DNA of 64,000 bases, from the IMG/VR virus record IMGVR_UViG_3300045988_156843; one strand, given 5' to 3'. The notes under the pieces are model-generated. The model did not search any database, was not told where the DNA came from, and saw nothing but the letters and a program-made list of their open reading frames with translations. The translations under genes were made by a program, and so were the position numbers. Within the stretch, counting starts at the first letter, position 1. The number at the start of each line of letters is the position of its first letter. The stretch comes from a virus. Positions 1 to 64,000 of the stretch are shown here, piece by piece.

Positions 1-40
1 AAACTTCTTCCGGTATTTCTAATATATATCCGTCTGCCAT
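1..40 (-). CDS. 5' end of a gene running off the left edge (MADGYILEIPEEV...)
   Basis: ATG at 40-38 (minus) shortly after the stop of ORF 49..255, same operon. Only 13 codons are visible. It is the next tail gene by synteny; tape measure is possible but unverifiable. Confidence 0.3.
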   Translation of the reverse strand, partial: MADGYILEIPEEV

Positions 41-48
41 TTTTCTTC

Positions 49-255
49 TTATTGAGGTAATACAGGTATTCCAAAGTCATTAAACAGTTGCATTGGATTG
101 TCAATATGCACTGCATTTCTTCTTTTTTTCTCTTCTTCTGATAGATAAATGATGTGGGTTGAATCATATTTAGCTAGCAGAATTTGTGGTACTGTCAATT
201 CCCACATATATTGTTGAACCGTTACAGATGGAAATGTTTTTAAGAAGTCAAACAT
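49..255 (-). CDS. hypothetical small tail-module protein
   Basis: Track ORF, co-oriented and tightly packed downstream of the putative tail tube gene. No motif recognised. Confidence 0.5.
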   Translation of the reverse strand: MFDFLKTFPSVTVQQYMWELTVPQILLAKYDSTHIIYLSEEEKKRRNAVHIDNPMQLFNDFGIPVLPQ

Positions 256-281
256 TTCACCATAAGATGTTCTAGCTATTA

Positions 282-755
282 TTATTTCTGTTCGGTCGTC
301 TTCATTTTTCTCTCCAAGACTATCATCCTGAACGTCTGTATCGAGTTGATAATCGAAAAAAAAACATCCACATTTATCAGATTTAAAACTTCAAACAGAA
401 GTTGCCCCCAATCTCTAGATTCACATTCCCACAGTAAGACATCTATAAATCTCTCTAGATTTTCTTCAATTGCCTTTTTATCATTGAGAATAGCTAATGC
501 AAGAATTTTACATACAACAGGAAACTCTTGCGATAATCCTTGCAATATATCTCCAAAAGTAGCTTTTTCTATCTTATTAATTTTAGTGGCTTCTTCCGCT
601 ATCTTCCATTGCGTTCCCGGTTTTAAAGCAGTTATTTCAAACTCTGTATTTTGCAATTTTACCAAAGTCGGGCTATTCGTCATGATTTTGACAAGTCGCT
701 CCATTGCTTCATCTGATACAGGATCTCTAAATGTTTTTCTTTTTATCTCTTCCAT
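282..755 (-). CDS. hypothetical protein (tail assembly chaperone position)
   Basis: 157-aa ORF directly after the putative tube gene and its terminator. The functional call rests on position only. Confidence 0.45.
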   Translation of the reverse strand: MEEIKRKTFRDPVSDEAMERLVKIMTNSPTLVKLQNTEFEITALKPGTQWKIAEEATKINKIEKATFGDILQGLSQEFPVVCKILALAILNDKKAIEENLERFIDVLLWECESRDWGQLLFEVLNLINVDVFFSIINSIQTFRMIVLERKMKTTEQK

Positions 756-770
756 AACTTATTATTAAAA

Positions 771-800
771 AAGGGAAGGAGTCTAACTCTCCCTCCCTTT
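771..800 (-). terminator. intrinsic terminator/attenuator after the putative tail tube gene
   Basis: Imperfect GC-rich hairpin aagggaaggag...ctccctccctt, followed on the minus strand by a T-run. Confidence 0.6.
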
Positions 801-894
801 TTATTTTACAATACTGTTCCTGTTTTAACTTTTTTACTAGAACTAGAATCTCCGTTTATACTTCTTAGGGAATTAGTCGGAGAAGCTGATTCCC

Positions 895-1443
895 TTACGC
901 TCCCCCCTGTGCTGCAGTTTCAACATAGAACGGAGTCATGTCAGAACCTGTTCCAACTCTTCCTGCGTAACAAGTACCACTGATTTCACCCTGCACGATA
1001 CCTGTTTTCAAAGTAGAAGCAGTAATTTTAGGACTAAGCTTTACACGTGGGCAAACCAGTGCGCCAAGTGTACCAAATACTACACGTACTTTTGCCCATT
1101 TAGGAGAATAAGTATTAGGTGCACAATATGCATCTTTTCCTTCAACGGTCACTTTCTTAAATCCGAAAAGTCCAGTCAAGATGTCATCCTGAATATCACC
1201 ACTGGTTGTAGCAAAGGTATACCGTCCCAAAACTACGTTTTCGAACAGAGGCTCATCCGATACTTCATTGTCTGTCGCATTGATAGTATTATCATCTTGC
1301 GTGATAGATGTACTATCAGCTACAATTTTAGTCAAGTCATAAACTTCACTACCGGGAGTCAATCCTTCACTGTCGGTAAAAGGAGTAATTTCTACTTTTG
1401 TTACTCCACCCAATATGATGGGTTTTGTTAAATCTATAGCCAT
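895..1443 (-). CDS. putative major tail (tube) protein
   Basis: 182 aa, last gene of the connector-size cluster, followed by a terminator and then chaperone-size ORFs. Synteny and size only. Confidence 0.45.
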   Translation of the reverse strand: MAIDLTKPIILGGVTKVEITPFTDSEGLTPGSEVYDLTKIVADSTSITQDDNTINATDNEVSDEPLFENVVLGRYTFATTSGDIQDDILTGLFGFKKVTVEGKDAYCAPNTYSPKWAKVRVVFGTLGALVCPRVKLSPKITASTLKTGIVQGEISGTCYAGRVGTGSDMTPFYVETAAQGGA

Positions 1444-1460
1444 ATTAATAAGTTATTTAA

Positions 1461-1859
1461 TTAAATAATTGTTGTATGTATTCTCACTATGTTAACATGC
1501 ATATTTTTAGTTGAATCATAATCGGTACGAGTTTCTTCACGAAACAGGCGATAATGCAAATTAGTTTCTTGTTGCTCTTGAATTATTTCATCCAATCTGT
1601 TTTCCATTCTTGACATCACGGCAACATTCTTCTTCCCATTAGCCATTGGTTTTGCATACAGCCAAATCTCAACATATCCTTCATTTACGGCTCCCTTATT
1701 TTTTATTCCATTATCACATGAAATAACCGCCATATCTTTCCAGTCATCCGGTCTGTTAGGCGGAAGGGTAGAAGGATATACATTTTCTGAAATATCTCCA
1801 TCTAAGATAGAGTTATAAAATGTTTCTATTGATGATATAGTAGTGTATGCTGAACTCAT
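1461..1859 (-). CDS. hypothetical head-tail joining/tail completion-size protein
   Basis: 132-aa ORF in the packed string between capsid and tube genes. Confidence 0.45.
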   Translation of the reverse strand: MSSAYTTISSIETFYNSILDGDISENVYPSTLPPNRPDDWKDMAVISCDNGIKNKGAVNEGYVEIWLYAKPMANGKKNVAVMSRMENRLDEIIQEQQETNLHYRLFREETRTDYDSTKNMHVNIVRIHTTII

Positions 1860-1860
1860 A

Positions 1861-2334
1861 TTATAATGGGCTTACTTCGTCACGTTGAATTTTTAAAATT
1901 TTCACGTTATCACTAATTTTTCTTGCTAACTCTTTCAAGTCATCGCCTACCGTAAATATAACTTTATATTTATGTCTTAACGGATCTTGTCCGGCTTCCA
2001 ATATTCCTCCATAAAACATGGTTACTACAACTACTAATTGCATCCCATTGCTTTGAGGTCTAAAGGTTCCCAAAAATTCTTCTACAGATCTTCTACCAGT
2101 TATATATTCATGCTGATATGGATCATATTTGGCTGTAGTAGCCATTTTAGTAAAAAACCTTTTTGTACCCGGATATAATTCTCTTTTATAAAAAACAGCA
2201 CTTCCGTAACTATCATGGAGATTCTGAGTTTTAGTTTTATCATAATCAGCTTGTATATAAGCACTTTCGATCAGCCTTTGACCATCGTCTGCTAATTTCA
2301 TAGCTAATTTATTTATAAAACTATACTGAGCCAT
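1861..2334 (-). CDS. hypothetical head-tail joining-size protein
   Basis: 157-aa ORF whose start lies 2 nt after the upstream gene, with overlapping neighbours. Confidence 0.45.
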   Translation of the reverse strand: MAQYSFINKLAMKLADDGQRLIESAYIQADYDKTKTQNLHDSYGSAVFYKRELYPGTKRFFTKMATTAKYDPYQHEYITGRRSVEEFLGTFRPQSNGMQLVVVVTMFYGGILEAGQDPLRHKYKVIFTVGDDLKELARKISDNVKILKIQRDEVSPL

Positions 2335-2686
2335 TTAAATTACTTGATGTATTATCTGTTAAATATACAGCACAACCTGAAAGTTGTGTTGGAAAAAGTC
2401 CAATAACCATTCCATCTACACGCATTCCATACATATTCCCTCTGAATAAGACACCTCTTGTGATTTTGATTCCTACAGATTTATCAAAAGGGAAATAAAC
2501 ATTGAAAGATGCTTTAATGCTATTACCAGAATCACTTTTCTGTGCCTCCTGAATATCGCATTTAGTCTTTAGCAATATTAAATCTTCTTCCTTCTGTTGG
2601 TCTAATGGTTTGCTTTCATCTATCCAAGTAGTATAGAATTCTCCATCATAAGGATATTCTTCTGTTTCGTGCCTGTCTATGATCAT
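2321..2686 (-). CDS. hypothetical head-tail joining-size protein
   Basis: 121-aa ORF overlapping both neighbours, which suggests translational coupling. Confidence 0.45.
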   Translation of the reverse strand: MIIDRHETEEYPYDGEFYTTWIDESKPLDQQKEEDLILLKTKCDIQEAQKSDSGNSIKASFNVYFPFDKSVGIKITRGVLFRGNMYGMRVDGMVIGLFPTQLSGCAVYLTDNTSSNLNGSV

Positions 2687-3048
2687 CAGTCGTATTCGTT
2701 AATCCATGAAACTCCTCCGCTTGAGACAAGCTCTAACTTGTCATCATCATACTTCTTATATAATCCAATCATGAGATTATAAATATCTGTTTTCGTATCA
2801 TATCTTTGACTCCCAATCGTTTTCGTGTATGCTCCGTGTTGGTTCGTCTGACTTGCTGTATAGTTAGGAGATGTATATATAACAAATAATAAATCAGCCA
2901 ATAACAGGTCTTTCTGTTTTTGAGTTAATGATTTAAAATCAGTAATATCACTTACATCTCTCTCCATTGCGATACGGGTTAGAACCGCCTTGTCAAAGAC
3001 AAAGGCGGTCAAACCTTCTAGATATGTTATAATGTCAAATTGAGCCAT
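2686..3048 (-). CDS. hypothetical head-tail connector/adaptor-size protein
   Basis: 120-aa ORF immediately downstream of the putative major capsid gene. Confidence 0.45.
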   Translation of the reverse strand: MAQFDIITYLEGLTAFVFDKAVLTRIAMERDVSDITDFKSLTQKQKDLLLADLLFVIYTSPNYTASQTNQHGAYTKTIGSQRYDTKTDIYNLMIGLYKKYDDDKLELVSSGGVSWINEYD

Positions 3049-3049
3049 A

Positions 3050-4222
3050 TTAAGAATCTGCTACGGTTGTATCAACAATGACATGATATAAGAATTCGGT
3101 CAATGCAGGAGTAGCACTCATCATCAAACGAGTTTCCCATGATTTATATTGACCATCAGCCATCGTAAAATTAGCCAAACGTGAGAATCCATCAATGTTT
3201 GCAAATACGGAGTCAATTACTTTATTTCCATATTTATTTGCTAACTTTTCGTCAAGAATAGAAGTATGCATGATCAATCCGGCATCTCCTGCGGGGCGCA
3301 ATACAGCTACTTTCTCGTCCCAACCATGTACCATCTCATCACCTGCCCAATTTGAGTTTTTCTCTTTTTCTACTACAATATCGATAGGAGAAAGACCGTC
3401 ATATGCTTTTACGGCAGCATTAAACATATCATCAAGAATAATAGCGATATCCGGAGCCGCAACAGGACTATTAGTGTTTAAGTTGCGTAAATATCCTACC
3501 CATTCCTTGACTTGTGCATTTTTCAAAAATACATCCTGATACATTTTCTTTGTAATCTGCCATTTCATAGCACCAGTGTATCCTGTTCTATCACGGAATT
3601 TCTTCTCTATAATAACCATTTGGTCAAACAACTTGGCATCCGGGGCAGTCCAAACTTTAGCTCCTGCTTTTTCAAAGTTTTTTTCGGGGATTTCAGCCTT
3701 CTGTTGAGGCCCAGTAATACCCATTCCTGCGGTGTAGACAATTTTACCTGTGGAAATTAACTGTGCAGAAAGATGGTTCAATGTTTGATCTTTCTGATCA
3801 ATCAAGAACTGAACATCCTTTGTCCACTCACGTATAATATCAGCATCACTTCCAAATTCTGCAAATTTATCTTCTTTATACTGACGCTCCATAGCGGTTT
3901 CAGCAATAGCTCTTGAAATAAAATCAGGAATACTTCCAGTATAGAAAGAAAGACCTTGTTTATTAAATGGATGAGCATCACCAAGAGGAGCACGCCAGTC
4001 CATCAAAGGAGCACTCGTTGTTTGTCTCTGATTAACCTTATATGTCGCAGTCCCATCTGCTGCAGTAGGAGTTGCGTTCGGGTTTACAGAGAACTGACTT
4101 CTCCACCAATTATAGTTAATGTCGATCAATCCCGAATCATCAATGACTGATTGCAAAAGTTGACGACCATCTCCACTTCTAAAAAGAGCAGCATAACGAC
4201 TGCTATCAAAATCAAATCTCAT
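3050..4222 (-). CDS. putative major capsid protein
   Basis: 390 aa, in a scaffold -> 245-aa protein -> this ORF order that resembles lambda Nu3-D-E. Assigned by size and synteny, not by a verified motif. Confidence 0.6.
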   Translation of the reverse strand: MRFDFDSSRYAALFRSGDGRQLLQSVIDDSGLIDINYNWWRSQFSVNPNATPTAADGTATYKVNQRQTTSAPLMDWRAPLGDAHPFNKQGLSFYTGSIPDFISRAIAETAMERQYKEDKFAEFGSDADIIREWTKDVQFLIDQKDQTLNHLSAQLISTGKIVYTAGMGITGPQQKAEIPEKNFEKAGAKVWTAPDAKLFDQMVIIEKKFRDRTGYTGAMKWQITKKMYQDVFLKNAQVKEWVGYLRNLNTNSPVAAPDIAIILDDMFNAAVKAYDGLSPIDIVVEKEKNSNWAGDEMVHGWDEKVAVLRPAGDAGLIMHTSILDEKLANKYGNKVIDSVFANIDGFSRLANFTMADGQYKSWETRLMMSATPALTEFLYHVIVDTTVADS

Positions 4223-4236
4223 AGTTTCTCCTTTCT

Positions 4237-4974
4237 TTAGATTTCAAACCAACCGTCAACATTTGACTTATTTAATTTTTTAACGACTTCCGGAGTAGGT
4301 GACATTAATATTTCGTACATCAATGCATGAAGAGTTGGAGTAAGATAATATCTTGCACCATCAAAATCTTCATCATTTTCAGCCGGAGCATATTTAAAGT
4401 CATAGTCGCACGGCAACACTGCATTCGGATTCTGTACTAGCATTTTAGCATCTGTGCCATCTTTATCTCCTTCAACGAGGATATCTCCTGCTGTCAAAGT
4501 TCCGATAGCTGCGCTAAAAGTAAGCTTCCAAACGTCAGCATTACTGTTAGTCGTTTTCTCTACAGCAACAACAGTGTGAGCCGTTCCTGCAGTAGCAAAT
4601 TCAGCCGGAGCTTTCATCAAAACATCACCAATTGAAGGCTGATGTCTGAATCCATCTCTTTTAATAAAAACAGTTGTTGCTGACGAAGCAGCCTGTACTT
4701 CAAATGTTTTTAGCAAAATAACTTCTGCCTGCGTATGTTTATTGGCTTTTCCGTTACCATTCCATCGATATTCCACCAAATCTCCTGCGTACATTTTACC
4801 CATTCTTTTAAATGGATTTTTTACAAGTCCACCTGTAGTTGGGAATACCTGATGATTTTTGATATCTACGATAGGAACAAAGACTTCTCTCGTCCCACCG
4901 ATCTGACCTCGCATTTGGTTCGTAACTCTACCATAGTAGACCGCACCATAGGTATTTAAAAGATCGTTTTCCAT
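4237..4974 (-). CDS. head-associated structural protein (decoration-protein position)
   Basis: 245-aa ORF between the scaffold-like and capsid-like genes. Confidence 0.4.
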   Translation of the reverse strand: MENDLLNTYGAVYYGRVTNQMRGQIGGTREVFVPIVDIKNHQVFPTTGGLVKNPFKRMGKMYAGDLVEYRWNGNGKANKHTQAEVILLKTFEVQAASSATTVFIKRDGFRHQPSIGDVLMKAPAEFATAGTAHTVVAVEKTTNSNADVWKLTFSAAIGTLTAGDILVEGDKDGTDAKMLVQNPNAVLPCDYDFKYAPAENDEDFDGARYYLTPTLHALMYEILMSPTPEVVKKLNKSNVDGWFEI

Positions 4975-4975
4975 C

Positions 4976-5587
4976 TTATTCTTTTTGGGGTTTTAAATCA
5001 TTCCACATCTCTTTCATCTCAGTAAACTTTGTCGAAGGACTAAGAGGAGTAACAACATCAGGAATTTCAGCACGATTCAAATTGTAAAACTCTAGTGCAG
5101 ATTTTGCTTTTTCTTGCACATCAAGATCTTCCGTAATGCTCGTTTCAGCTAAATATTTATTAATCCATTTATCATCTTTGATGCCTTTTTCTTTCATCGC
5201 TGACTTTAAACTGTTTTTAATACTAGCTAATTGCTTTTCCTTTTTATCTGCTAACACCTGTTTTTCAAGTTCTGCAAGTTTGTTTTGCATTTCGATATAG
5301 GCTTCATCTGTTTTTGCATCTGCGCCTTTACCTTTTCCCTTGTCATCCTGCGGCTTATAAGCTTTGACGAATTCTGCATAATCATGCTCCATGTTTGAAT
5401 TTGTCTCCTGAAAAGCAGGGAACACCTTCGACACAAAATCATCTAATTCAGATTCATCATTTGTCAATAATGGAATTAGGGCTTCTAATTGCTTATTGAT
5501 TGTTCTTTCTGACATGCGTAGGGTTTTCCCACCTTGTGTCAATTTCCCTTTGAGGTTTTCAAAGGCTTGTTGTTGAGTAAACTTCAT
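4976..5587 (-). CDS. putative scaffolding protein
   Basis: 203 aa, K/E/D-rich with predicted long helices. It is the first gene of the head operon, directly upstream of the capsid genes. Confidence 0.55.
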   Translation of the reverse strand: MKFTQQQAFENLKGKLTQGGKTLRMSERTINKQLEALIPLLTNDESELDDFVSKVFPAFQETNSNMEHDYAEFVKAYKPQDDKGKGKGADAKTDEAYIEMQNKLAELEKQVLADKKEKQLASIKNSLKSAMKEKGIKDDKWINKYLAETSITEDLDVQEKAKSALEFYNLNRAEIPDVVTPLSPSTKFTEMKEMWNDLKPQKE

Positions 5588-5724
5588 AAGTCTATTAAGA
5601 TTGAATTAATAATCGCATACAAAATAAAAGCATTATTCTATTGAAAAAGAGTGAAGAGTACAACAAAACATTCACTGGTGAACGTTTTTATTCCGAGGCT
5701 AAATATTCATAGAATATATAATAC

Positions 5725-5732
5725 TATTTTTG
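5725..5732 (+). promoter_or_regulatory. Bacteroides-type -7 box TATTTTTG upstream of terL
   Basis: Matches TAnnTTTG and ends 20 nt before the ATG at 5752, in a divergent intergenic region. Confidence 0.45.
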
Positions 5733-5751
5733 CATGTAAATATTGCACCTC

Positions 5752-7368
5752 ATGTCAGAAAACAGCGAAAATAAACTCAAAATAATACGTCCGCAAAAAG
5801 GCTTCCAAGAAAAATTCGTTCGAAGTAACGTAGATTTTGTTGTAGGTGGAGCCGCTATGGGGGTTGGCAAATCTTTCGCTGCATTACTGATGGCGGCAGA
5901 ACCTTCTCTTGACCCTAATTTTCGTATGGTTTTTATTCGTAAGAATATACAAGATACAAAAGTAGGTGGTGGTGGTGTTGATGAGATTGAAAAGATTTAT
6001 GGAGATGCTGTAAAGGTCAAACGGTCGGAAAATCCTCGTGCTACATTTAAGAATGGAGCTTTTGTCGATTTTACTCACATGGATAATGAAAATCCCGAAG
6101 ACGTTCTAGAACGTGTAAAAGGATGGCAATATGGGGTTATTTATTTTGATGAAGGAACAGGATTTGAATGGAGTACAATTCGATTGGCTTTTTCTCGTAA
6201 TCGTAGTTCCGGGAAATGGAATGGCAAGATCAGAATTACCTGTAATCCTAAAAAGAATCATTGGCTTAGAATTTGGCTTGATTGGTATATTGATCCTATA
6301 ACTGGTTATCCAATTCCGGAAAGAGATGGAGTTGTTAGATACTTTTATATTAAAGGAGACAATATAAAAGATGTAGCATTTGGAGATACTCCGGAAGAAG
6401 TTTACGAACAATGTAAACATCAAATTGATGGGCATCTTAAAAAATTGAATGCTAGAGGAGGAAAGTTTACTTATAAGGATTTCATTAAGACTACTACTTT
6501 CTATGGCGGTTCACTGGATATGAACGAGGAACTGCTTAAGACTAATCCGGGATATGTGGCAAGCGTTGCTGCAATGGGCGAAAAACAAGCATTAGCCAAT
6601 CTTGCAGGAAACTGGAATGTAGATATTTTAGATGAATCTGAATCACCTATTCCAAGTTGGGCTGCACGTGAATGCTTAATGGCTGATCCACAAGTGAACG
6701 GAAATAAATGGATTACGGCAGACTTAGCTGATTATGGAACTGATAATTTTATTGCGTTAGTATGGGATGGATTACACATATATGATATGCTAGTATTAGG
6801 AAAGACTACTCCTGCCCAAAATGCTAATCAATTGAAATTACTCGCAGCTAAACATGACATACCGGATTCTCATATTGTATTTGACGGTACAAACGGAAGA
6901 TACATATTAGATTATATACCCGATGCAATTCCTTTCATCTCATCTTATCCTCCTGTTGGATTATATGCGAGAGCAGCAGCTAATAGAAAGGATGAAGCAT
7001 ATCTCAGATTAAAATTTCTTATCACTGAACGAAAAATATCATTTTCTAATGATGTAGCCAATCGTAAATATTATCACGCAAAATTGAAAACGGAAGTCTT
7101 AATAGAGACTGAATTTATTGAAGAATGTTCCGTTGTTCGTTTTCAAGAACAGCCGGGCGGCAAAAAAAGATTGGCGACTAAAAAAGAAATGAATCAGATG
7201 CTTGGTAAAGGAAGATCAATGGATTTACTTGATGCTATAGCAATGAGAATGTTCCCGTTAGCTGAATATCAATATGGGACAGAACTTGAAAAAACGGCAA
7301 TAGATCAGCGAGATGAAATTGAATGTGATTCAAATGAGAGTGTTTATGAAGATTCTTTTTGGGCTTAA
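5752..7368 (+). CDS. terL: terminase large subunit
   Basis: Walker A GGAAMGVGKS and Walker B VIYFDEGTG, with a nuclease-size C-terminal half. The track ORF begins at a TTG (5743); the first ATG is at 5752. Confidence 0.9.
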   Translation: MSENSENKLKIIRPQKGFQEKFVRSNVDFVVGGAAMGVGKSFAALLMAAEPSLDPNFRMVFIRKNIQDTKVGGGGVDEIEKIYGDAVKVKRSENPRATFKNGAFVDFTHMDNENPEDVLERVKGWQYGVIYFDEGTGFEWSTIRLAFSRNRSSGKWNGKIRITCNPKKNHWLRIWLDWYIDPITGYPIPERDGVVRYFYIKGDNIKDVAFGDTPEEVYEQCKHQIDGHLKKLNARGGKFTYKDFIKTTTFYGGSLDMNEELLKTNPGYVASVAAMGEKQALANLAGNWNVDILDESESPIPSWAARECLMADPQVNGNKWITADLADYGTDNFIALVWDGLHIYDMLVLGKTTPAQNANQLKLLAAKHDIPDSHIVFDGTNGRYILDYIPDAIPFISSYPPVGLYARAAANRKDEAYLRLKFLITERKISFSNDVANRKYYHAKLKTEVLIETEFIEECSVVRFQEQPGGKKRLATKKEMNQMLGKGRSMDLLDAIAMRMFPLAEYQYGTELEKTAIDQRDEIECDSNESVYEDSFWA

Positions 7369-7378
7369 AATATAAATC

Positions 7379-7945
7379 ATGGAAGCAAAGGATTTAAAAA
7401 AAATAATAGAGGATTGCGCTAAGATGAAGTACGAAATAACTGTTAGAGATATTTCGTATATCGTTTTATTTAATGAATATAACAGTTCTACAATTGCCTA
7501 TAAATCCATTTTTGGGGACGGAGAAGAAGATGTGATTTCAAAATATCATAAGTCAAAAACAATAAAGTTTCTCAAAACATATATTGATGCTAATTTTAAA
7601 AATAAGAAGCAAACCAAAAATGTAGATGAAGAAGACATTCAGGCTGAATATGAAGATATCACATTTGAAGAAAACAAAGAAGCTATGGTACGTCTATTGG
7701 CAAAAATACCGGAAGCTATCAAAAATGGAATGTCTATAAAAGATGCATTAAAATTAGAAGCGGATGTTCGTACTAGACTTAACGACAAATTCTCTGTTGC
7801 TGAAAAAGTAGAACAGCAATATATAATTGTAGAACAAAAATATAATGATATTTGCCCATATTGTCGGCATGAAATTGCCGTCCCAACTAAAGAGGTTTTA
7901 ATGCAGAAGTATAATTTAATTGAAAATCCAAACAAGAATGCCTGA
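7379..7945 (+). CDS. hypothetical protein with C-terminal CxxC...zinc-ribbon-like motif
   Basis: 188-aa ORF between terL and the portal gene, containing CPYCRHEIAVP. Confidence 0.5.
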   Translation: MEAKDLKKIIEDCAKMKYEITVRDISYIVLFNEYNSSTIAYKSIFGDGEEDVISKYHKSKTIKFLKTYIDANFKNKKQTKNVDEEDIQAEYEDITFEENKEAMVRLLAKIPEAIKNGMSIKDALKLEADVRTRLNDKFSVAEKVEQQYIIVEQKYNDICPYCRHEIAVPTKEVLMQKYNLIENPNKNA

Positions 7946-9461
7946 TTATAAAGAACAAATAAAGCAACTTCTTTCAGAACCGGAAAGATTATTAAGAAAG
8001 AAGCCTTTTTTTAGAGGATATGACATGAATTCATGTGCTCGTTTATATCCAACTAAAGTTGATATAAATGAGACCGTTAAAGTTGAACTTCCGGCTATAA
8101 AGAAAAGAGTGATTCATCAAAGCGAGTTTCTAAAAGAACTAGAGCCACTAAATCACCGTGTTCTATACGATCAAAATGTGCCTTCTATTACTATGAAGCT
8201 AGACAAAGAACAAGGTGGAGGATTTGTCGAGATCAAATATCAGAAGATGGCTGTCCCATTCCAAAAAAATATAAAAGACAAACAGGTACAGCATCTGTGT
8301 GGAAATAAAATGGAATTTACAATAGTTGACGAAAACCCGACAGATCAACAACAACAGGATTTTATTACATTTAAACAATATTGGGATCTGAGGAACCAAG
8401 ATGGAATGAAAAGAAAGTTAGCAGATGCACAATTATCTGTTGGAGATGCCGGATTGTTATACTACTTTGACCAAGACAAACAAATCAAATCTAGGCTTAT
8501 ATCTTACATGGATGGTTTTGTTTTGATTCCACATAATGATGAAAATGGGGATCGCATCATGGAGGCTGTTTATTATCCCAAAGATGATGTTGAGTATATT
8601 GATTGTTATGATAAAGAAAACTTATATCGTTTTATCCGTGATGATTATGCTGTAGATACTAATAAATATGGATGGAGATTAGTCGAGACTAAATCTCATG
8701 GATTCTCTGAAATTCCTCTTGTAACAAAAAGAGGCGATGTCGCATGGAATGACGGACAAAGCGTTATTGAATCTTACGAAATTTTATATAATATTTTTAA
8801 TGTTATTCAAAAAAGACATGGATGGGGGATTCTGTATATTAAAGGTCGCTTTGATGAAACAGGGAAGAAAATTGCCGGATCTGTTATTCTTAATGACAAA
8901 ACGGCAGGAACTGATGCTTCAGGTAATGATGCCAAGTTCTTGACACCTCCTTCTCCGCAGGGAACGATTGACACATTACAGTTAATGGAAGAAACAATAC
9001 AGAAAGCTACAAGTACAACTTTCTTGCTTCCTAAAGATGTTAAAATGACTGGAGATATTTCCGGCATTGCTATTATGCTTACTCAATCAATGGACATTGA
9101 AAAGGGGTTGGAACATGCTGCTGAATATCAGAATGTTGCAGATAAAATGTGCCGTTTGTTTAAAGAGGGATTGGCTAAAGAACTTGTGTATAAAAAGATT
9201 CAGCCCACTGCAATTACTGATTTTGAAAATCTAAAAATTAATGCTAAATTTGTGGTTTGGAGACCTCAGTCTGAAACTGATTTAGTACAGAGATTGGCTA
9301 CTGGAATTAGTAATGGTATGATATCTAAGGACACAGCTATAGAAAAGAATCCTGATTCTAAACCGGATGAAAAAGCAAGATTGGAAAAGCAAAAAGAAAA
9401 AGAGATTGCAGATCAAGAACGGCAATTAGAAATAACATCAAAATATAGTAACAAAAAATAA
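7938..9461 (+). CDS. putative portal protein
   Basis: About 507 aa, directly after terL, with a charged C-terminal tail. The ATG at 7938 overlaps the upstream stop (ATGCCTGA). Confidence 0.6.
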   Translation: MPDYKEQIKQLLSEPERLLRKKPFFRGYDMNSCARLYPTKVDINETVKVELPAIKKRVIHQSEFLKELEPLNHRVLYDQNVPSITMKLDKEQGGGFVEIKYQKMAVPFQKNIKDKQVQHLCGNKMEFTIVDENPTDQQQQDFITFKQYWDLRNQDGMKRKLADAQLSVGDAGLLYYFDQDKQIKSRLISYMDGFVLIPHNDENGDRIMEAVYYPKDDVEYIDCYDKENLYRFIRDDYAVDTNKYGWRLVETKSHGFSEIPLVTKRGDVAWNDGQSVIESYEILYNIFNVIQKRHGWGILYIKGRFDETGKKIAGSVILNDKTAGTDASGNDAKFLTPPSPQGTIDTLQLMEETIQKATSTTFLLPKDVKMTGDISGIAIMLTQSMDIEKGLEHAAEYQNVADKMCRLFKEGLAKELVYKKIQPTAITDFENLKINAKFVVWRPQSETDLVQRLATGISNGMISKDTAIEKNPDSKPDEKARLEKQKEKEIADQERQLEITSKYSNKK

Positions 9462-9479
9462 TGATAAGGAGGAATAATT

Positions 9480-9740
9480 ATGTATCAGAACATTATAACA
9501 AAAGTAACAGAAATAAAAGAAGCGACTTTAGTAGATGATATTCATCCATTTTACGTATTTTTATTTTCCAAAGAAGGGGAATCTAATACTGCAATTGTAA
9601 ATGGGTTGCCTACATATCAGAAAGAAATGACTGATCTTCCACTTACGTCAATGATGTGGAATCCTATCGCTTTAATTAAAATCAATGTAACAAGTGAGCT
9701 TCTAACTGATTATAGAATCTTTATTGGTTATATCGAATGA
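9480..9740 (+). CDS. hypothetical protein
   Basis: 86-aa ORF overlapping the next gene by 4 nt. Confidence 0.5.
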   Translation: MYQNIITKVTEIKEATLVDDIHPFYVFLFSKEGESNTAIVNGLPTYQKEMTDLPLTSMMWNPIALIKINVTSELLTDYRIFIGYIE

Positions 9741-11791
9741 GTGGAGGAGCTAAAGGAATAGGGCTAGGTATTGACTTCGCTATAGGAAATCAATACAAGC
9801 GTAAAGGTGGTAAATCATATATTGATCCGGCTGTCCTATCTAGCGTTGTTTCAGTAATTTCCACCTATGGTAAGACGAATGAAGATGCAGACCGAAGTAT
9901 TCTAAAAGATAAGACCGGGAAAGGTAATGATTTTAAATTGCTGAACTTCGGATTTGCGGGGAATAGTGGGTATGGGCTGTATAGTACTGATTTTACTAAA
10001 TGGACTAAGAGACAAATAAATGATTTAGAAGTATCTCCAAATAAAATATCAGTAAGCAATAAAGATAGTGAAACAGCATTAGTAATATGGTTGGATGTAA
10101 ACAAGAATAGATATGTGATTCCATCTTATAAAATAAAAGTTAGTAAATTAACAAAAACTATAACTTATTATTACATAGACGAAGCAAATCCAAGTATTAG
10201 AAGTACTTTTTCTATTAATAAAGAAGGAACATACATACTACCTATTTCACGAAACGATTTATATAATGGGGAAGAAAATACTAATATAGGTTTTGGAATA
10301 TTCCCTCATGAATCTTTCACTATCGAGCAACTCCCCGACTTCGAAGGCTGGCTATGTACAGACGGAGTAGACGACATAATCGAGTCCGTCAAGCCCGTCT
10401 CTGAGATGTTGGAGGGTAGCAATGAGATTACGGTGGTGAGTATTATTCATCAGATATCCTTACGTGGCATCTCAGATATTCCATTAACTAATTATATCAG
10501 AGAATCTAATATTGGATATGTAAGAAATGAGCTTAGAGTTTCTCTTAATAAAACAGGAATATACGGTTATACATGCTTTAATATTCAAAGTCCTATTTCT
10601 AGCAATTCCTCAGTAATAAACAATATATTAGGAGATAAAGAAGATTATAGATTAGGTACGTATGGGAAGATATCAAACGCAAAGCTTAGTGTGCAAGGAT
10701 TTATAGATAGTAGTGGTGCAATTATAGATACATCTCAAGTCGCCTACGCAGGTGGCTTTATCGCCAACAAAGTCCTAACCACCGACGAAATTAACCAAAT
10801 TATCGCCTACTTCAACCTTGACCGTCCGGGACAGATCATCAAGCCTCAGTTGTACTGCAACATCAAGAAGCAGGGTATCACTAATGATAATCACGCAGAG
10901 TTTAACGATCAGTTGATTGACTTTGTAGGAGGTCACAACATTCAGCTAAACAATATCGGTTGGAAAGGAGAAAGTGGAATAATTGATGGTGCGTTATATC
11001 TAGACGGTATCTCCGACTTCGGCAAGGCTACCGGATTGCCTATTTTGAAGGACTATACGGTAGTGGCGGATAGAAAGATATTGGGGAATAATGAAGGTGG
11101 TACTTTGTCTAAATCTTATTCCGCAGGCAATGGTGCTTTTATATTTGAAACTGGAAGTGTAATCTATTCGTTTGGTACTGGTACAAGTGGAAGCGGAGTT
11201 CAAAGTAAGAGAATGTTATCCTACCTCTCAAAATACATTTATAATGGTAATCCTGTCCAAGCAGGTGCAGGCATTGACAGTGATTCTATGTGGTTAGGAA
11301 CACTGAGAGACAACGATACTAGATTTGCTAAATTAGCATTACGGTCTCTCCTGCTATTCTCATACACCCTTTCTGAGTTCCTCCTTGAACGCCAATTGAA
11401 GAAGTACAATGCAGGCACTTTGTATCCGGGTATGGTTGAGTTTAGACCGATTGTAAAGAGTAATATTGAATCATATACAATCTCATTTTATTTAATTGAT
11501 AACCATGGGAATCAACTATCACTACTAGAGAATGGTAAGTACTACGACTTTAGTGATAAGAATAGATTGAGCTTAGTAAAAGGAGTTATTAAATTAGATA
11601 ATGAATATATAGACAGTATATCAAGTGTTAAGGCAAATGGGATAAAAGTCGATATTAACGATGGTTCTTTTTACTTTCCGGTAACTAAGTCTCCTCAGAA
11701 AATAGATATTACCATAGATAGAAAAGAAGTGTTAAGCAATATTAAGAATTCAACATGGATTTCAAATGAACAATTAATTAAAAATAAATAA
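9737..11791 (+). CDS. large virion/fibre-like protein, possible LamG-like lectin domain
   Basis: 684 aa. The segment GALYLDGISDFGKATG...YTVVADRKIL resembles concanavalin/LamG folds, and the gene contains GC-richer islands. Confidence 0.5.
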   Translation: MSGGAKGIGLGIDFAIGNQYKRKGGKSYIDPAVLSSVVSVISTYGKTNEDADRSILKDKTGKGNDFKLLNFGFAGNSGYGLYSTDFTKWTKRQINDLEVSPNKISVSNKDSETALVIWLDVNKNRYVIPSYKIKVSKLTKTITYYYIDEANPSIRSTFSINKEGTYILPISRNDLYNGEENTNIGFGIFPHESFTIEQLPDFEGWLCTDGVDDIIESVKPVSEMLEGSNEITVVSIIHQISLRGISDIPLTNYIRESNIGYVRNELRVSLNKTGIYGYTCFNIQSPISSNSSVINNILGDKEDYRLGTYGKISNAKLSVQGFIDSSGAIIDTSQVAYAGGFIANKVLTTDEINQIIAYFNLDRPGQIIKPQLYCNIKKQGITNDNHAEFNDQLIDFVGGHNIQLNNIGWKGESGIIDGALYLDGISDFGKATGLPILKDYTVVADRKILGNNEGGTLSKSYSAGNGAFIFETGSVIYSFGTGTSGSGVQSKRMLSYLSKYIYNGNPVQAGAGIDSDSMWLGTLRDNDTRFAKLALRSLLLFSYTLSEFLLERQLKKYNAGTLYPGMVEFRPIVKSNIESYTISFYLIDNHGNQLSLLENGKYYDFSDKNRLSLVKGVIKLDNEYIDSISSVKANGIKVDINDGSFYFPVTKSPQKIDITIDRKEVLSNIKNSTWISNEQLIKNK

Positions 11792-11797
11792 ATAATT

Positions 11798-13744
11798 ATG
11801 GAAATAATCAAAGACATAGCAGCTACGCAAGAAGTTGAATGGGGCACTCTAGCAGATGCAATTGATAGGAATTTCAATGAAGCATCTACAGGAATTCAAA
11901 CAGTTGCTCAGAAGGTGGATCTTCTTGACATGGCTTCTCCAAACTATTGTGTGGGAGAATGGCAAAATGGAGAATTAAGTCCTACATCAGTTAATACGAT
12001 TGGTGATACAAGTATACTTGACAAATGGGATTTCTATCTAATAGATACTACAGACAATACAGGTGAGACTAATCATCCTGTAGGAAAATTGAAAAGAAAC
12101 AATCTTCTTCGATTTGTAGACGGTAGTTTTGCTCCTGTTATTGGAATCACAGAAGCTATGAGAGCCGAATGTGATGTTGAACTGTATTTAGATAATACCC
12201 AAACAAATAAATACTGTGATGCAGGGGCATTTGATGCAGAAGCATTCTATAATCAATATGGGATGACGCAGAAACTCTACAATGCGACAGGTGAAGAAGT
12301 TCGTATTTTACGACCTTATGAGACCACTGAAACTAAATATACAATAGGTTTAGGAAGAGCAGATAAGATTTATCTATTAGATAACGTTGTCGGAAAAAGT
12401 GGGAAAAGATGGAAAGGGATATTTGCAAGTCCGACAACATGGGATGGAATAGATACAACTCTTTGGGGGCTTGATCCGACTGCCATATCTCCTTGTCCTG
12501 TATGCACTATTGGCAATAAGACACGTTCTTTCTTTTATGTATATGAAGGTGAATCTAATTGTAAATCTTCAAATGGTATAAATAATCGTTGTACGATGTT
12601 TAGTAACGGAAGAACATATCCAAGAGTTAATGATATGAATCAAGTCAACGACATGACGTGGAGTCGTGCAAATAATGCAGATCCCGATGCACCTTATCCT
12701 TTTGCAGAAGGAGGATATCATGCGTTGAATACTTTCATCAATTGTTTGGAAATTCGTTATGGAACTAAATATCTACACAAGGAATCATTATTTTCCGGTG
12801 GTATTTGTTCTAATGATTCTGTAAGCGAAGCAGGATGGACAAAGACGGGAGGCATTCGTTACAAAAAGACGGCAGATAGCACATGGAAATACGCTAATTG
12901 GAATACGACTCCATCGGATATGTTCTATAATGCTAGTGGGGGTAAGACTAATATGAATGAATTCCTAAGTAATTATTGTCCTAAAGAACAATGTATGGAG
13001 AGTCAAATGGCAGCATCGTTTGCCGTTGAGACTGGAGTGCAGGAAGGTGAAGAATTTGAATTCTATGGAGCTACCTATTATTACCGCAATATAGTGGATA
13101 CAAAAGGATTAGCTGATGGAGAAATGAATGTAAAGGTATATAAGAAGATGTCTCAAACATTTAATGCATATGACGAGTTGGGTGCAGAAACATCTTTTGA
13201 TGTAGAAGTAATCTTGCGTATGGCTTTATATGCAGGTGCTAATTTATCCGGTGATGTATTTGCTTACTGCGGAGGAGGATATGAACAGGTTGGAACATGT
13301 GTGAATGCTGCTTCAGCATCTGTTAACAATCCAGTTGATATTTATTTGGAACCGGATCAAAAAAAATGGTTGAAAGAAACAAGTGTAACTAAAACCAATC
13401 TTGGTACTTTTGATTTTGAAAAATCCTATATGAAATTAGGCAGTAGTACAAACTTGGGAGATAGTTACGCAAAAGAGCGAGAAAATTATGCTGCATGGAA
13501 GACTGCAAAAGGCGGTAGTCTGTCAACTGGAGAATGTTATTATGCTTGGGATAACAATTATTGGAGTAGTACAGCTATGCAGCGTGTTAGAATTGCGGCT
13601 CGGTTTCGTGGTCATGCTTATTCTGCTGTTTGCTCGCCTCGTAATTTGTATGCGCATTACGCTGCTTCTAATGCGACTCGTAACATTGCCGGGTTTGCCC
13701 AAGTTAGGATATCAGTAAACGCAGTTCCGATGCAATCGGAATAA
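11798..13744 (+). CDS. DGR target protein (tail fibre / receptor-binding candidate) with C-terminal variable region
   Basis: 648 aa. The last ~50 codons are the VR copy of the TR, and the C-terminus ...CSPRN...GFAQV is consistent with CLec-fold DGR targets. Confidence 0.85.
   Translation: MEIIKDIAATQEVEWGTLADAIDRNFNEASTGIQTVAQKVDLLDMASPNYCVGEWQNGELSPTSVNTIGDTSILDKWDFYLIDTTDNTGETNHPVGKLKRNNLLRFVDGSFAPVIGITEAMRAECDVELYLDNTQTNKYCDAGAFDAEAFYNQYGMTQKLYNATGEEVRILRPYETTETKYTIGLGRADKIYLLDNVVGKSGKRWKGIFASPTTWDGIDTTLWGLDPTAISPCPVCTIGNKTRSFFYVYEGESNCKSSNGINNRCTMFSNGRTYPRVNDMNQVNDMTWSRANNADPDAPYPFAEGGYHALNTFINCLEIRYGTKYLHKESLFSGGICSNDSVSEAGWTKTGGIRYKKTADSTWKYANWNTTPSDMFYNASGGKTNMNEFLSNYCPKEQCMESQMAASFAVETGVQEGEEFEFYGATYYYRNIVDTKGLADGEMNVKVYKKMSQTFNAYDELGAETSFDVEVILRMALYAGANLSGDVFAYCGGGYEQVGTCVNAASASVNNPVDIYLEPDQKKWLKETSVTKTNLGTFDFEKSYMKLGSSTNLGDSYAKERENYAAWKTAKGGSLSTGECYYAWDNNYWSSTAMQRVRIAARFRGHAYSAVCSPRNLYAHYAASNATRNIAGFAQVRISVNAVPMQSE
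13593..13705 (+). repeat. DGR variable repeat (VR)
   Basis: Aligns to 13848-13960 at a constant offset of 255. There are 12 mismatches in 13593-13703, all at TR adenines, plus 2 A->T at the 3' edge. Confidence 0.9.
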
Positions 13745-13760
13745 AGGGGATGCAATCCCT
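13725..13760 (+). promoter_or_regulatory. twin hairpins just 3' of VR (ttccgat-gca-atcggaa; gggat-gca-atccc)
   Basis: Two adjacent stem-loops share the core gatgcaatc and straddle the stop codon at 13742-13744. They are absent after the TR. Confidence 0.5.
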
Positions 13761-13847
13761 GCAAATCCTATAGACATCTGATAAGTTATGCAATGGGACA
13801 TAACCTCTAAAACAGATTGGATAGGTTGAAATAATGGATAAAGAGTT

Positions 13848-13960
13848 TTGCGGCTCGGTTTCGTGGTAATGCTAATAATGCTAATTGCTCGCCTCGTAAT
13901 TTGAATGCGAATAACGCTGCTTCTAATACGAATCGTAACAATGCCGGGTTTGCCCAAGAA
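13848..13960 (+). repeat. DGR template repeat (TR)
   Basis: Non-coding copy of the VR with 12 AAY codons when read in the VR frame, located 145 nt upstream of the RT ATG. Confidence 0.9.
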
Positions 13961-14104
13961 GGTTCTTTTATTATCGTCAAACTCTTTATTCGTGTCTTGG
14001 AACGACAAATTATTATAAGACAATGTACTTGTGGATACATTTTGTATTTGAGAAGTACGGTAGTGGAAATAAACATTACCTTTTATGCCCAACTTGCTAT
14101 AAAA

Positions 14105-15478
14105 ATGAAAAATAGAATAGTTGACATATTTGATAATATTACAGAAAAGGATGTAAATCTTGCGATTGATCGTGCTATTCATAAACATATGAATAAAAGA
14201 GAAGTCATATCCTTTTTAGACAACAGACCGTCTAATTGCAAACAATTATATTCCGCATTAAAAGATGGATCATACATTAATATATTATCATATAAATATT
14301 TAGAAAAGACAAATAAAAATGGTAAAGACAGGGACATCAGTAGTCCAACATTAGAAACTAGGATATACCAACATTTACTATTAAATTTGTTAGAACCTAC
14401 ATATTATCAGAAAGACAATAATTATGGTTTAAATTGCAAAAAGAAATCCGGTATAACTGCAACTGATAAAAAAAGATCTGTTGTACATAAGATGAAAAAT
14501 ATCTTTTATGATCGATTGGATTTAAGTTATTGTTTAGTGATAGATCAAAGGAAGTGCTACGAACATATTAAGGAGAAATATTTCAGGAAAGCTATAAAGA
14601 AAATAGTTGCTGATAAAAAACTGATAGATTTTGCCGTAAATATATGTTTTGTAAATAATAAACTTCCGATTGGAACGCCAACTTCACCATTTGCTCATCA
14701 TATCTTGATGTTATCTTTTGATTATTTTGCAAAGAGTTTAACAAAAGAATGTGTAAGATACGCTGATGATAACTTTTTAGCTTTTCATACTAAAGAGGAA
14801 GCTCAACAGGCTAAATGGAGAATCAAGAACTTTTGGTGGTATGAATTAGGGATGCGTGCTAAAAGACATACAGTTAAAATACAGCCATTATCTATTCCTT
14901 TAGATTTTTGTGGCTATAAGTATTATAGAAATAACAATTCAAAAACTTCTCATAATAAAGGATATACAAAAATTAGAAAAAGAGTAGCTGACGATGCCAA
15001 ACGCTGCAATAATGATAGAAGTTGGGGATCTTACTTCGGATTATTAAAACATGCAGACACATGGTCATTAATGCGCAAAATAGAAAATAAAATGAGACTT
15101 ACGGAACTTACTAACAAGATCAAGATTGATCGCAAAATGGATGCTAAGAATATCCTTCCTAAAGAATTACTAGGCGAGGTTATATCCATTTATGAATATG
15201 AGATTAGATATGATTCTAAAGGCAATGCCAATTGGATTAAATGTTTAATTGGTATGGATGAAAAGGATGAAGATGGAGAATCTACTGGGAGAACAATCGC
15301 AAGAGAATTTCATGGAAACTTTCAAGGGATCATACAATATATTATCTTGTGCGAAAAGGCTTTTGGAAAGAAACAATTATTACCTTTGGAAGATGTTGAG
15401 ATTGAGAATCAATGTGGATACATATTCAAAGGAAGTACTAATCAATTAGAATATATAAGTAAAGATGAGAACAATTAA
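14105..15478 (+). CDS. DGR reverse transcriptase with C-terminal extension
   Basis: Motifs VIDQRKCYEHI (A), LPIGTPTSP (B), YADD (C) and FCGYKY (E). The track ORF start at 13901 merely translates the TR; the first plausible ATG is at 14105, giving 457 aa. Confidence 0.9.
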   Translation: MKNRIVDIFDNITEKDVNLAIDRAIHKHMNKREVISFLDNRPSNCKQLYSALKDGSYINILSYKYLEKTNKNGKDRDISSPTLETRIYQHLLLNLLEPTYYQKDNNYGLNCKKKSGITATDKKRSVVHKMKNIFYDRLDLSYCLVIDQRKCYEHIKEKYFRKAIKKIVADKKLIDFAVNICFVNNKLPIGTPTSPFAHHILMLSFDYFAKSLTKECVRYADDNFLAFHTKEEAQQAKWRIKNFWWYELGMRAKRHTVKIQPLSIPLDFCGYKYYRNNNSKTSHNKGYTKIRKRVADDAKRCNNDRSWGSYFGLLKHADTWSLMRKIENKMRLTELTNKIKIDRKMDAKNILPKELLGEVISIYEYEIRYDSKGNANWIKCLIGMDEKDEDGESTGRTIAREFHGNFQGIIQYIILCEKAFGKKQLLPLEDVEIENQCGYIFKGSTNQLEYISKDENN

Positions 15479-15866
15479 TTATGTAGCTATTCCGGCTTTT
15501 GAATCGGAAGATATTAATAGAGATAAAACTGAATGGAAAAACGGTCAGTGTATTTCTATAGACGAAGGGAATTTTGTGACTTTATACATTGGTCATCATA
15601 CTGAAGAAACGATAACTCTTGAGAATGGTTCTGAATATACTCCCATGAAAGCATTTCCTATTAGAGTCATGAAACCAGTAAACAGGGATATGGCTATTAA
15701 CGCAGCAGAGATGGAAGCTTATTGCCTTAATTCTGCAATGGAAGTAGCTAGCTTTTCTGCTTCAATGGCTCGGAAACATCGTGAGAATCCAAAAGATCAG
15801 GAAGTAAAAGAGCATGATGCATTTATATCTTGGGTGAAAGAAGAATTAACAAAAATAGGATATTAA
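15465..15866 (+). CDS. hypothetical protein translationally coupled to RT (possible DGR accessory)
   Basis: 133-aa ORF overlapping the RT 3' end by 14 nt, with a helical C-terminal half. No Avd signature recognised. Confidence 0.5.
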   Translation: MRTINYVAIPAFESEDINRDKTEWKNGQCISIDEGNFVTLYIGHHTEETITLENGSEYTPMKAFPIRVMKPVNRDMAINAAEMEAYCLNSAMEVASFSASMARKHRENPKDQEVKEHDAFISWVKEELTKIGY

Positions 15867-15883
15867 CTTAAAAATTAACAATT

Positions 15884-16228
15884 ATGAAATATATCGTATT
15901 TCCGGTAAAGAAATTAAATGAAGTACCACAGGAGATTCTTGATGAATTACATTTAGTTCCTCGCAAAAACAATAATGGGACTGAAGTAATAATGAAATTG
16001 AGTCATTATGAATTACTCTTTCCTGTTGCTGCATTACTTCCATTGACTGATGATGAGACTCCACTTGAGCCTGTGTATCCATATCCGGTATATGAAAATG
16101 AAGAATTATCAGCCTTATTGTCATCATCCGAATGGTCGGGAGAGGAGGTTATAGCTCCTGTTTTGGAAACTATATCACCTAAGACGTCTACGAGATCAAC
16201 AAAATCCAAGAAAACTACTGTATTATAA
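15884..16228 (+). CDS. hypothetical protein
   Basis: 114-aa ORF, co-oriented. Confidence 0.5.
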   Translation: MKYIVFPVKKLNEVPQEILDELHLVPRKNNNGTEVIMKLSHYELLFPVAALLPLTDDETPLEPVYPYPVYENEELSALLSSSEWSGEEVIAPVLETISPKTSTRSTKSKKTTVL

Positions 16229-16238
16229 ATTTATTTGT

Positions 16239-16246
16239 TATCTTTG
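16239..16246 (+). promoter_or_regulatory. -7 box TATCTTTG
   Basis: Matches TAnnTTTG, 29 nt upstream of the ATG at 16275. Confidence 0.4.
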
Positions 16247-16274
16247 TATACAATAACGAATAATATATTTCTGT

Positions 16275-16643
16275 ATGGATTGGACAAACATATTAATGTT
16301 GATATTCGGTAGTGGTGGGGCTATTGCCGGAGTTTCGTCTTGGATTAAGACAAGACCGGAAAAGATATCTTATGAAATAAAGAATCTTCGGGAAGTTATA
16401 GATGAAGTGAAAGAAAATCGTGAAGAAGACAAAAAAGAGTATGAGAACAACAAACTAAAGTTGGAGAGAAGATTAGGGGAAATGGAAATTAGAAATTCAG
16501 TTTTAGAGAAATCGATTCAACAATGGTTTAAATGTCATCACTTACCGCAAAATGGAATTTGTCCAGTCGCAGATTTTGTAGATAAATCAGAAGAACTCAT
16601 AAAGAAAAGAGTTGATGAGATAAATGCAAAGAAACAATTATAA
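16275..16643 (+). CDS. membrane-anchored coiled-coil protein
   Basis: N-terminal hydrophobic helix ILMLIFGSGGAIAGVSSWI followed by a charged helical region. Confidence 0.55.
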   Translation: MDWTNILMLIFGSGGAIAGVSSWIKTRPEKISYEIKNLREVIDEVKENREEDKKEYENNKLKLERRLGEMEIRNSVLEKSIQQWFKCHHLPQNGICPVADFVDKSEELIKKRVDEINAKKQL

Positions 16644-16647
16644 AACA

Positions 16648-16679
16648 TGCCCGGCAGTCCAAAAGGAATCTACCGGGCA
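16648..16679. terminator. hairpin terminator (possibly bidirectional)
   Basis: tgcccgg(c)ag...ct(a)ccgggca stem with T-rich tracts on both sides. Confidence 0.55.
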
Positions 16680-16750
16680 CTACGTTTTATTTCATAAATT
16701 AAAAGTTCTCATTTGCAAATATAGATATATATTCGAATATAACAAATAAA

Positions 16751-19700
16751 ATGGTCGAAAAACTCTCAATATTTTCATTGGGACAGGACGGTAGCAAAAC
16801 TCCTTTCCCTAACAATGGAGCACAAGCTGTAATAGCTGACTACCAATTTGTATCCGGGAGAATGGGTTCAATTAGCCTTTCGGCTACTTTAATGTATCCT
16901 CGTTGTCTTGATAATGAATGGGATGAGACACAGTTTGTTGAATTTAGGGGAGAAAAATATTATATCTTCACCACTCCTTCTTCTTCCAAATCCAATACCG
17001 ATTTAAGATGGAAGCATGACCTTGTATTTACTTCAGAAAGAATTCAGCTTGACAATACATATTTTTATGATGCGGTATCATCTGATGCTGCCAATATAGA
17101 TCAATACGTTAGTAATAGCACTAAGTTCACATTTTATGGTGATATAAATGAGTTTGCTAAACGTATGAACTATTCTTTAAAATATTCAGGTCTAAAATAT
17201 TCCATTGTTGTAGATGAAGGAATTAGCTCAGAAGGTAAACTGATGACTTTTGAAGATAAGTTTTTCAGTGAAGTCTTACAGCTAGTTTTTGAAACATATG
17301 AATTACCATATTATTTTGCAGGCAGAGTAATACATATTGGATTTTCCAGTAATGCGATAACTCAGACATTTAAATATGGGCATGACAACCAACTCCTTTC
17401 AATCACTAAGACAAACGCTAATTATCGTATAATTAATAGATGTACGGGTGTTGGTAGTGATGAGAATATTCCATATTACTATCCGAATGATAATCCAAAA
17501 GGAGATATAGGCGTACAAGCTGATGCAAATAATACTGCAATTAAACAAGCGGACATTCGGATTTCTGACAAAGATTTGTTTGCAGAGAAGGTAAATATAA
17601 ACGAGACTATAGAATATCGTGAAGGTGAAGCCGCAAATGCATATAGCTATAATTTGTGGTCTGACACTGGAATGCAGTATCAATATACTCTTAAGAATCA
17701 AGTAGAAATCCCACGTGTTGAAGTAATAAATACTGTTCCAAAAACAGGAGTATGGAAGGGGACTATCCGGATGCGATTAAAAATGTATCGTGAAGGAAAG
17801 ATGAGAGTGGGAATTCAGCCATTAATGAGACGGGTTTGGAAGAATGCAAATCCCCCTACCAAAGATTGGCAACCCGAAGGTCTTGAAATGAAATTTTCAG
17901 ATGCGGAAAACAACAACCTGACTTATACAAAGTTAAATACATGGGATTATAGTTTAGGTGATCTTGCAATAGGAGAATATAATTTAGATTTTATATTTCC
18001 ATTCCAAACCAATGAGTTTATAGACTATTATAAAGTCTATGCTGTCATTAAAGCAATCAGCATTGGATATGATGGCAAATATTGGTTTTTAAATAATGCG
18101 GTAGTATCTCTTCCTGCTATTGGTATTAGTATTACTAAAACTCCTGCTGTGGGAGATAAGTTTAAGCAAATTGAATTAAAGACAGATTATATTCCATATG
18201 CTCAGAATCTGATGCCTCCTATCTATAGAGAGAGCAAGGGATTGCAGCACTTTTACAATGCTAAGAATAATACATATAAGATTCCCGGTACAAATGAATA
18301 TTATACGTTTGAAAACGAATATACTGAAGGGAATCCTAAAGAAATAATTGTAAAATTTGAAAATATTAAACCTTCAATTAAGGGAGTTAGGAATGCTGCC
18401 GGACAATTGATTGGAGAGATTGCGGCTATTGCATTTGACGATGAGGATAATGACGAATTAGATAAAAAAACAAATGCATATCTACATCCATATTTCTATG
18501 TAAAATTAAGGAAGACAGATGGTACATATGGATTCAATCTATTCGAGCAAGGTATTTCAAGCGGTGAGATGACTCTTTCCATGACAAGTGGTAAATGTGC
18601 TGCTTGTAATTTCATAGTAGAAGTAAAAGAGGAAGGTGAAGGTGAAAAAGCAATATTTCAGAATCCAGTACAAGTTGATAGCAATGGAAATATTGTTCCC
18701 GGTAACGCTGCAGAGAAAATTAACAAAAAAAATATTCAGGAAAGACAGCAGAATACTAGGACAAATGAAGTTTGGTTAGCTTTAAAAAAAGATGATTCGA
18801 CTTTCAATATAGTTATGCCTAATGAAACGAATAACTATAAGCCGGAAGCCGGAGACTCTTTTGTTATTCTAAATATTAAGCTACCACAAGCATATATATT
18901 AAGCGCAGAGAACGATCTGAAAGAAGAGATCATTCGATATATGGCTCAGAACAATAGCGAAAAATTTAATTTCTCAATAACATTTAGCCGTATATATTTA
19001 GAAAATCATCCGGATATTCTTGCTCAATTAAATGAGAATGCTCGTTTGCAAATTGAATATAATTCTCAAAAGTATGAATTATATGTATCTAATTATACAT
19101 ACAAAGTTTCCAATAATGAGATATTGCCGGAAATTACTGTTGAGCTTTCAGATACGATTACAATACGAAAGGGAACATTACAAAAATCTATTTCCGCAGT
19201 CCAACAAAGTCTATTAAGCACTATCGGTTCTATTGACTTTCTGAAAATGGGATTAAAATACTTTCTTCGTAAAGATGTGCCTGATACTGCATTAGAACAT
19301 ATTACATTTAATGATGGCATTCTTGTAAGAGGTAAAAATGCCATTATTGAAGAATCAGCCAATGTTATATATGAGGAAGACGGTAATGCTATCTATGAGG
19401 AATATTCAGAACCTATAATGCCTATAGCTGAGGCTAATACATTAGGATCTCTTGATAATGTAGATGCTATTGTTGATGGGACTGTAAACGATAAAGTTCT
19501 TCTTGTTAAGAATCCCGGAAGTACGCAGTGGACTCAGGAAAAAATGTCCATCAATGTGGATAGTATTATCTATATATCTACACAGACATTATTGGATAGT
19601 ACTAGAACGACAGATTTAACTTTGAGCGCAGAAGATCATCAGGCAATTATCAAACTCTATGGAGATAAAAATGTATCCAAAAATACAGTTGTTTATAGAG

Positions 19701-20572
19701 GGAAAGAGAAACTAGGAAATCAGTATTTGGTAGCTCTTTCAATGTATGCCAATTTTTCTATCATTCCTGCATCTGAAGAAGGTGTCATGGATGTAGCTTA
19801 TGTAAATCCGTCAGACGGTTTTCTTTATGCATTTAAAATTAAAACAAATGAAAATCGCAGTATTGCTACCGTTCCGGAAAAGAAATCAAGTGGAGGAGAA
19901 ATTATCATTGATAGTGCTCTTTCTACAGAATCAGAAAATCCGGTAATGAATAAGATCATAACTCAATATATTAATGAGCTTATGGATGCTGTATTCCAAA
20001 TAAGTATGACTTCTTTTAGTGGAGGAGGCACTTATGAAATCGGAAGCAGTACAAAACCTGTATTGAGTTGGGTTATTAAAAGAAAAGGAGAAGAGGTTAA
20101 TCCTACCAATGCAACTGTGAACGGTAACAAGGAAGGTGTAGCGGCTAATTTTAAGTCTTATACATCTCCGGTTGAAATTACATCTAATAAATCATATACT
20201 GTAATAGCATATTATAATTCTCAATCAGTGACTAGATCGGCATCATATTCATTTCTCAGTAAAAAGTATTTTGGAGTTTCTCCAAATACGACTTTGACAA
20301 ATGATGAAATATTAGCATTAAGCGGATGGGCATGGGCTAATAGTAGAACTATGAGCGAGTCCCTATTTGATTGCACAGGGGGTCGTTATCCATATTATGT
20401 AATTCCTGCAAGCATTTATTCAGGACTTGAAGTATGGGTAGGTCAGTTTAGAAATACAGACATAGTTGTTACTGATCAAAATGTAGTCAATGCACAAGGT
20501 TATACGGTAGCTTACAAAGTTGTGAGATTAAATACTATACAGTACGGTAAATTATACATATCATTCAAATAA
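16751..20572 (+). CDS. very large tail/baseplate-associated protein
   Basis: 1273 aa. It shares a FLRKD...ITFN.GI...WTQE module and one DSALST.S.NP..NK.IT motif with the downstream fibre. Confidence 0.6.
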   Translation: MVEKLSIFSLGQDGSKTPFPNNGAQAVIADYQFVSGRMGSISLSATLMYPRCLDNEWDETQFVEFRGEKYYIFTTPSSSKSNTDLRWKHDLVFTSERIQLDNTYFYDAVSSDAANIDQYVSNSTKFTFYGDINEFAKRMNYSLKYSGLKYSIVVDEGISSEGKLMTFEDKFFSEVLQLVFETYELPYYFAGRVIHIGFSSNAITQTFKYGHDNQLLSITKTNANYRIINRCTGVGSDENIPYYYPNDNPKGDIGVQADANNTAIKQADIRISDKDLFAEKVNINETIEYREGEAANAYSYNLWSDTGMQYQYTLKNQVEIPRVEVINTVPKTGVWKGTIRMRLKMYREGKMRVGIQPLMRRVWKNANPPTKDWQPEGLEMKFSDAENNNLTYTKLNTWDYSLGDLAIGEYNLDFIFPFQTNEFIDYYKVYAVIKAISIGYDGKYWFLNNAVVSLPAIGISITKTPAVGDKFKQIELKTDYIPYAQNLMPPIYRESKGLQHFYNAKNNTYKIPGTNEYYTFENEYTEGNPKEIIVKFENIKPSIKGVRNAAGQLIGEIAAIAFDDEDNDELDKKTNAYLHPYFYVKLRKTDGTYGFNLFEQGISSGEMTLSMTSGKCAACNFIVEVKEEGEGEKAIFQNPVQVDSNGNIVPGNAAEKINKKNIQERQQNTRTNEVWLALKKDDSTFNIVMPNETNNYKPEAGDSFVILNIKLPQAYILSAENDLKEEIIRYMAQNNSEKFNFSITFSRIYLENHPDILAQLNENARLQIEYNSQKYELYVSNYTYKVSNNEILPEITVELSDTITIRKGTLQKSISAVQQSLLSTIGSIDFLKMGLKYFLRKDVPDTALEHITFNDGILVRGKNAIIEESANVIYEEDGNAIYEEYSEPIMPIAEANTLGSLDNVDAIVDGTVNDKVLLVKNPGSTQWTQEKMSINVDSIIYISTQTLLDSTRTTDLTLSAEDHQAIIKLYGDKNVSKNTVVYRGKEKLGNQYLVALSMYANFSIIPASEEGVMDVAYVNPSDGFLYAFKIKTNENRSIATVPEKKSSGGEIIIDSALSTESENPVMNKIITQYINELMDAVFQISMTSFSGGGTYEIGSSTKPVLSWVIKRKGEEVNPTNATVNGNKEGVAANFKSYTSPVEITSNKSYTVIAYYNSQSVTRSASYSFLSKKYFGVSPNTTLTNDEILALSGWAWANSRTMSESLFDCTGGRYPYYVIPASIYSGLEVWVGQFRNTDIVVTDQNVVNAQGYTVAYKVVRLNTIQYGKLYISFK

Positions 20573-20578
20573 ACAGTC

Positions 20579-23500
20579 ATGGCAGATATACCCGGAACCA
20601 ATGTCGCCTCCATGATAACTCCGTTTACAACGCAGGATATCATCGCTACACATAGTGAAACATATGGACAAGGAGGCTATAGAAGTGAGAAAACAGTTGC
20701 AGATATGAACGCAATTATTGCGTCCCGTAGAAAAGAAGGTATGATTGTTCATGTCTTAGATGAAGACAAGGATTATATCTTAAAGGACGGTAAATTTGTT
20801 GTGAAGACAAGTGAGGTCATTGTCGATTCAGCATTGAGCACTACTTCTCTTAATCCCGTTCAAAATAAAGTAATTACCAATGCTTTAGATTCCAAACAAA
20901 ACTCTTTGGTTAGCGGAACTAGCATAAAGACCATTAATAGTGTATCTTTGTTAGGTTCCGGCAATATAAATATACCTGTTATAACAGTAGATAGTGCAAC
21001 AAGTTCTACATCTACAAATCCTCTACAAAATAGGGTTATAACAGCTTCCATTACTGATATAAATACTAAATTAACGCCAATATCTACAGCATGGAACAAG
21101 AAAAATACAGCTAATGGTTTTCTTGTATTGGATACAGCAGGATTAGTTCCTAGCAGTAATCTTCCTTCCTATGTCGATGATGTATTGGATGTGTATGCTA
21201 CATATGATCAATCAGCAACTGGAACTATATCAAATGTTAAATTATATACAGATTCATCTAAAACGATTGCAGTAGTTCCGGAAACAGGAAAGATATACAT
21301 TGATGTTTCATCCGGCAAACCTCCATATCAATTCAGATGGTCAGGTACAGCATATGTTACATTGAATACCGGAGGACTTATTATTGGTACTATATCCGGT
21401 ACAGCATTTGATGGTGGAAAAGGACAAGAATTATATTCTGAATATGCAGGAAGCCGAAAAACTATTTATCAAAGAGCATATTCCTTCTTCAATGCCATTA
21501 CTCCTGCTTCAGATAAATTCATGCAAAATATATCAGCATCTTATACTGCCACTGCCATATCACTGACTAAAGCATATAAGAACTTTGCAGGGACATCATC
21601 ATCAGAATCATTAACTATAAATGCTGCTACTACAAGTAATGCAGGAGTAATGTCTGCAGCAGATAAAACTAAGTTAGATTCATATCAAGCCTCAACAGGA
21701 GCTACTCCGAATTCAATTGCCAAGAGAGATGAGAATGGAGACCTTACAATGCGGTATCCAATTACTAATGCCGGAGTAGATAATAGCTCATCTATTGATT
21801 ATGTCGTATATATAAGCAATTCTGCTACAAAGTTTATGAGACATTGTTCATTGTCTCATTTTACCGATGTAATGCGATTGGTTACAACAACAAGTAGAGG
21901 ATTAATGTCTCCGGCTGACAAAAAGAAACTGGAAGATATTGATACAGAGAAATTCCTTCGAAAAGATATTGATGATATAGCAAATGGAAATATTACTTTC
22001 AATAATGGTATTTATGTGAAAGGTTCATATGCTAACCTTCAATCAATTTTTGAACAAGGAGGAAATTCTATCCTTGAACAAGGAGAAAACGGGATTATAG
22101 AAACAGCAGAGACACAAGCAGCACCAACTGATATTACATTAGCTGATTTAGCTAATGTTGATGGCACAGTTAACGAACCTGCATACAAGAGGATGATTTT
22201 AACTAAACTTGCCGGAGCTACGACATGGACACAAGAATACATTGATCCTCTTATTGAAATTACAGAAGCTCCTAGCAATAATTTATATTATGCTAGAAGA
22301 AATAAAGCATGGGTTAATTTTACTCCTTTTTCCGGTAATTATTCAGATTTATCGGGAAAACCGACTATTCCTACTAAATTAGCAAATCCATATGCATTAA
22401 CCTTTTCCGGAGCAGTAACTGCAACATATGACGGATCAGGCGCAGTCAATGTAAATATACCTGTCGGTGGAGGAGGTGGTGGCGGAAGCGTTATCGTAGA
22501 TAGCTCTCTTAGTACAACTTCGGTAAATCCTGTACAGAATAGGGTTATAACAAATGCTATTAATAATGCCAATAGTAGCATACAAACCAATGCTGATAAT
22601 ATTGAAGCGATAATGGCTATTATCGCCAATATACCATCTATAAGTATAGATACTGCATTGAGCACAACAAGTACCAATGCTGTTCAGAATAAGGTGATAA
22701 CTGCCGCCTTAAATTCCAAACAGAATACACTTGTGTCAGGTACTAATATTAAAACGATTAACAGTCAAAGTATTGTAGGATCAGGAAATGTCAATCTCAC
22801 TTATTCTTTTTCTCAGATAACTTCTAAACCAACTACCTTATCGGGATATGGAATTTCGGATGCATATACAATGACGCAAGTAAACAATGCCTTTGTATCT
22901 TTAAGCGGAAATGTAATTAGAACATCAGGGAAGCTATCAATGGCAGCAGACGTATTTGCAGATGATGGCTCCACAGGTGGTCTTGATATGAGAAATTCGA
23001 ATATTGTAGGTGTAAATGGTATATATTTTAAAGATGCATCAGATAGTGACGGTGAATATATCAATTTTTACAGAGATTCTACTCATGTTGATTCTTTATA
23101 TGCATTAAATGGAGAATTACGATTTAAACCTAATAGAGTATTAGGTGCTATAACGACTGCATCAAATATAATTCTTCATACGGGGAATTATACATCATAT
23201 GTACCTACAAAAACAGGGACGGGAGCAACAGGGACTTGGGCAATAAGCATTACAGGAACAGCCGAGTTATCTAAAGCTACAAATTTAATCAATGGATCAT
23301 ATACAGGAAGTGGAGGAAAACAACCGCCATCTTATATACCATCAGGGAAGATTAGATTTAACATGATGAATACTGTTGTTGGTACTGACTCTAACTATAA
23401 GGATTTCATATTAATGGACAGTTATACTGGTAATGATGTTCCTTATGTTACTGCAATTGGAGTAAGAAAAACTTCAACTCCTGAAGCATATATAATGTCA

Positions 23501-25546
23501 GGTGCAAAAGGCAATACAACAGAAGCTAATTGGGTTAAGACTACTTTATTAAGTGCTCTTAACTACAATAACTATGCACCATCTAAAACCGGATTAGGTG
23601 CTAGTGGCACATGGAATATTAATGTATCAGGATCAGCAGCCTCAGTTGCATGGGTAAATGTTTCCAATAAACCTAATTTTGCAGCAGTTGCAACTTCCGG
23701 TTCATATAATGACTTAACTAATAAACCTACAATTACAAATATAACAGTTGACTCAGCCTTATCGACTACTAGCACTAATCCATTGCAAAATAAAATTATC
23801 ACTACTGCACTAAATGGCAAGCAAGCAAATCTTGTTTCGGGAACAAATATTAAGACTGTAGGAGGACAGAGTCTACTTGGAAGTGGTAATATTGCATTTC
23901 CTACAATAACTGTTGATTCTGCTTTAAGTTCCACTTCAACGAATCCTTTGCAAAACAAGGTAATTAATAGTCAATTTGAATCTGTTACTACAGGAATGCA
24001 GTTAATTATGAATTTATACAATGAGATTAAAACAAGTGCTTTAACCTCTTCTAGTGTTGTTACGTCTATTACTACAGAAAATAGTGATAGTACATCACTA
24101 GTAACATCTGTTAAATCCGTTGTTAGCTATATAAGTGATAATTTAATTGATCCTATAACTCCTATACTTACGGCTTATCTAACTCAAAATACCAAAAATG
24201 GTATGTTGATTTTGGATTCAAATGGTAAAGTTCCTAGCAATTTATTGCCGGGCACATTGTTAACATTAGGAACAACATCTACTACGGCTTTTAGAGGTGA
24301 TTATGGTAACATCTTATTTACTAACTTTGGATCGGGAACAAATCTAACAGGTACTCAGCGTGCTAGAAACTTCTTTGGAAAAATTGATGTTTCTAATTTA
24401 CATTTCTTATCAGGTGGTTATACTTGGACACAAACAGATTCAGAAATAGAAATAGAATTTGAACAATATAATTTTACTGGTACTAAAAGTACATCCTCTC
24501 CTTTGATTAATTTCCCAATAGCTACAACAGCGAAAGCCGGACTACTTGGAGGAGATCAATGCTCTTATTTAGTTTCTCTTAATACCGAATACAATAATAT
24601 AGCAAATAAAGCAAATTATATAAAGGCTAGAAAGTTTTTTGGTAGCATAAATACCTCTACTGAATATTATTTAACTTCAGCTATAACTTTAAGTACTGAT
24701 GCAAATGTGATCGATATTGAGTTTCCTAAACATAATTTTGATGGAAGCAATGAAGAATATGAATATATCACTCTTCCTGCTGTTACATTAAATAACGCAG
24801 GAATATTAACATCTACCCAATTTACTAATTTATCAAATAAACAGGAGAAATTAGTTTCCGGCACAAGTATCAAAACCATCAATGGGCAATCATTATTGGG
24901 AAGTGGTAATATTAATATTTCAGGTGGGGGATTGAACTCATATACAACTACTCTTGATATTTTTAATATATCAAATGGTCGAACTATTACTTCTACAGAA
25001 TTTGCAGAAGTAGGAAGAATTGTGACGGCTGTAAGAGAAGGAAAACAAATATTATATAACTATCAGGTGGCTGAATTTGGTACAGGAGTATTAAACTGCC
25101 ATTTAGCGGATGATTTAACTTGTCTATCATGGGTAGTTACAAGTTATACTGATACTGAAATATTCTATATCGATCCAACATTATCTACTGATAAATGGGC
25201 AAGAATATCATTAGTAAAATCAGATTTTTCAAATATAACTTCCAAATCCTTCGGCTCCTCATCAAGTTACTACAAGCTTCCGGATGGGTTGCTGATTCAG
25301 TGGGGGTATAGCACTAATTCAGGTATAGGCAAAGTGATATATTATCCAATATCCTTTTTTAATACTTATTACTCTGTGCATTTAACTGGAACTAGATCTG
25401 TACACAGTAATTACATATATTCTTTTGATATATATACTAAAAGTGTAAGCTCTTTCACAATGGATTCCGTTTATCAGAACGTTGATTCAGATGCCGGAGG
25501 ATTTAGCATAGCTTTTTACTGGTTTGCTATTGGTAGATGGAAGTAA
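20579..25546 (+). CDS. tail fibre protein with switchable C-terminal tip
   Basis: 1655 aa with a Gly7 linker and at least 6 copies of the VDSALSTTS.NP.QNKVIT motif. The C-terminal ~80 aa begin at the LPDGLLIQWG boundary inside inverted repeat IR-L. Confidence 0.8.
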   Translation: MADIPGTNVASMITPFTTQDIIATHSETYGQGGYRSEKTVADMNAIIASRRKEGMIVHVLDEDKDYILKDGKFVVKTSEVIVDSALSTTSLNPVQNKVITNALDSKQNSLVSGTSIKTINSVSLLGSGNINIPVITVDSATSSTSTNPLQNRVITASITDINTKLTPISTAWNKKNTANGFLVLDTAGLVPSSNLPSYVDDVLDVYATYDQSATGTISNVKLYTDSSKTIAVVPETGKIYIDVSSGKPPYQFRWSGTAYVTLNTGGLIIGTISGTAFDGGKGQELYSEYAGSRKTIYQRAYSFFNAITPASDKFMQNISASYTATAISLTKAYKNFAGTSSSESLTINAATTSNAGVMSAADKTKLDSYQASTGATPNSIAKRDENGDLTMRYPITNAGVDNSSSIDYVVYISNSATKFMRHCSLSHFTDVMRLVTTTSRGLMSPADKKKLEDIDTEKFLRKDIDDIANGNITFNNGIYVKGSYANLQSIFEQGGNSILEQGENGIIETAETQAAPTDITLADLANVDGTVNEPAYKRMILTKLAGATTWTQEYIDPLIEITEAPSNNLYYARRNKAWVNFTPFSGNYSDLSGKPTIPTKLANPYALTFSGAVTATYDGSGAVNVNIPVGGGGGGGSVIVDSSLSTTSVNPVQNRVITNAINNANSSIQTNADNIEAIMAIIANIPSISIDTALSTTSTNAVQNKVITAALNSKQNTLVSGTNIKTINSQSIVGSGNVNLTYSFSQITSKPTTLSGYGISDAYTMTQVNNAFVSLSGNVIRTSGKLSMAADVFADDGSTGGLDMRNSNIVGVNGIYFKDASDSDGEYINFYRDSTHVDSLYALNGELRFKPNRVLGAITTASNIILHTGNYTSYVPTKTGTGATGTWAISITGTAELSKATNLINGSYTGSGGKQPPSYIPSGKIRFNMMNTVVGTDSNYKDFILMDSYTGNDVPYVTAIGVRKTSTPEAYIMSGAKGNTTEANWVKTTLLSALNYNNYAPSKTGLGASGTWNINVSGSAASVAWVNVSNKPNFAAVATSGSYNDLTNKPTITNITVDSALSTTSTNPLQNKIITTALNGKQANLVSGTNIKTVGGQSLLGSGNIAFPTITVDSALSSTSTNPLQNKVINSQFESVTTGMQLIMNLYNEIKTSALTSSSVVTSITTENSDSTSLVTSVKSVVSYISDNLIDPITPILTAYLTQNTKNGMLILDSNGKVPSNLLPGTLLTLGTTSTTAFRGDYGNILFTNFGSGTNLTGTQRARNFFGKIDVSNLHFLSGGYTWTQTDSEIEIEFEQYNFTGTKSTSSPLINFPIATTAKAGLLGGDQCSYLVSLNTEYNNIANKANYIKARKFFGSINTSTEYYLTSAITLSTDANVIDIEFPKHNFDGSNEEYEYITLPAVTLNNAGILTSTQFTNLSNKQEKLVSGTSIKTINGQSLLGSGNINISGGGLNSYTTTLDIFNISNGRTITSTEFAEVGRIVTAVREGKQILYNYQVAEFGTGVLNCHLADDLTCLSWVVTSYTDTEIFYIDPTLSTDKWARISLVKSDFSNITSKSFGSSSSYYKLPDGLLIQWGYSTNSGIGKVIYYPISFFNTYYSVHLTGTRSVHSNYIYSFDIYTKSVSSFTMDSVYQNVDSDAGGFSIAFYWFAIGRWK
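25235..25306 (+). repeat. IR-L of candidate invertible segment
   Basis: Perfect 72-bp reverse complement of 25790-25861, checked base by base. Encodes ...ITSKSFGSSSSYYKLPDGLLIQWG. Confidence 0.95.
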
Positions 25547-25789
25547 TTATTTCCAATTACCTATAGCTAACCATGTGAAATTCCATGCTGTTTCATTAAC
25601 ATTGCCGCCTTGTGCTATATATCTAGTTAAAACAGAAAACGAAGAACCTGATCTAGAGTAAAACATAGGAGAATATACGATTTTTTCCGTTTGATTAACA
25701 GCTTCTCCCGTGAATTGTATAGTATAATATGCAGTTTTAAAAGTAGTAGGCATATATATAGTTTTAATACCTGCTCCACCTGCAATTGT
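25547..25789 (-). other. silent alternative tail-fibre tip cassette (80 codons + stop, no own ATG)
   Basis: The minus-strand reading frame continues in phase out of IR-R (LIQWG|TIAGG...WLAIGNWK). It shares anchor residues with the expressed tip (TG, SSF, W.AIG.WK). Confidence 0.8.
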
Positions 25790-25861
25790 CCCCCACTGAA
25801 TCAGCAACCCATCCGGAAGCTTGTAGTAACTTGATGAGGAGCCGAAGGATTTGGAAGTTAT
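25790..25861 (-). repeat. IR-R of candidate invertible segment
   Basis: Perfect 72-bp inverted copy of 25235-25306. Confidence 0.95.
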
Positions 25862-25896
25862 GAATTAAAATAGTATTTTTACAAAAAATATGAGAA

Positions 25897-26451
25897 ATGA
25901 TGTATTGGAAACAAGGCTTTTACGATGAACCTGTAGAGGGAAGCCTAGAAATAACAGATGAATACTGGCGAGAGCTTTTGACTGGGCAGGAGAATGGTTT
26001 GGAAATCCATGAAGATTCTAATGGGTATCCAATGCTGAGACAACATGTATATACTTTAGAAGAAGCAGTACAAATGAAGGAAATAGAAATTAATGCTTAT
26101 GACTCTTCTGACAAGGTAAACTGTTTTATACTTGATGGGGAATCCGGATGGCTTAATAAAGCAGATCGAGCAGGATTAATCAACTCTATTAACATAGAAA
26201 AAGATGCAGGAAGAACCGAAACAAAAATTTGGTTTAACAATAAAAAACATCCTCTTCCAGTAGATTTTGCTTTAGATATGATTAAAAAAATAGAATTATA
26301 CGCTATTGACTGCAATGATACGACTGAAGAGCATTTGGCTATTATAAAAGAATTTGCTACTGTTCAACAAGTACAGACATTTGATGTTACTAAAGATTAT
26401 CCTGAAATATTAACGTTTAAAAGTAAAAAAGATGAAGAAAGTATTTTATAA
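25897..26451 (+). CDS. hypothetical protein (tail-fibre chaperone position)
   Basis: 184-aa ORF immediately after the invertible segment. Positional inference only. Confidence 0.45.
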   Translation: MMYWKQGFYDEPVEGSLEITDEYWRELLTGQENGLEIHEDSNGYPMLRQHVYTLEEAVQMKEIEINAYDSSDKVNCFILDGESGWLNKADRAGLINSINIEKDAGRTETKIWFNNKKHPLPVDFALDMIKKIELYAIDCNDTTEEHLAIIKEFATVQQVQTFDVTKDYPEILTFKSKKDEESIL

Positions 26452-26863
26452 CTCATGGTTAGCTAAGGCTATCTTATTTCCACAGTTTTCTACAATTACT
26501 ATTATGGCTTGGGTATTTACTAAATATCGTTCCCTTAAACAAGCCGTTATTAATCATGAATGCACACATGCTCGTCAATGGACTGAATTAGCTATTGCTT
26601 CAGGAATACTGATTTGGCTTGGAATATTGATCTTTGGTTATTCGGCATGGTATTTATTATTTGCGGCAGTAGTCTTTTATATTTGGTATGGCTTAGAATA
26701 TGGGATTCGTTTTTTGATTTCTACTATTTTAGATGATGGGTGTACGGCACATGATATATATAAAAGCGTTTCTTTTGAACAAGAAGCCCGTTTTTCTGAG
26801 GAAGATAATAATTATCTAGAAAATAGCAATTATTTCGCATGGACTAAATTTTTATTTAAATAA
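26432..26863 (+). CDS. small membrane protein with HExxH motif
   Basis: NHECTHARQW followed by two long hydrophobic helices and a downstream SFEQEA. Confidence 0.5.
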   Translation: MKKVFYNSWLAKAILFPQFSTITIMAWVFTKYRSLKQAVINHECTHARQWTELAIASGILIWLGILIFGYSAWYLLFAAVVFYIWYGLEYGIRFLISTILDDGCTAHDIYKSVSFEQEARFSEEDNNYLENSNYFAWTKFLFK

Positions 26864-26869
26864 TACATA

Positions 26870-28819
26870 ATGGCATATACATATGACAGTGGAGTAGAAA
26901 GAGCAGTCTACTCCACAAAAAAAACAGGAAGAATATTGCCAAACGGGGCAGCAGAGATGACTGAGGATTTTGATTCCGGTTTTTCCGGTCATGGCTTTAA
27001 AATATGGAAGACAGACGATGGATTTTATAAGATTGAAGCTGATGAATTAATGATTAGAAAATCATTAACAGCATTTGAACTTATCATTTCTCAGATACGT
27101 GCCATTAGAGGAAGTTATGCGATTACTCAAGGAAATGCGAAAATTAAGCATGTTGATACTTATACAGAAGGAGGTAAAGGGTATTATCGTATTGAAATAG
27201 AAGATGAGGTAAATACTATATTTGAACATGATTTTATTCGCTGCCAAAAAGGGAATAAGGAATATCATGTAGAAGTATCTAGCGTACATCAAGGTTATAT
27301 TAATGTTCTTATGAGTGAATTTACTTCAGGATCAGATGGTGTTGTGGTAAATCCTCCGGAAGCAGGAGATGAAATTGTACAGTTTGGTAATTCTTCTAGA
27401 GATGCTGCATACGCTAACCGACATTCGGCTATTTATATGTCTGTAGACAATGGTGAGCCTAAAATTGATTTAATGACTAACATCTATACAAAAAATTGGG
27501 ATGATACATTAAAGGTACGTATAGGTGGAGATCTGCCCGGTACAGATGGAGAACGAGGATTCTTTGCTGTTAATGGAAAACTTATGGGTGTAGATGAAGC
27601 CGGAGAAACAGTATATCAGATTAATCCTGATGGTAGTGGTTTTTTTGCTAGAGGTAAATTTTCGTGGACAGCAGATGGTGCTCCTTCTTTCTCAGGCAGT
27701 ATATTCCTTCGAATAGATAATAATAATGTATGGAGAGTAACTGAAAACGGAGAGAATATCATTGGTAATGAAGATGGGCAAAGAATAGTTATAAGTCCAT
27801 CTGATGCATCAATGACTTTTTTTAATGCGGAAGGAAATGCTGTTGCTATATATGATGGTAAAACACAAGAAAATCCGGAAGATTTTTTTTCTTCTTCTAT
27901 TCCAACAATAACTATTACAACTCTACCATTCTCAGCAGAAAGTTCTTCTTCTATAAATTATGGAACAATAGTAATATCCAAACCATTTCAAACTACAGCA
28001 GCAATTAATATGACATGCAATTTTAATATCTCAGTTAGTCATATGTATGCTGATGAATATATATGGTTTAACCTTAATGTTAAAACATATTCAGATTCAA
28101 GTTTGAAAAATCTTATTAGTACAAAAAAAATATATGGAGAGACATATGGAAGTGGTAGTAATCCTTCTTATAATATTACTAGAGATGTAATATTGACAGA
28201 AATAGGATATAATGTTATCTCATTTGATCTTAGATTTATGGTAGGATATCAAAGTAGTGTGTCTTTCTCTATGAATAGTTTAACTCCTATAGTTACTGCA
28301 AATAAATACATTTCAAATTACTTTGCAAATGGATTGATTTTAGGTACTTCAGGGAATAATAAATTTGTTGTTTATAATGGAGAACAAGGCGGACTACCCA
28401 CAATACGTTTTAATGCAGAAAATTCGCTATTTGGATTAGGATTTAGCAGATATGGAATAATGACTAAAAGAAATGGCTTTTGGGGTATGATGCCAAGCAT
28501 TATAAGTTGTGGATTAATTCAGACTGAAGGAAGTTATTATCGTTTTGCTCATTTTTCATCTTATGATAATAATATACCTTCATTATCTAAATCATCTACA
28601 GGAATGGTAACATTAACAATTCCAAGCGATTGGGATCAAGATCAAGTAAATGATACTAGTTGTTATATATTAACGACACCGAGGATTAGGCCTTCATATA
28701 GACAAATTTATGTTTCAGCAAATTGGGATAACTCTACAAAGAAAATTTATTTTTATATAAAAGTTGACAATAGTACTTATTATGATGGAGATTTTTATTT
28801 TGAAATAAAACGTTATTAA
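26870..28819 (+). CDS. large virion-associated protein (tail/fibre module)
   Basis: 649 aa, last gene of the plus-strand late operon. No motif recognised. Confidence 0.55.
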   Translation: MAYTYDSGVERAVYSTKKTGRILPNGAAEMTEDFDSGFSGHGFKIWKTDDGFYKIEADELMIRKSLTAFELIISQIRAIRGSYAITQGNAKIKHVDTYTEGGKGYYRIEIEDEVNTIFEHDFIRCQKGNKEYHVEVSSVHQGYINVLMSEFTSGSDGVVVNPPEAGDEIVQFGNSSRDAAYANRHSAIYMSVDNGEPKIDLMTNIYTKNWDDTLKVRIGGDLPGTDGERGFFAVNGKLMGVDEAGETVYQINPDGSGFFARGKFSWTADGAPSFSGSIFLRIDNNNVWRVTENGENIIGNEDGQRIVISPSDASMTFFNAEGNAVAIYDGKTQENPEDFFSSSIPTITITTLPFSAESSSSINYGTIVISKPFQTTAAINMTCNFNISVSHMYADEYIWFNLNVKTYSDSSLKNLISTKKIYGETYGSGSNPSYNITRDVILTEIGYNVISFDLRFMVGYQSSVSFSMNSLTPIVTANKYISNYFANGLILGTSGNNKFVVYNGEQGGLPTIRFNAENSLFGLGFSRYGIMTKRNGFWGMMPSIISCGLIQTEGSYYRFAHFSSYDNNIPSLSKSSTGMVTLTIPSDWDQDQVNDTSCYILTTPRIRPSYRQIYVSANWDNSTKKIYFYIKVDNSTYYDGDFYFEIKRY

Positions 28820-28823
28820 CAGA

Positions 28824-28847
28824 AAAGGGAGCTTAATTGCTCCCTTT
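28824..28847. terminator. bidirectional terminator between convergent operons
   Basis: Perfect 9-bp stem aaagggagc/gctcccttt with loop ttaatt, flanked by an A-run and a T-run. Confidence 0.8.
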
Positions 28848-28852
28848 CTTAT

Positions 28853-29326
28853 TTAGTCCAATTTATTGATTCTTCCAATATATGGTTTTTCCGGTTTCGT
28901 CTTTTTGGGCACTACTTTATTTTTCTTCTTAGCCTCCCTCTCAGCGTCTAGTTCTGCTTTCAAAGCTAGAATCTCGGACTTTTTAAAACCGATCTTCTGA
29001 TTGCGGAACTTATGCTGTTTAATACCCTTTTTCTTCATGAGATTACTGAAGCCAACTCTATTAGAAGAATAATGAAGTATTCGCATGGCAGAATCGTAGT
29101 TAAGAAAATCATCTTCTCGTACATATTCGCTGTTTACTTTTTCAATACTATTAATTGCTTGTGCTAAATCGTTATCACTGCAATCCTCCGTAAATATGTC
29201 AAAGAGTCTAGAGAAAAGAGTTTCAAATAGAAACTTCTTAATACCGGATAGCTTTCCGATCTCATCTTTGACTAAATCATATGCCTCAGCCTTAATATTT
29301 GCAATCTTATTTGAACTTGTACTCAT
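28853..29326 (-). CDS. hypothetical protein, Lys-rich C-terminus
   Basis: Track ORF trimmed to the ATG at 29326 (MSTSSNK...). Confidence 0.5.
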   Translation of the reverse strand: MSTSSNKIANIKAEAYDLVKDEIGKLSGIKKFLFETLFSRLFDIFTEDCSDNDLAQAINSIEKVNSEYVREDDFLNYDSAMRILHYSSNRVGFSNLMKKKGIKQHKFRNQKIGFKKSEILALKAELDAEREAKKKNKVVPKKTKPEKPYIGRINKLD

Positions 29327-29693
29327 AATTCTTTTTCTCTTTTTTAAGTTTACGAACTTTTCTAAAATGAGCAATACCGAGTATTACTGTAATTATTATA
29401 GAAACTATCCATGTAGATGTTACTAACCAAAGATAAATTTCCGTATTAGGAATAATATCATATGCATTGTCAATGCAAGCTATAGAGTCAGTAAATACCA
29501 TATTAACTGGAATAGCTCTTGCAAACTTACAATGGAATTTCTTATCTTCCGATGCAAGTAGAAATAGACAATAATCCAATAAAATGACGTACCAGTCAGC
29601 GTTGATTAATACACCATTCCATGCATTTATATACACTACAATCATGTATATAGCAATAAAGAAAATCGTAAATCGAACTATAATTCTATTCAT
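29307..29693 (-). CDS. multi-pass membrane protein
   Basis: 128 aa with about 4 hydrophobic segments and a basic C-terminus. A holin-like role is speculative. Confidence 0.5.
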   Translation of the reverse strand: MNRIIVRFTIFFIAIYMIVVYINAWNGVLINADWYVILLDYCLFLLASEDKKFHCKFARAIPVNMVFTDSIACIDNAYDIIPNTEIYLWLVTSTWIVSIIITVILGIAHFRKVRKLKKEKKNYEYKFK

Positions 29694-29747
29694 TACTTCT
29701 TTTTATTTACTACTAGTACAACCTTTTCGGTTAATAATCCCGGAGCC

Positions 29748-30143
29748 TTACTTCTTAGCTTCGGTTTTATTGCAGCCGAAGATTTGTTTTTCTTGACTAC
29801 CTTCGTGGTTGTCTTTATCCGAACCGCTTTGGTCATTGTTATATTCCAAATTAATTAATAAATCTATAAAATGTTTTGCTTTCTTCAAGTCTTCAAGTCC
29901 ATTTTTATCTCTGAACCTCGTAATATACTTAACCACACTTCCTTGAAAAAAATCAAGTTTATTAGCATGAATGTACTCTATTGGTTGGATTGCATATTTT
30001 TTATAATGTGTGCCTCCTTCTTGGTAGTTTAAAGATTCTATATATTCAACATTTGCATTCGGATGATCAGGATATATCCATCCACCCGGAAATGGAGTTA
30101 CAGAGCTTTCACTCCATATTTTCTGTTCCTTCTTGTTTCCCAT
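29748..30143 (-). CDS. DUF3310-like phage protein
   Basis: HYKKYAIQPIEYI...GSVVKYITRFRDKNGLEDLKKAKHFIDLL fits the DUF3310 pattern as I recall it. Confidence 0.6.
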   Translation of the reverse strand: MGNKKEQKIWSESSVTPFPGGWIYPDHPNANVEYIESLNYQEGGTHYKKYAIQPIEYIHANKLDFFQGSVVKYITRFRDKNGLEDLKKAKHFIDLLINLEYNNDQSGSDKDNHEGSQEKQIFGCNKTEAKK

Positions 30144-30738
30144 TTTCTTCCTTTATAGCTTCTTTTTTGAAATCTTCAATAGCTGAAACAACATTGTTAA
30201 ATTCTGTATCTTCTTCAGGAGTTTCATCCTGTAATGGTGTTTCTAATTTTTCAATAAAAAAATCATTTTGTTTTTGAGCAATATAAGTAGCGATATCTAA
30301 CCAAAATTTGTCATCGCAAAAGCATATTAATGGAGTCATAATAATACTCATTGTTGCATTAAAAAAAACAGAAAAAGTATCCTTTTCTTCATCGGATAAT
30401 TCACTATTATTTTCATGAGTATTTATGATAAATTTCAGTTGCCCATATAATGTCTGTTGCATCGGATAAACTACCATTTCAAATCCGGCAACCTTTACAA
30501 CAATACAATTTTTCATTAAGATCAACTTAAAATGCCCAAAATCATACTCTTTTACTATATCATCTATTTGAAGATATACTAAAGTAGGCTTAATGTCTAA
30601 TTGACCTTTAATGGAAATTATATCATTAATTAATTTCTCTGCATGATGAGCATCATTACAAAGCACCTTTAACTTTTGAATTTTTGATTTAAAAGTCTTC
30701 TGCAGGTTTTCCCGATTTGTTGTCTCCTTCTGTTTCAT
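30109..30738 (-). CDS. hypothetical protein
   Basis: 209-aa co-oriented ORF. Confidence 0.5.
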   Translation of the reverse strand: MKQKETTNRENLQKTFKSKIQKLKVLCNDAHHAEKLINDIISIKGQLDIKPTLVYLQIDDIVKEYDFGHFKLILMKNCIVVKVAGFEMVVYPMQQTLYGQLKFIINTHENNSELSDEEKDTFSVFFNATMSIIMTPLICFCDDKFWLDIATYIAQKQNDFFIEKLETPLQDETPEEDTEFNNVVSAIEDFKKEAIKEENGKQEGTENME

Positions 30739-31297
30739 TTTCTATTTCTGATTTATTTTCTTCTACTACTCCTTCTTTTTCTTCTTCATCATTTTTTTCT
30801 TTAGAAGAAATAACTTCAGAGGTTTTAGATATTTCCGGTTCAAACTGACCTAGCTGATATGCATTCATTGTACGCCATGTATTCATACGGGTAATCTGTT
30901 CTTTAATACAGCATTTAAGGAAATATTTCTTGACTTCTTCTTTTTTCATGGCATTAACTTCTGCCTCATTCATATCCGGATTTCGGCTAAGAATAAAATC
31001 AATCATGTCCTTTTTATTCTTTACTTCCGGAATGTATTTTTCAGTAAGGTATACATATGGATATATTCCGAGTAATTCATGATATACTCCTACTCCTCCG
31101 ATTTCTTTTAAAACTCGGACTTCATCGTATGAAAACAAATCATGTTCAGCTATGGCATAGTCGATTTTTCCTGTTTTACGCAGTATCTTTACTATGGCTT
31201 TAACCCATGTTTTATCCGGATTATTAATTTCCGGTAATTGCGGCAATTTTGCCGTTGTCAACATCTCAAATAGAGATTCTTCTGTTACATTTCTCAT
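30689..31297 (-). CDS. hypothetical protein, acidic C-terminus
   Basis: 202-aa co-oriented ORF. Confidence 0.5.
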   Translation of the reverse strand: MRNVTEESLFEMLTTAKLPQLPEINNPDKTWVKAIVKILRKTGKIDYAIAEHDLFSYDEVRVLKEIGGVGVYHELLGIYPYVYLTEKYIPEVKNKKDMIDFILSRNPDMNEAEVNAMKKEEVKKYFLKCCIKEQITRMNTWRTMNAYQLGQFEPEISKTSEVISSKEKNDEEEKEGVVEENKSEIENETEGDNKSGKPAEDF

Positions 31298-31839
31298 TTT
31301 CCAAATAATTTATATCCAACTTGAAAATTATATAATGGCTTATTCTGATATATTCCGATGCCTGCTCCAAACGAAAGTGATTTTGGCGAATTAATGGTCA
31401 AGTTAATACTAGGTATCACTTTAGAATCATAGTTCGAAATTTGAGCGTTTAAATAGCCATTCCACGATTTTTTATAAATAGTTCTTATTTCGGTATTCGT
31501 TACCTTTTTTTCAATTGTCTTATTAAAGACGTTTATCTTTTCTAATGAAGGATTTACACCACGTATCCATGCCTCATATCGCCCTTCCTCTTTGTAATAT
31601 TTTTCTTCAATCGGCAGAGATACTTTATTGGAATCCTTAATATAAACATATAACGTATCAATTATTTTTTTATATTTATATTTAGGAGATTCAATTGTTA
31701 TTGTATCTGTTTTATAAATAGTAATGGTATCCGTTTTATAGATAGTTTTCATTGAGGGTTTCGACTGATCTAGAAAGAAGGTTACTATCCATGATAAAAC
31801 AAGGATACCAATTACTATATATGGCAAATATTTATTCAT
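31294..31839 (-). CDS. N-terminally anchored protein with tandem YKTDTIT duplication
   Basis: N-terminal transmembrane helix and a beta-rich C-terminus ending YKLFGK. Confidence 0.5.
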   Translation of the reverse strand: MNKYLPYIVIGILVLSWIVTFFLDQSKPSMKTIYKTDTITIYKTDTITIESPKYKYKKIIDTLYVYIKDSNKVSLPIEEKYYKEEGRYEAWIRGVNPSLEKINVFNKTIEKKVTNTEIRTIYKKSWNGYLNAQISNYDSKVIPSINLTINSPKSLSFGAGIGIYQNKPLYNFQVGYKLFGK

Positions 31840-32287
31840 CTAACATAGTATCAATGATATCAATCATATCAACATATATATTACATTCTCTCATACATTG
31901 ATCTATATCAGTTCGTGTACCATGAAATATTACTTGAATTAGATTATTAGTCTTTTCAACCAAAGTATGAGCAAATTTATTTTTTAATAGCTCAAGTTCT
32001 TGTCTATCTTTTGAGTTAGATTTACTTTTAGTATGTTTGAAATTATCAATATCTTCATCTATTGATCTTGAATCGTCTTTGGACATATCTGCTAATGGAG
32101 CTTTAAACTTTTCTGCATCATTATATTCGAACCATTTTTGAAAATCATCAAAAGTCTTTGGACTTTGAAAGATAATCTTACCCTCTTTTATCCCTTTATT
32201 ATATAAATAAAAAGGTATTTTTAACTTAGTTGCTTCATCATAAGCATTTGATAACAAATGCTCGTTAATCTGCTTTAATGTTTTCAT
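31832..32287 (-). CDS. hypothetical protein
   Basis: 151-aa co-oriented ORF. Confidence 0.5.
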   Translation of the reverse strand: MKTLKQINEHLLSNAYDEATKLKIPFYLYNKGIKEGKIIFQSPKTFDDFQKWFEYNDAEKFKAPLADMSKDDSRSIDEDIDNFKHTKSKSNSKDRQELELLKNKFAHTLVEKTNNLIQVIFHGTRTDIDQCMRECNIYVDMIDIIDTMLDE

Positions 32288-32289
32288 TT

Positions 32290-32724
32290 TTAAAGTGTAT
32301 TTCTTGTTTGACCATTAATATTTTTTAATTTAAATGTAGCAATAATATATTTAATATCACCATAAAGTTGATCCTCAGAAGGAGTAATCGCTTCAATGAG
32401 TATAAAGTTAACATATTTGTTACGCACATCATCATGATAAATGATTTCTCCGGAACTAATGTATTCTACGAAATTATCGTAAGTTGCTCTACGATTGTCT
32501 CCTTTGAAAACTAGTGTTAATTCAAGATCAGTATTTTCTCTAATTGGCTTGCTTGCTTGATAATAATTCAATTTATCTGTTTCAGCAAAACTTTCAGTAT
32601 ATACGGATTTTATTTTCCCGTAATCTGAAAGACCTTTAAATTGTTTATATAGAAGTCCGTTCCAATGATTTTCTATATTATATTCGGTATCCTCACCAAC
32701 TTTTTTCATATAAAAATTAGCCAT
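32290..32724 (-). CDS. hypothetical protein
   Basis: Track ORF trimmed to the ATG at 32724, an 8-nt overlap with the upstream stop. Confidence 0.5.
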   Translation of the reverse strand: MANFYMKKVGEDTEYNIENHWNGLLYKQFKGLSDYGKIKSVYTESFAETDKLNYYQASKPIRENTDLELTLVFKGDNRRATYDNFVEYISSGEIIYHDDVRNKYVNFILIEAITPSEDQLYGDIKYIIATFKLKNINGQTRNTL

Positions 32725-33244
32725 TTGACTCCTCCTTTCCCATATATCTTTCAATTATAACACTTGTATTGATTACATCACCAGTAATCAATGGATCTCC
32801 ACCATATAGATATAAATAACACCGGGAATTTTGTCCTAATTCAATATTAATTTGAGATTTCCCAACAATATAAATTTTACATATAAGATAATCTGCTATT
32901 TTAAGAGTTGTATTTGAATCTATAACACATAGCAAGGTAGTCGATACATCAAATGCATTTTCGTTAAATTCACAAACCATAGCACTAGAATATCCATTGC
33001 CCTTAGCATTCTTATATTCACAGATATATTTCCCATTTATAAATGGCTTAAATTTCTCTGATATGTATTGTGGAGAAAGTCCCCAACCCTCACTAATGGA
33101 CTGCGCCATATATGAAACGGCATTTGAGTCGCAAGCAAGTTCGAAAAGTTCTCGTTTGGTTTTATGTTCTGACCATTTATCAGTATAACCTTCACAAAGA
33201 CTTCTTTTTATTGAATTTTCTCTAAATTGTTTTAAATCAGTCAT
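32717..33244 (-). CDS. hypothetical protein
   Basis: 175-aa co-oriented ORF. Confidence 0.5.
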   Translation of the reverse strand: MTDLKQFRENSIKRSLCEGYTDKWSEHKTKRELFELACDSNAVSYMAQSISEGWGLSPQYISEKFKPFINGKYICEYKNAKGNGYSSAMVCEFNENAFDVSTTLLCVIDSNTTLKIADYLICKIYIVGKSQINIELGQNSRCYLYLYGGDPLITGDVINTSVIIERYMGKEESNG

Positions 33245-33281
33245 CTTGAAAATGATTAATGCACAAAAATAAATAAATTAA

Positions 33282-33752
33282 TCAACTAGACAAAATTTTG
33301 ATTGCCTTTATTACGTCACGTTTGGATATTCCACGTAAAGCATGAGTTTTTATGAAATGCTTCTTTTGAGAAAGCAACATATCTGAATCATCATCAAGGA
33401 TTACATAATTGGTCACATCTTCATGTTCTTTTAACCATTGATTGATTTCTAAACCACGACATGCAGCATAATGTGTTTCTCTTTCTCCATATTTGAAACC
33501 ATACATTCTTGAAGTAATGCCTACAATATATTCGGGATACGGGAAAGGATTATGTCCGTAAACTTTTTCTTGATTTGTGATTTTTTCTAATGTCTGCTCC
33601 AAAGTATATCTTCTCCAAGAAGAAGAAATCACAATTTTAGCTCCGGTTGCATCACAAATCTGTTTAACTAGTTCGACCTTTTCATTATCAATCGCCCAAT
33701 TACTTTTTAATGTGGTTATCACACCGTCAAAGTCGAGGAATATTATCTTCAT
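33282..33752 (-). CDS. HAD-superfamily phosphatase-like protein
   Basis: N-terminal IIFLDFDGVITT (DxDGV motif I) and late VILDDDSD (motif IV). Confidence 0.65.
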   Translation of the reverse strand: MKIIFLDFDGVITTLKSNWAIDNEKVELVKQICDATGAKIVISSSWRRYTLEQTLEKITNQEKVYGHNPFPYPEYIVGITSRMYGFKYGERETHYAACRGLEINQWLKEHEDVTNYVILDDDSDMLLSQKKHFIKTHALRGISKRDVIKAIKILSS

Positions 33753-33753
33753 A

Positions 33754-34146
33754 TCAAATTTTATTAATTTTTGCTTGGTTAATACAATCGGTAGCCCATC
33801 CTACAATATATGCACAAGTCTCATCTTCACCAATATTAAATCCCATAGACATTCCTAAATCTTTATGTATTGCAGTAGCTACATGTAATGCTTCATGCGC
33901 CATATCCTTAACAGTCATATACTCCTTTTTTCTAAAAACGACACAGATGCCATAATCACCATTGTCACAGGAAGAGCATCTAAAAGTTATAGCCTTGTTA
34001 TTATCAAAATCCTCTTGACTTATTTTACCATCATCACTTTCCCTATTCTCGAAATTTTCATTAATAAATAAAGCCGAATCTGTAATAACCACATATAACT
34101 TTCTTGGATATATATGATTTACAAAACAATGTATTTTATTTTTCAT
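33754..34146 (-). CDS. hypothetical protein with HExxH motif
   Basis: MAHEALHVATAI. The metallopeptidase-like motif is the only evidence. Confidence 0.45.
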   Translation of the reverse strand: MKNKIHCFVNHIYPRKLYVVITDSALFINENFENRESDDGKISQEDFDNNKAITFRCSSCDNGDYGICVVFRKKEYMTVKDMAHEALHVATAIHKDLGMSMGFNIGEDETCAYIVGWATDCINQAKINKI

Positions 34147-34402
34147 CTTCTAACAATTTAGAAATAAATATATCTTTTGCCTTAATCATAACATCAGTCG
34201 GTATATCAAATCTAGTCATTTCTGACATATAATCCCATGCATCTGCTACCTTTGCTATAAGATCATCTTCTACTATAGCTAATGCTCCATATGCTTTACC
34301 AATAGACACCGCTAAAGAAACATATCCCGTTGTATCCATTCTCTCATTTTTGTTCAAATCTAAAGTATTATCCTCGATATACTTTTTTGCTTTTTTATTC
34401 AT
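34136..34402 (-). CDS. hypothetical protein
   Basis: 88-aa co-oriented ORF. Confidence 0.5.
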   Translation of the reverse strand: MNKKAKKYIEDNTLDLNKNERMDTTGYVSLAVSIGKAYGALAIVEDDLIAKVADAWDYMSEMTRFDIPTDVMIKAKDIFISKLLEDEK

Positions 34403-34414
34403 AATGTTATTCTT

Positions 34415-36526
34415 TTAAAATGGTAATTCATCCGTTGGTTCCGAGAATGGTAAATTATCGCTTGAATATTCTCGTTGATAGCCATTATATATATGATCAT
34501 TATTTTCTTTGAAAATAGGAATAGCCGGAGAAGGATTTTCCCAACCATAATGGATATTCTCATTTTCTTCATTCATAAAACGTCTGCTAGGAATATCATA
34601 ATACATTCCACACATATAATCGACAATGCCATACATTCTGTTTTTAGCTACTTCTAATACATTGCCATAGTCCATCATTGCTGTTATCGCTTCTTTTCCA
34701 AAAAACTCTCCCCCTCTTTTTTCAAAATCCTTGTTAACACGATGAATGATAAATACATTAGATGCAGCATTAGTTAAATCAGCCGTACCGCTAATAGAAT
34801 CCTTTCTTAAGAAGTCTACCTGTTTTCGTGGATGACATACTAATATCAGATGTATATTGTTCTTCTTAGAAAATTCGCATATCTGCAAAATAAGCTCTTT
34901 CTGTTTGTTATTCTTATCTCCTTCAAACAGATCAATATCTAGAGTAAAAAGATTATCCAAAATAAGCAACTCTACACCATTGTCAACCATTTCCTTCATA
35001 TCATTAAATAGTTGCGCCCATTTGCTTCCATATTCATTGTTATAAAGGAAAAACTTATCATCAAGCCAATTATCTATCTTATCTATGACAGATGGATTTA
35101 TATAAAATTTCCCAATATTCTTTCTTGATTCTAATAAATTCTCCCTTCCGGCTGCAACCATTTCAAGCCATGTTTTTAATACTCCCGGTACAAGTTCTCC
35201 ACTCCATAATGCTGCTTTATGACCATTGTTCACAACATTCAATATCAATGTATTCAACCATGATGATTTACCACTTGAATTAGTACCTGAAAGCAGGGAA
35301 ACCTCACCTAAATTTAGTCCTACAATAGCCCTATCTAAAGAGTGAAACCCTGTTTTTAGACTGATGATATTATTCAAATCTATTTTAGGTATATCCTTCA
35401 TTCTAAACCATTTTTTACCTAATTCAGGAGTCTCTTCTTTTACCTTCTGTTCCTTTTTAGACGTATATTGATTTCTTTGATATGGGATAGCAGTATTATG
35501 TGCTTGCGATTTAATGTCGTAAGCATTAGGTTCAAATTTCAATCTTAAATCTCGCCATGTGTACTGACTACATGAATTATGAAAACATGTAAATCCTATA
35601 CCATCTTTAGATACAAAAATAGCTGAATCAGGAGCTTTGTGAGATGGATCAAATGGACATTCAGAAAGGACTATTTTTCTTGTTCCATCGCCCATTGTTA
35701 TATCCTTATGAACTTTTATACCATAATTGGATATAAAATTATCTATATCAAATTGCTCCCTATTCCCTAAATTATACCTATTTATAGGTTCAGTCTTAGG
35801 TAACATATCTGCCAAATTCTTAAATAATGATATATCATTAGACTGTATACATTCAGGTACAACAAGTATTTTGCTTAACCTATGCGGTCTTTTGGGTGTA
35901 TTTCCTCCTTTTCTTGAATATGTACCATACAATTTTGTAACTCTTGCTGGATTAAAGACTTTCAAGTCTACATCTACATATTCATCAGTGAATTTACTTC
36001 CCAAATATTTAAGGAAATTAGATAATATCAATGTGTTTTCAGGAGTATTTTCTAATTTATCAACTTTAAACATTAGATGATAACCATTTCCTGACATAGA
36101 CACTATAGGAGAAAAGAATCCTCTTTCTCTCAAAAATCTCCTAACAGACAAAGCCATCTGCCTTGCTCTTTCTAATTCTTCATCAGTCGTAGCTATTTCC
36201 TTTACACCTCCTTCTCGTACTGGATCTAAGTCTACTAATACCCAATTCCTATATTTGATATCATTATCTTTTATAGCTTCACAACCCTTAATCATTTTGT
36301 TATATTGAGGGTAGCCATCCATAGCATCTTTTAGTTGATTAAAGATAAAGTAAATATTGTATTTATCATCAAAACGCAATATATTTTCTATTGCCTTATC
36401 TGCATCTCTAAATATGCCGGAATAAATATCATATTTGTTGAGAGGATTGAATAATCTAATCTCAAATAAATCTGTATCAGAATCCCTAAATACAGAAAGA
36501 GTCCTTTTTATCTCATTAACGTCCAT
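34415..36526 (-). CDS. bifunctional AEP primase (prim-pol)-helicase
   Basis: N-terminal DLD...SGNGYHL AEP-like motifs, a central Cys/His cluster CPFDPSH...CFHNSC, and C-terminal Walker A GTNSSGKSS and Walker B LLILDNLF. Confidence 0.8.
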   Translation of the reverse strand: MDVNEIKRTLSVFRDSDTDLFEIRLFNPLNKYDIYSGIFRDADKAIENILRFDDKYNIYFIFNQLKDAMDGYPQYNKMIKGCEAIKDNDIKYRNWVLVDLDPVREGGVKEIATTDEELERARQMALSVRRFLRERGFFSPIVSMSGNGYHLMFKVDKLENTPENTLILSNFLKYLGSKFTDEYVDVDLKVFNPARVTKLYGTYSRKGGNTPKRPHRLSKILVVPECIQSNDISLFKNLADMLPKTEPINRYNLGNREQFDIDNFISNYGIKVHKDITMGDGTRKIVLSECPFDPSHKAPDSAIFVSKDGIGFTCFHNSCSQYTWRDLRLKFEPNAYDIKSQAHNTAIPYQRNQYTSKKEQKVKEETPELGKKWFRMKDIPKIDLNNIISLKTGFHSLDRAIVGLNLGEVSLLSGTNSSGKSSWLNTLILNVVNNGHKAALWSGELVPGVLKTWLEMVAAGRENLLESRKNIGKFYINPSVIDKIDNWLDDKFFLYNNEYGSKWAQLFNDMKEMVDNGVELLILDNLFTLDIDLFEGDKNNKQKELILQICEFSKKNNIHLILVCHPRKQVDFLRKDSISGTADLTNAASNVFIIHRVNKDFEKRGGEFFGKEAITAMMDYGNVLEVAKNRMYGIVDYMCGMYYDIPSRRFMNEENENIHYGWENPSPAIPIFKENNDHIYNGYQREYSSDNLPFSEPTDELPF

Positions 36527-37446
36527 TAATCATGATCCCATTTTTGTTGTTCCTTATTCCATACATATTTCCGTCCCTGACAAAATACTGTTGCATTATC
36601 CGGTCGAGTATCTTTTGTATATCCATCACAAAGATTATCAAAAGCCCACGGATAAAAGCATATATATCTTTGTGATGGCTCATTCCATCGAACATCTGAG
36701 CCATTGGTGTTAGGATGATATTCATTTTCATCATAGTCAGGTTCATCAGTAAATAATTCCCATGAGCGATTATTTATATATGTTTGAAGATTCTTAGGAT
36801 TAGGATAAAAAGAATCAGCATCCTTTGCTTCTTTCCTTTTTCTATTTTCAGCATCTATTGCTTTGTTTAGTATTGGAATAACATCATGCCAATCCTTATG
36901 CTTCTTTACTAATAAATCCAATTCTGTTTTCAGACCTCTTTTAGCACCGGGATATTTTTTTCGAAATTCTTCAAATACTGATTTCTCTTCTTCTGTCGGA
37001 TAAAAAAGCACTTTCTTAGATACGTTAGTATCTTCTTTTATTCCTTCTTTATTTAATTCATGTAAGTTATTAATTATATCTTTATTTAATTGTGGTTGAT
37101 TTTCCGTATGCGGATTTTCCGTATGCGGATTTTCCGTATGCGGATTTTCCGTATGCGGCTCCTCATAAAACATATAATCATTACCCATAAATTTCCCCTT
37201 TTCAGTACGACATGCTTTTATTGAACAATATCCATTTTCCTTTAATTCAGAAATAATACTATAAATTGAACTTTTCCCTTCCTTCAATATAGCGCATATA
37301 CCATTAATAGAGAAATCCCATTCTTCAGGCAATCCCATAACAACTGCTAAAAAACCTTTAGATTTTAGAGATAGTTTTTTATCTCTAAGAAAAACATTGG
37401 AGATAGTTGTATAATTACTATCTTTTTTTCTAAAAATAATATTCAT
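36526..37446 (-). CDS. putative replication initiator/replisome organiser (winged-helix N-terminus)
   Basis: N-terminal ISNVFLRDKKLSLKSKGFLAVV...IISELKENGY resembles DnaD/Rep wHTH domains. It contains PHTEN x4 and sits next to the primase-helicase. Confidence 0.5.
   Translation of the reverse strand: MNIIFRKKDSNYTTISNVFLRDKKLSLKSKGFLAVVMGLPEEWDFSINGICAILKEGKSSIYSIISELKENGYCSIKACRTEKGKFMGNDYMFYEEPHTENPHTENPHTENPHTENQPQLNKDIINNLHELNKEGIKEDTNVSKKVLFYPTEEEKSVFEEFRKKYPGAKRGLKTELDLLVKKHKDWHDVIPILNKAIDAENRKRKEAKDADSFYPNPKNLQTYINNRSWELFTDEPDYDENEYHPNTNGSDVRWNEPSQRYICFYPWAFDNLCDGYTKDTRPDNATVFCQGRKYVWNKEQQKWDHD
37098..37157. repeat. four perfect 15-bp direct repeats (gattttccgtatgcg) inside the initiator gene
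   Basis: Read directly from the sequence as units 37098-37112, 37113-37127, 37128-37142 and 37143-37157. Confidence 0.9.
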
Positions 37447-37544
37447 AATCCTTAAATTAGATGACCTTAATCTAGTAGAAGTGGGGAAGAGGGATTAAGG
37501 AAACCTCTTTCAAGTGCTAGCTACTTCACTCTATCCCCACTTTG

Positions 37545-37552
37545 CAAATATA
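37545..37552 (-). promoter_or_regulatory. -7 box TATATTTG (minus) upstream of initiator gene
   Basis: Plus-strand caaatata. It lies within the 17-mer tttgcaaatatagatat that is also found at 16712. Confidence 0.45.
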
Positions 37553-37589
37553 GATATTATTTTGGATAAACCCTTATAGATAACATAAT

Positions 37590-38720
37590 TTAAGCTATAA
37601 AAGGACTATTCAGCGCAATTTCCGTATCTTCATCCGGATTTTCAATGAATATAGGCTGTCTTTCTCCAGTAACAGCTAATATAACATTCTCAGAATTAAT
37701 GCCATTTATTGTAGAAATTATATATGATATCGTAAAGTCTATAGAAATATTAGATCCTCCATCAGCCTCTATAAAATCTTTCATTTTTATGTTTCCTTCC
37801 CAATTCTCAGAAGAAATATTAAGACCTTTTTCACTAAAGGCAAAATTAACAATTCCTTTGTATTTAGAGTCATGAATATTAGCAGCCTTTTGAAGACAAT
37901 TCAATATTTGCTTTTTATTAACTGTAATTTTAAACAAGATCGGATATTTGAGCAATGAATGGAAATTGGGCATTTTATATTCCAATTTTCTGACCATTAT
38001 CATTGTATTGTCACAAATAATAATAATATTATTTTCTCCATTTTTAATAGTGACCTTATCTTCTTTTTTTAAGGCTTTTACAATACCACTAAAAGAATTC
38101 TTTGGAATACCAAACTGAGTTGTGATATTGTTATTTTCCAATTGCATAGAATCATGATACATTTTAAATCCATCTGATGCAAATACATTGACTCTCCCTT
38201 CTATGATATCAATATTTAGACATCCCATAGAAAGTTTTATATCATCTAAATCACCAAGATACTGGTTGCTATTATTTATCCAATATGAAAGTAAATCAGC
38301 TTGAATATCAAAAGCATCAGACCCTTTATCGCTATTTAATTTCGGATACATATTTGGATCATCACATGGAAAAACTACAGATCCAGTATCTGTGGATATA
38401 GTAGATGAAATTATTTTTTCTCCTTCTACTGAACTTAATTTCTCTATTACTTCAATAGAAATATATTCATCTGATAGAAGAGATATGTAACTTACAAGAT
38501 TATTCTTGTTAATGCAAAAAATACCATTTTCAACATCTGCCTCAACAGGACATACCGTTTTTATAGCATTCTGATTATCATATGATAAGATCCATGCCTT
38601 ATTCTCCTTAATTTGAACTCTTATGTCCTCTAATATTGGAAGTATTTTTTTGTTACCGGAGAAGCTACCGCCAATTTCGATAGCTTCTAATAATTGTTTC
38701 CTATTAAATTTTAGTTTCAT
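37590..38720 (-). CDS. dnaN: DNA polymerase sliding clamp (beta-clamp-like)
   Basis: About 376 aa. The N-terminus MKLKFNRKQLLEAIEIGGSFSGNKKILPILEDIRVQI...SYDNQ matches the DnaN N-terminal pattern. Trimmed to the ATG at 38720. Confidence 0.7.
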   Translation of the reverse strand: MKLKFNRKQLLEAIEIGGSFSGNKKILPILEDIRVQIKENKAWILSYDNQNAIKTVCPVEADVENGIFCINKNNLVSYISLLSDEYISIEVIEKLSSVEGEKIISSTISTDTGSVVFPCDDPNMYPKLNSDKGSDAFDIQADLLSYWINNSNQYLGDLDDIKLSMGCLNIDIIEGRVNVFASDGFKMYHDSMQLENNNITTQFGIPKNSFSGIVKALKKEDKVTIKNGENNIIIICDNTMIMVRKLEYKMPNFHSLLKYPILFKITVNKKQILNCLQKAANIHDSKYKGIVNFAFSEKGLNISSENWEGNIKMKDFIEADGGSNISIDFTISYIISTINGINSENVILAVTGERQPIFIENPDEDTEIALNSPFIA

Positions 38721-38949
38721 TTTCTTTTGCCTCTTTTTTTTCAGCCAGTTTATATATAACAATCGCAGATAATGCCACTTTTAATTCCATTATACCTTTA
38801 ATCTTATTACCCAATTCATCTATGTCTATTTCCATTTCGCCATTAAATGAATCGATAATATTTACCATTTCTTTATCACCTCCTGATAAAAGAATAAAGC
38901 TTTTTATAAAATCACTATCAATACGAGTTTTTATTACAATTTCATTCAT
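38704..38949 (-). CDS. hypothetical protein
   Basis: Trimmed to the ATG at 38949, which overlaps the upstream stop (ATGAATGA). Confidence 0.45.
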   Translation of the reverse strand: MNEIVIKTRIDSDFIKSFILLSGGDKEMVNIIDSFNGEMEIDIDELGNKIKGIMELKVALSAIVIYKLAEKKEAKENETKI

Positions 38950-39127
38950 CGTTTTTAAATATAAAATTATTACAATAATATCCAATGTATCCCGGTTCTA
39001 CAAACATACCAATTTCTGTGGTTAATTCGTTACTATATTTAATATATACCTGATATCTCATGCATATATCTCTGATTGGACAATTTTCTCCAGTGCAATG
39101 TGCTACATCATTCATCAGTACCTTCAT
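38942..39127 (-). CDS. small Cys-containing hypothetical protein
   Basis: 61-aa ORF containing CTGENCPIRDIC. Confidence 0.45.
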   Translation of the reverse strand: MKVLMNDVAHCTGENCPIRDICMRYQVYIKYSNELTTEIGMFVEPGYIGYYCNNFIFKNDE

Positions 39128-39208
39128 TTAATACTTTAACATTGATTAATTTGTCTATGGTATCAATTTTTTTATCAAGATCGCATGCTTTCCTTAAGTT
39201 TTCTCTTT

Positions 39209-39373
39209 TCATTTTTCATCCTCCATAATTATAAAATATACTCCATCAATTTTAACATATGGAATTTTTTTATTCTTAATCCATGATGTTACTGTTTCCC
39301 TGACAACTCCTTTTAGTTCAGCATAATGACGAACTGTTTTTAATTTTGTTATATCTACTTTCTCTATTTTCAT
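39209..39373 (-). CDS. small excisionase/MerR-type HTH DNA-binding protein
   Basis: Hand-translated 54 aa not in the track: MKIEKVDITKLKTVRHYAELKGVVRETVTSWIKNKKIPYVKIDGVYFIIMEDEK. Confidence 0.5.
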   Translation of the reverse strand: MKIEKVDITKLKTVRHYAELKGVVRETVTSWIKNKKIPYVKIDGVYFIIMEDEK

Positions 39374-39385
39374 TTTTATTCTCAA

Positions 39386-39568
39386 TTAAAATAGTATTGT
39401 ATTCCAATAATTACGCCAATGCCCGAAACAATCGCATCGGTTTCCATCATTTTCCTTACGGACAAAAGCAAGATTGTTTCTATCAATCAACGGCTTATTG
39501 TAAGGATATTGTTTTACTCTGATTTTATAGGCTCGTAGAGCAAGCCTACGATTCTTTATTTTATTCAT
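39386..39568 (-). CDS. hypothetical basic protein
   Basis: 60-aa co-oriented ORF. Confidence 0.45.
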   Translation of the reverse strand: MNKIKNRRLALRAYKIRVKQYPYNKPLIDRNNLAFVRKENDGNRCDCFGHWRNYWNTILF

Positions 39569-39586
39569 CTCTATGTATGTTTTGAA

Positions 39587-39742
39587 TTAATCGACTCTTA
39601 CAATTTTGCCACTCTCTAAAATCACATATAACTTGCAGTTGTAATCAATAGAGCTTGCCCATTGATGCGCATATCTTACATATTGATGTAGCTTATATCT
39701 GCTTGGGTCGGAAAGCATCTTTTTTCTAATCCTTTTTTTCAT
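39587..39742 (-). CDS. hypothetical small protein
   Basis: Hand-translated 51 aa (MKKRIRKKMLSDPSRYKLHQYVRYAHQW...) that fills a gap in the operon. Confidence 0.4.
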   Translation of the reverse strand: MKKRIRKKMLSDPSRYKLHQYVRYAHQWASSIDYNCKLYVILESGKIVRVD

Positions 39743-39755
39743 TACTTTCTTGTTA

Positions 39756-40034
39756 TTAGTCAATTCTAAATTTCTGATTATGCAGATGTAACATAAGCCC
39801 TAAATATTCTTCCCACTCATCATGGGGTAAAGTTATATGGCATCTGAATTTGTCACAACAATAAGGGCATTCGTGTAGAACCATCATAGCGCCCTGCACT
39901 TCGGCAATTCCTACAATGTTATGTCCATGTTCCGTAGACTTGCATTGACATTTAAGCATTGGTTCATATCTGTATTCTTCCCATTGAGGGATAACAGGGA
40001 TATTGTATTGTTCATTTCCAAATATTATCTTCAT
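39756..40034 (-). CDS. Cys/His-rich hypothetical protein
   Basis: 92 aa, containing CQCKSTEHGH...HECPYCCDKFRCH. Confidence 0.5.
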   Translation of the reverse strand: MKIIFGNEQYNIPVIPQWEEYRYEPMLKCQCKSTEHGHNIVGIAEVQGAMMVLHECPYCCDKFRCHITLPHDEWEEYLGLMLHLHNQKFRID

Positions 40035-40051
40035 ATTTTTATTGTTTTACG

Positions 40052-40333
40052 TTAAATACTAATTGCTTTAAACTCTTGTGGTGAAATCATCTTCTTTGAT
40101 TTCACAGAAGAAAAAAACACTTCCGCAGGACAAACACATTCAGGCATTCCTCCTATATTGCAATCATCGGGAATAGTTGTCAATATACATAAACCATCTG
40201 CGGGCAAATGTTCACAACTTACTCTATCATCCCACTCAATGTACTTTTGTGCTTCCTTTGCGAGAGCTTCACATCTATGCCTATAATTTATGTAGGCATC
40301 ATCCGCATCTTTCAGTAACTTAGATATATTCAT
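40052..40333 (-). CDS. hypothetical protein
   Basis: 93-aa co-oriented ORF. Confidence 0.5.
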   Translation of the reverse strand: MNISKLLKDADDAYINYRHRCEALAKEAQKYIEWDDRVSCEHLPADGLCILTTIPDDCNIGGMPECVCPAEVFFSSVKSKKMISPQEFKAISI

Positions 40334-40514
40334 TTCTATTTTTATTCGATATAAATTCCTGATAAGCTTTTTCTAATTCCTCGCAATCATATACAGGTTC
40401 TTCACTTTCACCCATTACAATAGTCCAGCATTGGGATGAATGTCTTGTATAAACATTTTCGCTCGTCTCAACAGTATGGGACACAAACTCTCTTATTTCT
40501 TCTATTTTAATCAT
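40320..40514 (-). CDS. hypothetical protein
   Basis: 64-aa co-oriented ORF. Confidence 0.5.
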   Translation of the reverse strand: MIKIEEIREFVSHTVETSENVYTRHSSQCWTIVMGESEEPVYDCEELEKAYQEFISNKNRNEYI

Positions 40515-40541
40515 ATCTTTCTTACTTAGTATTGAGCCTTT

Positions 40542-41549
40542 TCAGGACACGTTAATATTAAATTTTTCTTTTATAAAAGACAGGATGTGTACAATTACAT
40601 CTACTGTCCAACCGTTACCAAGCATCCGGTATTGTTGTGTGTCGGAGCATTCCCATTTATACCAATCGGGGATCGTTTGCAATCGGGCGCATTCGGTAGG
40701 AGTCAGACGACGTATTCTTGCAATCATGCCGTCCCTTAAAATCCTCACATAATTGTCATTATCCCCCATTTTATGGACACGTTGATTAATTGTCCTACAT
40801 TTCACTGCGAATGGAAATTCAAATGGTTCAAACTTATAGGGGGTGAAAGTTTCCGTTTTCTTTCTTGATGCAAGACAGGAGACCATTTTATCACTCAGAT
40901 AAAACTTATCGTCCACTTCATCTTCAAGTATATCTTTCAACAAGACTCCTTTATCCACAGGCTGCGGTATGTCCGAATGCAGCTCACCAAACAGTCCATT
41001 TCTCCTCGTCCGGATATTCGTCCAATATATGCGCCTCCGATTCTGTGCTGATACCAAGGCGGAATTGATATGCACACCATATACACCGATAGCCTCGCTT
41101 AATACCCTTTCCCATTTCTTACCCATTTCTACGTTTTCCAACAAGAACAGCACATTCGGATTGTATTTACGAATATCGGTTAGGATACGCATATACTCCC
41201 AAAACAGATAAGACTCTCCTTCGAATTGAATGCCTTCCTCTTTTAATTCCAGGTAGCGATTTAGGGTGTATATCTCCTCTTTGTCGGCAGTGGACATCCC
41301 GACACGTTTTCCGGCAAAAGAGAATGACTGACAAGGGCTGCCACCTATCAACAAGTCAATAGGCTCCAACTGAGATACATCTACCCGGTTGACATCTCCG
41401 AGCTGAATTGTGTTCGGGAAGTTCAGTTGTGTCTGCTTGATGGCATGCTTGTCTACCTCGGATGCGTAGTACTTTTCCGGGATAATACCAAGCTGTTTTA
41501 AGGCTATTTGCCCACAACTCATGCCGTCAAATAAACTAAGTACTTTCAT
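40542..41549 (-). CDS. dcm: DNA (cytosine-5)-methyltransferase, no restriction endonuclease recognised nearby
   Basis: Motifs LFDGMSCG (I), GGSPCQSFS (IV), ENV (VI), QNRRRIYW (VIII) and GNGWTV (X). Confidence 0.9.
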   Translation of the reverse strand: MKVLSLFDGMSCGQIALKQLGIIPEKYYASEVDKHAIKQTQLNFPNTIQLGDVNRVDVSQLEPIDLLIGGSPCQSFSFAGKRVGMSTADKEEIYTLNRYLELKEEGIQFEGESYLFWEYMRILTDIRKYNPNVLFLLENVEMGKKWERVLSEAIGVYGVHINSALVSAQNRRRIYWTNIRTRRNGLFGELHSDIPQPVDKGVLLKDILEDEVDDKFYLSDKMVSCLASRKKTETFTPYKFEPFEFPFAVKCRTINQRVHKMGDNDNYVRILRDGMIARIRRLTPTECARLQTIPDWYKWECSDTQQYRMLGNGWTVDVIVHILSFIKEKFNINVS

Positions 41550-41561
41550 TACTTTTTTTAT

Positions 41562-41873
41562 TTATCGTTCTAACATACATTGTTCACACAGATGCAAAAA
41601 ATCGTTTCCTCGCAATTTTGAAGCAACTTCAGAGGATATATCATAAGCAAGCTCGCCTAATTCTTCACCTAAATAATAGGTATCATCTTTAAGACAGGCA
41701 AAATCTTCATCATTCTCAATTTGCTCTTTGAAGTAGGCAAAACCAGATTCTTCATCACTAAATAAATCAATCCATATCCAACTACTTTTGTTGATACCGT
41801 CAAATTGACGTTTGAGTAGTTGATATACTACTTTCAAGAAATCTTCTTTCATAATTACTTCATTTTTAATCAT
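41562..41873 (-). CDS. hypothetical acidic protein
   Basis: 103-aa co-oriented ORF. Confidence 0.5.
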   Translation of the reverse strand: MIKNEVIMKEDFLKVVYQLLKRQFDGINKSSWIWIDLFSDEESGFAYFKEQIENDEDFACLKDDTYYLGEELGELAYDISSEVASKLRGNDFLHLCEQCMLER

Positions 41874-42208
41874 TAGTTAATTACTTTTGCCAACTTATTA
41901 AAAGCCTTCTCTTTATCAAACTTAATCCCATCTTTGAACTCTAATATCAACTGCCAAAATTGTTTTTTATAAACATCACCTGCTTTATAGTCAGTTTTAT
42001 AATGACATTCCTGCGGGGTAGTCATTTCCTTAAATGTATTCATCGCATTAAGATATGTGGCTCCCCATTCTGTGAGCTCTACACTAACGGTATCATTCAA
42101 ATCTATTTCTATTAACTTACAAATCTCTATTTTGTGAGTTTCTTCCTTTGCAACAAGAGCAGCTTGTAAACTCTCTATCTGGTCTTTTAGAATTTCGATT
42201 TCACTCAT
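41873..42208 (-). CDS. hypothetical protein
   Basis: Trimmed to the ATG at 42208 (MSEIEILKD...), which removes the overlap with the upstream gene. Confidence 0.5.
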   Translation of the reverse strand: MSEIEILKDQIESLQAALVAKEETHKIEICKLIEIDLNDTVSVELTEWGATYLNAMNTFKEMTTPQECHYKTDYKAGDVYKKQFWQLILEFKDGIKFDKEKAFNKLAKVIN

Positions 42209-42221
42209 ATTTATCTTGTTA

Positions 42222-42860
42222 TTAATCAAACAGTTTAAATTCATACACCCATACATAAGGATTGCTTTCCCATGTCCCTTTGCCCGAAACTTTGTCTATC
42301 AAAGCGGAAAAAGCATCACGAGGAGTATTATATAGTCCGATATGTTTTTTATCGGAAGCACCAACGAAAGAATAGGCAATACCGCCATTCCCATTTGCAG
42401 AATCAAGCCTATAAATTCCTTCTTTCATGCAATCTTCATCGCTAATGTCCTGTAGGCGTTCAACCTTGATGTCGGTGATTTCGATATGGTGGGGCATCAG
42501 ATCGGCTTTCACAAACATCTTGTTAAAAAATCCGCTTTCCTTTGGCATTATAGGATAACCATCTTCGTCTAATTCGTAATCGGGAATATTACCACAATCC
42601 TTGTAGCTTTGTGCAATGGCAACTACTTCGCCAACTTTATATTTGGGGAGAATTTGTCCGCCATCAATCATACGTTCATCTTCGTCATACATACATATTT
42701 CAGTGACTTCACCAGAAGGTCTCTTACATACAAAATATCCTGCAACGTTTACAACTCTAAACTTTAAAGGATAAGTAACTATTCTTCTCGTCATAGTCTT
42801 CCGACCTTCTAACACAGCTTGAGTTAAGCCAAATCTATCATTGAACATTATTTTCTTCAT
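42222..42860 (-). CDS. ASCH-domain-like protein
   Basis: MKKIMFNDRFGLTQAVLEGRKTMTRR matches the ASCH N-terminal pattern. The ATG at 42860 overlaps the upstream stop (ATGA). Confidence 0.5.
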   Translation of the reverse strand: MKKIMFNDRFGLTQAVLEGRKTMTRRIVTYPLKFRVVNVAGYFVCKRPSGEVTEICMYDEDERMIDGGQILPKYKVGEVVAIAQSYKDCGNIPDYELDEDGYPIMPKESGFFNKMFVKADLMPHHIEITDIKVERLQDISDEDCMKEGIYRLDSANGNGGIAYSFVGASDKKHIGLYNTPRDAFSALIDKVSGKGTWESNPYVWVYEFKLFD

Positions 42861-43153
42861 ACCTTTATTAGTTTTAATGCTTCTTGTATTCCAATTTCTA
42901 ATGCTTCTTCGTAGGTGTCCCATTGACCACCATCGTTAGGACTGTCAAATATCCCATCGGTTATATGAGTGCCATTATCAGCTTTGCATATATCATATCC
43001 ATAACCGCAAGCGTTTCTAATGATGGAAATATGTAGGTTCTTGGTTTCACGTAGCCACTTTTGAGCAACAGACTGAGTAGGGAAATGATAACAACTGAAT
43101 CCTTTCTCTGTCAGCGACTTTAAAGTATCCAATGTTACAAATTTTTCATCCAT
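42857..43153 (-). CDS. hypothetical protein
   Basis: 98-aa co-oriented ORF. Confidence 0.5.
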   Translation of the reverse strand: MDEKFVTLDTLKSLTEKGFSCYHFPTQSVAQKWLRETKNLHISIIRNACGYGYDICKADNGTHITDGIFDSPNDGGQWDTYEEALEIGIQEALKLIKV

Positions 43154-43155
43154 AA

Positions 43156-43509
43156 TTATTTCTGCTTTTTAAGTTCTTTCAATACTTTCTTCGCTATCTC
43201 ATAACCATTCAATGGCCAACTGGTATAAACATCATCTGTGTGTTCATCGTAATGGTTGGCGTATACGTATTCCTTCAAGTTTTCACGAAAGGATTCACCG
43301 TCTAAACCTTCATCATCACAATCATCGTACATTCTCAATTTATGAGCTACCTCCTCACATTCTCGATGTGTAACAAAGTCATATACGATCCTGTCATAGA
43401 CATTTGTCTGACGAACATACTTTTGTCCCGGCTGTATCTTGCAACCACAGAAATCACATATGTGTTCTTTTTGGGCTGTTGGGTAAGTTACTTTTAGTAT
43501 TGTTGGCAT
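43156..43509 (-). CDS. Cys/His-containing protein, paralog of 58508..58861
   Basis: 117 aa. The C-terminal half is identical in protein and DNA to the right-arm copy, while the N-terminal halves have diverged. Confidence 0.6.
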   Translation of the reverse strand: MPTILKVTYPTAQKEHICDFCGCKIQPGQKYVRQTNVYDRIVYDFVTHRECEEVAHKLRMYDDCDDEGLDGESFRENLKEYVYANHYDEHTDDVYTSWPLNGYEIAKKVLKELKKQK

Positions 43510-43511
43510 AG

Positions 43512-43727
43512 TTATTTATCATCTTTAGTTATCTCCTTATATAAATTCCATAATTCCTGTTCGGTATAATCTTCACAAGAAATATCAAGTCTCCACGTCC
43601 ATCTATCATCAAATCCACCTGTATAATATCCAAGTCCCATTCTACTTATTTTATTAAGTAGTTTTAAAGGTGGTGTAGTACCACCGAGCAAGTTGCACAA
43701 ATCTTCTTTATTAAGTTCTACTATCAT
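43512..43727 (-). CDS. hypothetical protein, related to C-terminus of 59965..60312
   Basis: Shared pattern GLGYYTGGFDDRWTWRL...EQELWNLY versus LGYYVGGFNEEWRWLL...EEELWHLY. Confidence 0.55.
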   Translation of the reverse strand: MIVELNKEDLCNLLGGTTPPLKLLNKISRMGLGYYTGGFDDRWTWRLDISCEDYTEQELWNLYKEITKDDK

Positions 43728-43729
43728 AG

Positions 43730-43930
43730 TTATTTCTCTTTCTTTAATTCTTCACAATGCAACTTATAAGCATAGGCAAACATCTTCAAAGTAACAGGCT
43801 CAAAGTGAAAATCTGCTTGTTTACCTTCTACTACAACAGAAACACATAAATCTCCATCACAAAAATCAATATATGCCATAGCATTGTCATTCCCTTTGAT
43901 AGAAAAGGTTTGTGTCTGTATACTATCCAT
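43730..43930 (-). CDS. hypothetical protein
   Basis: 66-aa co-oriented ORF. Confidence 0.5.
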   Translation of the reverse strand: MDSIQTQTFSIKGNDNAMAYIDFCDGDLCVSVVVEGKQADFHFEPVTLKMFAYAYKLHCEELKKEK

Positions 43931-44159
43931 GATTCACCTCCTTTTCTAATATTCGTTGCAATGGATCAAAACTCTCATTTACTTGTTGTATTCCATCTAT
44001 AGCATCTCTTATATTGGCACATTGCAAACTACTTAAAGCATTTGTCATTCTAAACGCAGGATTTACCATACAAATACCAGTAAGAGCATCAATCAACTGT
44101 TCTTTGCTTAGTTGTTTTAACTGATCCTTAATTGTATTTCGCATTTCTTCTTCACTCAT
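43923..44159 (-). CDS. hypothetical protein
   Basis: 78-aa co-oriented ORF. Confidence 0.5.
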   Translation of the reverse strand: MSEEEMRNTIKDQLKQLSKEQLIDALTGICMVNPAFRMTNALSSLQCANIRDAIDGIQQVNESFDPLQRILEKEVNHG

Positions 44160-44161
44160 TG

Positions 44162-44623
44162 CTATTCCTTTCCTTTAAAGTGTTCGATTAGCTCTTCAAC
44201 GGTTGCCTTGTGCGAGGGGATACCCATAGAATCAAACTTATTCTTAGGAATTTTCCATTTATCCATACAGCATTTTAGGAGTGCTCCCTTCTCTATTATA
44301 GTATCAGGATAGTTAATACTTCCAAGCCTTACTTCTGTCACAAAGAACTGTTCTTTATCAGTATCATCCCTCAATGCAGCAAGAGCTAGAAACAAATCCT
44401 CGTTGGTTCCACAGTCAATACGTCCGGCACAGTCGTAAGTCCTGTAAGGATCTTTATCATCAAACAGAGTAGCAGGAATAGAGTGATAATTCTCCAAATT
44501 TGAAGCGGTAGATAAGCATTCTCCATCTTCGATAGATAATAAAGGTTTATATCCCAACGCTTCCAATCTCTTCCGAAGCTCCAGTGTATTCTTTCTTATA
44601 AAACATGATGTGGTAAATCCCAT
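44162..44623 (-). CDS. hypothetical protein, paralog of 59307..59765
   Basis: Both begin MGFTT.CFIRKNT.ELRK.LE.LGY and end EELIEHFKGKE. Confidence 0.55.
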   Translation of the reverse strand: MGFTTSCFIRKNTLELRKRLEALGYKPLLSIEDGECLSTASNLENYHSIPATLFDDKDPYRTYDCAGRIDCGTNEDLFLALAALRDDTDKEQFFVTEVRLGSINYPDTIIEKGALLKCCMDKWKIPKNKFDSMGIPSHKATVEELIEHFKGKE

Positions 44624-44625
44624 AG

Positions 44626-44817
44626 TTAGTCTTCCTCCAATTTCTCTAAAAGCTCTTTTGCTCGTATTTTACAATACAGGATATTATCAATTATCATACC
44701 ATCCATGCTTATATCTGCATGAAAACTCTTTATCGTTACCCATCCGTACCATTTTTTAACCTGTACGTCAAATATATGATCTAGCAAACCATATATATTT
44801 ATTCTGTATTTTTTCAT
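44626..44817 (-). CDS. hypothetical protein
   Basis: 63-aa co-oriented ORF. Confidence 0.5.
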   Translation of the reverse strand: MKKYRINIYGLLDHIFDVQVKKWYGWVTIKSFHADISMDGMIIDNILYCKIRAKELLEKLEED

Positions 44818-44828
44818 TGTTTTCTTTT

Positions 44829-44963
44829 TTAGTAATCATAAAGTTCAACACAATCTTCACACTCTATTACATCTTTCACTTCATCGTCAAAAATGTCTAT
44901 TCTCACAGGTTTACTTTTATCTTCTATTTGAGATAAAATGTCTATTAATTCTTGTACCGTCAT
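44829..44963 (-). CDS. hypothetical small acidic protein
   Basis: Hand-translated 44 aa (MTVQELIDILSQIEDKSKPVRIDIF...) that fills an operon gap. Confidence 0.4.
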   Translation of the reverse strand: MTVQELIDILSQIEDKSKPVRIDIFDDEVKDVIECEDCVELYDY

Positions 44964-44976
44964 ATTAATATATAGC

Positions 44977-45246
44977 TTATGTATTTATTATTTCTGAAAA
45001 TGTTTTTAGATATTCATCTAAATTCTCATAAAGTTTTTTTTCTCCGGATTGTAGAGCATATCCTTCTACAAAAAGTTGAAATGCTCTTTCTGCGGCTGAA
45101 AAGCAACAAGCATATCCTGCTAAAAAATCCTCCTTTGCATCATTAAATCTTTTAGCATAATCGTCATCATCTATTTCTTTCAAGGTTTTCATCCTGAAAA
45201 AAGTCTTGTGATCTGCATAAGCATAAGCCTCTTCATTTTTATTCAT
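44977..45246 (-). CDS. hypothetical protein, first gene of the leftward early arm
   Basis: 89-aa ORF with a -7 box 30 nt upstream. Confidence 0.55.
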   Translation of the reverse strand: MNKNEEAYAYADHKTFFRMKTLKEIDDDDYAKRFNDAKEDFLAGYACCFSAAERAFQLFVEGYALQSGEKKLYENLDEYLKTFSEIINT

Positions 45247-45275
45247 ATCTTTTTATTTATTAGTTAAACATGGAA

Positions 45276-45283
45276 CAAAAGTA
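45276..45283 (-). promoter_or_regulatory. -7 box TACTTTTG (minus) for leftward arm
   Basis: Plus-strand caaaagta, matching TAnnTTTG. Confidence 0.45.
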
Positions 45284-45345
45284 ATTAATAAATTCGGTAT
45301 TCCTAATACACAAGTGGTAATTAACTATACTTTAACATATACACA

Positions 45346-45381
45346 TAAAAAGAGAGTACTACTATCACTAGCAGTACCCTC
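45346..45381 (-). terminator. intrinsic terminator (minus)
   Basis: 9-bp stem gagggtact/agtactctc (one G-U pair) followed by TTTTT on the minus strand. Confidence 0.55.
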
Positions 45382-45475
45382 TCCCGTAATTATGACCAAA
45401 TCCTTGTATGCGTCTAAGCCAGCCAATTACTAAAACTAAACACAAGCCACAAATAAAAAAACTAAAAAATGTCAT
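45362..45475 (-). CDS. 37-aa hydrophobic peptide (MTFFSFFICGLCLVLVIGWLRRIQGFGHNYGRGYC)
   Basis: Hand-translated. It sits between a -7 box (45559-45566) and a terminator whose stem overlaps its 3' end and stop codon. Confidence 0.35.
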
Positions 45476-45558
45476 CTAACGCCTTAGAATCAGTTTGAAA
45501 TTTTAATAGCAATATATAGACAAAACAACACAGTATGAAATATCGCCTAAACGCACCA

Positions 45559-45566
45559 CAAATATA
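45559..45566 (-). promoter_or_regulatory. -7 box TATATTTG (minus)
   Basis: Plus-strand caaatata. Confidence 0.4.
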
Positions 45567-45682
45567 AAACATACTTTCGAATATACAATAGGTATTTCTC
45601 TTTTTAACAAAAAAATAGGAATCCAGTGCATACTAAACTACTGGACTCCCATAAATATCAATGTTTTCTACACATTACGCCA

Positions 45683-45690
45683 CAAATATA
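45683..45690 (-). promoter_or_regulatory. -7 box TATATTTG (minus)
   Basis: Plus-strand caaatata. Confidence 0.35.
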
Positions 45691-45766
45691 GCAAAAAACG
45701 AGCACTATTTCACAACAGCACCCGTTTAAAACAAAAAATATATGAAATAAACAGATAATTTCAATG

Positions 45767-45774
45767 CAAATATA
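45767..45774 (-). promoter_or_regulatory. -7 box TATATTTG (minus)
   Basis: Plus-strand caaatata, just downstream of terminator 45793-45829. Confidence 0.35.
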
Positions 45775-45792
45775 AGAATATTATTCAATATA

Positions 45793-45829
45793 CAAAAAGT
45801 AGAGCAGTCTTGGCGGTGACTGCTCTACT
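45793..45829 (-). terminator. strong intrinsic terminator (minus)
   Basis: Perfect 12-bp stem agtagagcagtc/gactgctctact with an 8-nt loop, followed by TTTTT on the minus strand. Confidence 0.8.
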
Positions 45830-45988
45830 TGGGGTATAAAACAAGTTGTTGTAAGGTGATGTAATAGAATCGCTATCACAACGGTCTTTCCATCTAATCG
45901 CTTCTTTGAATAACTAATGGCGCAAAAATAAGAACTTTTTTGATTATACAAAAACAAAATAGATATTTTGCGATTTTTTTTGCACACG

Positions 45989-46025
45989 AAAAAGTAGAAG
46001 AACCCACGCAAAAGTTTCTTCTACT
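45989..46025 (-). terminator. intrinsic terminator (minus) after the Cys-rich cassette
   Basis: 10-bp stem agtagaagaa/ttcttctact followed by TTTT on the minus strand. Confidence 0.55.
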
Positions 46026-46159
46026 TCATTTGAACATGATGGTGATATGGTCATCATCAGACGTAGGAGTGGATATACCAAAATGCCTTTGTTCACTCAT
46101 TTAACTGTTATCTTCATGAAAAAAATAAACTTTATGCAAATGTATAAAAAATATCCGAA

Positions 46160-46441
46160 TCAACAAAGACTCATGCCCTTTTTATTAAATTCATTAAAAC
46201 GAATCATTGCCTGTTCCTCAGTATTTGATTCATATGCCCAAATACCGAAACTCTTGCTCTTCGGATAACTTATGCAATCAAACTGAGTATTCTCCTTACG
46301 TCTGAACACCTCATAACTCACCGTACCACTCTCTATATGCGTCTTTTTATAAATATAAGCGTAAGGAGACTTCGCAATCTGCTCAAAATCATAGCCTCTT
46401 ACCTCTCCTTCACCGGAGAAATGCATCTCTAGCTCTTTCAT
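46160..46441 (-). CDS. hypothetical protein
   Basis: 93-aa ORF overlapping the upstream Cys-rich gene by 4 nt. Confidence 0.55.
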   Translation of the reverse strand: MKELEMHFSGEGEVRGYDFEQIAKSPYAYIYKKTHIESGTVSYEVFRRKENTQFDCISYPKSKSFGIWAYESNTEEQAMIRFNEFNKKGMSLC

Positions 46442-47391
46442 TCCTCTACTTTTTTGAATATAACAGATTTTTTATCCGGTCTATATCTTCCACTACAGTT
46501 CCCTACTGTTCCACAATTAACATGGCAGGATGCTTTCCCCCAATTTTCAAAATAGCATCCTTGACATAGTGGTGCGTTATCCTCCTCACACCTCAATCGT
46601 ACAAGACCATATGAAAAATCCTCACCTATCTCAAAATAAGTTTTCTTTTGCTTCTTTTGCCCACTTTTATTAATTGATGATATGGCATAATGTTTTCTGA
46701 TTAATTCCGAGGATTTTTCATCATATTTCACAAAAATAATGCCTTTGTTATCACTCCTCTCATGAGAAGAACAAGGACAGATATTAGGGGGACATGGTTT
46801 AGAAGCATATTCGCCACTGTAAAATTCGCATCCTTCACATTTTTCGCTTTCTTCAATTCTATATAAATCACCTTTATACTCAACAATATCACCAATATTC
46901 GCATCATTAGACAAAGGAACAATGCGATTAGGTAGTTTTACAAAATAAACGGATTGACGATCACTTCTATTATTCATTCCACAATATCCAAAAACCTTCA
47001 AAAACTCAATATATCCACAGAGCAATGAACCATTTAAGACACAATCATTTATGCAAATATTATACTTCTTATCCTCTAAGCACTGATATAAATCACCTTG
47101 ATATAAGAAAACTTCGCCTACTTTTCTTTCAGGTATGACATTATTTACCTTTTTAGTATCAGAAGCAGCACCCTCTTTCCTTACCACTTCCTTAAAAACA
47201 ACACCAGTTCCATCCGAGCGGTGAAGCATAGCACATTCACCAACAATAGGTCTAACCGCATCACAAGACTCAAAATCGCAAAAATAACAGTGCAAACAGC
47301 TATCACCTGCAACACACTCCAATTCAATCTTACCACAGGAAAAACTTTCTCCTACAGCATACTCATTTTTTAGTTTTTTCTTCTCTTCCAT
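46438..47391 (-). CDS. Cys-rich protein built from four ~70-aa repeats
   Basis: Four modules of the form GE.F.....L.C....C..C.F...C....G.C....R.D...V.F. The track start at 47445 is a TTG; the first ATG is at 47391. Confidence 0.6.
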   Translation of the reverse strand: MEEKKKLKNEYAVGESFSCGKIELECVAGDSCLHCYFCDFESCDAVRPIVGECAMLHRSDGTGVVFKEVVRKEGAASDTKKVNNVIPERKVGEVFLYQGDLYQCLEDKKYNICINDCVLNGSLLCGYIEFLKVFGYCGMNNRSDRQSVYFVKLPNRIVPLSNDANIGDIVEYKGDLYRIEESEKCEGCEFYSGEYASKPCPPNICPCSSHERSDNKGIIFVKYDEKSSELIRKHYAISSINKSGQKKQKKTYFEIGEDFSYGLVRLRCEEDNAPLCQGCYFENWGKASCHVNCGTVGNCSGRYRPDKKSVIFKKVEE

Positions 47392-47524
47392 AAAATATAA
47401 ATTTAAATTAAATACATATCCGCCATTTTTAAACTTTATACCCAAAAGGCAAGGGAACGGTCATATTTTATAATAAAACCCGTGATTTGGCTTAATGGGT
47501 AAGCGAAAAACGAATATCCGAGCG

Positions 47525-47532
47525 CAAATATA
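47525..47532 (-). promoter_or_regulatory. -7 box TATATTTG (minus) upstream of Cys-rich gene
   Basis: Plus-strand caaatata. Confidence 0.4.
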
Positions 47533-48486
47533 AGAACATAAAATAGAAAAACAAGAAAATAACACGATTTTAACAGAAAATATATACGAGAAACAAGCGA
47601 AGACGGAAATCACCGCTTCGAAAAAGAAACAGAAGATTCCCAGTCGACAGGAACTACTCGAATTTTTCGAGTAGTTCATTATCCAAATAAAAAAAAATAA
47701 AAAAATAAAAAAAATTGTGCGGAGGCGGGGTTCTAGACGGCATGGCAAAAAGCGGGGTGGGGTATGCAGCAGGGTAGGCATGGGATTAGCAGGATATAAA
47801 AAAAGGTTTTTAAATAAGCAGAGAAGCTATTATTAATCCTTCTGCTTGATTTTAAACGTTCAAACGATTAATATATCTTATCTAAGATTTAGCGCCATTA
47901 TACAGCCTTATAATGCGTCTAATACGATGGTTTGGTGTTTTGGGAAAGCACGATTTTTTTGTGCTATGCTAATTTTTATGACTAATATACATTTTATGCT
48001 AAAAAAACATATTGTTTACCTGTGAGAGCGAAAGCGAGCGCACTATTTCTACAATCTTCCTCCTCCTCTCTTCATCTGCTTCTTTTTTCCTTTATTTATT
48101 TATCCTTTTTCTCGACAATCCCTTAACAATAATTAAGTTAATGTTTTTAGCATTTTCCTTATTAAATAAGGTATTAATCTTTATGTATATACTCTTTATA
48201 TACTAACACAGGTATATACACTATATGTTATATATAATTATATATCATATATCAATGTCTATATAATATATATATACTCATTATATTCGTATATATATAT
48301 CATCTATACATTAGATATATGCTATTTTGTATGTATAATATAATACGTAGTTATCACGTTGTGATGTTTCCGTTAATTACGGTAAAATCGTAGTTATGTA
48401 TGTTAATCTAATAGGGCATGTGTTTTTCTATTATAAACGTTTGTTAATATATCATGTACTTTTATACAAGTTACGGATATACGTCG

Positions 48487-48494
48487 TATATTTG
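48487..48494 (+). promoter_or_regulatory. -7 box TATATTTG (plus)
   Basis: Matches TAnnTTTG, but lies about 580 nt upstream of the first rightward gene. Confidence 0.3.
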
Positions 48495-48549
48495 TAATGT
48501 CATCAAGAGAGAGACAGACGTTAAATATTGAAATATTGGTATTAGCTCT

Positions 48550-48557
48550 TATCTTTG
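48550..48557 (+). promoter_or_regulatory. -7 box TATCTTTG (plus)
   Basis: Matches TAnnTTTG, about 520 nt upstream of 49078. Confidence 0.3.
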
Positions 48558-49077
48558 GTTAGCTAGCTGTTGTGTGCGTGCTTAAACACGATATAATCGT
48601 AAAATGACGGTACAATAATCACATCTCTTTATTACTTATATACAGTTCCTTTTTTACAGCTTATCAGCTACATTGGTTAATATCATAATAGTCGTTCTTA
48701 TCGTATTGGAGCAGGTGGTGAAATTGATGCATAATAGCATCCTTAGTAGATGTAAATCCTGTAGAGTCAAACAGTACATATGACTATAAATATATTGCTA
48801 TAAATACCCGAAATAGACCGACAGAGTAGGGGATATAGAGTACTTGAAATCGCCTGTTTAGGCGGGTATAATATAAACACTATCCTATAAAAAAGTCACC
48901 GCAAATAATCGTCTTTGAGCAGTAAGCATACGAGCTAGGCGTTCGTACTGACTTAGTAGCATGAATAACAGTAATGTGATATAGGATAGTTGCTATAATG
49001 TAGCCGTAGAATGTTCCAAGCCATTTTTAAAAATACAGAGGATAGCAATTGATTACTAATAACTAAAACATAAAGCC

Positions 49078-49362
49078 ATGAACGGGATTAAAGCTCTTCA
49101 AATTCAGAGAATAGAAAAAGAAATGAGAATGAGATTAGCAGTAACTATTCAAAAATGCAACACGTTGAGAGGATTAGTGGTGAATGGAGATATTAGCATA
49201 CCTGCCGCAAAACATGCAATCAACAATGGTTTAGGACAAGAGCTTTGCTTTCGTTATGCAAGGTTATGCAAGTTCATCCGATTCTACGATAACGGTATTG
49301 AATTTCCACAGATGGATAATATTAAGGGAGAATACAATAAAAATATAGACTTTTTCTTTTAA
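49078..49362 (+). CDS. hypothetical protein, first gene of rightward arm
   Basis: 94-aa ORF. Confidence 0.55.
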   Translation: MNGIKALQIQRIEKEMRMRLAVTIQKCNTLRGLVVNGDISIPAAKHAINNGLGQELCFRYARLCKFIRFYDNGIEFPQMDNIKGEYNKNIDFFF

Positions 49363-49363
49363 T

Positions 49364-49600
49364 ATGATTAACGAAAGAATCAAACGAATTTTGCTTTTAT
49401 TAGATGAAAAGCAAATCAGAAGGATTAAGCGAACAGATAAGGAATATGTTTATCTGTTCGCTTGTTGTTTGGATGAAGATGATAATGTTGCTGTTACTGT
49501 TAAATGCAGTAATAATTATGAGAGAGGATTGCTCAATCAATACGAAGTAATCCTATATTCGGAAGTTGTAAAACAAATTTTGAAAACATTGAAATTATAA
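49364..49600 (+). CDS. hypothetical protein
   Basis: 78-aa ORF, 1-nt spacing from the previous gene. Confidence 0.5.
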   Translation: MINERIKRILLLLDEKQIRRIKRTDKEYVYLFACCLDEDDNVAVTVKCSNNYERGLLNQYEVILYSEVVKQILKTLKL

Positions 49601-49612
49601 ATAGGAGGAAAC

Positions 49613-49936
49613 ATGTATAAAGTTGTAATAACCACCCAAGATGGCAGGACAATATATTGTAAGGCAAAAAACACAAGAACCATTATTTTTGCCCAGTTGC
49701 CTTATTCTTTCATCGTTAAACATAACGACCATCCGTTTTTAGGTCAATTCTATTACGGTGAGAAAGGTATTAATCCTTATTCTGAGGCATATGTAAGGAT
49801 TCAGCAATTAGAGAAACAATACCTTCTTTCTAGCGTTCCAAAACTTCTTGGAGCTAAGGTCGAGTATTTTCCGATGGATGGTCGGAGTAAAAAAGCTAAA
49901 GAACTTCCGTATTTTCATCTTGATATGTGTATTTAA
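49613..49936 (+). CDS. hypothetical protein
   Basis: 107-aa ORF. Confidence 0.5.
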   Translation: MYKVVITTQDGRTIYCKAKNTRTIIFAQLPYSFIVKHNDHPFLGQFYYGEKGINPYSEAYVRIQQLEKQYLLSSVPKLLGAKVEYFPMDGRSKKAKELPYFHLDMCI

Positions 49937-49992
49937 TTAATAACTTTAGTGATCAAAGTTAAACAAGTAGTAACAATTAAAAATATAAGATT

Positions 49993-50172
49993 ATGAGAGC
50001 TAACATTTGGAAACCTAGATTCGTGGCAACCATGAGAAGAGAATTGATTAACGGACATTACGATATAGAAACTCTGCACATATATGCAGCATCCAGGAAT
50101 GCCGCATACCAACAGGCTAGAAAGTATATGAAGGAGCAAGGCGGAATGACTTTGATATCATTGAGCTACTAA
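49993..50172 (+). CDS. hypothetical 59-aa protein
   Basis: Hand-translated (MRANIWKPRFVATMRRELINGHYDIETLHIYAASRNAAYQQARKYMKEQGG...). Preferred over the antisense track ORF. Confidence 0.45.
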   Translation: MRANIWKPRFVATMRRELINGHYDIETLHIYAASRNAAYQQARKYMKEQGGMTLISLSY

Positions 50173-50191
50173 CAATTAAAAATATAAGATT

Positions 50192-50350
50192 ATGAAAACA
50201 GAAAAAATTTACATCATCGAATTTAGAAATTCCGAAGGTGAGAGAGGCGCTCAATGTTATAGAGCAACAACTATCAATAAGGCATTCGAAATAGCTCGTA
50301 AGCATTGTAAAGCAAGCTGTGTTGAATTAATAGGAGTAAGGGAGGCTTAA
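50192..50350 (+). CDS. hypothetical 52-aa protein, possibly related to 49993..50172
   Basis: Hand-translated (MKTEKIYIIEFRNSEGERGAQCYRATTINKAFEIARKHCKAS...). It has the same 24-nt upstream sequence as the previous gene. Confidence 0.45.
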   Translation: MKTEKIYIIEFRNSEGERGAQCYRATTINKAFEIARKHCKASCVELIGVREA

Positions 50351-50353
50351 TAT

Positions 50354-50560
50354 ATGAAAACGATTACAGTAAAAGTGAAATTCAAAGCACTGGGAGTAAA
50401 TAAGACTAAAACCGTTAAAGTATCACTGGAATTTCCGAATGACTCGTACCCCTATTTCTCTAAAATAGTAGACGAAGTTTATAAATCATGTGACCCGAAA
50501 TTAAATAACTGCTTTAACTATTTTGGATACATAATCGGAGTAGAACAAATATTAAAATAA
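50354..50560 (+). CDS. hypothetical protein
   Basis: 68-aa ORF. Confidence 0.5.
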   Translation: MKTITVKVKFKALGVNKTKTVKVSLEFPNDSYPYFSKIVDEVYKSCDPKLNNCFNYFGYIIGVEQILK

Positions 50561-50571
50561 GGAATAGAATT

Positions 50572-50733
50572 ATGAAAGCAAATTACAGGGTTAGATTATA
50601 TAGCGAATTCACAAAGAGAAGCAGAACTATAAAATTGTATCAGATGGATTTCGGTCAGCTAGCAGAATGGATGAAAACATTCGAGCAAACAAAAGGATTG
50701 GTAATAAAGAAAATAATTAACGTAAGCATGTAA
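50572..50733 (+). CDS. hypothetical 53-aa protein
   Basis: Hand-translated (MKANYRVRLYSEFTKRSRTIKLYQMDFGQLAEWMKTFEQ...). Confidence 0.4.
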   Translation: MKANYRVRLYSEFTKRSRTIKLYQMDFGQLAEWMKTFEQTKGLVIKKIINVSM

Positions 50734-50813
50734 GATGATGAAATCAAAGGTAGGACAATGTGAGAATATTTTACAATAGGAATTTTTGCAGTAAAACCAT
50801 AAATAAACATAAA

Positions 50814-51110
50814 ATGGAAGCAATTTATAAAAATAAGCCTATTTACCGACAGGCTTACATATTATCAGAAAGATGTAAAGATTTAGGTATTAAATTAGTT
50901 TACAATCAAAGAAATAAAATGGTATATATTTCTTTGTTGAATGCTCCTTCGATGGTTGAAGGTATTGAAGAAGCAGAACAGACTCTTGTATTATGTCTTA
51001 GTAATTTTTCTGACGTTAGAGACCATATCGAACATATAGCGAATGTATATAAGGATAGATACAGGTCGTATTATAAAGGGAATAATGAAATGCTTAAATA
51101 TATTGAATAA
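50814..51110 (+). CDS. hypothetical protein
   Basis: Track ORF (GTG start at 50760) trimmed to the ATG at 50814 (MEAIYKNKP...). Confidence 0.5.
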   Translation: MEAIYKNKPIYRQAYILSERCKDLGIKLVYNQRNKMVYISLLNAPSMVEGIEEAEQTLVLCLSNFSDVRDHIEHIANVYKDRYRSYYKGNNEMLKYIE

Positions 51111-51111
51111 C

Positions 51112-51334
51112 ATGAAAAACATATTATATATTTTTATTTTGCGTATATCTTCTTTTATCCTCATGTTCAAGCGTAACGAACAATTCTGTGCTAGAATATG
51201 AAGTAATAGAAATTGAAAATTGTGAGTATATCTTAGTTAAATCAAAAACATATGGGATTGGTTTATCTGTAACATCGATTACTCATAAAGGGAATTGTAA
51301 ATATTGTAGTGAACGAAATAATATGAAACGATGA
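51112..51334 (+). pseudogene. putative small lipoprotein interrupted by a frameshift in an A5 tract right after the ATG
   Basis: The ATG frame stops after 29 codons. The +1 frame (from 51113) reads KTYYIFLFCVYLLLSSCSS... for 73 codons, with a lipobox-like LSSC but no start codon. Deleting one A would fuse the two frames. Confidence 0.35.
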
Positions 51335-51440
51335 CAACAAGTGAATGGAGAAACATGATAATAGGTTTAATATCACTTATTGCAGTTTTATTGAGTCTAT
51401 ATTTTATAGGAAATGTTATTATTTAAAAGGAAATTGACAT

Positions 51441-51581
51441 ATGAAAAGTAATAGAAAAAGAACAGTATTATCTAATAAATTAGAGCTTGTTTGTAGTGCG
51501 ATGAATAATAAAGTATATTATTCGCTCATTGAACAAAAGAGAATTAATCATCGCAAAGAAGTGATGAGTCAATTAAATTAA
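51441..51581 (+). CDS. hypothetical 46-aa basic protein
   Basis: Hand-translated (MKSNRKRTVLSNKLELVCSAMNNKVYYSLIEQKR...). Confidence 0.3.
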   Translation: MKSNRKRTVLSNKLELVCSAMNNKVYYSLIEQKRINHRKEVMSQLN

Positions 51582-51640
51582 CATTCCGAGGAATATCTCG
51601 GTATGACATAAATGATTAATAAATATAAAAAACTAACATT

Positions 51641-51844
51641 ATGAAAGCAACAGATTATAAAAATAGCGGATATACTCATGTTCTAGTAGAAATCAATAAC
51701 TTTGCGAATGAACCTTTAATTGCAAAAGGTTTTAAAAATTATAAGGACATGAGAAGATATAGAGATAATATGAATTTGCAAGAATATTTTTCTAATATAT
51801 CATGCATCATGACTGTTAATCAAGCAATAAAGAAAGGGTATTAG
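51641..51844 (+). CDS. hypothetical protein
   Basis: 67-aa ORF. Confidence 0.5.
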   Translation: MKATDYKNSGYTHVLVEINNFANEPLIAKGFKNYKDMRRYRDNMNLQEYFSNISCIMTVNQAIKKGY

Positions 51845-51845
51845 T

Positions 51846-52100
51846 ATGAAAGCAAGACATTTACTAACAGTAGAAGGAGACGATTGCCGTATTCTTTATG
51901 ATAAATTTTCTCATAATGAGATTGATGCAGATGATATTGTAAAAAAATATATTGACTATTTTGAGGAGGAGTCATATACGGAAATTGTTATTGAAAGTAT
52001 TTTTAAATCTCTTAGGAGAACAATAGATAATAAATACTTTATTTCGTTTGACGAAACAAGTGATTCTTTAGATATATACAAGATATGTAATGAAGAGTAA
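51846..52100 (+). CDS. hypothetical acidic protein
   Basis: 84-aa ORF. Confidence 0.5.
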   Translation: MKARHLLTVEGDDCRILYDKFSHNEIDADDIVKKYIDYFEEESYTEIVIESIFKSLRRTIDNKYFISFDETSDSLDIYKICNEE

Positions 52101-52126
52101 AAATGTTTTATTTACAATATAATACA

Positions 52127-52870
52127 ATGAAAGCAGTATATATTCGTTGCTCAACAGATAAACAGGATTTTTGTCAGCAACAGCATTGTATAAATCAATA
52201 TTTAGAACGAATAAATGAACCGACCGATTTATATACAATTCAGGAAAAAGTATCAGGAACGGTTAAACATACAAAGAGAAAACTACATGAACTATTAGAA
52301 CTTTGCGAGAAAGGGTCTACTATCTATATATCAGAGCTTTCCCGTCTAGGAAGAAGCATGAATGATTTATTTTCCATAGTAAGTTATGCAGGAGAAAAAG
52401 AAATTACTTTAATCCAATGCAAAGATGGAACGACTATAGAAAATAAATCAATAGGCGGAAAAGCATTATTATTTGCATTATCTTTAGCGGCAGAAATAGA
52501 AGTAGAGAATAACAGGCAAAGAACGAAAATGGGAATTGCTGCTAGAAAAGCTAGGAATGAGGCTGTAGGCGGAACGGATGAATTGTGGGGAAAGAATACA
52601 GGAGCTAATAGAGTAGAAGTAATGGAAAGGATGAGAATTGTTTCTGTGGATAAAAAGAAAGAAAATGCACGCAAGAATCCTAATAACATCCACTTTTGGA
52701 TTTTTATTCAAAAATGGATGAGGAATAATCCCGAACCGAAATCTTGCGAAACATGGCAGATAATAGCTGATGAATTGAATGAATTTAAATTCAAGACATC
52801 AACAGGTCTAGAATATAATGCAAGTCGTGCAGCAGCAATGTATCGTAATTTAAAAAAGATAATGCAATGA
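52127..52870 (+). CDS. small serine recombinase (resolvase/invertase family)
   Basis: AVYIRCSTDKQ (catalytic Ser region), YISELSRLGRS, E..NRQRT..G, and a C-terminal HTH-like ETWQIIADELN...TGLEYNASRAAAMY. Trimmed to the ATG at 52127. Confidence 0.8.
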   Translation: MKAVYIRCSTDKQDFCQQQHCINQYLERINEPTDLYTIQEKVSGTVKHTKRKLHELLELCEKGSTIYISELSRLGRSMNDLFSIVSYAGEKEITLIQCKDGTTIENKSIGGKALLFALSLAAEIEVENNRQRTKMGIAARKARNEAVGGTDELWGKNTGANRVEVMERMRIVSVDKKKENARKNPNNIHFWIFIQKWMRNNPEPKSCETWQIIADELNEFKFKTSTGLEYNASRAAAMYRNLKKIMQ

Positions 52871-53079
52871 ATATAGATGAAGCAATAGTAGCGATGGATA
52901 ACGGAAAAGAAGTGACGCATGAATGTTTGCGTAATACAGTAACCAAATCCCTTCGATATGTAAACGGAGCATTTATTGATAAAGAAGGCTATATATTGAA
53001 TTCATTTAGTGTATATCTCACATTAATATCTGCACGCTTTAACGAAGGATGGGAAATTATAAACGAAAAAGAAACATAA
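52867..53079 (+). CDS. hypothetical protein
   Basis: 70-aa ORF with a 4-nt overlap with the recombinase gene. Confidence 0.5.
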   Translation: MNIDEAIVAMDNGKEVTHECLRNTVTKSLRYVNGAFIDKEGYILNSFSVYLTLISARFNEGWEIINEKET

Positions 53080-53276
53080 TGGAAGAATTAATTATTAAGT
53101 ATTTCAAGACGAAATACCCCGATGAAAGGTATGTATATAAGACATGTTTTGTAATTCAAGATATGTTTGGAGTTAAAGGGAATAATCTTTATGTCGTTGA
53201 ATTTATAGACACAAAGATGAAGTATCCTAAAACATTGGAGTTAAGAATCAAAGAAAGTGAATTATTAAATATTTGA
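53079..53276 (+). CDS. hypothetical protein
   Basis: Trimmed to the ATG at 53079 (TAATG overlap). Confidence 0.5.
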   Translation: MEELIIKYFKTKYPDERYVYKTCFVIQDMFGVKGNNLYVVEFIDTKMKYPKTLELRIKESELLNI

Positions 53277-53458
53277 GTTATGGAAAGCAAAGAGGATATT
53301 ATTAGAAAATATATCAAAGGAATAATTTCTATTGAAAGTAATGGGAAATAAAGATGAAGATACTTTTACTTGTAGTAAATATTCTTTTTATGATAGTGAT
53401 ATGTGTCCTCTTATGACAAAATACTTTTTAGGACACTGCGATCATATTTTCAGACCTG

Positions 53459-53662
53459 ATGAAAAAGAAGTTTATTTTATTGAATGTAAATAATAAAGTT
53501 ATGATACCCTTAATAATTTTGATTGTATTAAGAACTATTAAATTAACATTGGCAGCATGGTTAAATGGAGAAGAAGTAGAAGTTAGCTTCCTTGCCAATC
53601 TTTTCAAATTGGTGGTAGATGGTTTATTAATTTGGTGGTTAGTAGAATCATTTAAATCTTAG
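53459..53662 (+). CDS. small membrane protein
   Basis: 67 aa with two hydrophobic helices. Confidence 0.5.
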   Translation: MKKKFILLNVNNKVMIPLIILIVLRTIKLTLAAWLNGEEVEVSFLANLFKLVVDGLLIWWLVESFKS

Positions 53663-53666
53663 AACT

Positions 53667-53897
53667 ATGACATACAAAAAGTTTTTAGAGCAAACAGAAA
53701 AAGCTAAAACGGAATTTATAAAAAGAATCCGTCAGTATGAAGATATTACAAGCAAAGAAATTGATAACATCAGAATAAGTTGGGATTATATTCGCATATC
53801 GCTTTATTTGCAAACAGAAGAAAGTGAATTTGAGCATGTATGGGAGTATGATTGCACAAAAGATGAATTGTTTAGTTTGTGGTTTGATGTAAAATAA
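53667..53897 (+). CDS. hypothetical protein
   Basis: 76-aa ORF. Confidence 0.5.
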   Translation: MTYKKFLEQTEKAKTEFIKRIRQYEDITSKEIDNIRISWDYIRISLYLQTEESEFEHVWEYDCTKDELFSLWFDVK

Positions 53898-53914
53898 AAG
53901 TAATTATATAAAAG

Positions 53915-54091
53915 ATGTGGATAAGAATACAGAATCAACGATTGAAAGACGCAAGTATCAAAGAGTACAAAGGACGCGGAAATAGTGTATCAAGTGGTAA
54001 ATACTGCATTGAAATGAAGTACGGAAACGGAATAAGGTATTATAGCGAGTTATCCAGTACACAATTAACTAATAATACGAAAGGAGGATGA
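53915..54091 (+). CDS. hypothetical 58-aa protein, paralog of 54189..54392
   Basis: Hand-translated MWIRIQNQRLKDASIKEYKGRG..., compared with MWIRIQDQRLKDSQIVEYKGRS... in the paralog. Confidence 0.45.
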   Translation: MWIRIQNQRLKDASIKEYKGRGNSVSSGKYCIEMKYGNGIRYYSELSSTQLTNNTKGG

Positions 54092-54188
54092 TATGCCATT
54101 TTTAATTGCTCTTATATGTTGGGGAGCATACACAATACTTACAGGTCTTACTAAAAAGTAATATTAACATTAAAAAACAATCAAGAAT

Positions 54189-54392
54189 ATGTGGATTAGA
54201 ATTCAAGATCAAAGATTAAAAGATTCTCAAATTGTAGAATACAAGGGAAGAAGCAAGGGTATGGCAAGCGGTTTATATACCATTGAAATAAAATATGGTA
54301 GAGGCTTAAAGTATTTCAAATATGAGTCTGAAGAAGAATATGAAAAGACGTTATCTAGATTAGATGAAGTTCTTAAAGTACAAGATATATAA
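54189..54392 (+). CDS. hypothetical protein
   Basis: 67-aa ORF. Confidence 0.5.
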   Translation: MWIRIQDQRLKDSQIVEYKGRSKGMASGLYTIEIKYGRGLKYFKYESEEEYEKTLSRLDEVLKVQDI

Positions 54393-54458
54393 TTTGAAAG
54401 AATATTGGGACTATATAAAGGAATATAAGTAAAACGTTAAAATAATAAGGAGTAAATT

Positions 54459-54761
54459 ATGAAAAGTGGAATCGAAATTATCGCAGAAGAACGCAAGAGA
54501 CAAATTGAAGTTGAAGGGTGGACACCGGAAGAAGATGATTTATACACAGCCGGACAACTAGCTTTAGCGGGTGCAACTTATGCTATCCCTACATTTTGTA
54601 GAGATGATTATGGTGGTTATGTTTATTCTACCGATGTACCTATCATGTTCCCATTTTCTCCCGAATGGTGGAAGCCTACGCCTGATGATCGGATAAGAGA
54701 GTTAGCAAAAGCTGGTGCACTCATTGCTGCCGAGATTGATAGATTGCAAAGGATTAAATAA
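54459..54761 (+). CDS. hypothetical protein
   Basis: 100-aa ORF. Confidence 0.5.
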   Translation: MKSGIEIIAEERKRQIEVEGWTPEEDDLYTAGQLALAGATYAIPTFCRDDYGGYVYSTDVPIMFPFSPEWWKPTPDDRIRELAKAGALIAAEIDRLQRIK

Positions 54762-54781
54762 CTCTCAAAACAAGAATAGAA

Positions 54782-55123
54782 ATGGATAAATCATATTTTG
54801 AAACAAGAAAGACAGAAATTCAATCAGAGATTGATAGCTGGAAACAAAAATTAAAAGACTTGGAAGATGAATACATATCTTCTAATCAAAAGTTCCCTAT
54901 TGGGAGTAAAGTTTGTATCACTACTCCTGCACATACAGGAATGGTGTTACTCACTCGTGAGAAAGTTACATTCCCAGAAGCGAAAAGATACTCTTACGTA
55001 ACTGGCTACGAAATACGGTGTAAAGAGGTTGTTCCAATTCTGATGAAAGCAAAGAAGGATGGCACGATTTCAAAAATTCGGGATTATATAACATTCGAAA
55101 GAGTGATAGTTGAACTGGCGTAA
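54782..55123 (+). CDS. hypothetical protein
   Basis: 113-aa ORF. Confidence 0.5.
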   Translation: MDKSYFETRKTEIQSEIDSWKQKLKDLEDEYISSNQKFPIGSKVCITTPAHTGMVLLTREKVTFPEAKRYSYVTGYEIRCKEVVPILMKAKKDGTISKIRDYITFERVIVELA

Positions 55124-55136
55124 AACAAAAAGAGAA

Positions 55137-55376
55137 ATGAACAATTTTAAGATTGGAGATATAGTTTCCTATCGTAATACGAGAGGAAACATAAAGAAGG
55201 CTGAAATCACTTCCTTTGAGACTGTAGACAATGGGAAAGTCTGGTTTCATGGCATTGATACGGAGACTAAAGCAAAGGTTTGGTATCCGGTGCATATATC
55301 CCAAACTTTAGGAGAACCTAAATGTAACTGTTTAAATCCATTCTGTCCTACGTGCGGGAATGAAGTTTATGAATAA
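55137..55376 (+). CDS. hypothetical protein with C-terminal CxC...CPTC
   Basis: Trimmed to the ATG at 55137 (MNNFKIGD...). Confidence 0.5.
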   Translation: MNNFKIGDIVSYRNTRGNIKKAEITSFETVDNGKVWFHGIDTETKAKVWYPVHISQTLGEPKCNCLNPFCPTCGNEVYE

Positions 55377-55407
55377 CCCTCAAAACAAATTAGAAAGGAA
55401 CTAAAGT

Positions 55408-55617
55408 ATGACACAAGAAAAATTAATTGCATTGTCAAAGGAAAAGGTTGCAAAATTGAATAAAGGTTCAAAAGAAGCGGAGGAAGCATGGAGAGCCGGA
55501 TATCTGTATTTAGCAGAACAGCTACGCATCAGTTTCAATAACAAGACACAACTTTACTTTTTAGAAGAAGTAGAAGAAATCGTCGAGGATTCTTACGAAC
55601 TTGATGAATTTGAATAA
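55408..55617 (+). CDS. hypothetical protein
   Basis: 69-aa ORF. Confidence 0.5.
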   Translation: MTQEKLIALSKEKVAKLNKGSKEAEEAWRAGYLYLAEQLRISFNNKTQLYFLEEVEEIVEDSYELDEFE

Positions 55618-55644
55618 CGTATAATCAATAAGAAAGGAATAAAT

Positions 55645-55956
55645 ATGAAAAAGTTAAAAGTAGAACAATTTAATCATCCTCTCAATAAAATGATGTGTGC
55701 TAATTATCGAATAGTAGAGGACGATAGTAAACAATTTCCTGTTTGCAATTTTGGTTTGTCCTCATTAGAACAACAACCGGAAGCACTACTTAAAGAGCAA
55801 GAAAGATATGCTAAACTACTTGCTTCTGCACCTGAGTTACTGGAAGCTTTACAAGGTATGTTAGAGCGATTCGATTACAACGATCAGGTTATTTATTCTT
55901 TTGCAGCTAAAGAGATTGATGCTGCAAAAGAAGCAATTAAGAAAGCGACCGAATAA
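55645..55956 (+). CDS. hypothetical protein
   Basis: 103-aa ORF. Confidence 0.5.
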   Translation: MKKLKVEQFNHPLNKMMCANYRIVEDDSKQFPVCNFGLSSLEQQPEALLKEQERYAKLLASAPELLEALQGMLERFDYNDQVIYSFAAKEIDAAKEAIKKATE

Positions 55957-55971
55957 CCTTCAAACTAAGAT

Positions 55972-56352
55972 ATGAAAGAAGTAACCAAAGCAGCCAAGCG
56001 GGCTAACATGAAAAGTCGAGCTTGTAAAAATTGCCCAATTAAACAACGACTTAAGATATGTCCTCCCGAAATATTTGAAGTATGCTCAGCTGCTTTTATA
56101 GAAGGATTCAAGAAGGGAGTTAAGGCGGCACAAAAAGCAAGGGATCTTGTAAAGACGATGGAAGTAGATTATAATGCTAAAAATAAGATGATTAATTCTA
56201 CTGTAGCCCATCAAGCTGTTCGAATGGCTGAAATTGATTTGACGAAAAAAGCTGTAAGGGCATTTGATAAGGTTTGCTCTGATTGCGGTAAGCTATGTGC
56301 GTGTCAAGATTGTGACTTTAGAATATCTTTTATTAAAGAATTAAATGACTAA
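55972..56352 (+). CDS. hypothetical Cys-containing protein
   Basis: 126-aa ORF. Confidence 0.5.
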   Translation: MKEVTKAAKRANMKSRACKNCPIKQRLKICPPEIFEVCSAAFIEGFKKGVKAAQKARDLVKTMEVDYNAKNKMINSTVAHQAVRMAEIDLTKKAVRAFDKVCSDCGKLCACQDCDFRISFIKELND

Positions 56353-56354
56353 TT

Positions 56355-56576
56355 ATGAGCAAAATGAAGCAAATGCTGCTAGCAACCGCAGCAATGTATG
56401 CGGTAGCACAAAGATACGATCCGTACTCTGTGAATCGCAAAGAAGGAATGACTTTTAATCCTGACTATAAAGTTAAGTCATCAGTTAAAGAGTTGAGAGA
56501 ATTCACTATAAAAGGAAACAAAATTATGGCATACTCTAAAAAGGACGCTATTAAGCGGCTTAATCATAAGAAATAA
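56355..56576 (+). CDS. hypothetical protein
   Basis: 73-aa ORF. Confidence 0.5.
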   Translation: MSKMKQMLLATAAMYAVAQRYDPYSVNRKEGMTFNPDYKVKSSVKELREFTIKGNKIMAYSKKDAIKRLNHKK

Positions 56577-56591
56577 CTAAAATATCAAATT

Positions 56592-56804
56592 ATGAAACAA
56601 GAATCAAGCGCAATCAATCCGTATAACGGAATATTCGGGCAGCAAGGTTGGATTTGTCCGAAGTGTGGAAGGGTATATTCACCATATACTCAAATGTGTT
56701 TGTATTGCAAACCTGATAATATAACTACTATTTCTAATCTTAGCGACCTTTCTAACAAGAATGTCAGCGAAGAAGAACTAAGAGAAAATCGTAAAACCAA
56801 ATAA
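56592..56804 (+). CDS. zinc-ribbon protein
   Basis: CPKCGRVYSPYTQMCLYC (CxxC...CxxC). Confidence 0.55.
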   Translation: MKQESSAINPYNGIFGQQGWICPKCGRVYSPYTQMCLYCKPDNITTISNLSDLSNKNVSEEELRENRKTK

Positions 56805-56807
56805 GAT

Positions 56808-56993
56808 ATGAAACAGACATTAGAAGAAGTTGCAAAAGAATATGCAAACGAAAACGCTGGATTCCAGAAGAGCTACATGATTCATAGATTCCTGATTATA
56901 TGGAACATTTTGTCAAGCACTTTCTTGCTGGTGCAGAGTGGCAGGGAAAGCAATGTAAAGATGCTTTCTTCATTTTTTCAGATCACACTGTAA
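56808..56993 (+). pseudogene. possibly disrupted small gene
   Basis: The protein-like N-terminus MKQTLEEVAKEYANENAG is followed by an implausible tail. Another frame reads IPEELHDS*IPDYMEHFVKHFLAGAEWQGKQC, and a 140-nt ORF-free gap follows. Confidence 0.3.
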
Positions 56994-57133
56994 ATATGCG
57001 GTAACCGAATTTAACTGTCACATGTATAGAGAGGACGTTGCTTGCTGTATAGAAAACTGTGACCTATTCAAGCAATTTACCTTAGGCGAAGGGTAGAGTA
57101 TATTTTGATTAACCACTTTAATAATATATAATC

Positions 57134-57418
57134 ATGAAAAAGAAAGTAATTGTAAGAGGAGATCGTTCCGGTGTGTTTTTCGGAGAGTTAGTAGAAAGAA
57201 ATGGTAGAGAAGTTAAGCTCGAAAATTGTCGTAGACTATGGTATTGGGATGGTGCAGCTAGTATATCTCAATTAGCAATTAATGGTACGACGAATCCATG
57301 TGAGTGTAAATTCACAGTAACGGTTCCAGAGATAGAGATTCTGGATGCAATTGAGATTATTCCGTGCTCGAAGGAAGCTATTAAATCAATAGAAAGTGTA
57401 GCGGTATGGGCAAGGTGA
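57134..57418 (+). CDS. hypothetical protein
   Basis: 94-aa ORF. Confidence 0.55.
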   Translation: MKKKVIVRGDRSGVFFGELVERNGREVKLENCRRLWYWDGAASISQLAINGTTNPCECKFTVTVPEIEILDAIEIIPCSKEAIKSIESVAVWAR

Positions 57419-58089
57419 TGGAAGATAAAATAAAACAGTTTCTAAATACTGGCGATGGCTCTGGCGATGGCGATGGCTCTGGCGATGGCTATGGCTCTGG
57501 CGATGGCTATGGCGATGGCTATGGCGATGGCTATGGCTCTGGCTATGGCTCTGGCGATGGCTATGGCTCTGGCTATGGCTCTGGCGATGGCTATGGCTCT
57601 GGCGATGGCTCTGGCTATGGCTATGGCGATGGCTATGGCGTAAAATCTGTAAATGGGAATACTATTTATATAGTAGATAATATACCTACTATAATTACAA
57701 ATGTAAAAGGTAACATCGCAAAAGGATTTATCTTCCAGTCCGACTTATCTCTTACTCCTTGTTTTATAGTAAAAGGAAATAATCAGTTTTCTCATGGTAG
57801 TACTCTGCACGAGGCATTTGAATCTTTGCAAGAAAAGCTTTATGATGATAGTACAGAAGAGGAAAGAATTGATAAGTTCAAAGAGAATTTTTCTGACTTT
57901 TCTAAAAAGTATTCCGCTAAGGAATTATTTGTATGGCATCATATACTTACCGGAAGTTGTAAGGCTGGAAGAGAATCTTTTTGTAGAGACAAAGGTATAG
58001 ATGTAGATAATGATAAGTTTACCGTCTATGAGTTTATTGAACTAACTAAAAATTCATATGGCGGTGAGGTTATCCGCAAATTATCTTGA
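57418..58089 (+). CDS. protein with N-terminal Gly-Asp/Tyr/Ser dipeptide-repeat tract
   Basis: MEDKIKQFLNT, then about 63 residues of G[DYS] repeats, then a globular ~150-aa domain. The ATG at 57418 overlaps the upstream stop (TGATG). Confidence 0.6.
   Translation: MEDKIKQFLNTGDGSGDGDGSGDGYGSGDGYGDGYGDGYGSGYGSGDGYGSGYGSGDGYGSGDGSGYGYGDGYGVKSVNGNTIYIVDNIPTIITNVKGNIAKGFIFQSDLSLTPCFIVKGNNQFSHGSTLHEAFESLQEKLYDDSTEEERIDKFKENFSDFSKKYSAKELFVWHHILTGSCKAGRESFCRDKGIDVDNDKFTVYEFIELTKNSYGGEVIRKLS
57451..57640 (+). repeat. 190-bp hexanucleotide-type tandem repeat (ggcgat/ggctat/ggctct units)
   Basis: Read directly from the sequence. A single codon is used for each residue type throughout (GGC, GAT, TAT, TCT). 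Confidence 0.9.
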
Positions 58090-58202
58090 TTTAATCCCGG
58101 TATCCGTTGGTTCGGTATCCGGAAACTATTTTAACCACTTTAAATGATATATGATATGCCTAAGATTAATTAGCATAGCGTTAATAGAAAGGAGATTAAT
58201 AT

Positions 58203-58505
58203 ATGAAAGCAAGAGTAAAAGCAACTGGAGAAATTATCAATATTGCTGATTACGCACGTGTCACACTTGATAAGTGTGATAGTTACGGTAGTCCTATTGA
58301 ATTAAGTTTTGATGAGGTTGAAATACTTCAAGAAAGGTCTGATAATATTGATTGGGAACAGAGACGCTATGAAATAGCTAAAGAGGTTTTATCCGGAATA
58401 CTAATTTGGATAGCTTATTCCGGAGAAGATTCATATTGTACAGAGAATTGTAAACATGCTGTTAAATATGCAGATGAATTGGTTAGACAACTTAAAGGAG
58501 AATAA
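58203..58505 (+). CDS. hypothetical protein
   Basis: 100-aa ORF. Confidence 0.5.
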   Translation: MKARVKATGEIINIADYARVTLDKCDSYGSPIELSFDEVEILQERSDNIDWEQRRYEIAKEVLSGILIWIAYSGEDSYCTENCKHAVKYADELVRQLKGE

Positions 58506-58507
58506 CT

Positions 58508-58861
58508 ATGCTAACAGTACTAAGAGAAACTTATCCAACAGCAAGAAAAGAACATGTGTGTGAGTTTTGTGGTGAAAAGATAGCGATAGGACAAAAATAT
58601 GTCCGTCAGACAACTATCTATGATGGAACTATCTATGACTTTGCCATACATCAAGAATGTAATGAGGTAGCTTATGAATTGAATATGTACGATGATTGTG
58701 ATGATGAAGGTTTAGACGGTGAATCCTTTCGTGAAAACTTGAAGGAATACGTATACGCCAACCATTACGATGAACACACAGATGATGTTTATACCAGTTG
58801 GCCATTGAATGGTTATGAGATAGCGAAGAAAGTATTGAAAGAACTTAAAATGGAGAAATAA
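58508..58861 (+). CDS. Cys/His-containing protein, paralog of 43156..43509
   Basis: 117 aa. Positions 58685-58850 are 100% identical to the reverse complement of 43166-43331. Confidence 0.6.
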   Translation: MLTVLRETYPTARKEHVCEFCGEKIAIGQKYVRQTTIYDGTIYDFAIHQECNEVAYELNMYDDCDDEGLDGESFRENLKEYVYANHYDEHTDDVYTSWPLNGYEIAKKVLKELKMEK

Positions 58862-58863
58862 CA

Positions 58864-59304
58864 ATGACATCAAAACAAGTATTATCAATAGACCAAATGA
58901 AACATTTGCAGGAACTTGGATTAGATACGAGTAATGCAACCTTAACTTGGGTATTATACCCTGCTAGTATAAAAGGAGATGTAATACCAACGTTGGAAAT
59001 GTGGCGTTGGGAACAAATAAAAGATGAACAAAGGAAAGTCTGTGTGCCAGCATTTACCTTGCAAGACATTCTCGACAAATTACCGAAAAGAATAGGTGAA
59101 TTTGAATTGAGAATAAAAATGTTTGCGTTTGATTATTCAGTATATACTGAATATAAATGGTCTATTATATATGAATCTACTGACATGAGTAGTTATTTAG
59201 AAACTTTACTCCAAAGCAGTTACCCAGATTTGATTGAGGCGGCATATAATATGTTGCGTATGTGCATTGAATACGGATATATTAAAGAACTTAAAAACGA
59301 ATAA
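58864..59304 (+). CDS. hypothetical protein
   Basis: 146-aa ORF. Confidence 0.5.
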   Translation: MTSKQVLSIDQMKHLQELGLDTSNATLTWVLYPASIKGDVIPTLEMWRWEQIKDEQRKVCVPAFTLQDILDKLPKRIGEFELRIKMFAFDYSVYTEYKWSIIYESTDMSSYLETLLQSSYPDLIEAAYNMLRMCIEYGYIKELKNE

Positions 59305-59306
59305 CT

Positions 59307-59765
59307 ATGGGATTTACAACACCGTGTTTTATACGCAAAAACACACCGGAGCTTCGGAAGAAGTTGGAGGAGTTGGGATATATAAAAAATTCCCCAATAT
59401 GGACGGATAATTGCAGTATAATATGGGCTTATCAATATCCAGAAAAAGGATTCGATACTCCTAATTATGTAATTGCAGATTCTTTTGATATTCCTTTTGA
59501 TAAACATAGTCTCTTATGTGGAAAATTTATTGATTGCGGAGCCAACGAGGATTTATTCCTTGCCATTGCCGCATTGAGAGACGATACTGACGATAATCAA
59601 CTATTTATTAATGACAAAGGAGATTGGGGGATATGGCGTGATAATACAAAATACGATGGATTATCGGGCATAGACTTTTACGGAATGCCTAACGACCTTA
59701 ATGTGGACAATTATCATAAGACTACCACAGAAGAGCTAATCGAACACTTTAAAGGAAAGGAATAA
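59307..59765 (+). CDS. hypothetical protein, paralog of 44162..44623
   Basis: Shared N- and C-termini with the paralog (MGFTT.CFIRKNT..., ...EELIEHFKGKE). Confidence 0.55.
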   Translation: MGFTTPCFIRKNTPELRKKLEELGYIKNSPIWTDNCSIIWAYQYPEKGFDTPNYVIADSFDIPFDKHSLLCGKFIDCGANEDLFLAIAALRDDTDDNQLFINDKGDWGIWRDNTKYDGLSGIDFYGMPNDLNVDNYHKTTTEELIEHFKGKE

Positions 59766-59767
59766 TA

Positions 59768-59965
59768 ATGAATAAAATAGCCAATAAAATAAAACAAGCT
59801 AGAAAAGAACGATGCTTAACACGAGCTTCTTTAGCTTTGCTATCAGGAGTAAATATTAGAGTTATAATGAAAATAGAAGAAGGTAGAGATTGCAGTACTC
59901 GGTCACTGAATAAAGTTCTAGCTGCGTTAGGCATGGAATTGGCTGTTAAAACAAAAGAGGAATAA
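59768..59965 (+). CDS. XRE-family HTH transcriptional regulator
   Basis: IKQARKERCLTRASLALLSGVNIRVIMKIEEGR fits the Cro/C1-type HTH pattern. Confidence 0.6.
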   Translation: MNKIANKIKQARKERCLTRASLALLSGVNIRVIMKIEEGRDCSTRSLNKVLAALGMELAVKTKEE

Positions 59966-60312
59966 TGGAAAATGAAATGAAATCAATAGATTGTGACATT
60001 ATAGAAAATACTCCAAAATATTCTAATATGAACATACATCCTGATGTATGTGGTGCATGGCAAGAAGGTGCAATGTGGGAAAGATATCGAAATGGTAAAT
60101 GTTATAAATTAGATAGAGAAGATATCTTTAATCTTTTAAGAGCATGTTTCCCACCATATGAACTAATGTCTAAAATAGAAGAAATGAAATTAGGATATTA
60201 TGTTGGAGGATTCAATGAAGAATGGAGATGGCTTTTAAATAAAGACACTCCTTACAGCGAAGAAGAATTATGGCATTTATATTTAGATTTAAAATTGCGA
60301 TTTTGCAGATGA
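59965..60312 (+). CDS. hypothetical protein (C-terminus related to 43512..43727)
   Basis: 115-aa ORF. Confidence 0.5.
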   Translation: MENEMKSIDCDIIENTPKYSNMNIHPDVCGAWQEGAMWERYRNGKCYKLDREDIFNLLRACFPPYELMSKIEEMKLGYYVGGFNEEWRWLLNKDTPYSEEELWHLYLDLKLRFCR

Positions 60313-60413
60313 TTGTAGCAGCATTGGCGGACTAATCTACAAAACGTTTGGGACATGTGATGCGGATGAACGAGAAGATAATACTAATGTTATTTTTTTA
60401 GATATAACATAAA

Positions 60414-60575
60414 ATGAGGACTGTAACCCTTTTTGGATTGGTTTTAATAGCTAATGCTATTGATCTGGATATTTTTAAAGAAATCGTTGATTTAGGGAAA
60501 ATAGTTTGCATCCTAATGACCTTTTCGGTTGGGATGGATATAATTGATTTTGTTAATAATTTATTAAAAAAATGA
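60414..60575 (+). CDS. 53-aa membrane peptide
   Basis: Hand-translated MRTVTLFGLVLIANAIDLDIFKEIVDLGKIVCILMTFSVGMDIIDFVNNLLKK. Confidence 0.35.
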   Translation: MRTVTLFGLVLIANAIDLDIFKEIVDLGKIVCILMTFSVGMDIIDFVNNLLKK

Positions 60576-60579
60576 GATT

Positions 60580-60861
60580 ATGGAAAAAGAAAGAAGAAGA
60601 AAAAAGATTTCAGTAAGTGAGAAATTAACAGCGTTGCAAATTGCACAAACAATGGGAGGATTTGATGTTATGACAATGGCGAACAATGAAAGGTATCTTT
60701 CTGCCCTATTTGATAGAGCAGAGAAGATACTAGGGTGGATTAATGACGAAGGAAATGTTACTTTTGATAAAGGCATAAACACTGCTTATATCAGAAAAGA
60801 CACAGAAAATATCTGTTCAGGGATATGGGTAATAAATGGAGAAAAACAAGATGAAGTATAA
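60580..60861 (+). CDS. hypothetical protein
   Basis: 93-aa ORF. Confidence 0.5.
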   Translation: MEKERRRKKISVSEKLTALQIAQTMGGFDVMTMANNERYLSALFDRAEKILGWINDEGNVTFDKGINTAYIRKDTENICSGIWVINGEKQDEV

Positions 60862-61108
60862 CTATGAAACGATGAGGATGGAATGTTTCTCAGATGTAAA
60901 AAGCATGGAAGAGACTTTCAATTCTTATATTAATCCAATACTTACTAAATGTATAAAAAACACTGTATTAACAAAAGGAGAATTAATCATAATGGATTCT
61001 TATAAATCTCTTTTTGCTATTGATTATTTAATAAAAAATGGTTATTTGAGAATAATAAGTTATGGTATCATGACACAAGATCATATTGTTACATATACAG
61101 GAAAATAG
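60836..61108 (+). CDS. hypothetical protein
   Basis: 90-aa ORF. The start is uncertain; an alternative ATG lies at 60851. Confidence 0.45.
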   Translation: MEKNKMKYNYETMRMECFSDVKSMEETFNSYINPILTKCIKNTVLTKGELIIMDSYKSLFAIDYLIKNGYLRIISYGIMTQDHIVTYTGK

Positions 61109-61109
61109 A

Positions 61110-63071
61110 ATGAAAAAAGTAATTTTAAAAAAAATGACGCTAAATAATTGGCGTGGGCAGTCGACAGAAGTTATTTTTGGTAAAAATATAACTGACATTT
61201 ATGGACGTAATAAAACGGGTAAAAGTACATTATTTAATGCGTTTTATTGGGTATTTACAGGGTTTGATATAAAAGGCAGGGCAAATTATCAGCTATTTGA
61301 TAATAGGCTCCCTTTGACTTATGAGAATGCTATCCCGGCTGAAGTACATATAGTGACTGAAATAGATGGGAATGAATATAAATTTTCTAGAATTGCAATT
61401 CAATCGTGGTCTAGAAAACGTGGAGAATCAGAATATACTAAAAATATAAGCGATGATTATAAAGTATTTATTGACGATATAGCATTAAGTGCCGGAGAAT
61501 TTAAGAAACGGATTGAAGATTTATTCTGTCCGATAGATGCCTTAAAGGTTATTCTTAATATTTTCTATATCTTCTCACTTGAATGGAAAGAACAGCGAGA
61601 ACTCTTTGCTACAATTTGTGGTGATATTCAAGAAAGTGATTTTGAAGGCTGTTACGATGTCTTATTTGAGGAATTGAAAAGATATTCCATTGAGGAGCTA
61701 GAATCTCGTGTCAAGACCAAATCTGATCCTTTGAAACAGATTCTGAAATCACTGCCTTTAACAATAGAGACGTTAACTAAAAATCTTCCCGATTTATCAC
61801 AGGTTGAAGAAGCGAAGAAACGGATTGAAGATAATTCAAAAGAGATTGAAGATATTGATAAGAGAATTCAAGACAGTAGCATGTCTGTACAACCTTTGAT
61901 TAAAAAAGCCAATCAACAATTAGTTGAAATTAATAAATTAGAGCTATCTTTGCAAGAGGATGAGGAAAATTTCAATAAGGAACAAAATAAAGAAATTATT
62001 GAAATACAAAATCAAATATCCGCTATTGAAGAAAGTAATAAAATAATAGAAAAATCGAATAAGGATCGTCAATTAAAAGTTGATTCTATTAAATCAACTA
62101 TAAAATATAATCAAGATCTATTTGATTATTGTGTAAGACATAGAGAGGAACTTCTTAGCAAAAAAAATGCTATTGTAGAAAGAGAATTTGAAGAGGATAC
62201 ATGTTCTTATTGCGGAAATAAATTACCTGAATCAAAATTAGAAATATTACGGAAACGTTTTTATGAACAAAAAGAAAAAGAAAAATCCGCAGTTATTACT
62301 GAAGGTAAAAAAAATAACGAAAATAGAGACCACGCTCTCGCTAAAATAAAAGAATTAGAAGAAGAACTTAAAGAGTATGATATTGATAATACTCCATTTT
62401 TTGATAATTCTAAATTAAAGGAAAAACTTAATCAATTGATAGCTAACCGAATAGATTTTAAGACAACATCTGAATATAAAAAGAAGATGGATGTAATATC
62501 CAATCTTAAAAGCGAATTGGTTGAAGTTGATCAGCCGGATAATTCCGGTCTCCTTGAGATGAAAAAAACATTGATGGATAAAATAAAAGAAGATAGCGAA
62601 ACGATTGGGCTAATAAAAGAAAGGGAAAAACAGGAGAAAAAAATAAAAGAATATCAAGAACAACAGCGTGATACTGCTAATGAATTAGCAAAATGGGAAA
62701 GAATTTCTGCGGAATTAAAGGCATATAAGCAAGAATACGCAGATCTCGTATCAAAGAAAGTCAATGTCCTGTTAAATCGCTGTCAGGTGCAGATGATGTC
62801 TCAGAAAAAAGATGGGACATGGATTCCTTCATGTATTATCACAACTGATAATATTCCATCAACTGTATATAATGCTGCAGAAGTTGTTGTTTCTGGCATT
62901 GATATTGCTGAAGCATTCCAAAAATTTTATAATATAAATATGCCATTGTTTATTGACAATGCGGAAGGAATTACTAGCAATAGCGAAATTTTAACTGAAA
63001 GGCAGATTATTAATTTATATGTAAGTAACCACGATGACCAATTAAGAGTAGAAGTAAAGGACTATGAATAA
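61110..63071 (+). CDS. Rad50/SbcC-like coiled-coil ATPase
   Basis: N-terminal Walker A GRNKTGKST, about 400 aa of coiled coil with a central CSYCGNK (zinc-hook-like CxxC), and C-terminal PLFIDNAEG (Walker B/D-loop-like). Trimmed to the ATG at 61110. Confidence 0.65.
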   Translation: MKKVILKKMTLNNWRGQSTEVIFGKNITDIYGRNKTGKSTLFNAFYWVFTGFDIKGRANYQLFDNRLPLTYENAIPAEVHIVTEIDGNEYKFSRIAIQSWSRKRGESEYTKNISDDYKVFIDDIALSAGEFKKRIEDLFCPIDALKVILNIFYIFSLEWKEQRELFATICGDIQESDFEGCYDVLFEELKRYSIEELESRVKTKSDPLKQILKSLPLTIETLTKNLPDLSQVEEAKKRIEDNSKEIEDIDKRIQDSSMSVQPLIKKANQQLVEINKLELSLQEDEENFNKEQNKEIIEIQNQISAIEESNKIIEKSNKDRQLKVDSIKSTIKYNQDLFDYCVRHREELLSKKNAIVEREFEEDTCSYCGNKLPESKLEILRKRFYEQKEKEKSAVITEGKKNNENRDHALAKIKELEEELKEYDIDNTPFFDNSKLKEKLNQLIANRIDFKTTSEYKKKMDVISNLKSELVEVDQPDNSGLLEMKKTLMDKIKEDSETIGLIKEREKQEKKIKEYQEQQRDTANELAKWERISAELKAYKQEYADLVSKKVNVLLNRCQVQMMSQKKDGTWIPSCIITTDNIPSTVYNAAEVVVSGIDIAEAFQKFYNINMPLFIDNAEGITSNSEILTERQIINLYVSNHDDQLRVEVKDYE

Positions 63072-63432
63072 TTATTTAATAAATCTGACATTAGATAATT
63101 TAAATGATACTGTTGTAACAGAGATGGAGATTGGTGATGTTATAGAAAAAGGGATATTTATTCCATTTTCTACTAATCCGGTAATAAGAGGTAAAAAAGG
63201 TTCTGTTATAATTAGAATGCTTGCTGTAGAAAAAAGAGCTAACGCTTTCAATCAATCCCATTATCTTAAACCAAAATGTAATAAAAAAACATATGAATAT
63301 CTTAAATCTATAGGAAAAGATTTAAAGATACTTGGTAATATGTCTATAGCAGGAACTGCATATGTCCCTAGAAATTCAGAAAAAGAAATTTTATCTTCAT
63401 TGGATGAAATCTTAGATAAAGAAGAAGAATAA
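63064..63432 (+). CDS. hypothetical protein coupled to the ATPase gene
   Basis: 122-aa ORF with an 8-nt overlap. Confidence 0.5.
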   Translation: MNNYLINLTLDNLNDTVVTEMEIGDVIEKGIFIPFSTNPVIRGKKGSVIIRMLAVEKRANAFNQSHYLKPKCNKKTYEYLKSIGKDLKILGNMSIAGTAYVPRNSEKEILSSLDEILDKEEE

Positions 63433-63449
63433 TTTTAAAAAATTAAGTT

Positions 63450-63830
63450 ATGGAAAAAGAAGAAAAAGTACTCACAAGAGTAGAAAAAGTTGAAATGAAA
63501 TTAGAAGAGCTTGCACAGCTCTTAGGTTCTGATTATCCGGCAATGATTGTAGTACCTGTAAATGAAGGTGCTTTTTCTATTGTAAATTTAGGGGATGAGG
63601 AAGAAAATGAATTATTGAAATCTGTAGTAAATGTAGGTATGTCACTAACTCACCAAGCTATAAATATGAAAAATACATTTATTGCATCTAGTGCCTATTT
63701 CTCATCTATGGATCATGGATTTGCTATAAAACTAACTTCTTCTATGATGAATGTAGCCGCAAAGAAAGCTGCAGAGCGATCAATTAATGAAGAAGATAAA
63801 GAAATAGAAGTTAATACAGAAATAAATTAA
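63450..63830 (+). CDS. hypothetical protein
   Basis: 126-aa ORF. Confidence 0.5.
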   Translation: MEKEEKVLTRVEKVEMKLEELAQLLGSDYPAMIVVPVNEGAFSIVNLGDEEENELLKSVVNVGMSLTHQAINMKNTFIASSAYFSSMDHGFAIKLTSSMMNVAAKKAAERSINEEDKEIEVNTEIN

Positions 63831-63834
63831 TATT

Positions 63835-64000
63835 ATGGGAATGCATAATTGGTTTGAGGCTTCCATCAAATATGAAAAAATGATGGAAAATGGCAAAGAG
63901 AAAAAAGTAACAGAGCGTTATTTAATAGATGCTTTAAGTTGTACAGAAGCAGAAGCACGTATTATCGAGGAGATGACTCCATTTATAACAGGAGAATTTA
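63835..64000 (+). CDS. DUF4494-like protein, 5' part (runs off the window)
   Basis: MGMHNWFEASIKYEKMMENGKEKKVTERYLIDALSCTEAEARIIEEMTPFITGEF matches the Bacteroidota DUF4494 pattern as I recall it. Confidence 0.55.
   Translation, partial: MGMHNWFEASIKYEKMMENGKEKKVTERYLIDALSCTEAEARIIEEMTPFITGEF

Follow-up and report, generated by a model that had tools for sequence, protein, structure and literature searches.

A recently active diversity-generating retroelement in a gut Bacteroidales phage

We analyzed a 64,000-nt stretch of viral DNA, hereafter the window. It contains a 3.7-kb cassette (11798-15478) in which a target gene carrying a VR at its 3' end is followed by a TR, a spacer and a reverse transcriptase (RT) gene, all on the same strand (Table 1). 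There is no ORF between the VR and the TR. A first-pass annotation, made from the letters alone, had described this region as a complete and canonical diversity-generating retroelement (DGR). The right-hand limit drawn there cuts off a conserved ORF at 15465-15866, which we call ORF133.

Table 1 Features of the cassette and its surroundings, in window coordinates.
Feature	Position	Strand	Description
Target gene	11798..13744	+	ORF, 648 aa; likely receptor-binding or tail-fibre-type protein
VR	13593..13703	+	codons 599-636 of the 648-codon target; from repeat search and base-by-base comparison
IMH-like VR 3' end	13688..13703	+	GCCGGGTTTGCCCAAG, 16 nt, GC-rich, invariant; identical to TR 13943-13958
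VR-flank hairpin 1	13725..13741	+	TTCCGAT-GCA-ATCGGAA; 7-bp stem, GCA triloop; overlaps last target codons
VR-flank hairpin 2	13747..13759	+	GGGAT-GCA-ATCCC; 5-bp stem, GCA triloop
Segment upstream of TR	13778..13804	+	able to pair with the spacer 3' motif (RNAduplex)
TR	13848..13958	+	27 adenines, 12 AAY codons in the VR frame; non-coding
Spacer hairpin P1	13993..14007	+	4-bp stem, conserved 7-nt loop TTGGAAC (consensus YNGGARY)
Single-stranded spacer motif	14014..14023	+	TATAAGACAA; conserved, (near-)invariant columns in 12-genome alignment
Spacer hairpin P2	14025..14058	+	long, variable; 6-bp covarying base stem
Spacer hairpin P3	14059..14080	+	7-bp stem, covarying
Spacer 3' motif	14087..14097	+	GCCCAACTTGC; conserved, consensus GCCCRRCUUG
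RT	14105..15478	+	457 aa; motif 4 LPIGTPTSP at residues 187-195, YADD at 219-222; Pfam RVT_1 1.6e-11
RT C-terminal domain	15077..15475	+	residues 325-457; clade-specific, kept in all relatives, absent from bRT
ORF133	15465..15866	+	conserved, acidic, 133 aa, pI 5.1; overlaps RT stop codon by 14 nt

A repeat search aligned the VR and the TR over 111 nt with 89% identity, at the same offset of 255 as reported earlier. A base-by-base recount gave the same 12 mismatches, every one of them at a TR adenine: 12 of the 27 TR adenines are changed, as opposed to none of the 84 C, G or T positions (hypergeometric P = 4.4e-9). The recount also agrees on the TR's 12 AAY codons, at nine of which the VR encodes another residue (H, Y, S, V, Y, H, Y, T and I), and it adds a tenth altered codon, Thr ACG to Ala GCG at 13673. 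Two further A-to-T changes had been listed at the 3' edge. We do not regard them as mutagenesis, because all 11 related genomes have TT here in the VR (13704/13705) and AA at the matching TR positions; they therefore mark a fixed boundary between the VR flank (IMH) and the TR flank (IMH*). The TR had been called non-coding. In the window, an open frame runs through it from 13835 into the RT ORF, but the same frame is closed in five of eight relatives, so that the TR is not conserved coding sequence. With the adenines placed in 12 AAY codons, ~10^14 variants of the target C-terminus would be possible with no stop codons created.

The first-pass annotation had predicted that polymorphism would fall at the TR-adenine positions of the VR while the TR stays steady. 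This is what we observed, between samples, among 11 near-identical genomes whose 3.7-kb cassettes are 97.0-99.8% identical outside the VR. In this set, 32 of the 111 VR sites are variable (28.8%), compared with six of 111 TR sites (5.4%) and 2.0% of the RT sites, and 24 of the 32 variable VR sites are TR adenines. Among ten near-identical phage genomes, every one has a VR of its own. When each VR was compared with the TR of its own genome, 136 of 143 mismatches were at TR adenines, leaving out the fixed AA/TT boundary pair. For L001, 14 of the 21 differences over 3.7 kb fall in the VR, the genomes being 99.8% identical outside it. In addition, variants flow from the TR to the VR: rare TR polymorphisms recur in the VR of the same genome, for instance G>A at 13880 and A>T at 13883. 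The pattern extends beyond close relatives. Over 69 distinct VR/TR pairs pooled from the RT clade, 50% of the TR-A positions differ versus 0.9% of the non-A positions, and the same adenine pattern was found in 62 of 69 related viral loci, eight Bacteroidales genome loci and one Bacteroides prophage.

VR diversity of this kind might instead come from recombination among co-circulating variants or from positive selection on point mutations, with the RT uninvolved. Phage fibres are classically subject to diversifying selection and mosaic recombination at their receptor-binding tips, and the cassette seems to have moved between phage backbones that are unrelated. However, ordinary mutation or recombination would not restrict changes to the adenines of a nearby non-coding repeat, where 895 of the 947 pooled mismatches lie, nor would it carry TR polymorphisms into the VR. 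Moreover, TR, RT and hairpins are all missing from L146, a relative without the DGR. We consider this explanation extremely unlikely and attribute the VR diversity to the retroelement.

The RT ORF starts 145 nt past 13960 and contains YADD, as the first-pass annotation had it. The best PDB match of the protein is the Bordetella phage DGR RT, bRT (8ub7, 1.7e-6), which scores 30.6 bits, versus 23.5 for group II and 22.2 for retron-type RTs. As to a place within the DGR RT clade, this evidence is indirect and mixed, since the top NCBIfam model is that of group II intron RTs, well under its cutoff. The DGR-type motif 4, [I/L/V]GxxxSQ, was not found in this RT, which reads IGTPTSP; among the homologues, 117 of 120 have [IV]GxxxSP and none has SQ. 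An SP in motif 4 is a feature of group II intron and retron RTs. This, together with weak NCBIfam and PADLOC matches to group II, retron and defence RT models and a sub-threshold D5-like match in Rfam, could suggest that the RT of another retroelement (a group II intron, a retron or a defence-associated RT) lies by chance beside a duplicated segment. These matches are, in fact, far under their cutoffs. We rejected a group II intron RT/maturase, as the best NCBIfam match, TIGR04416, reaches 61 bits against a cutoff of 300 and the D5-like match (14137-14185) reaches 21.7 bits against a gathering score of 61 and is on the minus strand. A retron or defence-associated RT was also rejected, given 49 bits against a cutoff of 235 for NF038233 and only generic RT matches of ≤65 bits in PADLOC. 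Furthermore, the RT is linked to an adenine-biased VR/TR pair in >70 loci at 40-100% identity, and its closest solved relative is a DGR RT. A chance neighbour has next to no probability, and we continue with the reading as the RT of a DGR.

The same SP exception has been published for the epsilon crAss-like phage crAssE-Sib (GenBank OR575929; Babkin et al., Viruses 2024;16:513, PMC11054128), and myDGR misses the GxxxSP clade because it has IGxxxSP instead of IGxxxSQ (PMC11054128). The adenine pattern at an SP-type element indicates that SQ is a typical feature used by detection tools rather than a functional requirement. The C-terminal domain of the RT (~130 aa) has a mostly beta core in the AF2 model (pLDDT 85-94) and gave no significant fold match in the PDB. 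A search with its profile retrieved no more than 103 clusters from 1.84 billion representatives; wherever the protein is full length, the domain forms the C-terminus of an RT of ~450 aa.

At the 3' end of the VR, the 16-nt GCCGGGTTTGCCCAAG is followed by flanks that diverge between the VR and the TR from 13704/13959 onward, which appears to represent an IMH/IMH* arrangement. The adenines at 13701/13702 are invariant in every genome compared, and an equivalent 16-nt IMH/IMH* pair is annotated in OR575929. The two VR-flank hairpins start 21 and 43 nt past the VR, and none follows the TR. At the position homologous to hairpin 1, the relatives have different stems and the same loop. Across >70 related loci, we found two to five tandem GCA-triloop hairpins just past the VR and never past the TR; in 28 distinct flanks, we counted 82 such hairpins after the VR and 0 after the TR, a density of 16.8 per kb past the VR versus 0.014 per kb elsewhere. 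The tandem array seems to be a variant form of the DGR post-VR hairpin or cruciform, which was described with a 7-10 bp GC-rich stem and a 4-nt GRNA loop (Guo 2011).

In the same set of loci, the TR-RT spacer holds a covarying structured RNA composed of P1-P3. The pairs of P1 covary in the RNAalifold consensus (UA7/CG3/GC2), and the MFE z of the P2-P3 segment is -4.6 in the window and averages -3.4 over 12 genomes. In addition, RNAduplex pairs the segment upstream of the TR with the spacer 3' motif at -14.1 kcal/mol in the window and at -18 to -26 in L039, L042, L045 and L013. This segment is thus a candidate for one strand of a long-range duplex that would bracket the TR and the spacer, with an uncertain pairing register in the window.

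These features bear on whether the element has decayed, so that its VR/TR differences would be fossils of past activity. Decay does occur in this clade: two loci, L131 and L132, lost the TR and/or most of the RT and kept the VR and hairpins, RTs are fragmented in many epsilon crAss-like phages (PMC11054128), and L011 has a 2-nt deletion within its VR. In the window, however, the RT ORF is full length, and six other contigs, all with different VRs, encode a protein 100% identical to its product. The TR, the spacer structure, the IMH-like end and the hairpins are all intact, and 14 VR sites still differ between genomes that are otherwise 99.8% identical. We therefore regard decay as very unlikely and the element as a real, recently active DGR. 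The variation between samples suggests that activity is ongoing in this particular genome as well.

The target protein showed no sequence match in Pfam, PHROG or the PDB. Its AF2 model (pLDDT 74.9, pTM 0.77) has a long N-terminal helix followed by a large beta-rich globular body. A structural check for a C-type-lectin fold had been proposed; the model was obtained, but PDB fold and profile searches did not recover that fold. Foldseek matched the model to a BFVD entry annotated as 'Receptor binding complex' (E=1e-25, TM 0.61) and to viral tail-collar-fibre proteins, and the protein is 55% identical over 593 aa to the 'putative tail fiber protein/RBP' of crAssE-Sib. These matches and the position of the gene in the structural module suggest that the target is likely a fibre-like virion or receptor-binding protein, as the earlier reading had assumed with more certainty.

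Avd is essential in the one DGR system studied biochemically. We found no Avd or HRDC Pfam family in the 67 small ORFs of the 64-kb window, and the neighbouring ORFs were also without a match. The avd gene is also absent from about a quarter of known DGRs (PMC5758913). In 22 of 29 diverse loci, the RT is immediately followed by a homologue of ORF133, compared with conservation in 0-2 of 29 for the other neighbouring ORFs. The homologue is also kept beside the target in the RT-less L146 and the RT-decayed L131/L132; ORF133 thus tracks the target gene and not the RT, and it most likely encodes a protein that partners the target. Longer homologues of ORF133 carry CBM_5_12 or DUF4376 modules.

The related complete-looking contigs are 82-84 kb long, and the best GenBank relatives of the TerL are LoVEphage-like Bacteroides phages (29% identity). 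An epsilon crAss-like host genome was rejected on these two grounds. All genome matches of the RT clade are Bacteroidales. Taken together, the functional hallmarks of a DGR are all present, natural population data add to them, and the DGR interpretation is upheld. We are highly confident that the window carries a functional DGR in the order target-VR, TR-spacer RNA and RT, without an Avd gene, on a tailed Bacteroidales phage of ~83 kb.

By analogy with the Bordetella phage BPP-1 DGR, we infer how this element may work, including how the cDNA would be primed and by which route it would be integrated. The RT would bind a transcript that covers both the TR and the structured spacer (P1-P3). It would make a cDNA of the TR that is accurate at C, G and U, with misincorporation opposite A. 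This cDNA would then take the VR's place at the target gene's 3' end, with directionality given by the common GC-rich end (13688-13703) and by VR-specific flank elements, here presumably the two GCA-triloop hairpins, and the altered target would bind a receptor. It is conceivable, though we hold it rather doubtful, that the clade is a self-sufficient, Avd-independent DGR in which the C-terminal domain of the RT and the spacer RNA (P1-P3) fill the role that Avd has in BPP-1, and target recognition relies on an array of GCA (GNA-type) triloop DNA hairpins instead of one GRNA tetraloop cruciform. If so, the change of SQ to SP would show that the dNTP-contacting Gln of bRT is dispensable for adenine-specific infidelity, and the clade would provide a minimal, two-part (RT and RNA) mutagenesis module. 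Should only the RT and its RNA be needed, this could offer a smaller tool for targeted mutagenesis.

Gut-phage DGRs are well known, and it is hardly unexpected to find one here. What makes the element useful is that it is well documented and demonstrably active and belongs to a sub-lineage overlooked by standard DGR finders on account of the SP motif. With these data, a lineage reported from epsilon crAss-like phages comes to include Bacteroidales phages and prophages unrelated to them. The element also offers candidate parts of an Avd-independent mechanism, namely the RT C-terminal domain, the covarying spacer RNA and the tandem GCA-triloop target hairpins, which could also improve DGR detection.

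Among known systems, the Hankyphage and other Bacteroides phage DGRs likewise diversify a tail or receptor-binding protein in human-gut Bacteroidales phages (PMC6199706, PMC8143477), but no sequence similarity to their cassettes was detected. A phage database search gave no nucleotide match, and the RT is only ~25% identical to other gut phage RTs. Compared by description, the element resembles the Avd-less Architecture A1 / Lineage 3 of Wu et al. (2018, PMC5758913), in that both lack avd and have a target-TR-RT cassette. Lineage 3A occurs only in Bacteroides and its relatives (PMC5758913), similar to the Bacteroidales-only genome matches of our clade. Lineage 3a has the acidic accessory protein CH1 of 160-169 aa (PMC5758913), while ORF133, likewise acidic, has only 133 aa and tracks the target instead of the RT.

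With the BPP-1 prototype (mtd-avd-TR-brt), the element shares a TR rich in AAY codons, an IMH-like end of high GC content and adenine-specific transfer from TR to VR, which in both systems alters the C-terminus of a receptor-binding protein (a likely one here). Both also have a post-VR DNA hairpin with a variable stem and a conserved loop, and a structured spacer RNA past the TR with stem-loops and a possible template-bracketing duplex (PMC3240598; bioRxiv 10.1101/2023.10.23.563531). In contrast to BPP-1, the element has no Avd, its RT has the extra 130-aa C-terminal domain, and no Avd-binding tetraloop stem is evident directly past the TR. In addition, Gln187 of bRT (the Q of SQ, which contacts the incoming dNTP) corresponds to Pro195 here, and the single 7-10 bp stem with a GRNA tetraloop corresponds to two to five tandem copies of 4-7 bp stems with a GCA triloop. 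The earlier label 'canonical' is therefore too strong, given the missing Avd, the IGxxxSP in place of IGxxxSQ and the tandem GCA triloops in place of a single GRNA tetraloop.

The closest system is crAssE-Sib. Its cassette has the same order, target(VR)-TR-RT, with VR, IMH, TR, IMH* and RT annotated (PMC11054128), and its RT is 57% identical and also has the GxxxSP motif and the C-terminal domain. The targets, 55% identical, have the same VR peptide pattern, and both cassettes lack Avd and have GCA-triloop hairpins past the VR. The two differ in backbone (a 151-kb epsilon crAss-like genome there, related contigs of ~83 kb here), in VR-TR offset (464 versus 255 nt), in the number of hairpins (four to five versus two) and in ORF133, which follows the RT here and has no detectable homologue there. 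The DGR is thus of a known kind, from an unusual and recently described sub-lineage; by sequence, it belongs to the clade of GxxxSP-type DGRs that was initially reported from epsilon crAss-like phages.

The element is a complete, recently active diversity-generating retroelement (DGR) of a Bacteroidales phage; its target is a probable receptor-binding protein, whose C-terminal 38 codons it diversifies. A repeat search found one strong direct repeat in the region, formed by VR and TR (111 nt, 89% identical, offset 255). Compared base by base, the two copies differ at 12 positions, 12/12 of them TR adenines; thus 12/27 adenines and 0/84 non-A positions are changed (hypergeometric P = 4.4e-9), which confirms the constant offset and the adenine-only mismatches described in the first-pass annotation. 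Read in the frame of the target ORF, TR carries 12 AAY codons, nine of which are altered in VR to H, Y, S, V, Y, H, Y, T and I; our repeated count agrees with the earlier one, and a Thr codon (ACG) is additionally changed to Ala. The AA>TT pair at 13704/13705 had been taken as two further A->T changes. This reading is not retained, since the pair is the same in all related genomes and is a fixed divergence point of the VR and TR flanks, not a product of mutagenesis.

Table. Features of the DGR locus and its surroundings.
Feature	Position	Strand	Description
Target ORF	11798-13744	+	648 aa
VR	13593-13703		within target ORF
Hairpin 1	13725-13741	+	TTCCGAT-GCA-ATCGGAA
Hairpin 2	13747-13759	+	GGGAT-GCA-ATCCC
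TR	13848-13958		
P1	13993-14007		spacer stem-loop
P2	14025-14058		spacer hairpin
P3	14059-14080		spacer hairpin
3' motif	14087-14097		TATGCCCAACTT
RT	14105-15478		457 aa
Domain-5 match	14137-14185	-	inside RT coding region
ORF133	15465-15866	+	acidic, 133 aa, 14-nt overlap with RT stop codon
Downstream ORF	16751-20572		1273 aa
Downstream ORF	20579-25546		1655 aa

An ORF bearing YADD and the other RT motifs starts at 14105. In the window, the frame through TR is open from 13835 into this ORF, yet it is closed in 5/8 relatives, and alignments of RT homologues begin with MKNR... at 14105; therefore TR is not coding, as had been proposed. Gene callers often start the RT at a TTG (13901) inside TR, giving a 525-aa product that begins with 'MNANNAASNTNRNN...' (13901-15478). 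Because the TR-encoded peptide equals the VR peptide, the target's 90%-identity cluster mixes target variants with RT ORFs, and its 651 members, among them RT ORFs miscalled through TR, are not a measure of VR diversity. On a 20,294-nt ENA contig, a 1141-aa protein (P0252) fuses target and RT in frame via the TR-encoded peptide, with the 255-nt VR...TR interval collapsed, which reflects either an assembly repeat-collapse or a real deletion by VR/TR recombination. Such a deletion in the window would also produce an in-frame fusion, the RT frame being open back to 13835.

A scan of IMG/VR returned 11 contigs of up to 84 kb with RTs 98-100% identical to the window RT. Ten of these contigs match the window at 97.0-99.8% identity across the 3.7-kb cassette once VR is left out, while VR is different in each. 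On an alignment of the cassettes, variable sites amount to 28.8% of VR, 8.5% of the rest of the target, 5.4% of TR, 4.1% of the spacer between TR and RT, and 2.0% of RT, and in the closest genome 14/21 differences lie within the 111-nt VR. When each VR is compared with its own TR, leaving out the fixed boundary pair 13704/13705, 136/143 mismatches are at TR adenines, so that the proposed restriction of VR variability to these positions is largely borne out between genomes. TR had been expected to be invariant and is not perfectly so, with four or five variants; every one of these recurs in the VR of the same genome, which is direct evidence for information flow from TR to VR. No variation is seen at the adenines 13701/13702 of the GC-rich end GCCGGGTTTGCCCAAG, consistent with initiation or integration of the cDNA upstream of these two positions. 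At the protein level, six full-length members of the protein collection show 20 variable positions in residues 600-633 versus 7 in residues 1-598. One near-identical genome (L011, IMGVR_UViG_3300045988_161124) has a 2-nt deletion in VR, at two TR adenines, that would frameshift the last ~15 target codons; either misassembly of a heterogeneous VR or a defective variant could account for it.

The predicted structure of the target (pLDDT 74.9, pTM 0.77) has a long N-terminal helix and a large beta-rich body. Model confidence is low across VR (pLDDT 30-40), as expected from the hypervariable columns. In a Foldseek search against predicted viral structures, the target matched a 'receptor binding complex' fragment (E=1e-25, TM 0.61) and, also strongly, 'tail collar fibre' proteins and a protein of the crAss-like phage cr6_1, whose genome also has an RT. 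It is the annotation of these matches that supports a receptor-binding role of the target, as first described. The C-type-lectin fold suggested alongside it is unconfirmed, not rejected: neither the full-length model searched against the PDB with Foldseek nor a profile of 25 target homologues searched against PDB sequences gave a significant match.

The same pattern extends to related loci. A profile of four RTs led to 80 viral loci, 69 of which were analyzed; 62/69 have a VR/TR pair upstream of RT, with 813/865 mismatches at TR adenines. Ten further loci in bacterial genomes are all from Bacteroidales (Bacteroides, Phocaeicola, Parabacteroides, Mediterranea, Caecibacteroides, Odoribacter, Porphyromonadaceae and Paludibacteraceae), and those with enough upstream DNA likewise display the VR/TR adenine pattern; in an integrase-containing prophage within a 606-kb contig of Bacteroides sp. 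ET336, 17/17 mismatches are at TR adenines. In the pool of 69 distinct VR/TR pairs, differences affect 50% of TR-A positions versus 0.9% of the others, and the substitutions at TR-A are A>T (406), A>C (372) and A>G (117). Non-adenine mismatches occupy 52/5713 positions of these pairs (the window, L001-L010 and L039-L107); 23/52 adjoin a TR adenine versus 29% expected (binomial P=0.012), and most of those in the window clade are T>G or G>T changes immediately next to mutated AA doublets. Another arrangement is found in L013 (IMGVR_UViG_3300021255_005861, 185,666 nt, GC-rich), whose RT is 40% identical to the window RT: TR is located downstream of RT, TR and target lie on the strand opposite RT, and it is on this strand that the adenine bias appears. 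L013 has three GCA-loop hairpins after VR and shares the spacer motifs of the window. With regard to hosts, a 5.9-kb contig binned in an uncultured Odoribacter MAG (L108, CAMDJC010000090.1) encodes an RT 100% identical to the window's, and the isolate Caecibacteroides pullorum AN421 (L114, NZ_JAAZTS010000002.1) has a 61%-identical cassette, probably in a prophage, within a scaffold of 310 kb. Both the Odoribacter bin and the prophage relatives in Bacteroides and Caecibacteroides are weak host hints.

Downstream of VR, we observed tandem hairpins with a GCA loop, which we take to be a GNA-type DNA triloop. The + strand of the 64-kb window contains three GCA-loop hairpins with a stem of >= 5 bp in total, two of which are hairpins 1 and 2. 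Across 28 distinct VR flanks of the clade, 82 such hairpins lie <= 130 nt after VR versus 12 occurrences of the runner-up triloop, and none (0) follow TR in the same set. They number 2-5 per locus, the first starting ~20 nt past the repeat, use 22 different stem sequences and reach a density of 16.8 per kb in the flank versus 0.014 per kb elsewhere in the loci. As an independent set, the Bacteroidales genome loci repeat this pattern, including where RT identity falls to 47%. In BPP-1, the Bordetella phage with the prototype DGR, a hairpin/cruciform just 3' of VR is required for retrohoming, and the form seen across phage DGRs is one GC-rich stem of 7-10 bp, capped by a GRNA loop of 4 nt and placed 4-34 bp from VR (PMC3240598). 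The window clade resembles this element in combining a fixed loop with variable stems and differs from it in the GCA loop, the stem length and the tandem copies.

The conserved ORF133 brings a correction to the first-pass annotation, which placed a complete DGR at 11798-15478: the DGR stands, but the right limit at 15478 truncates this ORF. An ORF133 homologue lies directly 3' of RT in 22/29 diverse loci, compared with 0-2/29 for other neighboring ORFs, and searches of Pfam, PHROG and NCBIfam gave no matches for the target, ORF133 or the other neighboring ORFs. An Avd-like accessory protein of the DGR was considered for ORF133 and is not supported, as the ORF stays with the target when RT is absent or decayed and is fused to CBM5/12 or DUF4376 in relatives. 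In several relatives, ORF133 forms the N-terminal domain of a 257-293-aa protein with a C-terminal CBM_5_12 or DUF4376 domain. Two IMG/VR relatives of L012, L131 and L132, carry decayed DGRs: the former has lost TR and RT residues 1-380, in the latter TR is truncated and RT carries an internal deletion, and both retain VR, two GCA hairpins and the ORF133 homologue. In L146 (IMGVR_UViG_3300045988_086121), a 43%-identical target homologue is followed by ~110 nt and then the ORF133 homologue, with no RT, TR or GCA hairpins, which looks like the cassette-free state of the locus. From the fusions, the retention in these three loci and the absence of a detectable counterpart in the group of crAssE-Sib, an epsilon crAss-like phage, the better reading is that ORF133 is a virion partner of the target and that TR and RT are inserted between the two genes; a part in the DGR is less likely. 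The two large ORFs downstream of the cassette, which have only PHROG matches of unknown function, are probably tail or host-interaction proteins.

The spacer between TR and RT had no Rfam family matches and appears to encode a structured RNA. In an alignment of 12 diverse spacers, P1 is a covarying 4-bp stem (UA 7, CG 3 and GC 2 at one pair) closing a conserved 7-nt loop, YNGGARY, and is followed by a single-stranded conserved motif, GAA...AUAAGACAA. MAFFT with RNAalifold recovered P1 alone; the long hairpin P2 and the 6-9 bp hairpin P3 immediately after it came from per-sequence folding and helix-position tables. Their architecture is common to 15/16 distinct spacers whose sequences there are unrelated; almost all stem positions show 2-4 kinds of Watson-Crick pair, and P2-P3 folds much more stably than dinucleotide shuffles (window z=-4.6; z <= -2 in 10/12 genomes; mean -3.4). 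A conserved GCCCRRCUUG motif lies 4-7 nt past P3. This 3' motif is predicted to pair with a segment at 13778-13804, ~55 nt upstream of TR, at -14 kcal/mol with uncertain register in the window and at -18 to -26 kcal/mol in L039, L042, L045 and L013. By analogy, the candidate duplex would bracket the template as the 'cPRT Stop' duplex does in BPP-1. A priming duplex between the P1 loop and the TR 3' end, like Sp:TR of BPP-1, was set aside given its inconsistent support in five genomes inspected by eye. The 3' motif also resembles, in the same sense, the 3' end of VR and TR (TTTGCCCAAG; 13694-13703 and 13949-13958), and this resemblance recurs in L012, L014, L027 and L013.

The best solved relative of the RT is bRT of BPP-1 (8ub7, E=1.7e-6). 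Motif 4 of the window RT reads LPIGTPTSP instead of IGxxxSQ; among close homologues, [IV]GxxxSP occurs in 117/120 and SQ in 0/120. In bRT, the Gln of SQ (Q187) touches the incoming dNTP (bioRxiv 10.1101/2023.10.23.563531); the window RT has Pro195 instead, and adenine specificity is kept. All RTs of the clade have a conserved ~130-aa domain after the thumb (residues 325-457 in the window RT), which the 328-aa bRT lacks. An AlphaFold model of this domain, based on 30 homologues (core pLDDT 85-94), has three long antiparallel strands, a helix and a further strand. It gave no significant PDB match, the best structures being non-significant OB-folds (PriB, SSB and LEF-3; E >= 0.1, TM < 0.3). Searched against 1.84 billion representative proteins, the domain profile hit only 103 clusters, and in full-length proteins the domain is always the C-terminus of RTs of ~450 aa. 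A fused Avd was rejected, the model being mostly beta with no four-helix bundle and its PDB matches only weakly OB-fold/SSB-like. Hypothetically, the domain might bind nucleic acid and replace Avd. An Rfam match to plastid group II intron domain-5 within the RT coding region (21.7 bits versus a gathering threshold of 61, E=0.037) is taken as chance.

The VR-TR gap is only 103 nt and thus holds no gene, and no Avd or HRDC families were detected among the 67 small ORFs of the 64-kb window. This absence is not new, since Avd-less DGRs are a known class: Architecture A accounts for 75/372 DGRs, and Lineage 3 lacks avd, with Lineage 3A confined to Bacteroides and relatives (PMC5758913). When the cassette was compared with GenBank phages at the nucleotide level, no match was returned. 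The nearest GenBank relative is crAssE-Sib (OR575929), with RT 57% and target 55% identical, whose record annotates VR, IMH, TR and IMH* in the same order as in the window. Its GxxxSP motif was reported as unexpected and as the reason why myDGR missed the element, and the hairpins are not mentioned there (PMC11054128); a 2025 paper still saw GxxxSP as peculiar to epsilon crAss-like phages (PMC12386605). The window phage itself falls outside the crAss-like group. Related contigs measure 82-84 kb, and the closest counterparts of the terminase, at 29% identity, are in LoVEphage-type Bacteroides/Phocaeicola phages. The window also encodes an SPP1-type portal, a major head protein and a primase-helicase, along with further genes usual in tailed phages. 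Given this backbone, the target-TR-RT cassette appears to have moved between unrelated phage backbones. In summary, the sub-lineage with a GxxxSP RT and no Avd is already known, having been first described in 2024; what is added here is descriptive and comprises its spread beyond epsilon crAss-like phages to other Bacteroidales phages and prophages, the clade-specific C-terminal domain of the RT, the covarying spacer RNA, the ORF133 accompanying the target, and the tandem GCA-triloop hairpins as a putative VR-side signal.

What the first reader, a model, noticed from the sequence alone, without database searches (positions are those of the whole stretch)
11798..25861. Two mechanistically unrelated diversification devices in one host-recognition module
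Within about 14 kb the phage carries two devices. One is a DGR that hypermutates up to 27 adenine-templated positions in the tip of one fibre-like protein. The other is a binary DNA-inversion switch on the tip of a second, much longer fibre. Graded mutagenesis and discrete switching on different receptor-binding proteins suggest a two-receptor adsorption strategy under strong host surface variation, which is a well-known feature of Bacteroides capsules and surface proteins.
Basis: inference. Interest (0 to 1): 0.7.

Follow-up and report, generated by a model that had tools for sequence, protein, structure and literature searches.

The report
Gut phage with hypermutating and invertible receptor-binding tips
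An uncultured human-gut tailed phage of about 85 kb diversifies two tail proteins in two known ways, an active reverse-transcriptase hypermutation system on one and a flip-flop DNA segment that swaps the tip of a long fibre on the other; public metagenomes show both at work, but the pairing is the only unusual part.

Summary
Both devices are real and both vary in natural populations.

**DGR.** The TR (13848-13960, 27 adenines in its first 111 nt) and the VR (13593-13705, at the 3' end of a 648-aa gene) differ only at TR adenines. A 457-aa RT lies at 14105-15478. Ten related genomes carry ten different VRs. 24 of 27 TR-adenine positions vary, against 6 of 84 other positions. The target models confidently as a DGR-type C-type-lectin protein that resembles phage receptor-binding and tail-fibre proteins.

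**Inverton.** A perfect 72-nt inverted repeat (25235-25306 / 25790-25861) brackets two stop-to-stop Gp53-like_C tip cassettes. Inversion swaps the last 79-80 residues of the 1655-aa fibre in frame. Flipped genomes exist in three lineages. One pair of samples carries a 100% identical 484-nt stretch (segment plus its IR edge) in opposite orientations. About 97% of assembled contigs show the window's orientation. The silent cassette is under purifying selection (dN/dS about 0.27).

**Unresolved.** The enzyme is not identified. The only recombinase in the window, a Gin/Pin-like serine recombinase, lies 26 kb away. A relative that lacks the inverton keeps it. Homologous recombination is a serious rival.

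The two-receptor and Bacteroides-capsule reading is untested. Each device is a known kind.

The parts
11798..13744 (+). DGR target gene, 648 aa. It has an N-terminal helix of about 44 residues followed by a large globular domain with a C-type-lectin fold. The VR encodes residues about 599-636. Probable receptor-binding protein.
   Evidence: AF2 model with a 36-sequence alignment: pLDDT 92.5, pTM 0.88. Best PDB match is TaqVP, a DGR variable protein (5vf4, probability 0.99); Mtd gives a local match. BFVD matches are named 'Receptor binding complex' and 'Tail fiber protein', TM 0.65-0.73. 279 representative homologues carry the domain; in the listed matches it ends at the C-terminus of proteins of up to 2385 aa. 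3 of 20 long homologues carry Phage_fiber_2 repeats.
13593..13705 (+). Variable repeat (VR).
   Evidence: 12-14 mismatches to the TR, all at TR adenines. Ten distinct VRs in ten distinct related genomes.
13725..13741 (+). Hairpin TTCCGAT-GCA-ATCGGAA, 20 nt downstream of the VR and ending just before the stop codon. It occupies the position of the DGR target-recognition hairpin.
   Evidence: DNA fold of 13700-13760: -8.9 kcal/mol, z = -3.1. Its function is inferred from the BPP-1 paradigm.
13848..13960 (+). Template repeat (TR), in the gap between the target gene and the RT gene. 27 adenines in its first 111 nt, including 12 AAY codons.
   Evidence: Only 4 TR variants occur among the 10 genomes.
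14105..15478 (+). DGR reverse transcriptase, 457 aa.
   Evidence: PF00078 at 2e-11, phrog_1423 at 3e-33. YADD motif present. The start codon was set by comparison with called genes in L032 and L117.
15465..15866 (+). 133-aa ORF that overlaps the end of the RT gene. Unknown function. It is the only candidate for a DGR accessory protein, and that role is not supported.
   Evidence: No Pfam, NCBIfam, PHROG or PDB match.
16751..20572 (+). 1273-aa tail-module protein lying between the two devices.
   Evidence: phrog_19846 and phrog_17422, plus a weak ricin-B lectin hit.
20579..25546 (+). Long tail fibre, 1655 aa, shown here with tip A expressed.
   Evidence: PF21882 Gp53-like_C at residues 1566-1653. 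Internal repeats of the motif VDSALSTTSTNPLQNKVI (family D1). The exact protein is present on 4 public contigs.
25235..25306 (+). Left arm of the perfect 72-nt inverted repeat. It encodes ITSKSFGSSSSYYKLPDGLLIQWG (fibre residues 1553-1576).
   Evidence: It is 100% conserved in nearly all related contigs.
25307..25546 (+). Tip cassette A (79 aa plus stop), the expressed cassette in this window.
25547..25789 (-). Tip cassette B (80 aa plus stop), silent in this window. It abuts cassette A stop-to-stop.
   Evidence: In frame with the fibre after in-silico inversion. PF21882 at 3.7e-8. dN/dS of 0.25-0.29 between B alleles. It is found fused to the full-length fibre in P0018/L032 and P0435/L117.
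25790..25861 (-). Right arm of the 72-nt inverted repeat.
25897..26451 (+). Tail-fibre-assembly-like protein, 184 aa. It lies outside the invertible segment, so both tips would share it.
   Evidence: phrog_188, tail fiber assembly protein, 2.5e-5. A homologue (36% identity) follows the fibre gene directly in L113, the relative without an inverton.
26870..28819 (+). A further tail-fibre-like protein, 649 aa, in the same block.
   Evidence: phrog_33450, tail fiber protein, 1e-19.
52103..52870 (+). Serine recombinase, 255 aa, catalytic motif YIRCSTDKQ. It is the only recombinase found in the window and the candidate trans-acting invertase.
   Evidence: PF00239 at 1e-25. Best NCBIfam model is the Mpi master invertase, but below its cut-off. 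phrog_125, DNA invertase, 4e-33. Best PDB match is Gin (4m6f, 3e-8). Some sources name it 'DNA invertase Pin-like'.

Best explanation
The window is about three quarters of an uncultured human-gut siphovirus genome of roughly 82-87 kb. Its late-gene block downstream of terminase and portal holds two independent diversifiers of host recognition.

(1) A canonical DGR. The RT (14105-15478) copies the TR transcript with adenine-specific errors. The cDNA replaces the VR at the 3' end of a 648-aa C-type-lectin receptor-binding protein. Twelve AAY codons allow up to about 15^12 peptide variants. The TR/VR adenine pattern and the population-level VR diversity are shown here. The retrohoming steps are inferred from the BPP-1 paradigm.

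(2) A minimal two-cassette inverton. Reciprocal recombination inside a perfect 72-bp inverted repeat flips a 483-bp segment that holds two tail-to-tail Gp53-like_C tips. The 1655-aa fibre therefore ends in tip A or tip B, and one shared assembly protein is encoded just outside the segment. The in-frame alternative, natural flipped genomes and purifying selection on the silent cassette are all shown here. The crossover lies within the 72 bp, because the sequences just outside the arms stay with their flanks.

The catalyst is inferred, not shown. I put about 45% on the phage's own Gin/Pin-like serine recombinase (52103-52870) acting in trans from 26 kb away. I put about 35% on homologous recombination, about 10% on a host invertase, and the rest on something else. 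On top of switching, strains exchange cassettes: at least four tip classes occupy the two slots.
For: DGR:
- All VR/TR mismatches fall at TR adenines, at codon positions 1 and 2.
- In 10 distinct genomes there are 10 VRs but only 4 TRs. 24 of 27 adenine positions vary, against 6 of 84 others. Mean pairwise difference is 16.5/111 in the VR, 2.7/111 in the TR and 6.4/300 just upstream.
- RT domain with YADD. Hairpin 3' of the VR. C-type-lectin fold like TaqVP and Mtd.

Inverton:
- Perfect 72-nt inverted repeat and an in-frame swap. Both tips match PF21882.
- Flipped state seen in L032 (P0018, 2 contigs), in L012, and in L117, an 85.7-kb contig that crosses both arms.
- L011 and L012 come from different samples. 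They share a 100% identical 484-nt stretch (the segment plus its IR edge) in opposite orientation, on 99% identical flanks. L032 and L002 show the same pattern at 98.5%.
- The silent cassette is always an intact ORF, with dN/dS of 0.25-0.29 at dS of 0.43.

Recombinase:
- It is the only recombinase in the window. Its catalytic serine motif is intact, and its closest matches are DNA invertases (Gin, Mpi, phrog_125).
- No other inverted-repeat target was found around it, in the window or in 24 related contigs.
Against: - No recombinase lies within 10 kb of the inverton, unlike Mu, P1, e14 and p15B.
- The 72-nt repeat has no dyad symmetry above chance (7 of 12 positions; 77% of shuffles do as well). 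It has no gix- or hix-like site.
- A clade relative (contig 128536, loci L055 and L113) keeps the recombinase at 75% identity, yet its fibre runs straight into the assembly gene with no silent cassette or inverted repeat. The recombinase therefore has, or also has, another role.
- Only about 4 of roughly 145 contigs are flipped. Two of the flipped contigs end inside the distal repeat arm, so an assembler effect cannot be fully excluded for those two.
- No Avd-like accessory protein was recognised for the DGR.
- About 9 kb of the genome was not examined for other recombinases.
Confidence: 0.75

Rival explanations
1. The same two devices are present, but the fibre-tip segment flips by general homologous recombination between the 72-bp perfect repeats. 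This would use host RecA or phage recombination functions during replication. Flips are rare, and a flipped variant becomes dominant only under selection by the available host. The serine recombinase does something else.
For: - The repeat is long and perfect, which is more than a recombinase site needs, and it has no dyad-symmetric core.
- The two arms stay identical to each other while adjacent cassettes differ at dS of 0.2-0.43. This fits homology-driven exchange or conversion.
- Orientation is strongly skewed (about 97:3), as expected for a low flipping rate.
- The recombinase is retained in a relative that has no inverton.
- The phage encodes an SbcC-like recombination or repair protein.
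Against: - Flips recur in three independent lineages.
- The layout looks designed: cassettes stop-to-stop, and the repeat placed exactly at the domain boundary.
- The silent cassette is under purifying selection, so switching must be frequent enough to expose it to selection.
- The phage carries an invertase-like gene with no other visible substrate.
- P1 and the hsdS invertons show that long repeats also occur in enzyme-driven systems (from established knowledge).
Confidence: 0.35
2. A host-encoded invertase, acting in trans during infection or carriage, flips the segment. Candidates are the Bacteroidales Mpi-type serine invertases or Tsr-type tyrosine invertases.
For: Bacteroidales have global invertases that act on many distant loci (established knowledge; cited in PMC13501310 and PMC9881135). 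No phage recombinase lies next to the inverton.
Against: The repeat does not contain the Mpi consensus (ARACGTWCGT, from memory), as checked by reading the sequence. The host is not identified. The phage has its own invertase-like gene.
Confidence: 0.1
3. The inverton is not a working switch. The reverse-strand cassette is a relic duplication or a donor for occasional gene replacement, and the 'flipped' contigs are assembly artefacts or old fixed rearrangements.
For: Two of the three flipped contigs (L012, L032) end inside the distal repeat arm, and one has only 2.5x coverage. More than 95% of contigs share one orientation.
Against: - L117 is an 85.7-kb contig that crosses both arms in the flipped state and is collinear with the window elsewhere.
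- Different samples hold identical or near-identical segments in opposite orientations.
- The silent cassette is intact in every genome, with dN/dS of about 0.27.
Confidence: 0.05

Closest known systems
Bordetella phage BPP-1 DGR (Brt, TR, and VR in mtd). Related gut-phage DGRs include Hankyphage, Bacteroides uniformis siphophages and crAss-like phages.
   Same: RT plus TR, with adenine-only substitutions copied into a VR at the 3' end of a C-type-lectin receptor-binding gene. AAY codon design. A GC-rich 3' end shared by the repeats, and a hairpin after the VR. Diversity is visible between genomes.
   Different: Gene order here is target-TR-RT, with no recognisable Avd. The target is a 648-aa protein with a domain of about 600 aa that matches no Pfam model. 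RT motif 4 reads IGTPTSP rather than the usual ...SQ.
Invertible tail-fibre segments of Mu (G/Gin), P1 (C/Cin), e14 (P/Pin) and p15B (Min).
   Same: Inverted repeats inside the fibre gene mark the boundary between a constant part and alternative C-terminal parts that lie in opposite orientation. Inversion changes the receptor-binding tip. A Gin/Pin-like serine recombinase is encoded by the phage.
   Different: The recombinase is 26 kb away rather than adjacent, and it has a non-Hin-like C-terminal region. The repeat is 72 bp and perfect, with no gix-like dyad. Only about 80 residues are swapped. The cassettes abut stop-to-stop. A single assembly gene lies outside the segment, instead of one per orientation inside it.
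Tail-fibre shufflon of BV01-like Phocaeicola vulgatus phages (preprint PMC13596623, 2026), and Rin or R64-type shufflons.
   Same: A Bacteroidales-type gut phage alters the distal end of a tail fibre by DNA inversion. Several configurations are seen in natural populations at unequal frequencies.
   Different: BV01 has three cassettes separated by 10-bp motifs and a flanking recombinase. Here there are two cassettes, one long repeat pair and no flanking recombinase. No DGR is described in that element.
Gene-altering programmed inversions in bacteria (hsdS invertons; the survey in PMC9881135).
   Same: Long coding-sequence inverted repeats that exchange the C-terminal specificity domain of one expressed gene with a promoterless silent copy.
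   Different: The protein family and setting differ: this is a phage virion protein. In those systems the recombinase is usually encoded next to the locus.

Membership tests
Diversity-generating retroelement | TR/VR pair whose differences are confined to TR adenines | tested here: met
   14 of 14 mismatches fall at TR adenines and none elsewhere, over 113 nt.
Diversity-generating retroelement | Reverse transcriptase encoded next to the TR | tested here: met
   PF00078 and phrog_1423 match, and YADD is present. Placement in the DGR-RT clade was not tested by phylogeny. Motif 4 is atypical (IGTPTSP).
Diversity-generating retroelement | VR at the C-terminus of a ligand-binding (C-type-lectin or Ig) target protein | tested here: met
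   The AF2 model (pLDDT 92.5) matches TaqVP 5vf4 (probability 0.99) and Mtd locally.
Diversity-generating retroelement | Accessory variability determinant (Avd or HRDC) | tested here: not met
   The 133-aa ORF 15465-15866 and its neighbours give no Avd or four-helix-bundle hit in Pfam, NCBIfam, PHROGs or PDB. A divergent Avd cannot be excluded.
Diversity-generating retroelement | Target-recognition elements at the 3' end of the VR (IMH plus hairpin) | tested here: inconclusive
   A GC-rich GCCGGGTTTGCCCAAG ends both repeats, and a 7-bp-stem hairpin lies 20 nt after the VR (z = -3.1). Their function was not tested.
Diversity-generating retroelement | Ongoing diversification | tested here: met
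   Ten genomes carry ten VRs. 24 of 27 adenine positions vary, against 6 of 84 others.
Gin/Cin/Pin/Min invertible tail-fibre segment | Inverted repeats that bracket alternative fibre C-termini which are in frame after inversion | tested here: met
   Both tips match PF21882.
Gin/Cin/Pin/Min invertible tail-fibre segment | Both orientations occur | tested here: met
   L012, L032 and L117 are flipped. Identical or near-identical segments occur in opposite orientation in other samples.
Gin/Cin/Pin/Min invertible tail-fibre segment | Serine invertase encoded adjacent to the segment | tested here: not met
   The only recombinase is at 52103-52870, 26 kb away. There is none in the 10 kb upstream of the window.
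Gin/Cin/Pin/Min invertible tail-fibre segment | Dyad-symmetric crossover sites of about 26 bp (gix, cix, hix) | tested here: not met
   The best internal dyad is 7 of 12, reached by 77% of shuffles.
Gin/Cin/Pin/Min invertible tail-fibre segment | Orientation-specific assembly genes (U and U') inside the segment | tested here: not met
   A single assembly-like gene lies at 25897-26451, outside the repeat.
Gin/Cin/Pin/Min invertible tail-fibre segment | The recombinase catalyses the inversion | not testable with these tools
   This needs a genetic or biochemical assay. Co-occurrence argues weakly against an exclusive link, because L113 has the recombinase but no inverton.
Multi-cassette shufflon (R64 Rci, Rin, BV01-like) | Three or more cassettes separated by short repeated sites, with a flanking recombinase | tested here: not met
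   Each genome has two cassettes and one repeat pair. Multi-cassette arrays of the same tip domain do exist in unrelated phages, L040-L049.

The most novel reading that the evidence does not exclude
This phage species runs a three-tier host-range system in one gene block. The tiers are DGR hypermutation of a lectin-type receptor-binding protein, an 'orphan' fibre-tip inverton, and population-level replacement of tip cassettes (at least four classes over two slots) using the same 72-bp repeat as the exchange point. The inverton has no adjacent invertase. It would be flipped either in trans by a clade-wide serine recombinase with an unusual C-terminal domain or without any dedicated enzyme. The two variable proteins would recognise different host surface layers.
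Probability: 0.3. Interest if true: 0.65.

Novelty: new member of a known kind. Interest (0 to 1): 0.5.

Why it matters
DGRs and invertible fibre tips are usually described as alternative routes to phage host-range plasticity. In the held paper library, they appear only in different phages (for example PMC8778435). I found no paper describing both in one phage.

A widespread human-gut phage, present on well over 100 public contigs, uses both on different tail proteins. It therefore offers a natural system for asking how graded and discrete receptor-binding variation are combined. The two read-outs, VR sequence and segment orientation, can be scored jointly from ordinary metagenomes.

The inverton also lacks a neighbouring recombinase. 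This makes it a test case for trans-acting or recombinase-independent inversion in phages.

The practical point for annotation is that the 86-aa or 68-aa 'hypothetical protein' called downstream of the fibre gene is a silent alternative fibre tip.

Tried and rejected
- **Nearest GenBank phages.** Megablast of 9-29 kb against GenBank phages found nothing. The nearest isolates share only 24-35% portal identity.
- **Search with tip B**. It returned only silent cassettes, because full-length fibres cluster at 90% with the A-tip representative. Exact-sequence cluster look-ups solved this.
- **Co-occurrence of recombinase and inverton.**
  - Scans with the tip alignment found unrelated phages with multi-cassette arrays but no recombinase homologue within 10 kb.
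  - Scans with the 649-aa and 1273-aa tail proteins found only near-identical genomes.
  - The fibre N-terminus is a mosaic module and led to an unrelated myovirus.
  - Helicase-anchored loci reached the fibre end in only one distant relative, L113. The others (L104, L106, L107, L111, L115) stop short of it and are uninformative.
- **Genome contigs.** The repeat pattern gave no hit.
- **Structure.** Single-sequence AF2 of the target was useless (pLDDT 34).
- **Tentaclins.** Considered and rejected for the target, because tentaclins have an N-terminal lectin domain followed by Ig domains (PMC10743442).
- **Recombinase site in the repeat.** A hix- or gix-like half-site resemblance (GGTTGCTGAT) was dismissed, because the other half does not match and there is no dyad symmetry.
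- **Palindromes outside the arms.** The 13-bp palindromes just outside both arms cannot be the crossover site. They stay with their flanks in flipped genomes.
Full report
**What the window is.** The window holds terminase (5743-7368), an SPP1-type portal (7920-9461), then a long plus-strand block of tail and host-recognition genes. Replication genes follow on the minus strand: a DnaB-like helicase, a beta clamp and a C5 methylase. An early region on the plus strand follows. A 1907-aa tape-measure gene lies just upstream of the window in related contigs. Related public contigs are 82-87 kb and circularly permuted. They come from human-gut metagenomes. No GenBank phage is close: megablast found nothing, and portal identity is at most 35% to Bacteroides, Parabacteroides and Phocaeicola phages. 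Recombinase relatives sit on 50-75 kb contigs binned with Bacteroidales MAGs. The host is therefore probably in the Bacteroidales, but this is only inferred.

**The DGR is real.** The direct repeat 13593-13705 / 13848-13960 differs at 14 positions. Every one is an adenine in the downstream copy, at the first or second codon position. That copy (the TR) has 27 adenines in its first 111 nt, including 12 AAY codons. The upstream copy (the VR) ends 39 nt before the stop codon of a 648-aa ORF. The TR lies in the gap before a 457-aa reverse transcriptase at 14105-15478, which has an RVT_1 domain, a phrog_1423 match and a YADD motif. A 7-bp-stem hairpin lies 20 nt after the VR. No second VR exists in the window. 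No Avd-like protein was recognised.

**The DGR is active.** Nineteen loci from related contigs reduce to ten distinct genomes. These carry ten different VRs but only four TR variants. 24 of 27 TR-adenine positions vary among the VRs, against 6 of 84 other positions, and three of those six sit at TR polymorphisms. Mean pairwise difference is 16.5/111 in the VR, 2.7/111 in the TR and 6.4/300 just upstream of the VR.

**The DGR target.** Pfam and PDB sequence searches found nothing. An exhaustive HMMER search found 279 representative homologues. In the listed matches the domain of about 600 aa ends at the C-terminus of proteins of up to 2385 aa. Three of twenty long homologues carry Phage_fiber_2 repeats at the N-terminus. 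With a 36-sequence alignment, AlphaFold gave pLDDT 92.5. The best solved match is TaqVP, a DGR variable protein with a C-type-lectin fold, and Mtd gives a local match. The best viral matches are named 'receptor binding complex', 'tail fiber protein' and 'tail collar fiber protein'. Calling it a receptor-binding protein is reasonable. Calling it 'fibre-like' is looser.

**The inverton is real.** The arms 25235-25306 and 25790-25861 are perfectly complementary over 72 nt. No other inverted repeat in 64 kb comes near this. The 483 nt between the arms hold the last 79 codons of the 1655-aa fibre gene (tip A). Abutting it stop-to-stop on the other strand are 80 codons of an alternative tip (tip B). 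In-silico inversion gives an in-frame 1656-aa fibre. Both tips match PF21882 Gp53-like_C. A tail-fibre-assembly-like gene follows just outside the right arm.

**Both orientations exist in nature.**
- All six IMG/VR contigs, and all informative metagenome contigs but one, have the window's orientation.
- L012 joins the fibre side to a third cassette type, C. L011, from another sample, has the same flank (99% identical) and a 100% identical 484-nt stretch (the segment plus its IR edge) in the opposite orientation.
- In the fibre's 90% cluster, 14 of 15 listed variants (46 contigs) end in tip A. P0018 (2 contigs) is a full-length fibre ending in tip B.
- The contig carrying P0018, L032, shows the whole segment reversed. 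The segment is 98.5% identical to that of the unflipped L002.
- P0435 is a 1656-aa fibre with a B-class tip on an 85.7-kb contig (L117). That contig crosses both arms, has a fourth, A-class-like cassette (D) in the silent slot, and is otherwise collinear with the window.
- Silent-B ORFs are recorded on about 141 contigs. So roughly 3% of assemblies are flipped.

The crossover lies within the 72 bp, because the sequences just outside the arms stay with their flanks in L117.

**The silent cassette is maintained.** It is an intact ORF ending AIG[RN]WK in every genome. B alleles differ at dS 0.43 with dN/dS of 0.25-0.29. Cassettes are far more diverged between strains (dS 0.2-0.43) than the flanks (1-2%). 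The 72-nt repeat is essentially invariant. This points to cassette replacement with the repeat as one exchange point.

**Who flips it?** The only recombinase in the window is a 255-aa serine recombinase at 52103-52870. It matches Resolvase, has the motif YIRCSTDKQ, and is closest to Gin, the Mpi model and phrog_125 'DNA invertase'. Full-length homologues at 48-83% identity sit on 70-86 kb phage contigs. No inverted repeat lies near the gene in 24 related contigs.

Four points count against a dedicated role:
- It is 26 kb from the inverton.
- The repeat has no dyad symmetry above chance.
- Contig 128536 keeps the recombinase at 75% identity (L055), but its fibre, with a single Gp53-like tip, runs straight into the assembly-gene homologue. 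There is no silent cassette and no inverted repeat (L113).
- About 9 kb of the genome was not inspected.

I therefore rate the phage recombinase acting in trans as the most likely catalyst (about 45%). Homologous recombination across the 72-bp repeat is close behind (about 35%).

**Comparison with known systems.** The DGR is a standard BPP-1-type element. The inverton works like Mu G, P1 C, e14 P or p15B Min. It fails three of their defining features: an adjacent invertase, gix-like sites and paired assembly genes. A fibre shufflon has been described in BV01-like Phocaeicola phages (PMC13596623). Tail-fibre genes are enriched among programmed inversions (PMC9881135). In the held library, shufflons and DGRs are reported in different prophage clades (PMC8778435). 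No paper describing both in one phage was found.

**Verdict.** Each device is a new member of a known kind, and the pairing is the only unusual part. The two-receptor and capsule interpretation remains speculation.

Noticed in passing
L040 9100-12500; L041 6400-9400; L049 7500-10950; also L042-L048: Unrelated gut-phage contigs carry arrays of 4-6 Gp53-like_C tip cassettes on both strands. In L040 two facing 176-aa ORFs, in the position of assembly genes, sit in the middle. High-identity inverted repeats are present, for example 120 nt at 95% in L041 and 68 nt at 97% in L049. The layout resembles multi-cassette Min or shufflon-type fibre switches. No homologue of the window's recombinase lies within 10 kb.
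   Followed up: partly
L117 14657-15286 (ERZ28622055 scaffold_96): A fourth tip cassette class, 'D' (YSVGYSSVTNLYFPVSF...FYWFAIGRWK), occupies the silent slot while a B-class tip is expressed. L012 carries a third class, 'C' (75 aa). Tip cassettes are therefore exchanged between strains as well as inverted.
   Followed up: partly
window 25547-25789 and its alleles in L002, L006, L015, L016, L019: Within the B1 lineage, all 1-4 differences between alleles are nonsynonymous and none is synonymous. This hints at recent diversifying selection on the mostly silent tip, but the counts are small.
   Followed up: no
window 25217-25229 and 25867-25879: Perfect 13-bp palindromes sit just outside both repeat arms, at the same offset: AAAATCAGATTTT, and AAAATACTATTTT read on the other strand. 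Their central bases show compensatory changes. They stay with their flanks in flipped genomes. They could be a protein-binding site or a chance feature of AT-rich sequence.
   Followed up: no
L055 and L113 (IMGVR_UViG_3300045988_128536): A clade relative keeps the serine recombinase (75% identity) but has a single-tip fibre followed directly by the assembly-gene homologue, with no inverton. The recombinase is a conserved early gene of the clade, and its primary role may be something other than fibre switching.
   Followed up: yes
window 14105-15478: RT motif 4 reads LPIGTPTSPF. It ends in SP, as in group II intron RTs, rather than the SQ usually cited for DGR RTs. Adenine-specific mutagenesis is nevertheless evident.
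   Followed up: no
L024 (IMGVR_UViG_3300045988_161124) 182-454: One related contig has a VR-TR spacing of 253 nt instead of 255. This puts the distal VR out of register. It is either a frameshifted VR or an assembly artefact in a hypervariable region.
   Followed up: no
window 25544-25549: The two tip cassettes abut with no spacer (…TGG AAG TAA|TTA TTT CCA…). Transcription of the fibre gene must therefore read antisense through the silent cassette to reach the downstream assembly-like gene. No terminator was looked for.
   Followed up: no
window 47500-52100: A strand-switch and GC-skew turning point lies near 48 kb. It has an AT-rich palindrome (48254-48312) and is followed by a run of very small plus-strand ORFs that lead to the recombinase. 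This is possibly the early-gene control region or origin.
   Followed up: no
L052 (IMGVR_UViG_3300045988_162030) 1654-3129 vs 14729-15995: This related contig has long-range inverted repeats of 300-360 nt (85-87%), 13 kb apart, around the recombinase region. The other relatives lack them. It may be a chimeric or rearranged assembly.
   Followed up: no

Follow-up and report, generated by a model that had tools for sequence, protein, structure and literature searches.

A naturally active DGR without Avd in a phage of gut Bacteroidales: the clade-specific C-terminal domain of its RT and its conserved spacer RNA

Based on the natural variation and on the comparative RNA and protein evidence presented here, we describe a bona fide DGR that is active in natural gut phage populations and whose carrier, a ~84-kb phage of gut Bacteroidales, has no Avd in its whole genome. 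We put at about even the chance that the active, Avd-independent RNP of this element consists of the RT with its C-terminal domain and of the RNA encoded between TR and RT, with the small gene downstream of the RT (ORF133) standing outside it. By analogy with the Bordetella element, the C-terminal domain and the spacer RNA may together do what pentameric Avd does there, namely scaffold the RNP and serve in priming. All coordinates refer to the window, i.e. the whole stretch of 64,000 nucleotides (64 kb) that was analysed.

An active DGR without Avd

The target side of the locus comprises the following features:

11798-15478, + strand: the DGR locus
11798..13744, + strand: target gene, an ORF of 648 aa of tail-fibre / receptor-binding type with the VR at its 3' end
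13593-13703, + strand: VR, 111 nt, aligned with the TR
13688-13703, + strand: IMH-like GC-rich end of the VR, 16 nt, GCCGGGTTTGCCCAAG, with the same letters in the TR
13725-13741 and 13746-13760, + strand: twin short hairpins just 3' of the VR, both with GCA triloops (DNA fold)
13848-13958, + strand: TR, 111 nt with 27 adenines, aligned with the VR

TR and VR differ at 12 positions, every one of them (12/12) an adenine in the TR that is another nucleotide in the VR. Fifteen near-identical phages carry 14 distinct VRs against 4 TR variants, and 169/176 of their VR-TR mismatches fall on TR adenines; the sister lineage, represented by 41 csAssE-Sib-like loci, has 39 distinct VRs, with 532 of 562 mismatches at TR adenines after one fixed IMH difference had been taken out. 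The element thus combines TR/VR differences confined to adenines, a diversifying VR beside a stable TR, and an adjacent DGR-type RT. The target protein found no match in the Pfam, PHROG and NCBIfam scans; its homologues lie 5' of nearly every related RT, and the one in csAssE-Sib is deposited as a 'putative tail fiber protein' with VR and IMH features annotated. The first of the twin hairpins overlaps the last codons of the target gene. Both are also found in relatives, the RT-less locus L154 included, with different compensating stems, and by comparison with the post-IMH hairpin of Bordetella they are probably a target-site recognition structure. The locus had no match in a Megablast search of 50,697 phage records; the RT is 100% identical to that of an Odoribacter MAG, and its family is spread over many Bacteroidales genera.

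An earlier note, made from the letters of this DNA alone, had reported no Avd-size gene between VR and TR, and the scans bear this out. The target stop codon lies just 103 nt before the TR, which leaves no room for Avd between VR and TR. Scans for Avd (PF05635 / TIGR02436-type) were negative both for the window, with 96 ORFs of 75-220 aa, and for the ~23 kb beyond it, with 36 ORFs taken from a near-identical complete phage genome; accessory-type domains are likewise missing from the window and from the rest of the phage genome. The note had allowed for an Avd elsewhere, next to a second TR/VR: no such Avd was found, and the window holds a single TR/VR pair. Its statement that the TR-RT spacer (13959-14104) has no credible ORF is also correct, the frames there being TR read-through (the ORF starting at 13901 is the TR itself, translated in the frame of the RT) and antisense ORFs with no family match. 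A reversed avd (architecture B3) was considered in the antisense ORFs, 158 and 89 aa long, that cover TR and spacer, and was rejected, since these ORFs lack family matches and have inconsistent frames and lengths; they are absent in two related loci, L037 and L067. The 9-11-bp tetraloop stem that directly follows the TR in 207/278 Avd-containing DGRs does not appear in the fold of the window's spacer.

The same note had called this architecture atypical, which is not the case, since DGRs with the order target-TR-RT and no Avd, as well as RTs extended at the C-terminus, have already been described. DGRs without accessory genes make up 29% of those surveyed by Wu et al. 2018 (PMC5758913), who define architecture A1 as TR-RT, recognise an RT 'lineage 3' without avd and report post-thumb extensions, up to ~150 aa long, in ~20% of DGR RTs; the phages LMMB and csAssE-Sib have the same TG-VR-TR-RT layout. 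The present layout fits A1 in having target, TR and RT in this order on one strand and in lacking the accessory genes compared, which were avd, HRDC and MSL. CH1, an acidic accessory (160-169 aa, pI 4.7) of Bacteroides lineage 3a (Wu et al., PMC5758913), was considered as a possible counterpart of ORF133. Avd-less lineages had been recognised, and an Avd-independent mechanism proposed, earlier (PMC5758913, PMC7290462).

The extra RT domain and the structured RNA between TR and RT

The remaining parts of the element are:

13990..14098, + strand: conserved structured spacer RNA (MFE folds, RNAalifold, covariance model)
13993-14007, + strand: P1, 4 bp with a 7-nt loop (RNAalifold, covariation)
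14017-14022, + strand: invariant single-stranded AAGACA
14025-14058, + strand: P2, with arms gtactt/aagtac at 14025-14030 / 14053-14058
14059-14080, + strand: P3
14085-14097, + strand: tail AUGCCCAACUUGC (GCCC..CUUG)
14105..15088, + strand: RT core, residues 1-328, with fingers, palm and thumb (RVT_1, phrog_1423, bRT alignment)
14669-14689, + strand: RT motif 4, IGTPTSP
15089..15478, + strand: clade-specific RT C-terminal domain, residues ~329-457 (homologues, AlphaFold model)

The RT starts with the ATG at 14105, not 14106, and its 457 codons end before a stop at 15476-15478. It matches Pfam RVT_1 and phrog_1423 and has YADD at residue 219, and positions 3-328 of the family profile align with residues 4-322 of the 328-aa Bordetella bRT (8ub7_A). 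In motif 4, the nearly invariant I189-G190 is the hydrophobic [I/V/L]G of the signature [I/V/L]GxxxSQ (the equivalent of bRT I181), while the terminal Q is replaced by a P that is invariant in 60 family members. The terminal Q helps to recognise DGR RTs and is not required for function, since a Q187P bRT retains its adenine misincorporation frequency (PMC7826257); on the functional hallmarks given above we file the element as a DGR despite its SP. RT-motif filters that demand 'SQ' would miss this active clade.

The C-terminal extension announced by the earlier note (~125 residues) is real: profile alignment places ~129 residues past the end of bRT, and these form an extra domain. The note had also suggested a survey of related phage DGRs, and the domain proved to be present in every relative, that is, in all related loci and in 120/120 RT homologues among the matches listed, with 95-100% coverage. 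It is more conserved than the RT core in 11/15 distinct divergent comparisons and, as judged from these alignments, is at least as conserved as the core overall. Among 1.84 billion representatives it occurs only at RT C-termini or in fragments. The AlphaFold model shows an independently folded unit (core pLDDT 85-91) with three long beta-strands, one helix and one further strand. No four-helix-bundle protomer is present in this model, Foldseek found no significant match in the PDB (the OB/SSB-like hits are weak and non-significant, with E at least 0.14), and neither Pfam, PHROG nor NCBIfam contains a matching family. The profile and structure check for Avd was therefore negative, the domain being unlike Avd in sequence (hhalign probability of 1.3% against BPP-1 Avd), in predicted fold and in charge. 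Avd is strongly basic, with a mean pI of ~9.5 (Wu et al. 2018, PMC5758913), whereas the domain is acidic (pI 5.03), which argues against non-specific nucleic-acid binding of the Avd kind. It is nonetheless a candidate for a functional substitute of Avd.

The 146-nt spacer between TR and RT encodes a structured RNA whose support is comparative, the fold of the window's spacer alone being thermodynamically unexceptional (z = -0.66). P2 and P3 appear at equivalent positions in independent MFE folds of divergent homologues, and the curated arms pair at 99-100% within a sequence versus 58-75% between sequences. Since variable loop lengths misalign P2 and P3, RNAalifold on MAFFT alignments recovered P1 alone, and a covariance model (R1) was used to recover the other two helices. 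R1 matches in 37/57 sources, each time directly 5' of the RT, and finds no match in about 17 RT-bearing loci, which are the more divergent ones. In its alignment 98.5% of cells are paired, versus 69.7% in shuffles, and 16/17 pairs have changes on both sides (compensatory covariation), counts that are somewhat inflated because the alignment is fitted to the structure. No Rfam family matches this RNA. A UGUCUU/AAGACA pairing present in the window's MFE was discarded, as it is not conserved, while P1 covaries. The nested hairpin that had been put forward as part of a self-priming RNA corresponds to P2; it does belong to a conserved covarying RNA, and its part in priming is presumptive.

In the mechanism that we propose, TR and spacer would be transcribed together and the spacer would fold into P1, the single-stranded AAGACA, P2, P3 and the GCCC..CUUG tail. 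The RT would bind this RNA, copy the TR and misincorporate opposite its adenines, and the resulting cDNA would replace the VR in the tail-fibre gene, at its 3' end, with the IMH-like end and the twin GCA-loop hairpins after the VR as the probable guides. A bolder version, which we hold only tentatively, is that the C-terminal domain and the three-helix RNA with its invariant AAGACA form a self-contained, single-protein priming RNP; this would be an Avd-independent and mechanistically distinct class of reverse transcription in DGRs, with a domain fold not represented in the PDB.

The downstream gene and the competing explanations

One further gene follows the RT:

15465..15866, + strand: ORF133, an ORF of 133 aa with a 14-nt overlap with the RT stop

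The overlap is exactly as the earlier note had described it; the replacement of Avd by this ORF, which the note had also considered, does not hold up, as ORF133 dissociates from the RT in both directions and is unlike Avd in sequence, fold and charge. Homologues lie 3' of the RT in 28/30 viral loci found through ORF133 itself, and wherever both genes occur ORF133 comes immediately after the RT, often overlapping it. The RT with its extension occurs without ORF133 in ~54 viral loci and in 14/29 informative species-level genome loci, the downstream genes being heterogeneous in such cases, and the complete csAssE-Sib genome has no homologue. Conversely, three independent lineages without the RT have ORF133 directly behind the fibre gene. 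Locus L031 is L028 (98% identity) without a 1.64-kb TR-RT cassette and keeps ORF133, and L039 and the prophages L154/155 have the order fibre, ORF133, holin, with no RT. ORF133 is thus the usual downstream neighbour of the tail-fibre gene, and it is between these genes that the TR-RT cassette lies.

The ORF133 model (pLDDT 92.9) has five strands and three helices, with no four-helix-bundle protomer, and the protein is acidic (pI 5.10). No match was found in Pfam, PHROG or NCBIfam, nor any significant one in the PDB with Foldseek; in BFVD only uncharacterised small phage proteins were hit (E at least 3e-3), and the hhalign probability against BPP-1 Avd is 0.2%. In some homologues a DUF4376 or CBM_5_12 domain is attached (in L056, DUF4376 is a C-terminal fusion, E 2.8e-5). 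The window's own ORF133 lacks the DUF4376 domain in Pfam and is therefore not filed as a DUF4376 chaperone, although it probably works together with such a chaperone or in a similar way. ORF133 is not a DGR component. From its position and the fusions of its homologues, it is probably a tail-fibre-associated, chaperone-like protein, so that an unrelated function, for which the note had allowed, is probable; it may in addition have a facultative modulatory role on the DGR.

Among the competing explanations, the most serious is that the RT core and the spacer RNA suffice for priming, the C-terminal domain serving instead in oligomerisation, in the recruitment of host factors for cDNA integration or in regulation of the RT. 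The acidic character of the domain, unlike that of Avd, and the lack of a nucleic-acid-binding fold match are consistent with this, as is the Avd-less LMMB, whose different ~90-aa tail means that no single type of extension is required. However, the domain is strongly and universally conserved, is fused to one RT clade only and co-occurs with a clade-specific RNA. Such conservation and co-occurrence do not identify what the domain does and weaken this explanation by parsimony only, so that we regard it as rather unlikely, with appreciable weight left to it. It is quite improbable that an Avd of the canonical kind, too divergent to be recognised, or a counterpart encoded by the host works in trans. 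Avd genes are poorly conserved, and profile scans, of limited reach and here covering the phage genome, could miss a factor of the host or an Avd that has diverged strongly; yet there was no match in the small ORFs of the full ~84-kb phage genome, the genome-wide Avd profile search of Wu et al. in hosts of Avd-less DGRs also found none (PMC5758913), and the stem-loop for Avd binding that is typical of DGRs with Avd is missing from the spacer. Since the family occurs in many Bacteroidales genera, reliance on one host factor is also less likely.

ORF133 as an accessory translationally coupled to the RT and replacing Avd is very improbable. The 14-nt overlap, the position directly 3' of the RT where both occur, the 28/30 viral loci found through ORF133 in which homologues follow the RT and a size similar to that of Avd speak in its favour, but ORF133 is absent beside clearly active DGR RTs and from the csAssE-Sib genome, is kept after the fibre gene where the RT is missing, has homologues fused to CBM_5_12 and to DUF4376 of the tail-fibre-chaperone type, and is an acidic protein of mixed beta/alpha structure. 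Moreover, an unrelated ORF overlaps the brt stop in BPP-1, so that such an overlap is not diagnostic. The double dissociation of ORF133 and RT largely refutes this explanation, and more generally a gene overlapping an RT stop should not be called an accessory without comparative evidence.

To our knowledge, mechanistic and structural work on DGRs has all been done on the Avd-dependent Bordetella element. How cDNA priming is achieved and controlled in Avd-less DGRs, about one quarter of all, is a question that has stood since 2018, and the present RT family offers a test system for it, with one protein bearing a clade-specific domain, one covarying RNA of ~110 nt, natural activity and many variants. 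A single-protein DGR is attractive for engineered in vivo hypermutation, and the proposed RNP, if real, would be a minimal two-component (one protein, one RNA) tool for targeted mutagenesis.

Comparison with known systems

The BPP-1 DGR (mtd - avd - TR - brt; bRT-Avd-RNA RNP, PDB 8ub7 series) shares with the present element adenine-specific TR/VR mutagenesis, a tail receptor-binding gene with the VR at its 3' end, an RT core collinear with bRT, a structured spacer RNA 3' of the TR and a hairpin after the VR. In contrast to BPP-1, the window has neither Avd nor an Avd-binding stem-loop, its RT is 129 aa longer and motif 4 ends in SP instead of SQ; the covariance model did not detect the P1/AAGACA/P2/P3 RNA in BPP-1. 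The small unrelated ORF that overlaps the brt stop in BPP-1 is bbp4. By gene order, the window resembles the A1 / lineage 3 DGRs of Wu et al. 2018. The crAssphage LMMB (MT006214; PMC7290462), also a gut Bacteroidales phage with a tail-fibre target, has the order TG-VR(IMH)-TR(IMH*)-RT on one strand without avd, and its RT is longer than bRT. This RT, the only one of lineage 3 that was compared, is 25-26% identical and aligns over the core alone; unlike the window's IGTPTSP it keeps the canonical IGNYLSQ, its ~90-aa tail is not alignable with the window's extension, and the spacer-RNA model has no match in LMMB.

ORF133 resembles the tail-fibre chaperones of which DUF4376 is the mark (Alteromonas phages V22 gp27 and A5 gp9) in being a small gene immediately 3' of a tail-fibre gene, while no sequence or fold relation to the solved chaperones is detectable. 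The phage csAssE-Sib (GenBank OR575929.1) differs in its ~151 kb genome and in having no ORF133 homologue. Its RT belongs to the same family (57% identity, extension included), its tail-fibre target is homologous, its depositors annotate VR, IMH, TR, IMH* and RT, and the covariance model finds the spacer RNA in L067, the equivalent locus in IMG/VR.

Anatomy and natural activity of the DGR

We have established here the anatomy of a DGR and its activity in natural populations, where it works although no Avd, the usual accessory protein, can be recognised. It lies in a phage genome segment of low GC content (~33% in the window) and comprises the following features:

11798..13744, + strand: target ORF of tail-fibre type, 648 aa, with a 111-nt repeat at its end
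13593-13703, + strand: variable repeat (VR), 111 nt
13725-13741 and 13746-13760: twin hairpins with GCA triloops, right after VR, the first overlapping the final target codons
13848-13958, + strand: template repeat (TR), 111 nt, where the repeat recurs
14105 (ATG) to 15478, + strand: RT, 457 aa
15465..15866, + strand: ORF133, 133 aa, overlapping the RT stop by 14 nt

VR and TR, the only such pair in the window, differ at 12 positions, and in 12/12 a TR adenine is replaced in VR. Fifteen phages with 98-100% identical RTs carry 14 distinct VRs and 4 TRs, with 169 of 176 VR/TR differences at TR adenines (one VR with an indel left out). In relatives, among them RT-less prophages (L154), the twin hairpins persist while their stems vary by compensating changes; they probably have a role in target recognition.

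Residues 71-243 of the RT correspond to Pfam RVT_1 and residues 1-347 to phrog_1423. Since no stop codon interrupts the RT frame across the A-rich TR, some automatic gene callers report an RT of 525 aa (window 13901-15478; L001:6437-8014 in a related locus); the ORF starting at 13901 is a mere in-frame translation of TR and spacer into RT, and the longer call is an annotation artefact. In contrast to the DGR signature [I/V/L]GxxxSQ, motif 4 reads IGTPTSP (14669-14689, residues 189-195) and is nearly invariant in 60 family members; in bRT, the RT of Bordetella phage BPP-1, the substitution Q187P is functionally neutral (PMC7826257). DGR finders demanding 'SQ' would overlook this active clade.

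The earlier note had reported no Avd-size gene between VR and TR, and this holds: only 103 nt separate the target stop from TR. The profile check was run on the window and on the rest of the genome. All 96 window ORFs that are 75-220 aa long were scanned against Pfam and NCBIfam; none showed an Avd-type family, nor was an Avd present among 36 small ORFs of the remaining ~23 kb, which were taken from a near-identical IMG/VR contig (the window represents about 61 kb of a ~84-kb genome). Avd is absent from the phage genome. Antisense ORFs over TR and spacer, considered as Avd candidates, are inconsistent or absent among relatives and match no family.

The RT C-terminal domain and the spacer RNA

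A protein search with the RT yielded 465 relatives; among the best 120 of these, nearly all are 440-475 aa long, with 95-100% query coverage and 51-68% identity. Positions 3-328 of the family profile align to residues 4-322 of the 328-aa bRT (PDB 8ub7_A), so that about 129 RT residues extend past the end of the prototype enzyme. The extension proposed in the earlier note is thus real, and a survey of viral contigs and Bacteroidales genomes (Odoribacter, with a 100% identical RT, Bacteroides, Parabacteroides, Phocaeicola, Alistipes and Prevotellaceae) found it in every complete RT of the related loci examined; it is universal in the family. In 11 of 15 distinct divergent comparisons its conservation exceeds that of the core. 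A search of 1.84 billion representative proteins with the extension alone gave 92 matches; those of full length bear it C-terminally in proteins of ~445-475 aa, and almost all of the others are short fragments. Its AlphaFold model (core pLDDT 85-91) has three long beta-strands, a helix and one more strand, with no significant PDB match by Foldseek. All this marks the extension as a genuine domain that defines the clade and does not resemble Avd: it is universal, folded and acidic (pI 5.0), with an hhalign probability of 1.3% against BPP-1 Avd.

The TR-RT spacer contains these elements:

13993-14007: P1, 4-bp stem with a 7-nt loop, loop consensus YNGGARY
14017-14022: nearly invariant AAGACA within a single-stranded stretch
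14025-14058: P2
14059-14080: P3
14085-14097: conserved tail AUGCCCRRCUUG

The hairpin that the earlier note had placed at 14025-14058 proves to be helix P2 of a larger RNA, for which comparative analysis indicates a conserved structure. When 19 divergent homologues are folded independently (MFE), P2 and P3 come out at matching positions though their sequences differ, and RNAalifold recovers P1 with covariation from a plain MAFFT alignment. In curated arms, pairing is 99-100% within one sequence and 58-75% between sequences. A three-seed covariance model detected the RNA in 37 of 57 sources, in each case on the strand of RT and immediately before it, and never in RT-less loci, crAssphage LMMB (MT006214) or BPP-1. 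In the model alignment 98.5% of cells are paired, compared with 69.7% in shuffles and 29-51% with partners slid, both sides change in 16 of 17 pairs, and double changes occur in 167 cells against 43.6 in shuffles; these figures are somewhat flattering, as the alignment was fitted to the model. The support is comparative, since the fold energy of the single sequence does not stand out (z = -0.66). No Rfam family matches the RNA.

The spacer RNA of the Bordetella RNP supplies the adenosine used for priming, a single-stranded 'thumb ring', a stem with a heptaloop cap that binds bRT, and an Avd-binding stem-loop, the last located directly after TR in 207 of 278 Avd-containing DGRs. In contrast, no stem of the Avd-binding type follows TR here, which fits the missing Avd.

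The architecture as such, which the earlier note had called atypical, is already known from several precedents. According to Wu et al. 2018 (PMC5758913), accessory genes are absent in 29% of DGRs (architecture A; A1 = TR-RT), post-thumb extensions of up to ~150 aa occur in ~20% of DGR RTs, and lineage 3 lacks avd, with sub-lineage 3A only in Bacteroides and relatives; their profile search of genomes with avd-less DGRs did not detect avd at other sites, and an Avd-independent mechanism was proposed. LMMB has the order TG-VR(IMH)-TR(IMH*)-RT without avd (PMC7290462), and the phage csAssE-Sib (GenBank OR575929.1) has annotated DGR features and an RT of the present family. The LMMB RT is only ~25% identical to ours and keeps SQ, and its tail does not align with the extension; it would therefore seem that Avd-less RTs differ in the C-terminal domains they have acquired. 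In the literature that could be searched, no description exists of this C-terminal domain, the IGTPTSP motif or the covarying spacer RNA.

ORF133 and the rival explanations

ORF133 has 19 homologues by single-sequence search and 218 by profile search. Its predicted structure of five strands with three helices (pLDDT 92.9) has no match in the PDB and only weak ones in BFVD, to uncharacterised small phage proteins; with a pI of 5.1 and an hhalign probability of 0.2% against Avd, it is not Avd-like. ORF133 dissociates from RT in both directions. Phage L031 is 98% identical to L028 minus a 1.64-kb TR and RT segment (L031:5938-5956 vs L028:4300-5937, the junction overlapping by 19 nt), so that ORF133 directly follows the fibre gene; the TR-RT cassette behaves as a discrete unit, losable or gainable between the two. 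RT is likewise absent from L039, where a fibre homologue precedes an ORF133 homologue, and from prophages L154 and L155, which have a 1133-aa fibre, ORF133 and a holin in succession and keep VR-like sequence and the post-VR hairpins. In L005, ORF133 is intact beside an N-terminally truncated RT. Conversely, RT with the extension occurs without ORF133 within ~4 kb in about 54 csAssE-Sib-like viral loci and in 14 of 29 informative species-level genome loci; no homologue was found in the complete csAssE-Sib genome, and the genes downstream of RT in such loci are heterogeneous. These csAssE-Sib-like DGRs are active, with 39 distinct VRs in 41 loci and 532 of 562 VR differences at TR adenines (one fixed IMH difference removed).

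Proteins of 260-290 aa in several lineages have ORF133 as their N-terminal module, combined with CBM_5_12 or DUF4376; DUF4376 forms the C-terminus of tail-fibre chaperones that have been studied experimentally and whose genes lie just behind the fibre gene (PMC7289586, PMC10579305). Nor is the overlap with the RT stop unusual, because in BPP-1 the unrelated small ORF bbp4 (L153:1527-1775) overlaps the stop of brt (L153:1756-2742) by 20 nt. On the grounds of the double dissociation, the fusions and bbp4 we assign ORF133 to the tail-fibre gene, with the TR-RT cassette lying between the two.

The earlier note described the size and overlap of ORF133 correctly, but the double dissociation makes a role as DGR accessory factor very improbable. 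Of the two candidates of the note only the extension is retained, as part of a putative scaffold: we infer, with about even confidence, that the C-terminal domain and the spacer RNA jointly would scaffold cis-primed reverse transcription, as Avd does in Bordetella. The main rival, that the RT core and the RNA are enough and the domain has another role, is kept alive by the acidic charge of the domain, and we consider it rather unlikely. That a cryptic or host Avd acts instead is highly doubtful. How DGRs function independently of Avd can be studied well in this RT family.

Other features of the phage and its relatives

The RT remnant in L005 (L005:7001-7984, 327 aa) starts at the equivalent of residue ~129, is open through the C-terminal domain and lies between lysis genes and the ORF133 homologue; neither TR/VR nor target was detected nearby. 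In the window, a 102-nt inverted repeat (25205-25306 and 25790-25891; 88% complementary, 483 nt apart) is found at the 3' end of a 1655-aa tail-fibre ORF with a C-terminal Gp53-like_C domain and, as it faces a short antisense ORF (25550..25807), may be an alternative or invertible fibre C-terminus. Two inverted blocks about 15 kb apart and 83-87% similar (43151-44631, - genes; 58501-59776, + genes) duplicate 117-aa and ~152-aa ORFs on opposite strands. Within ORF 57406..58089, a tandem array (57419-57675; 12/18-nt spacing; GGC GAT / GGC TCT / GGC TAT) encodes Gly-Asp/Ser/Tyr repeats. Outside the window, a 176-aa protein of the phage genome (L159:19940-20467) has relatives in 76 viral contigs (L174-L249); many of these are ~83-85-kb genomes not among the RT or ORF133 matches listed, and the DGR may therefore be present in only part of the phage group.
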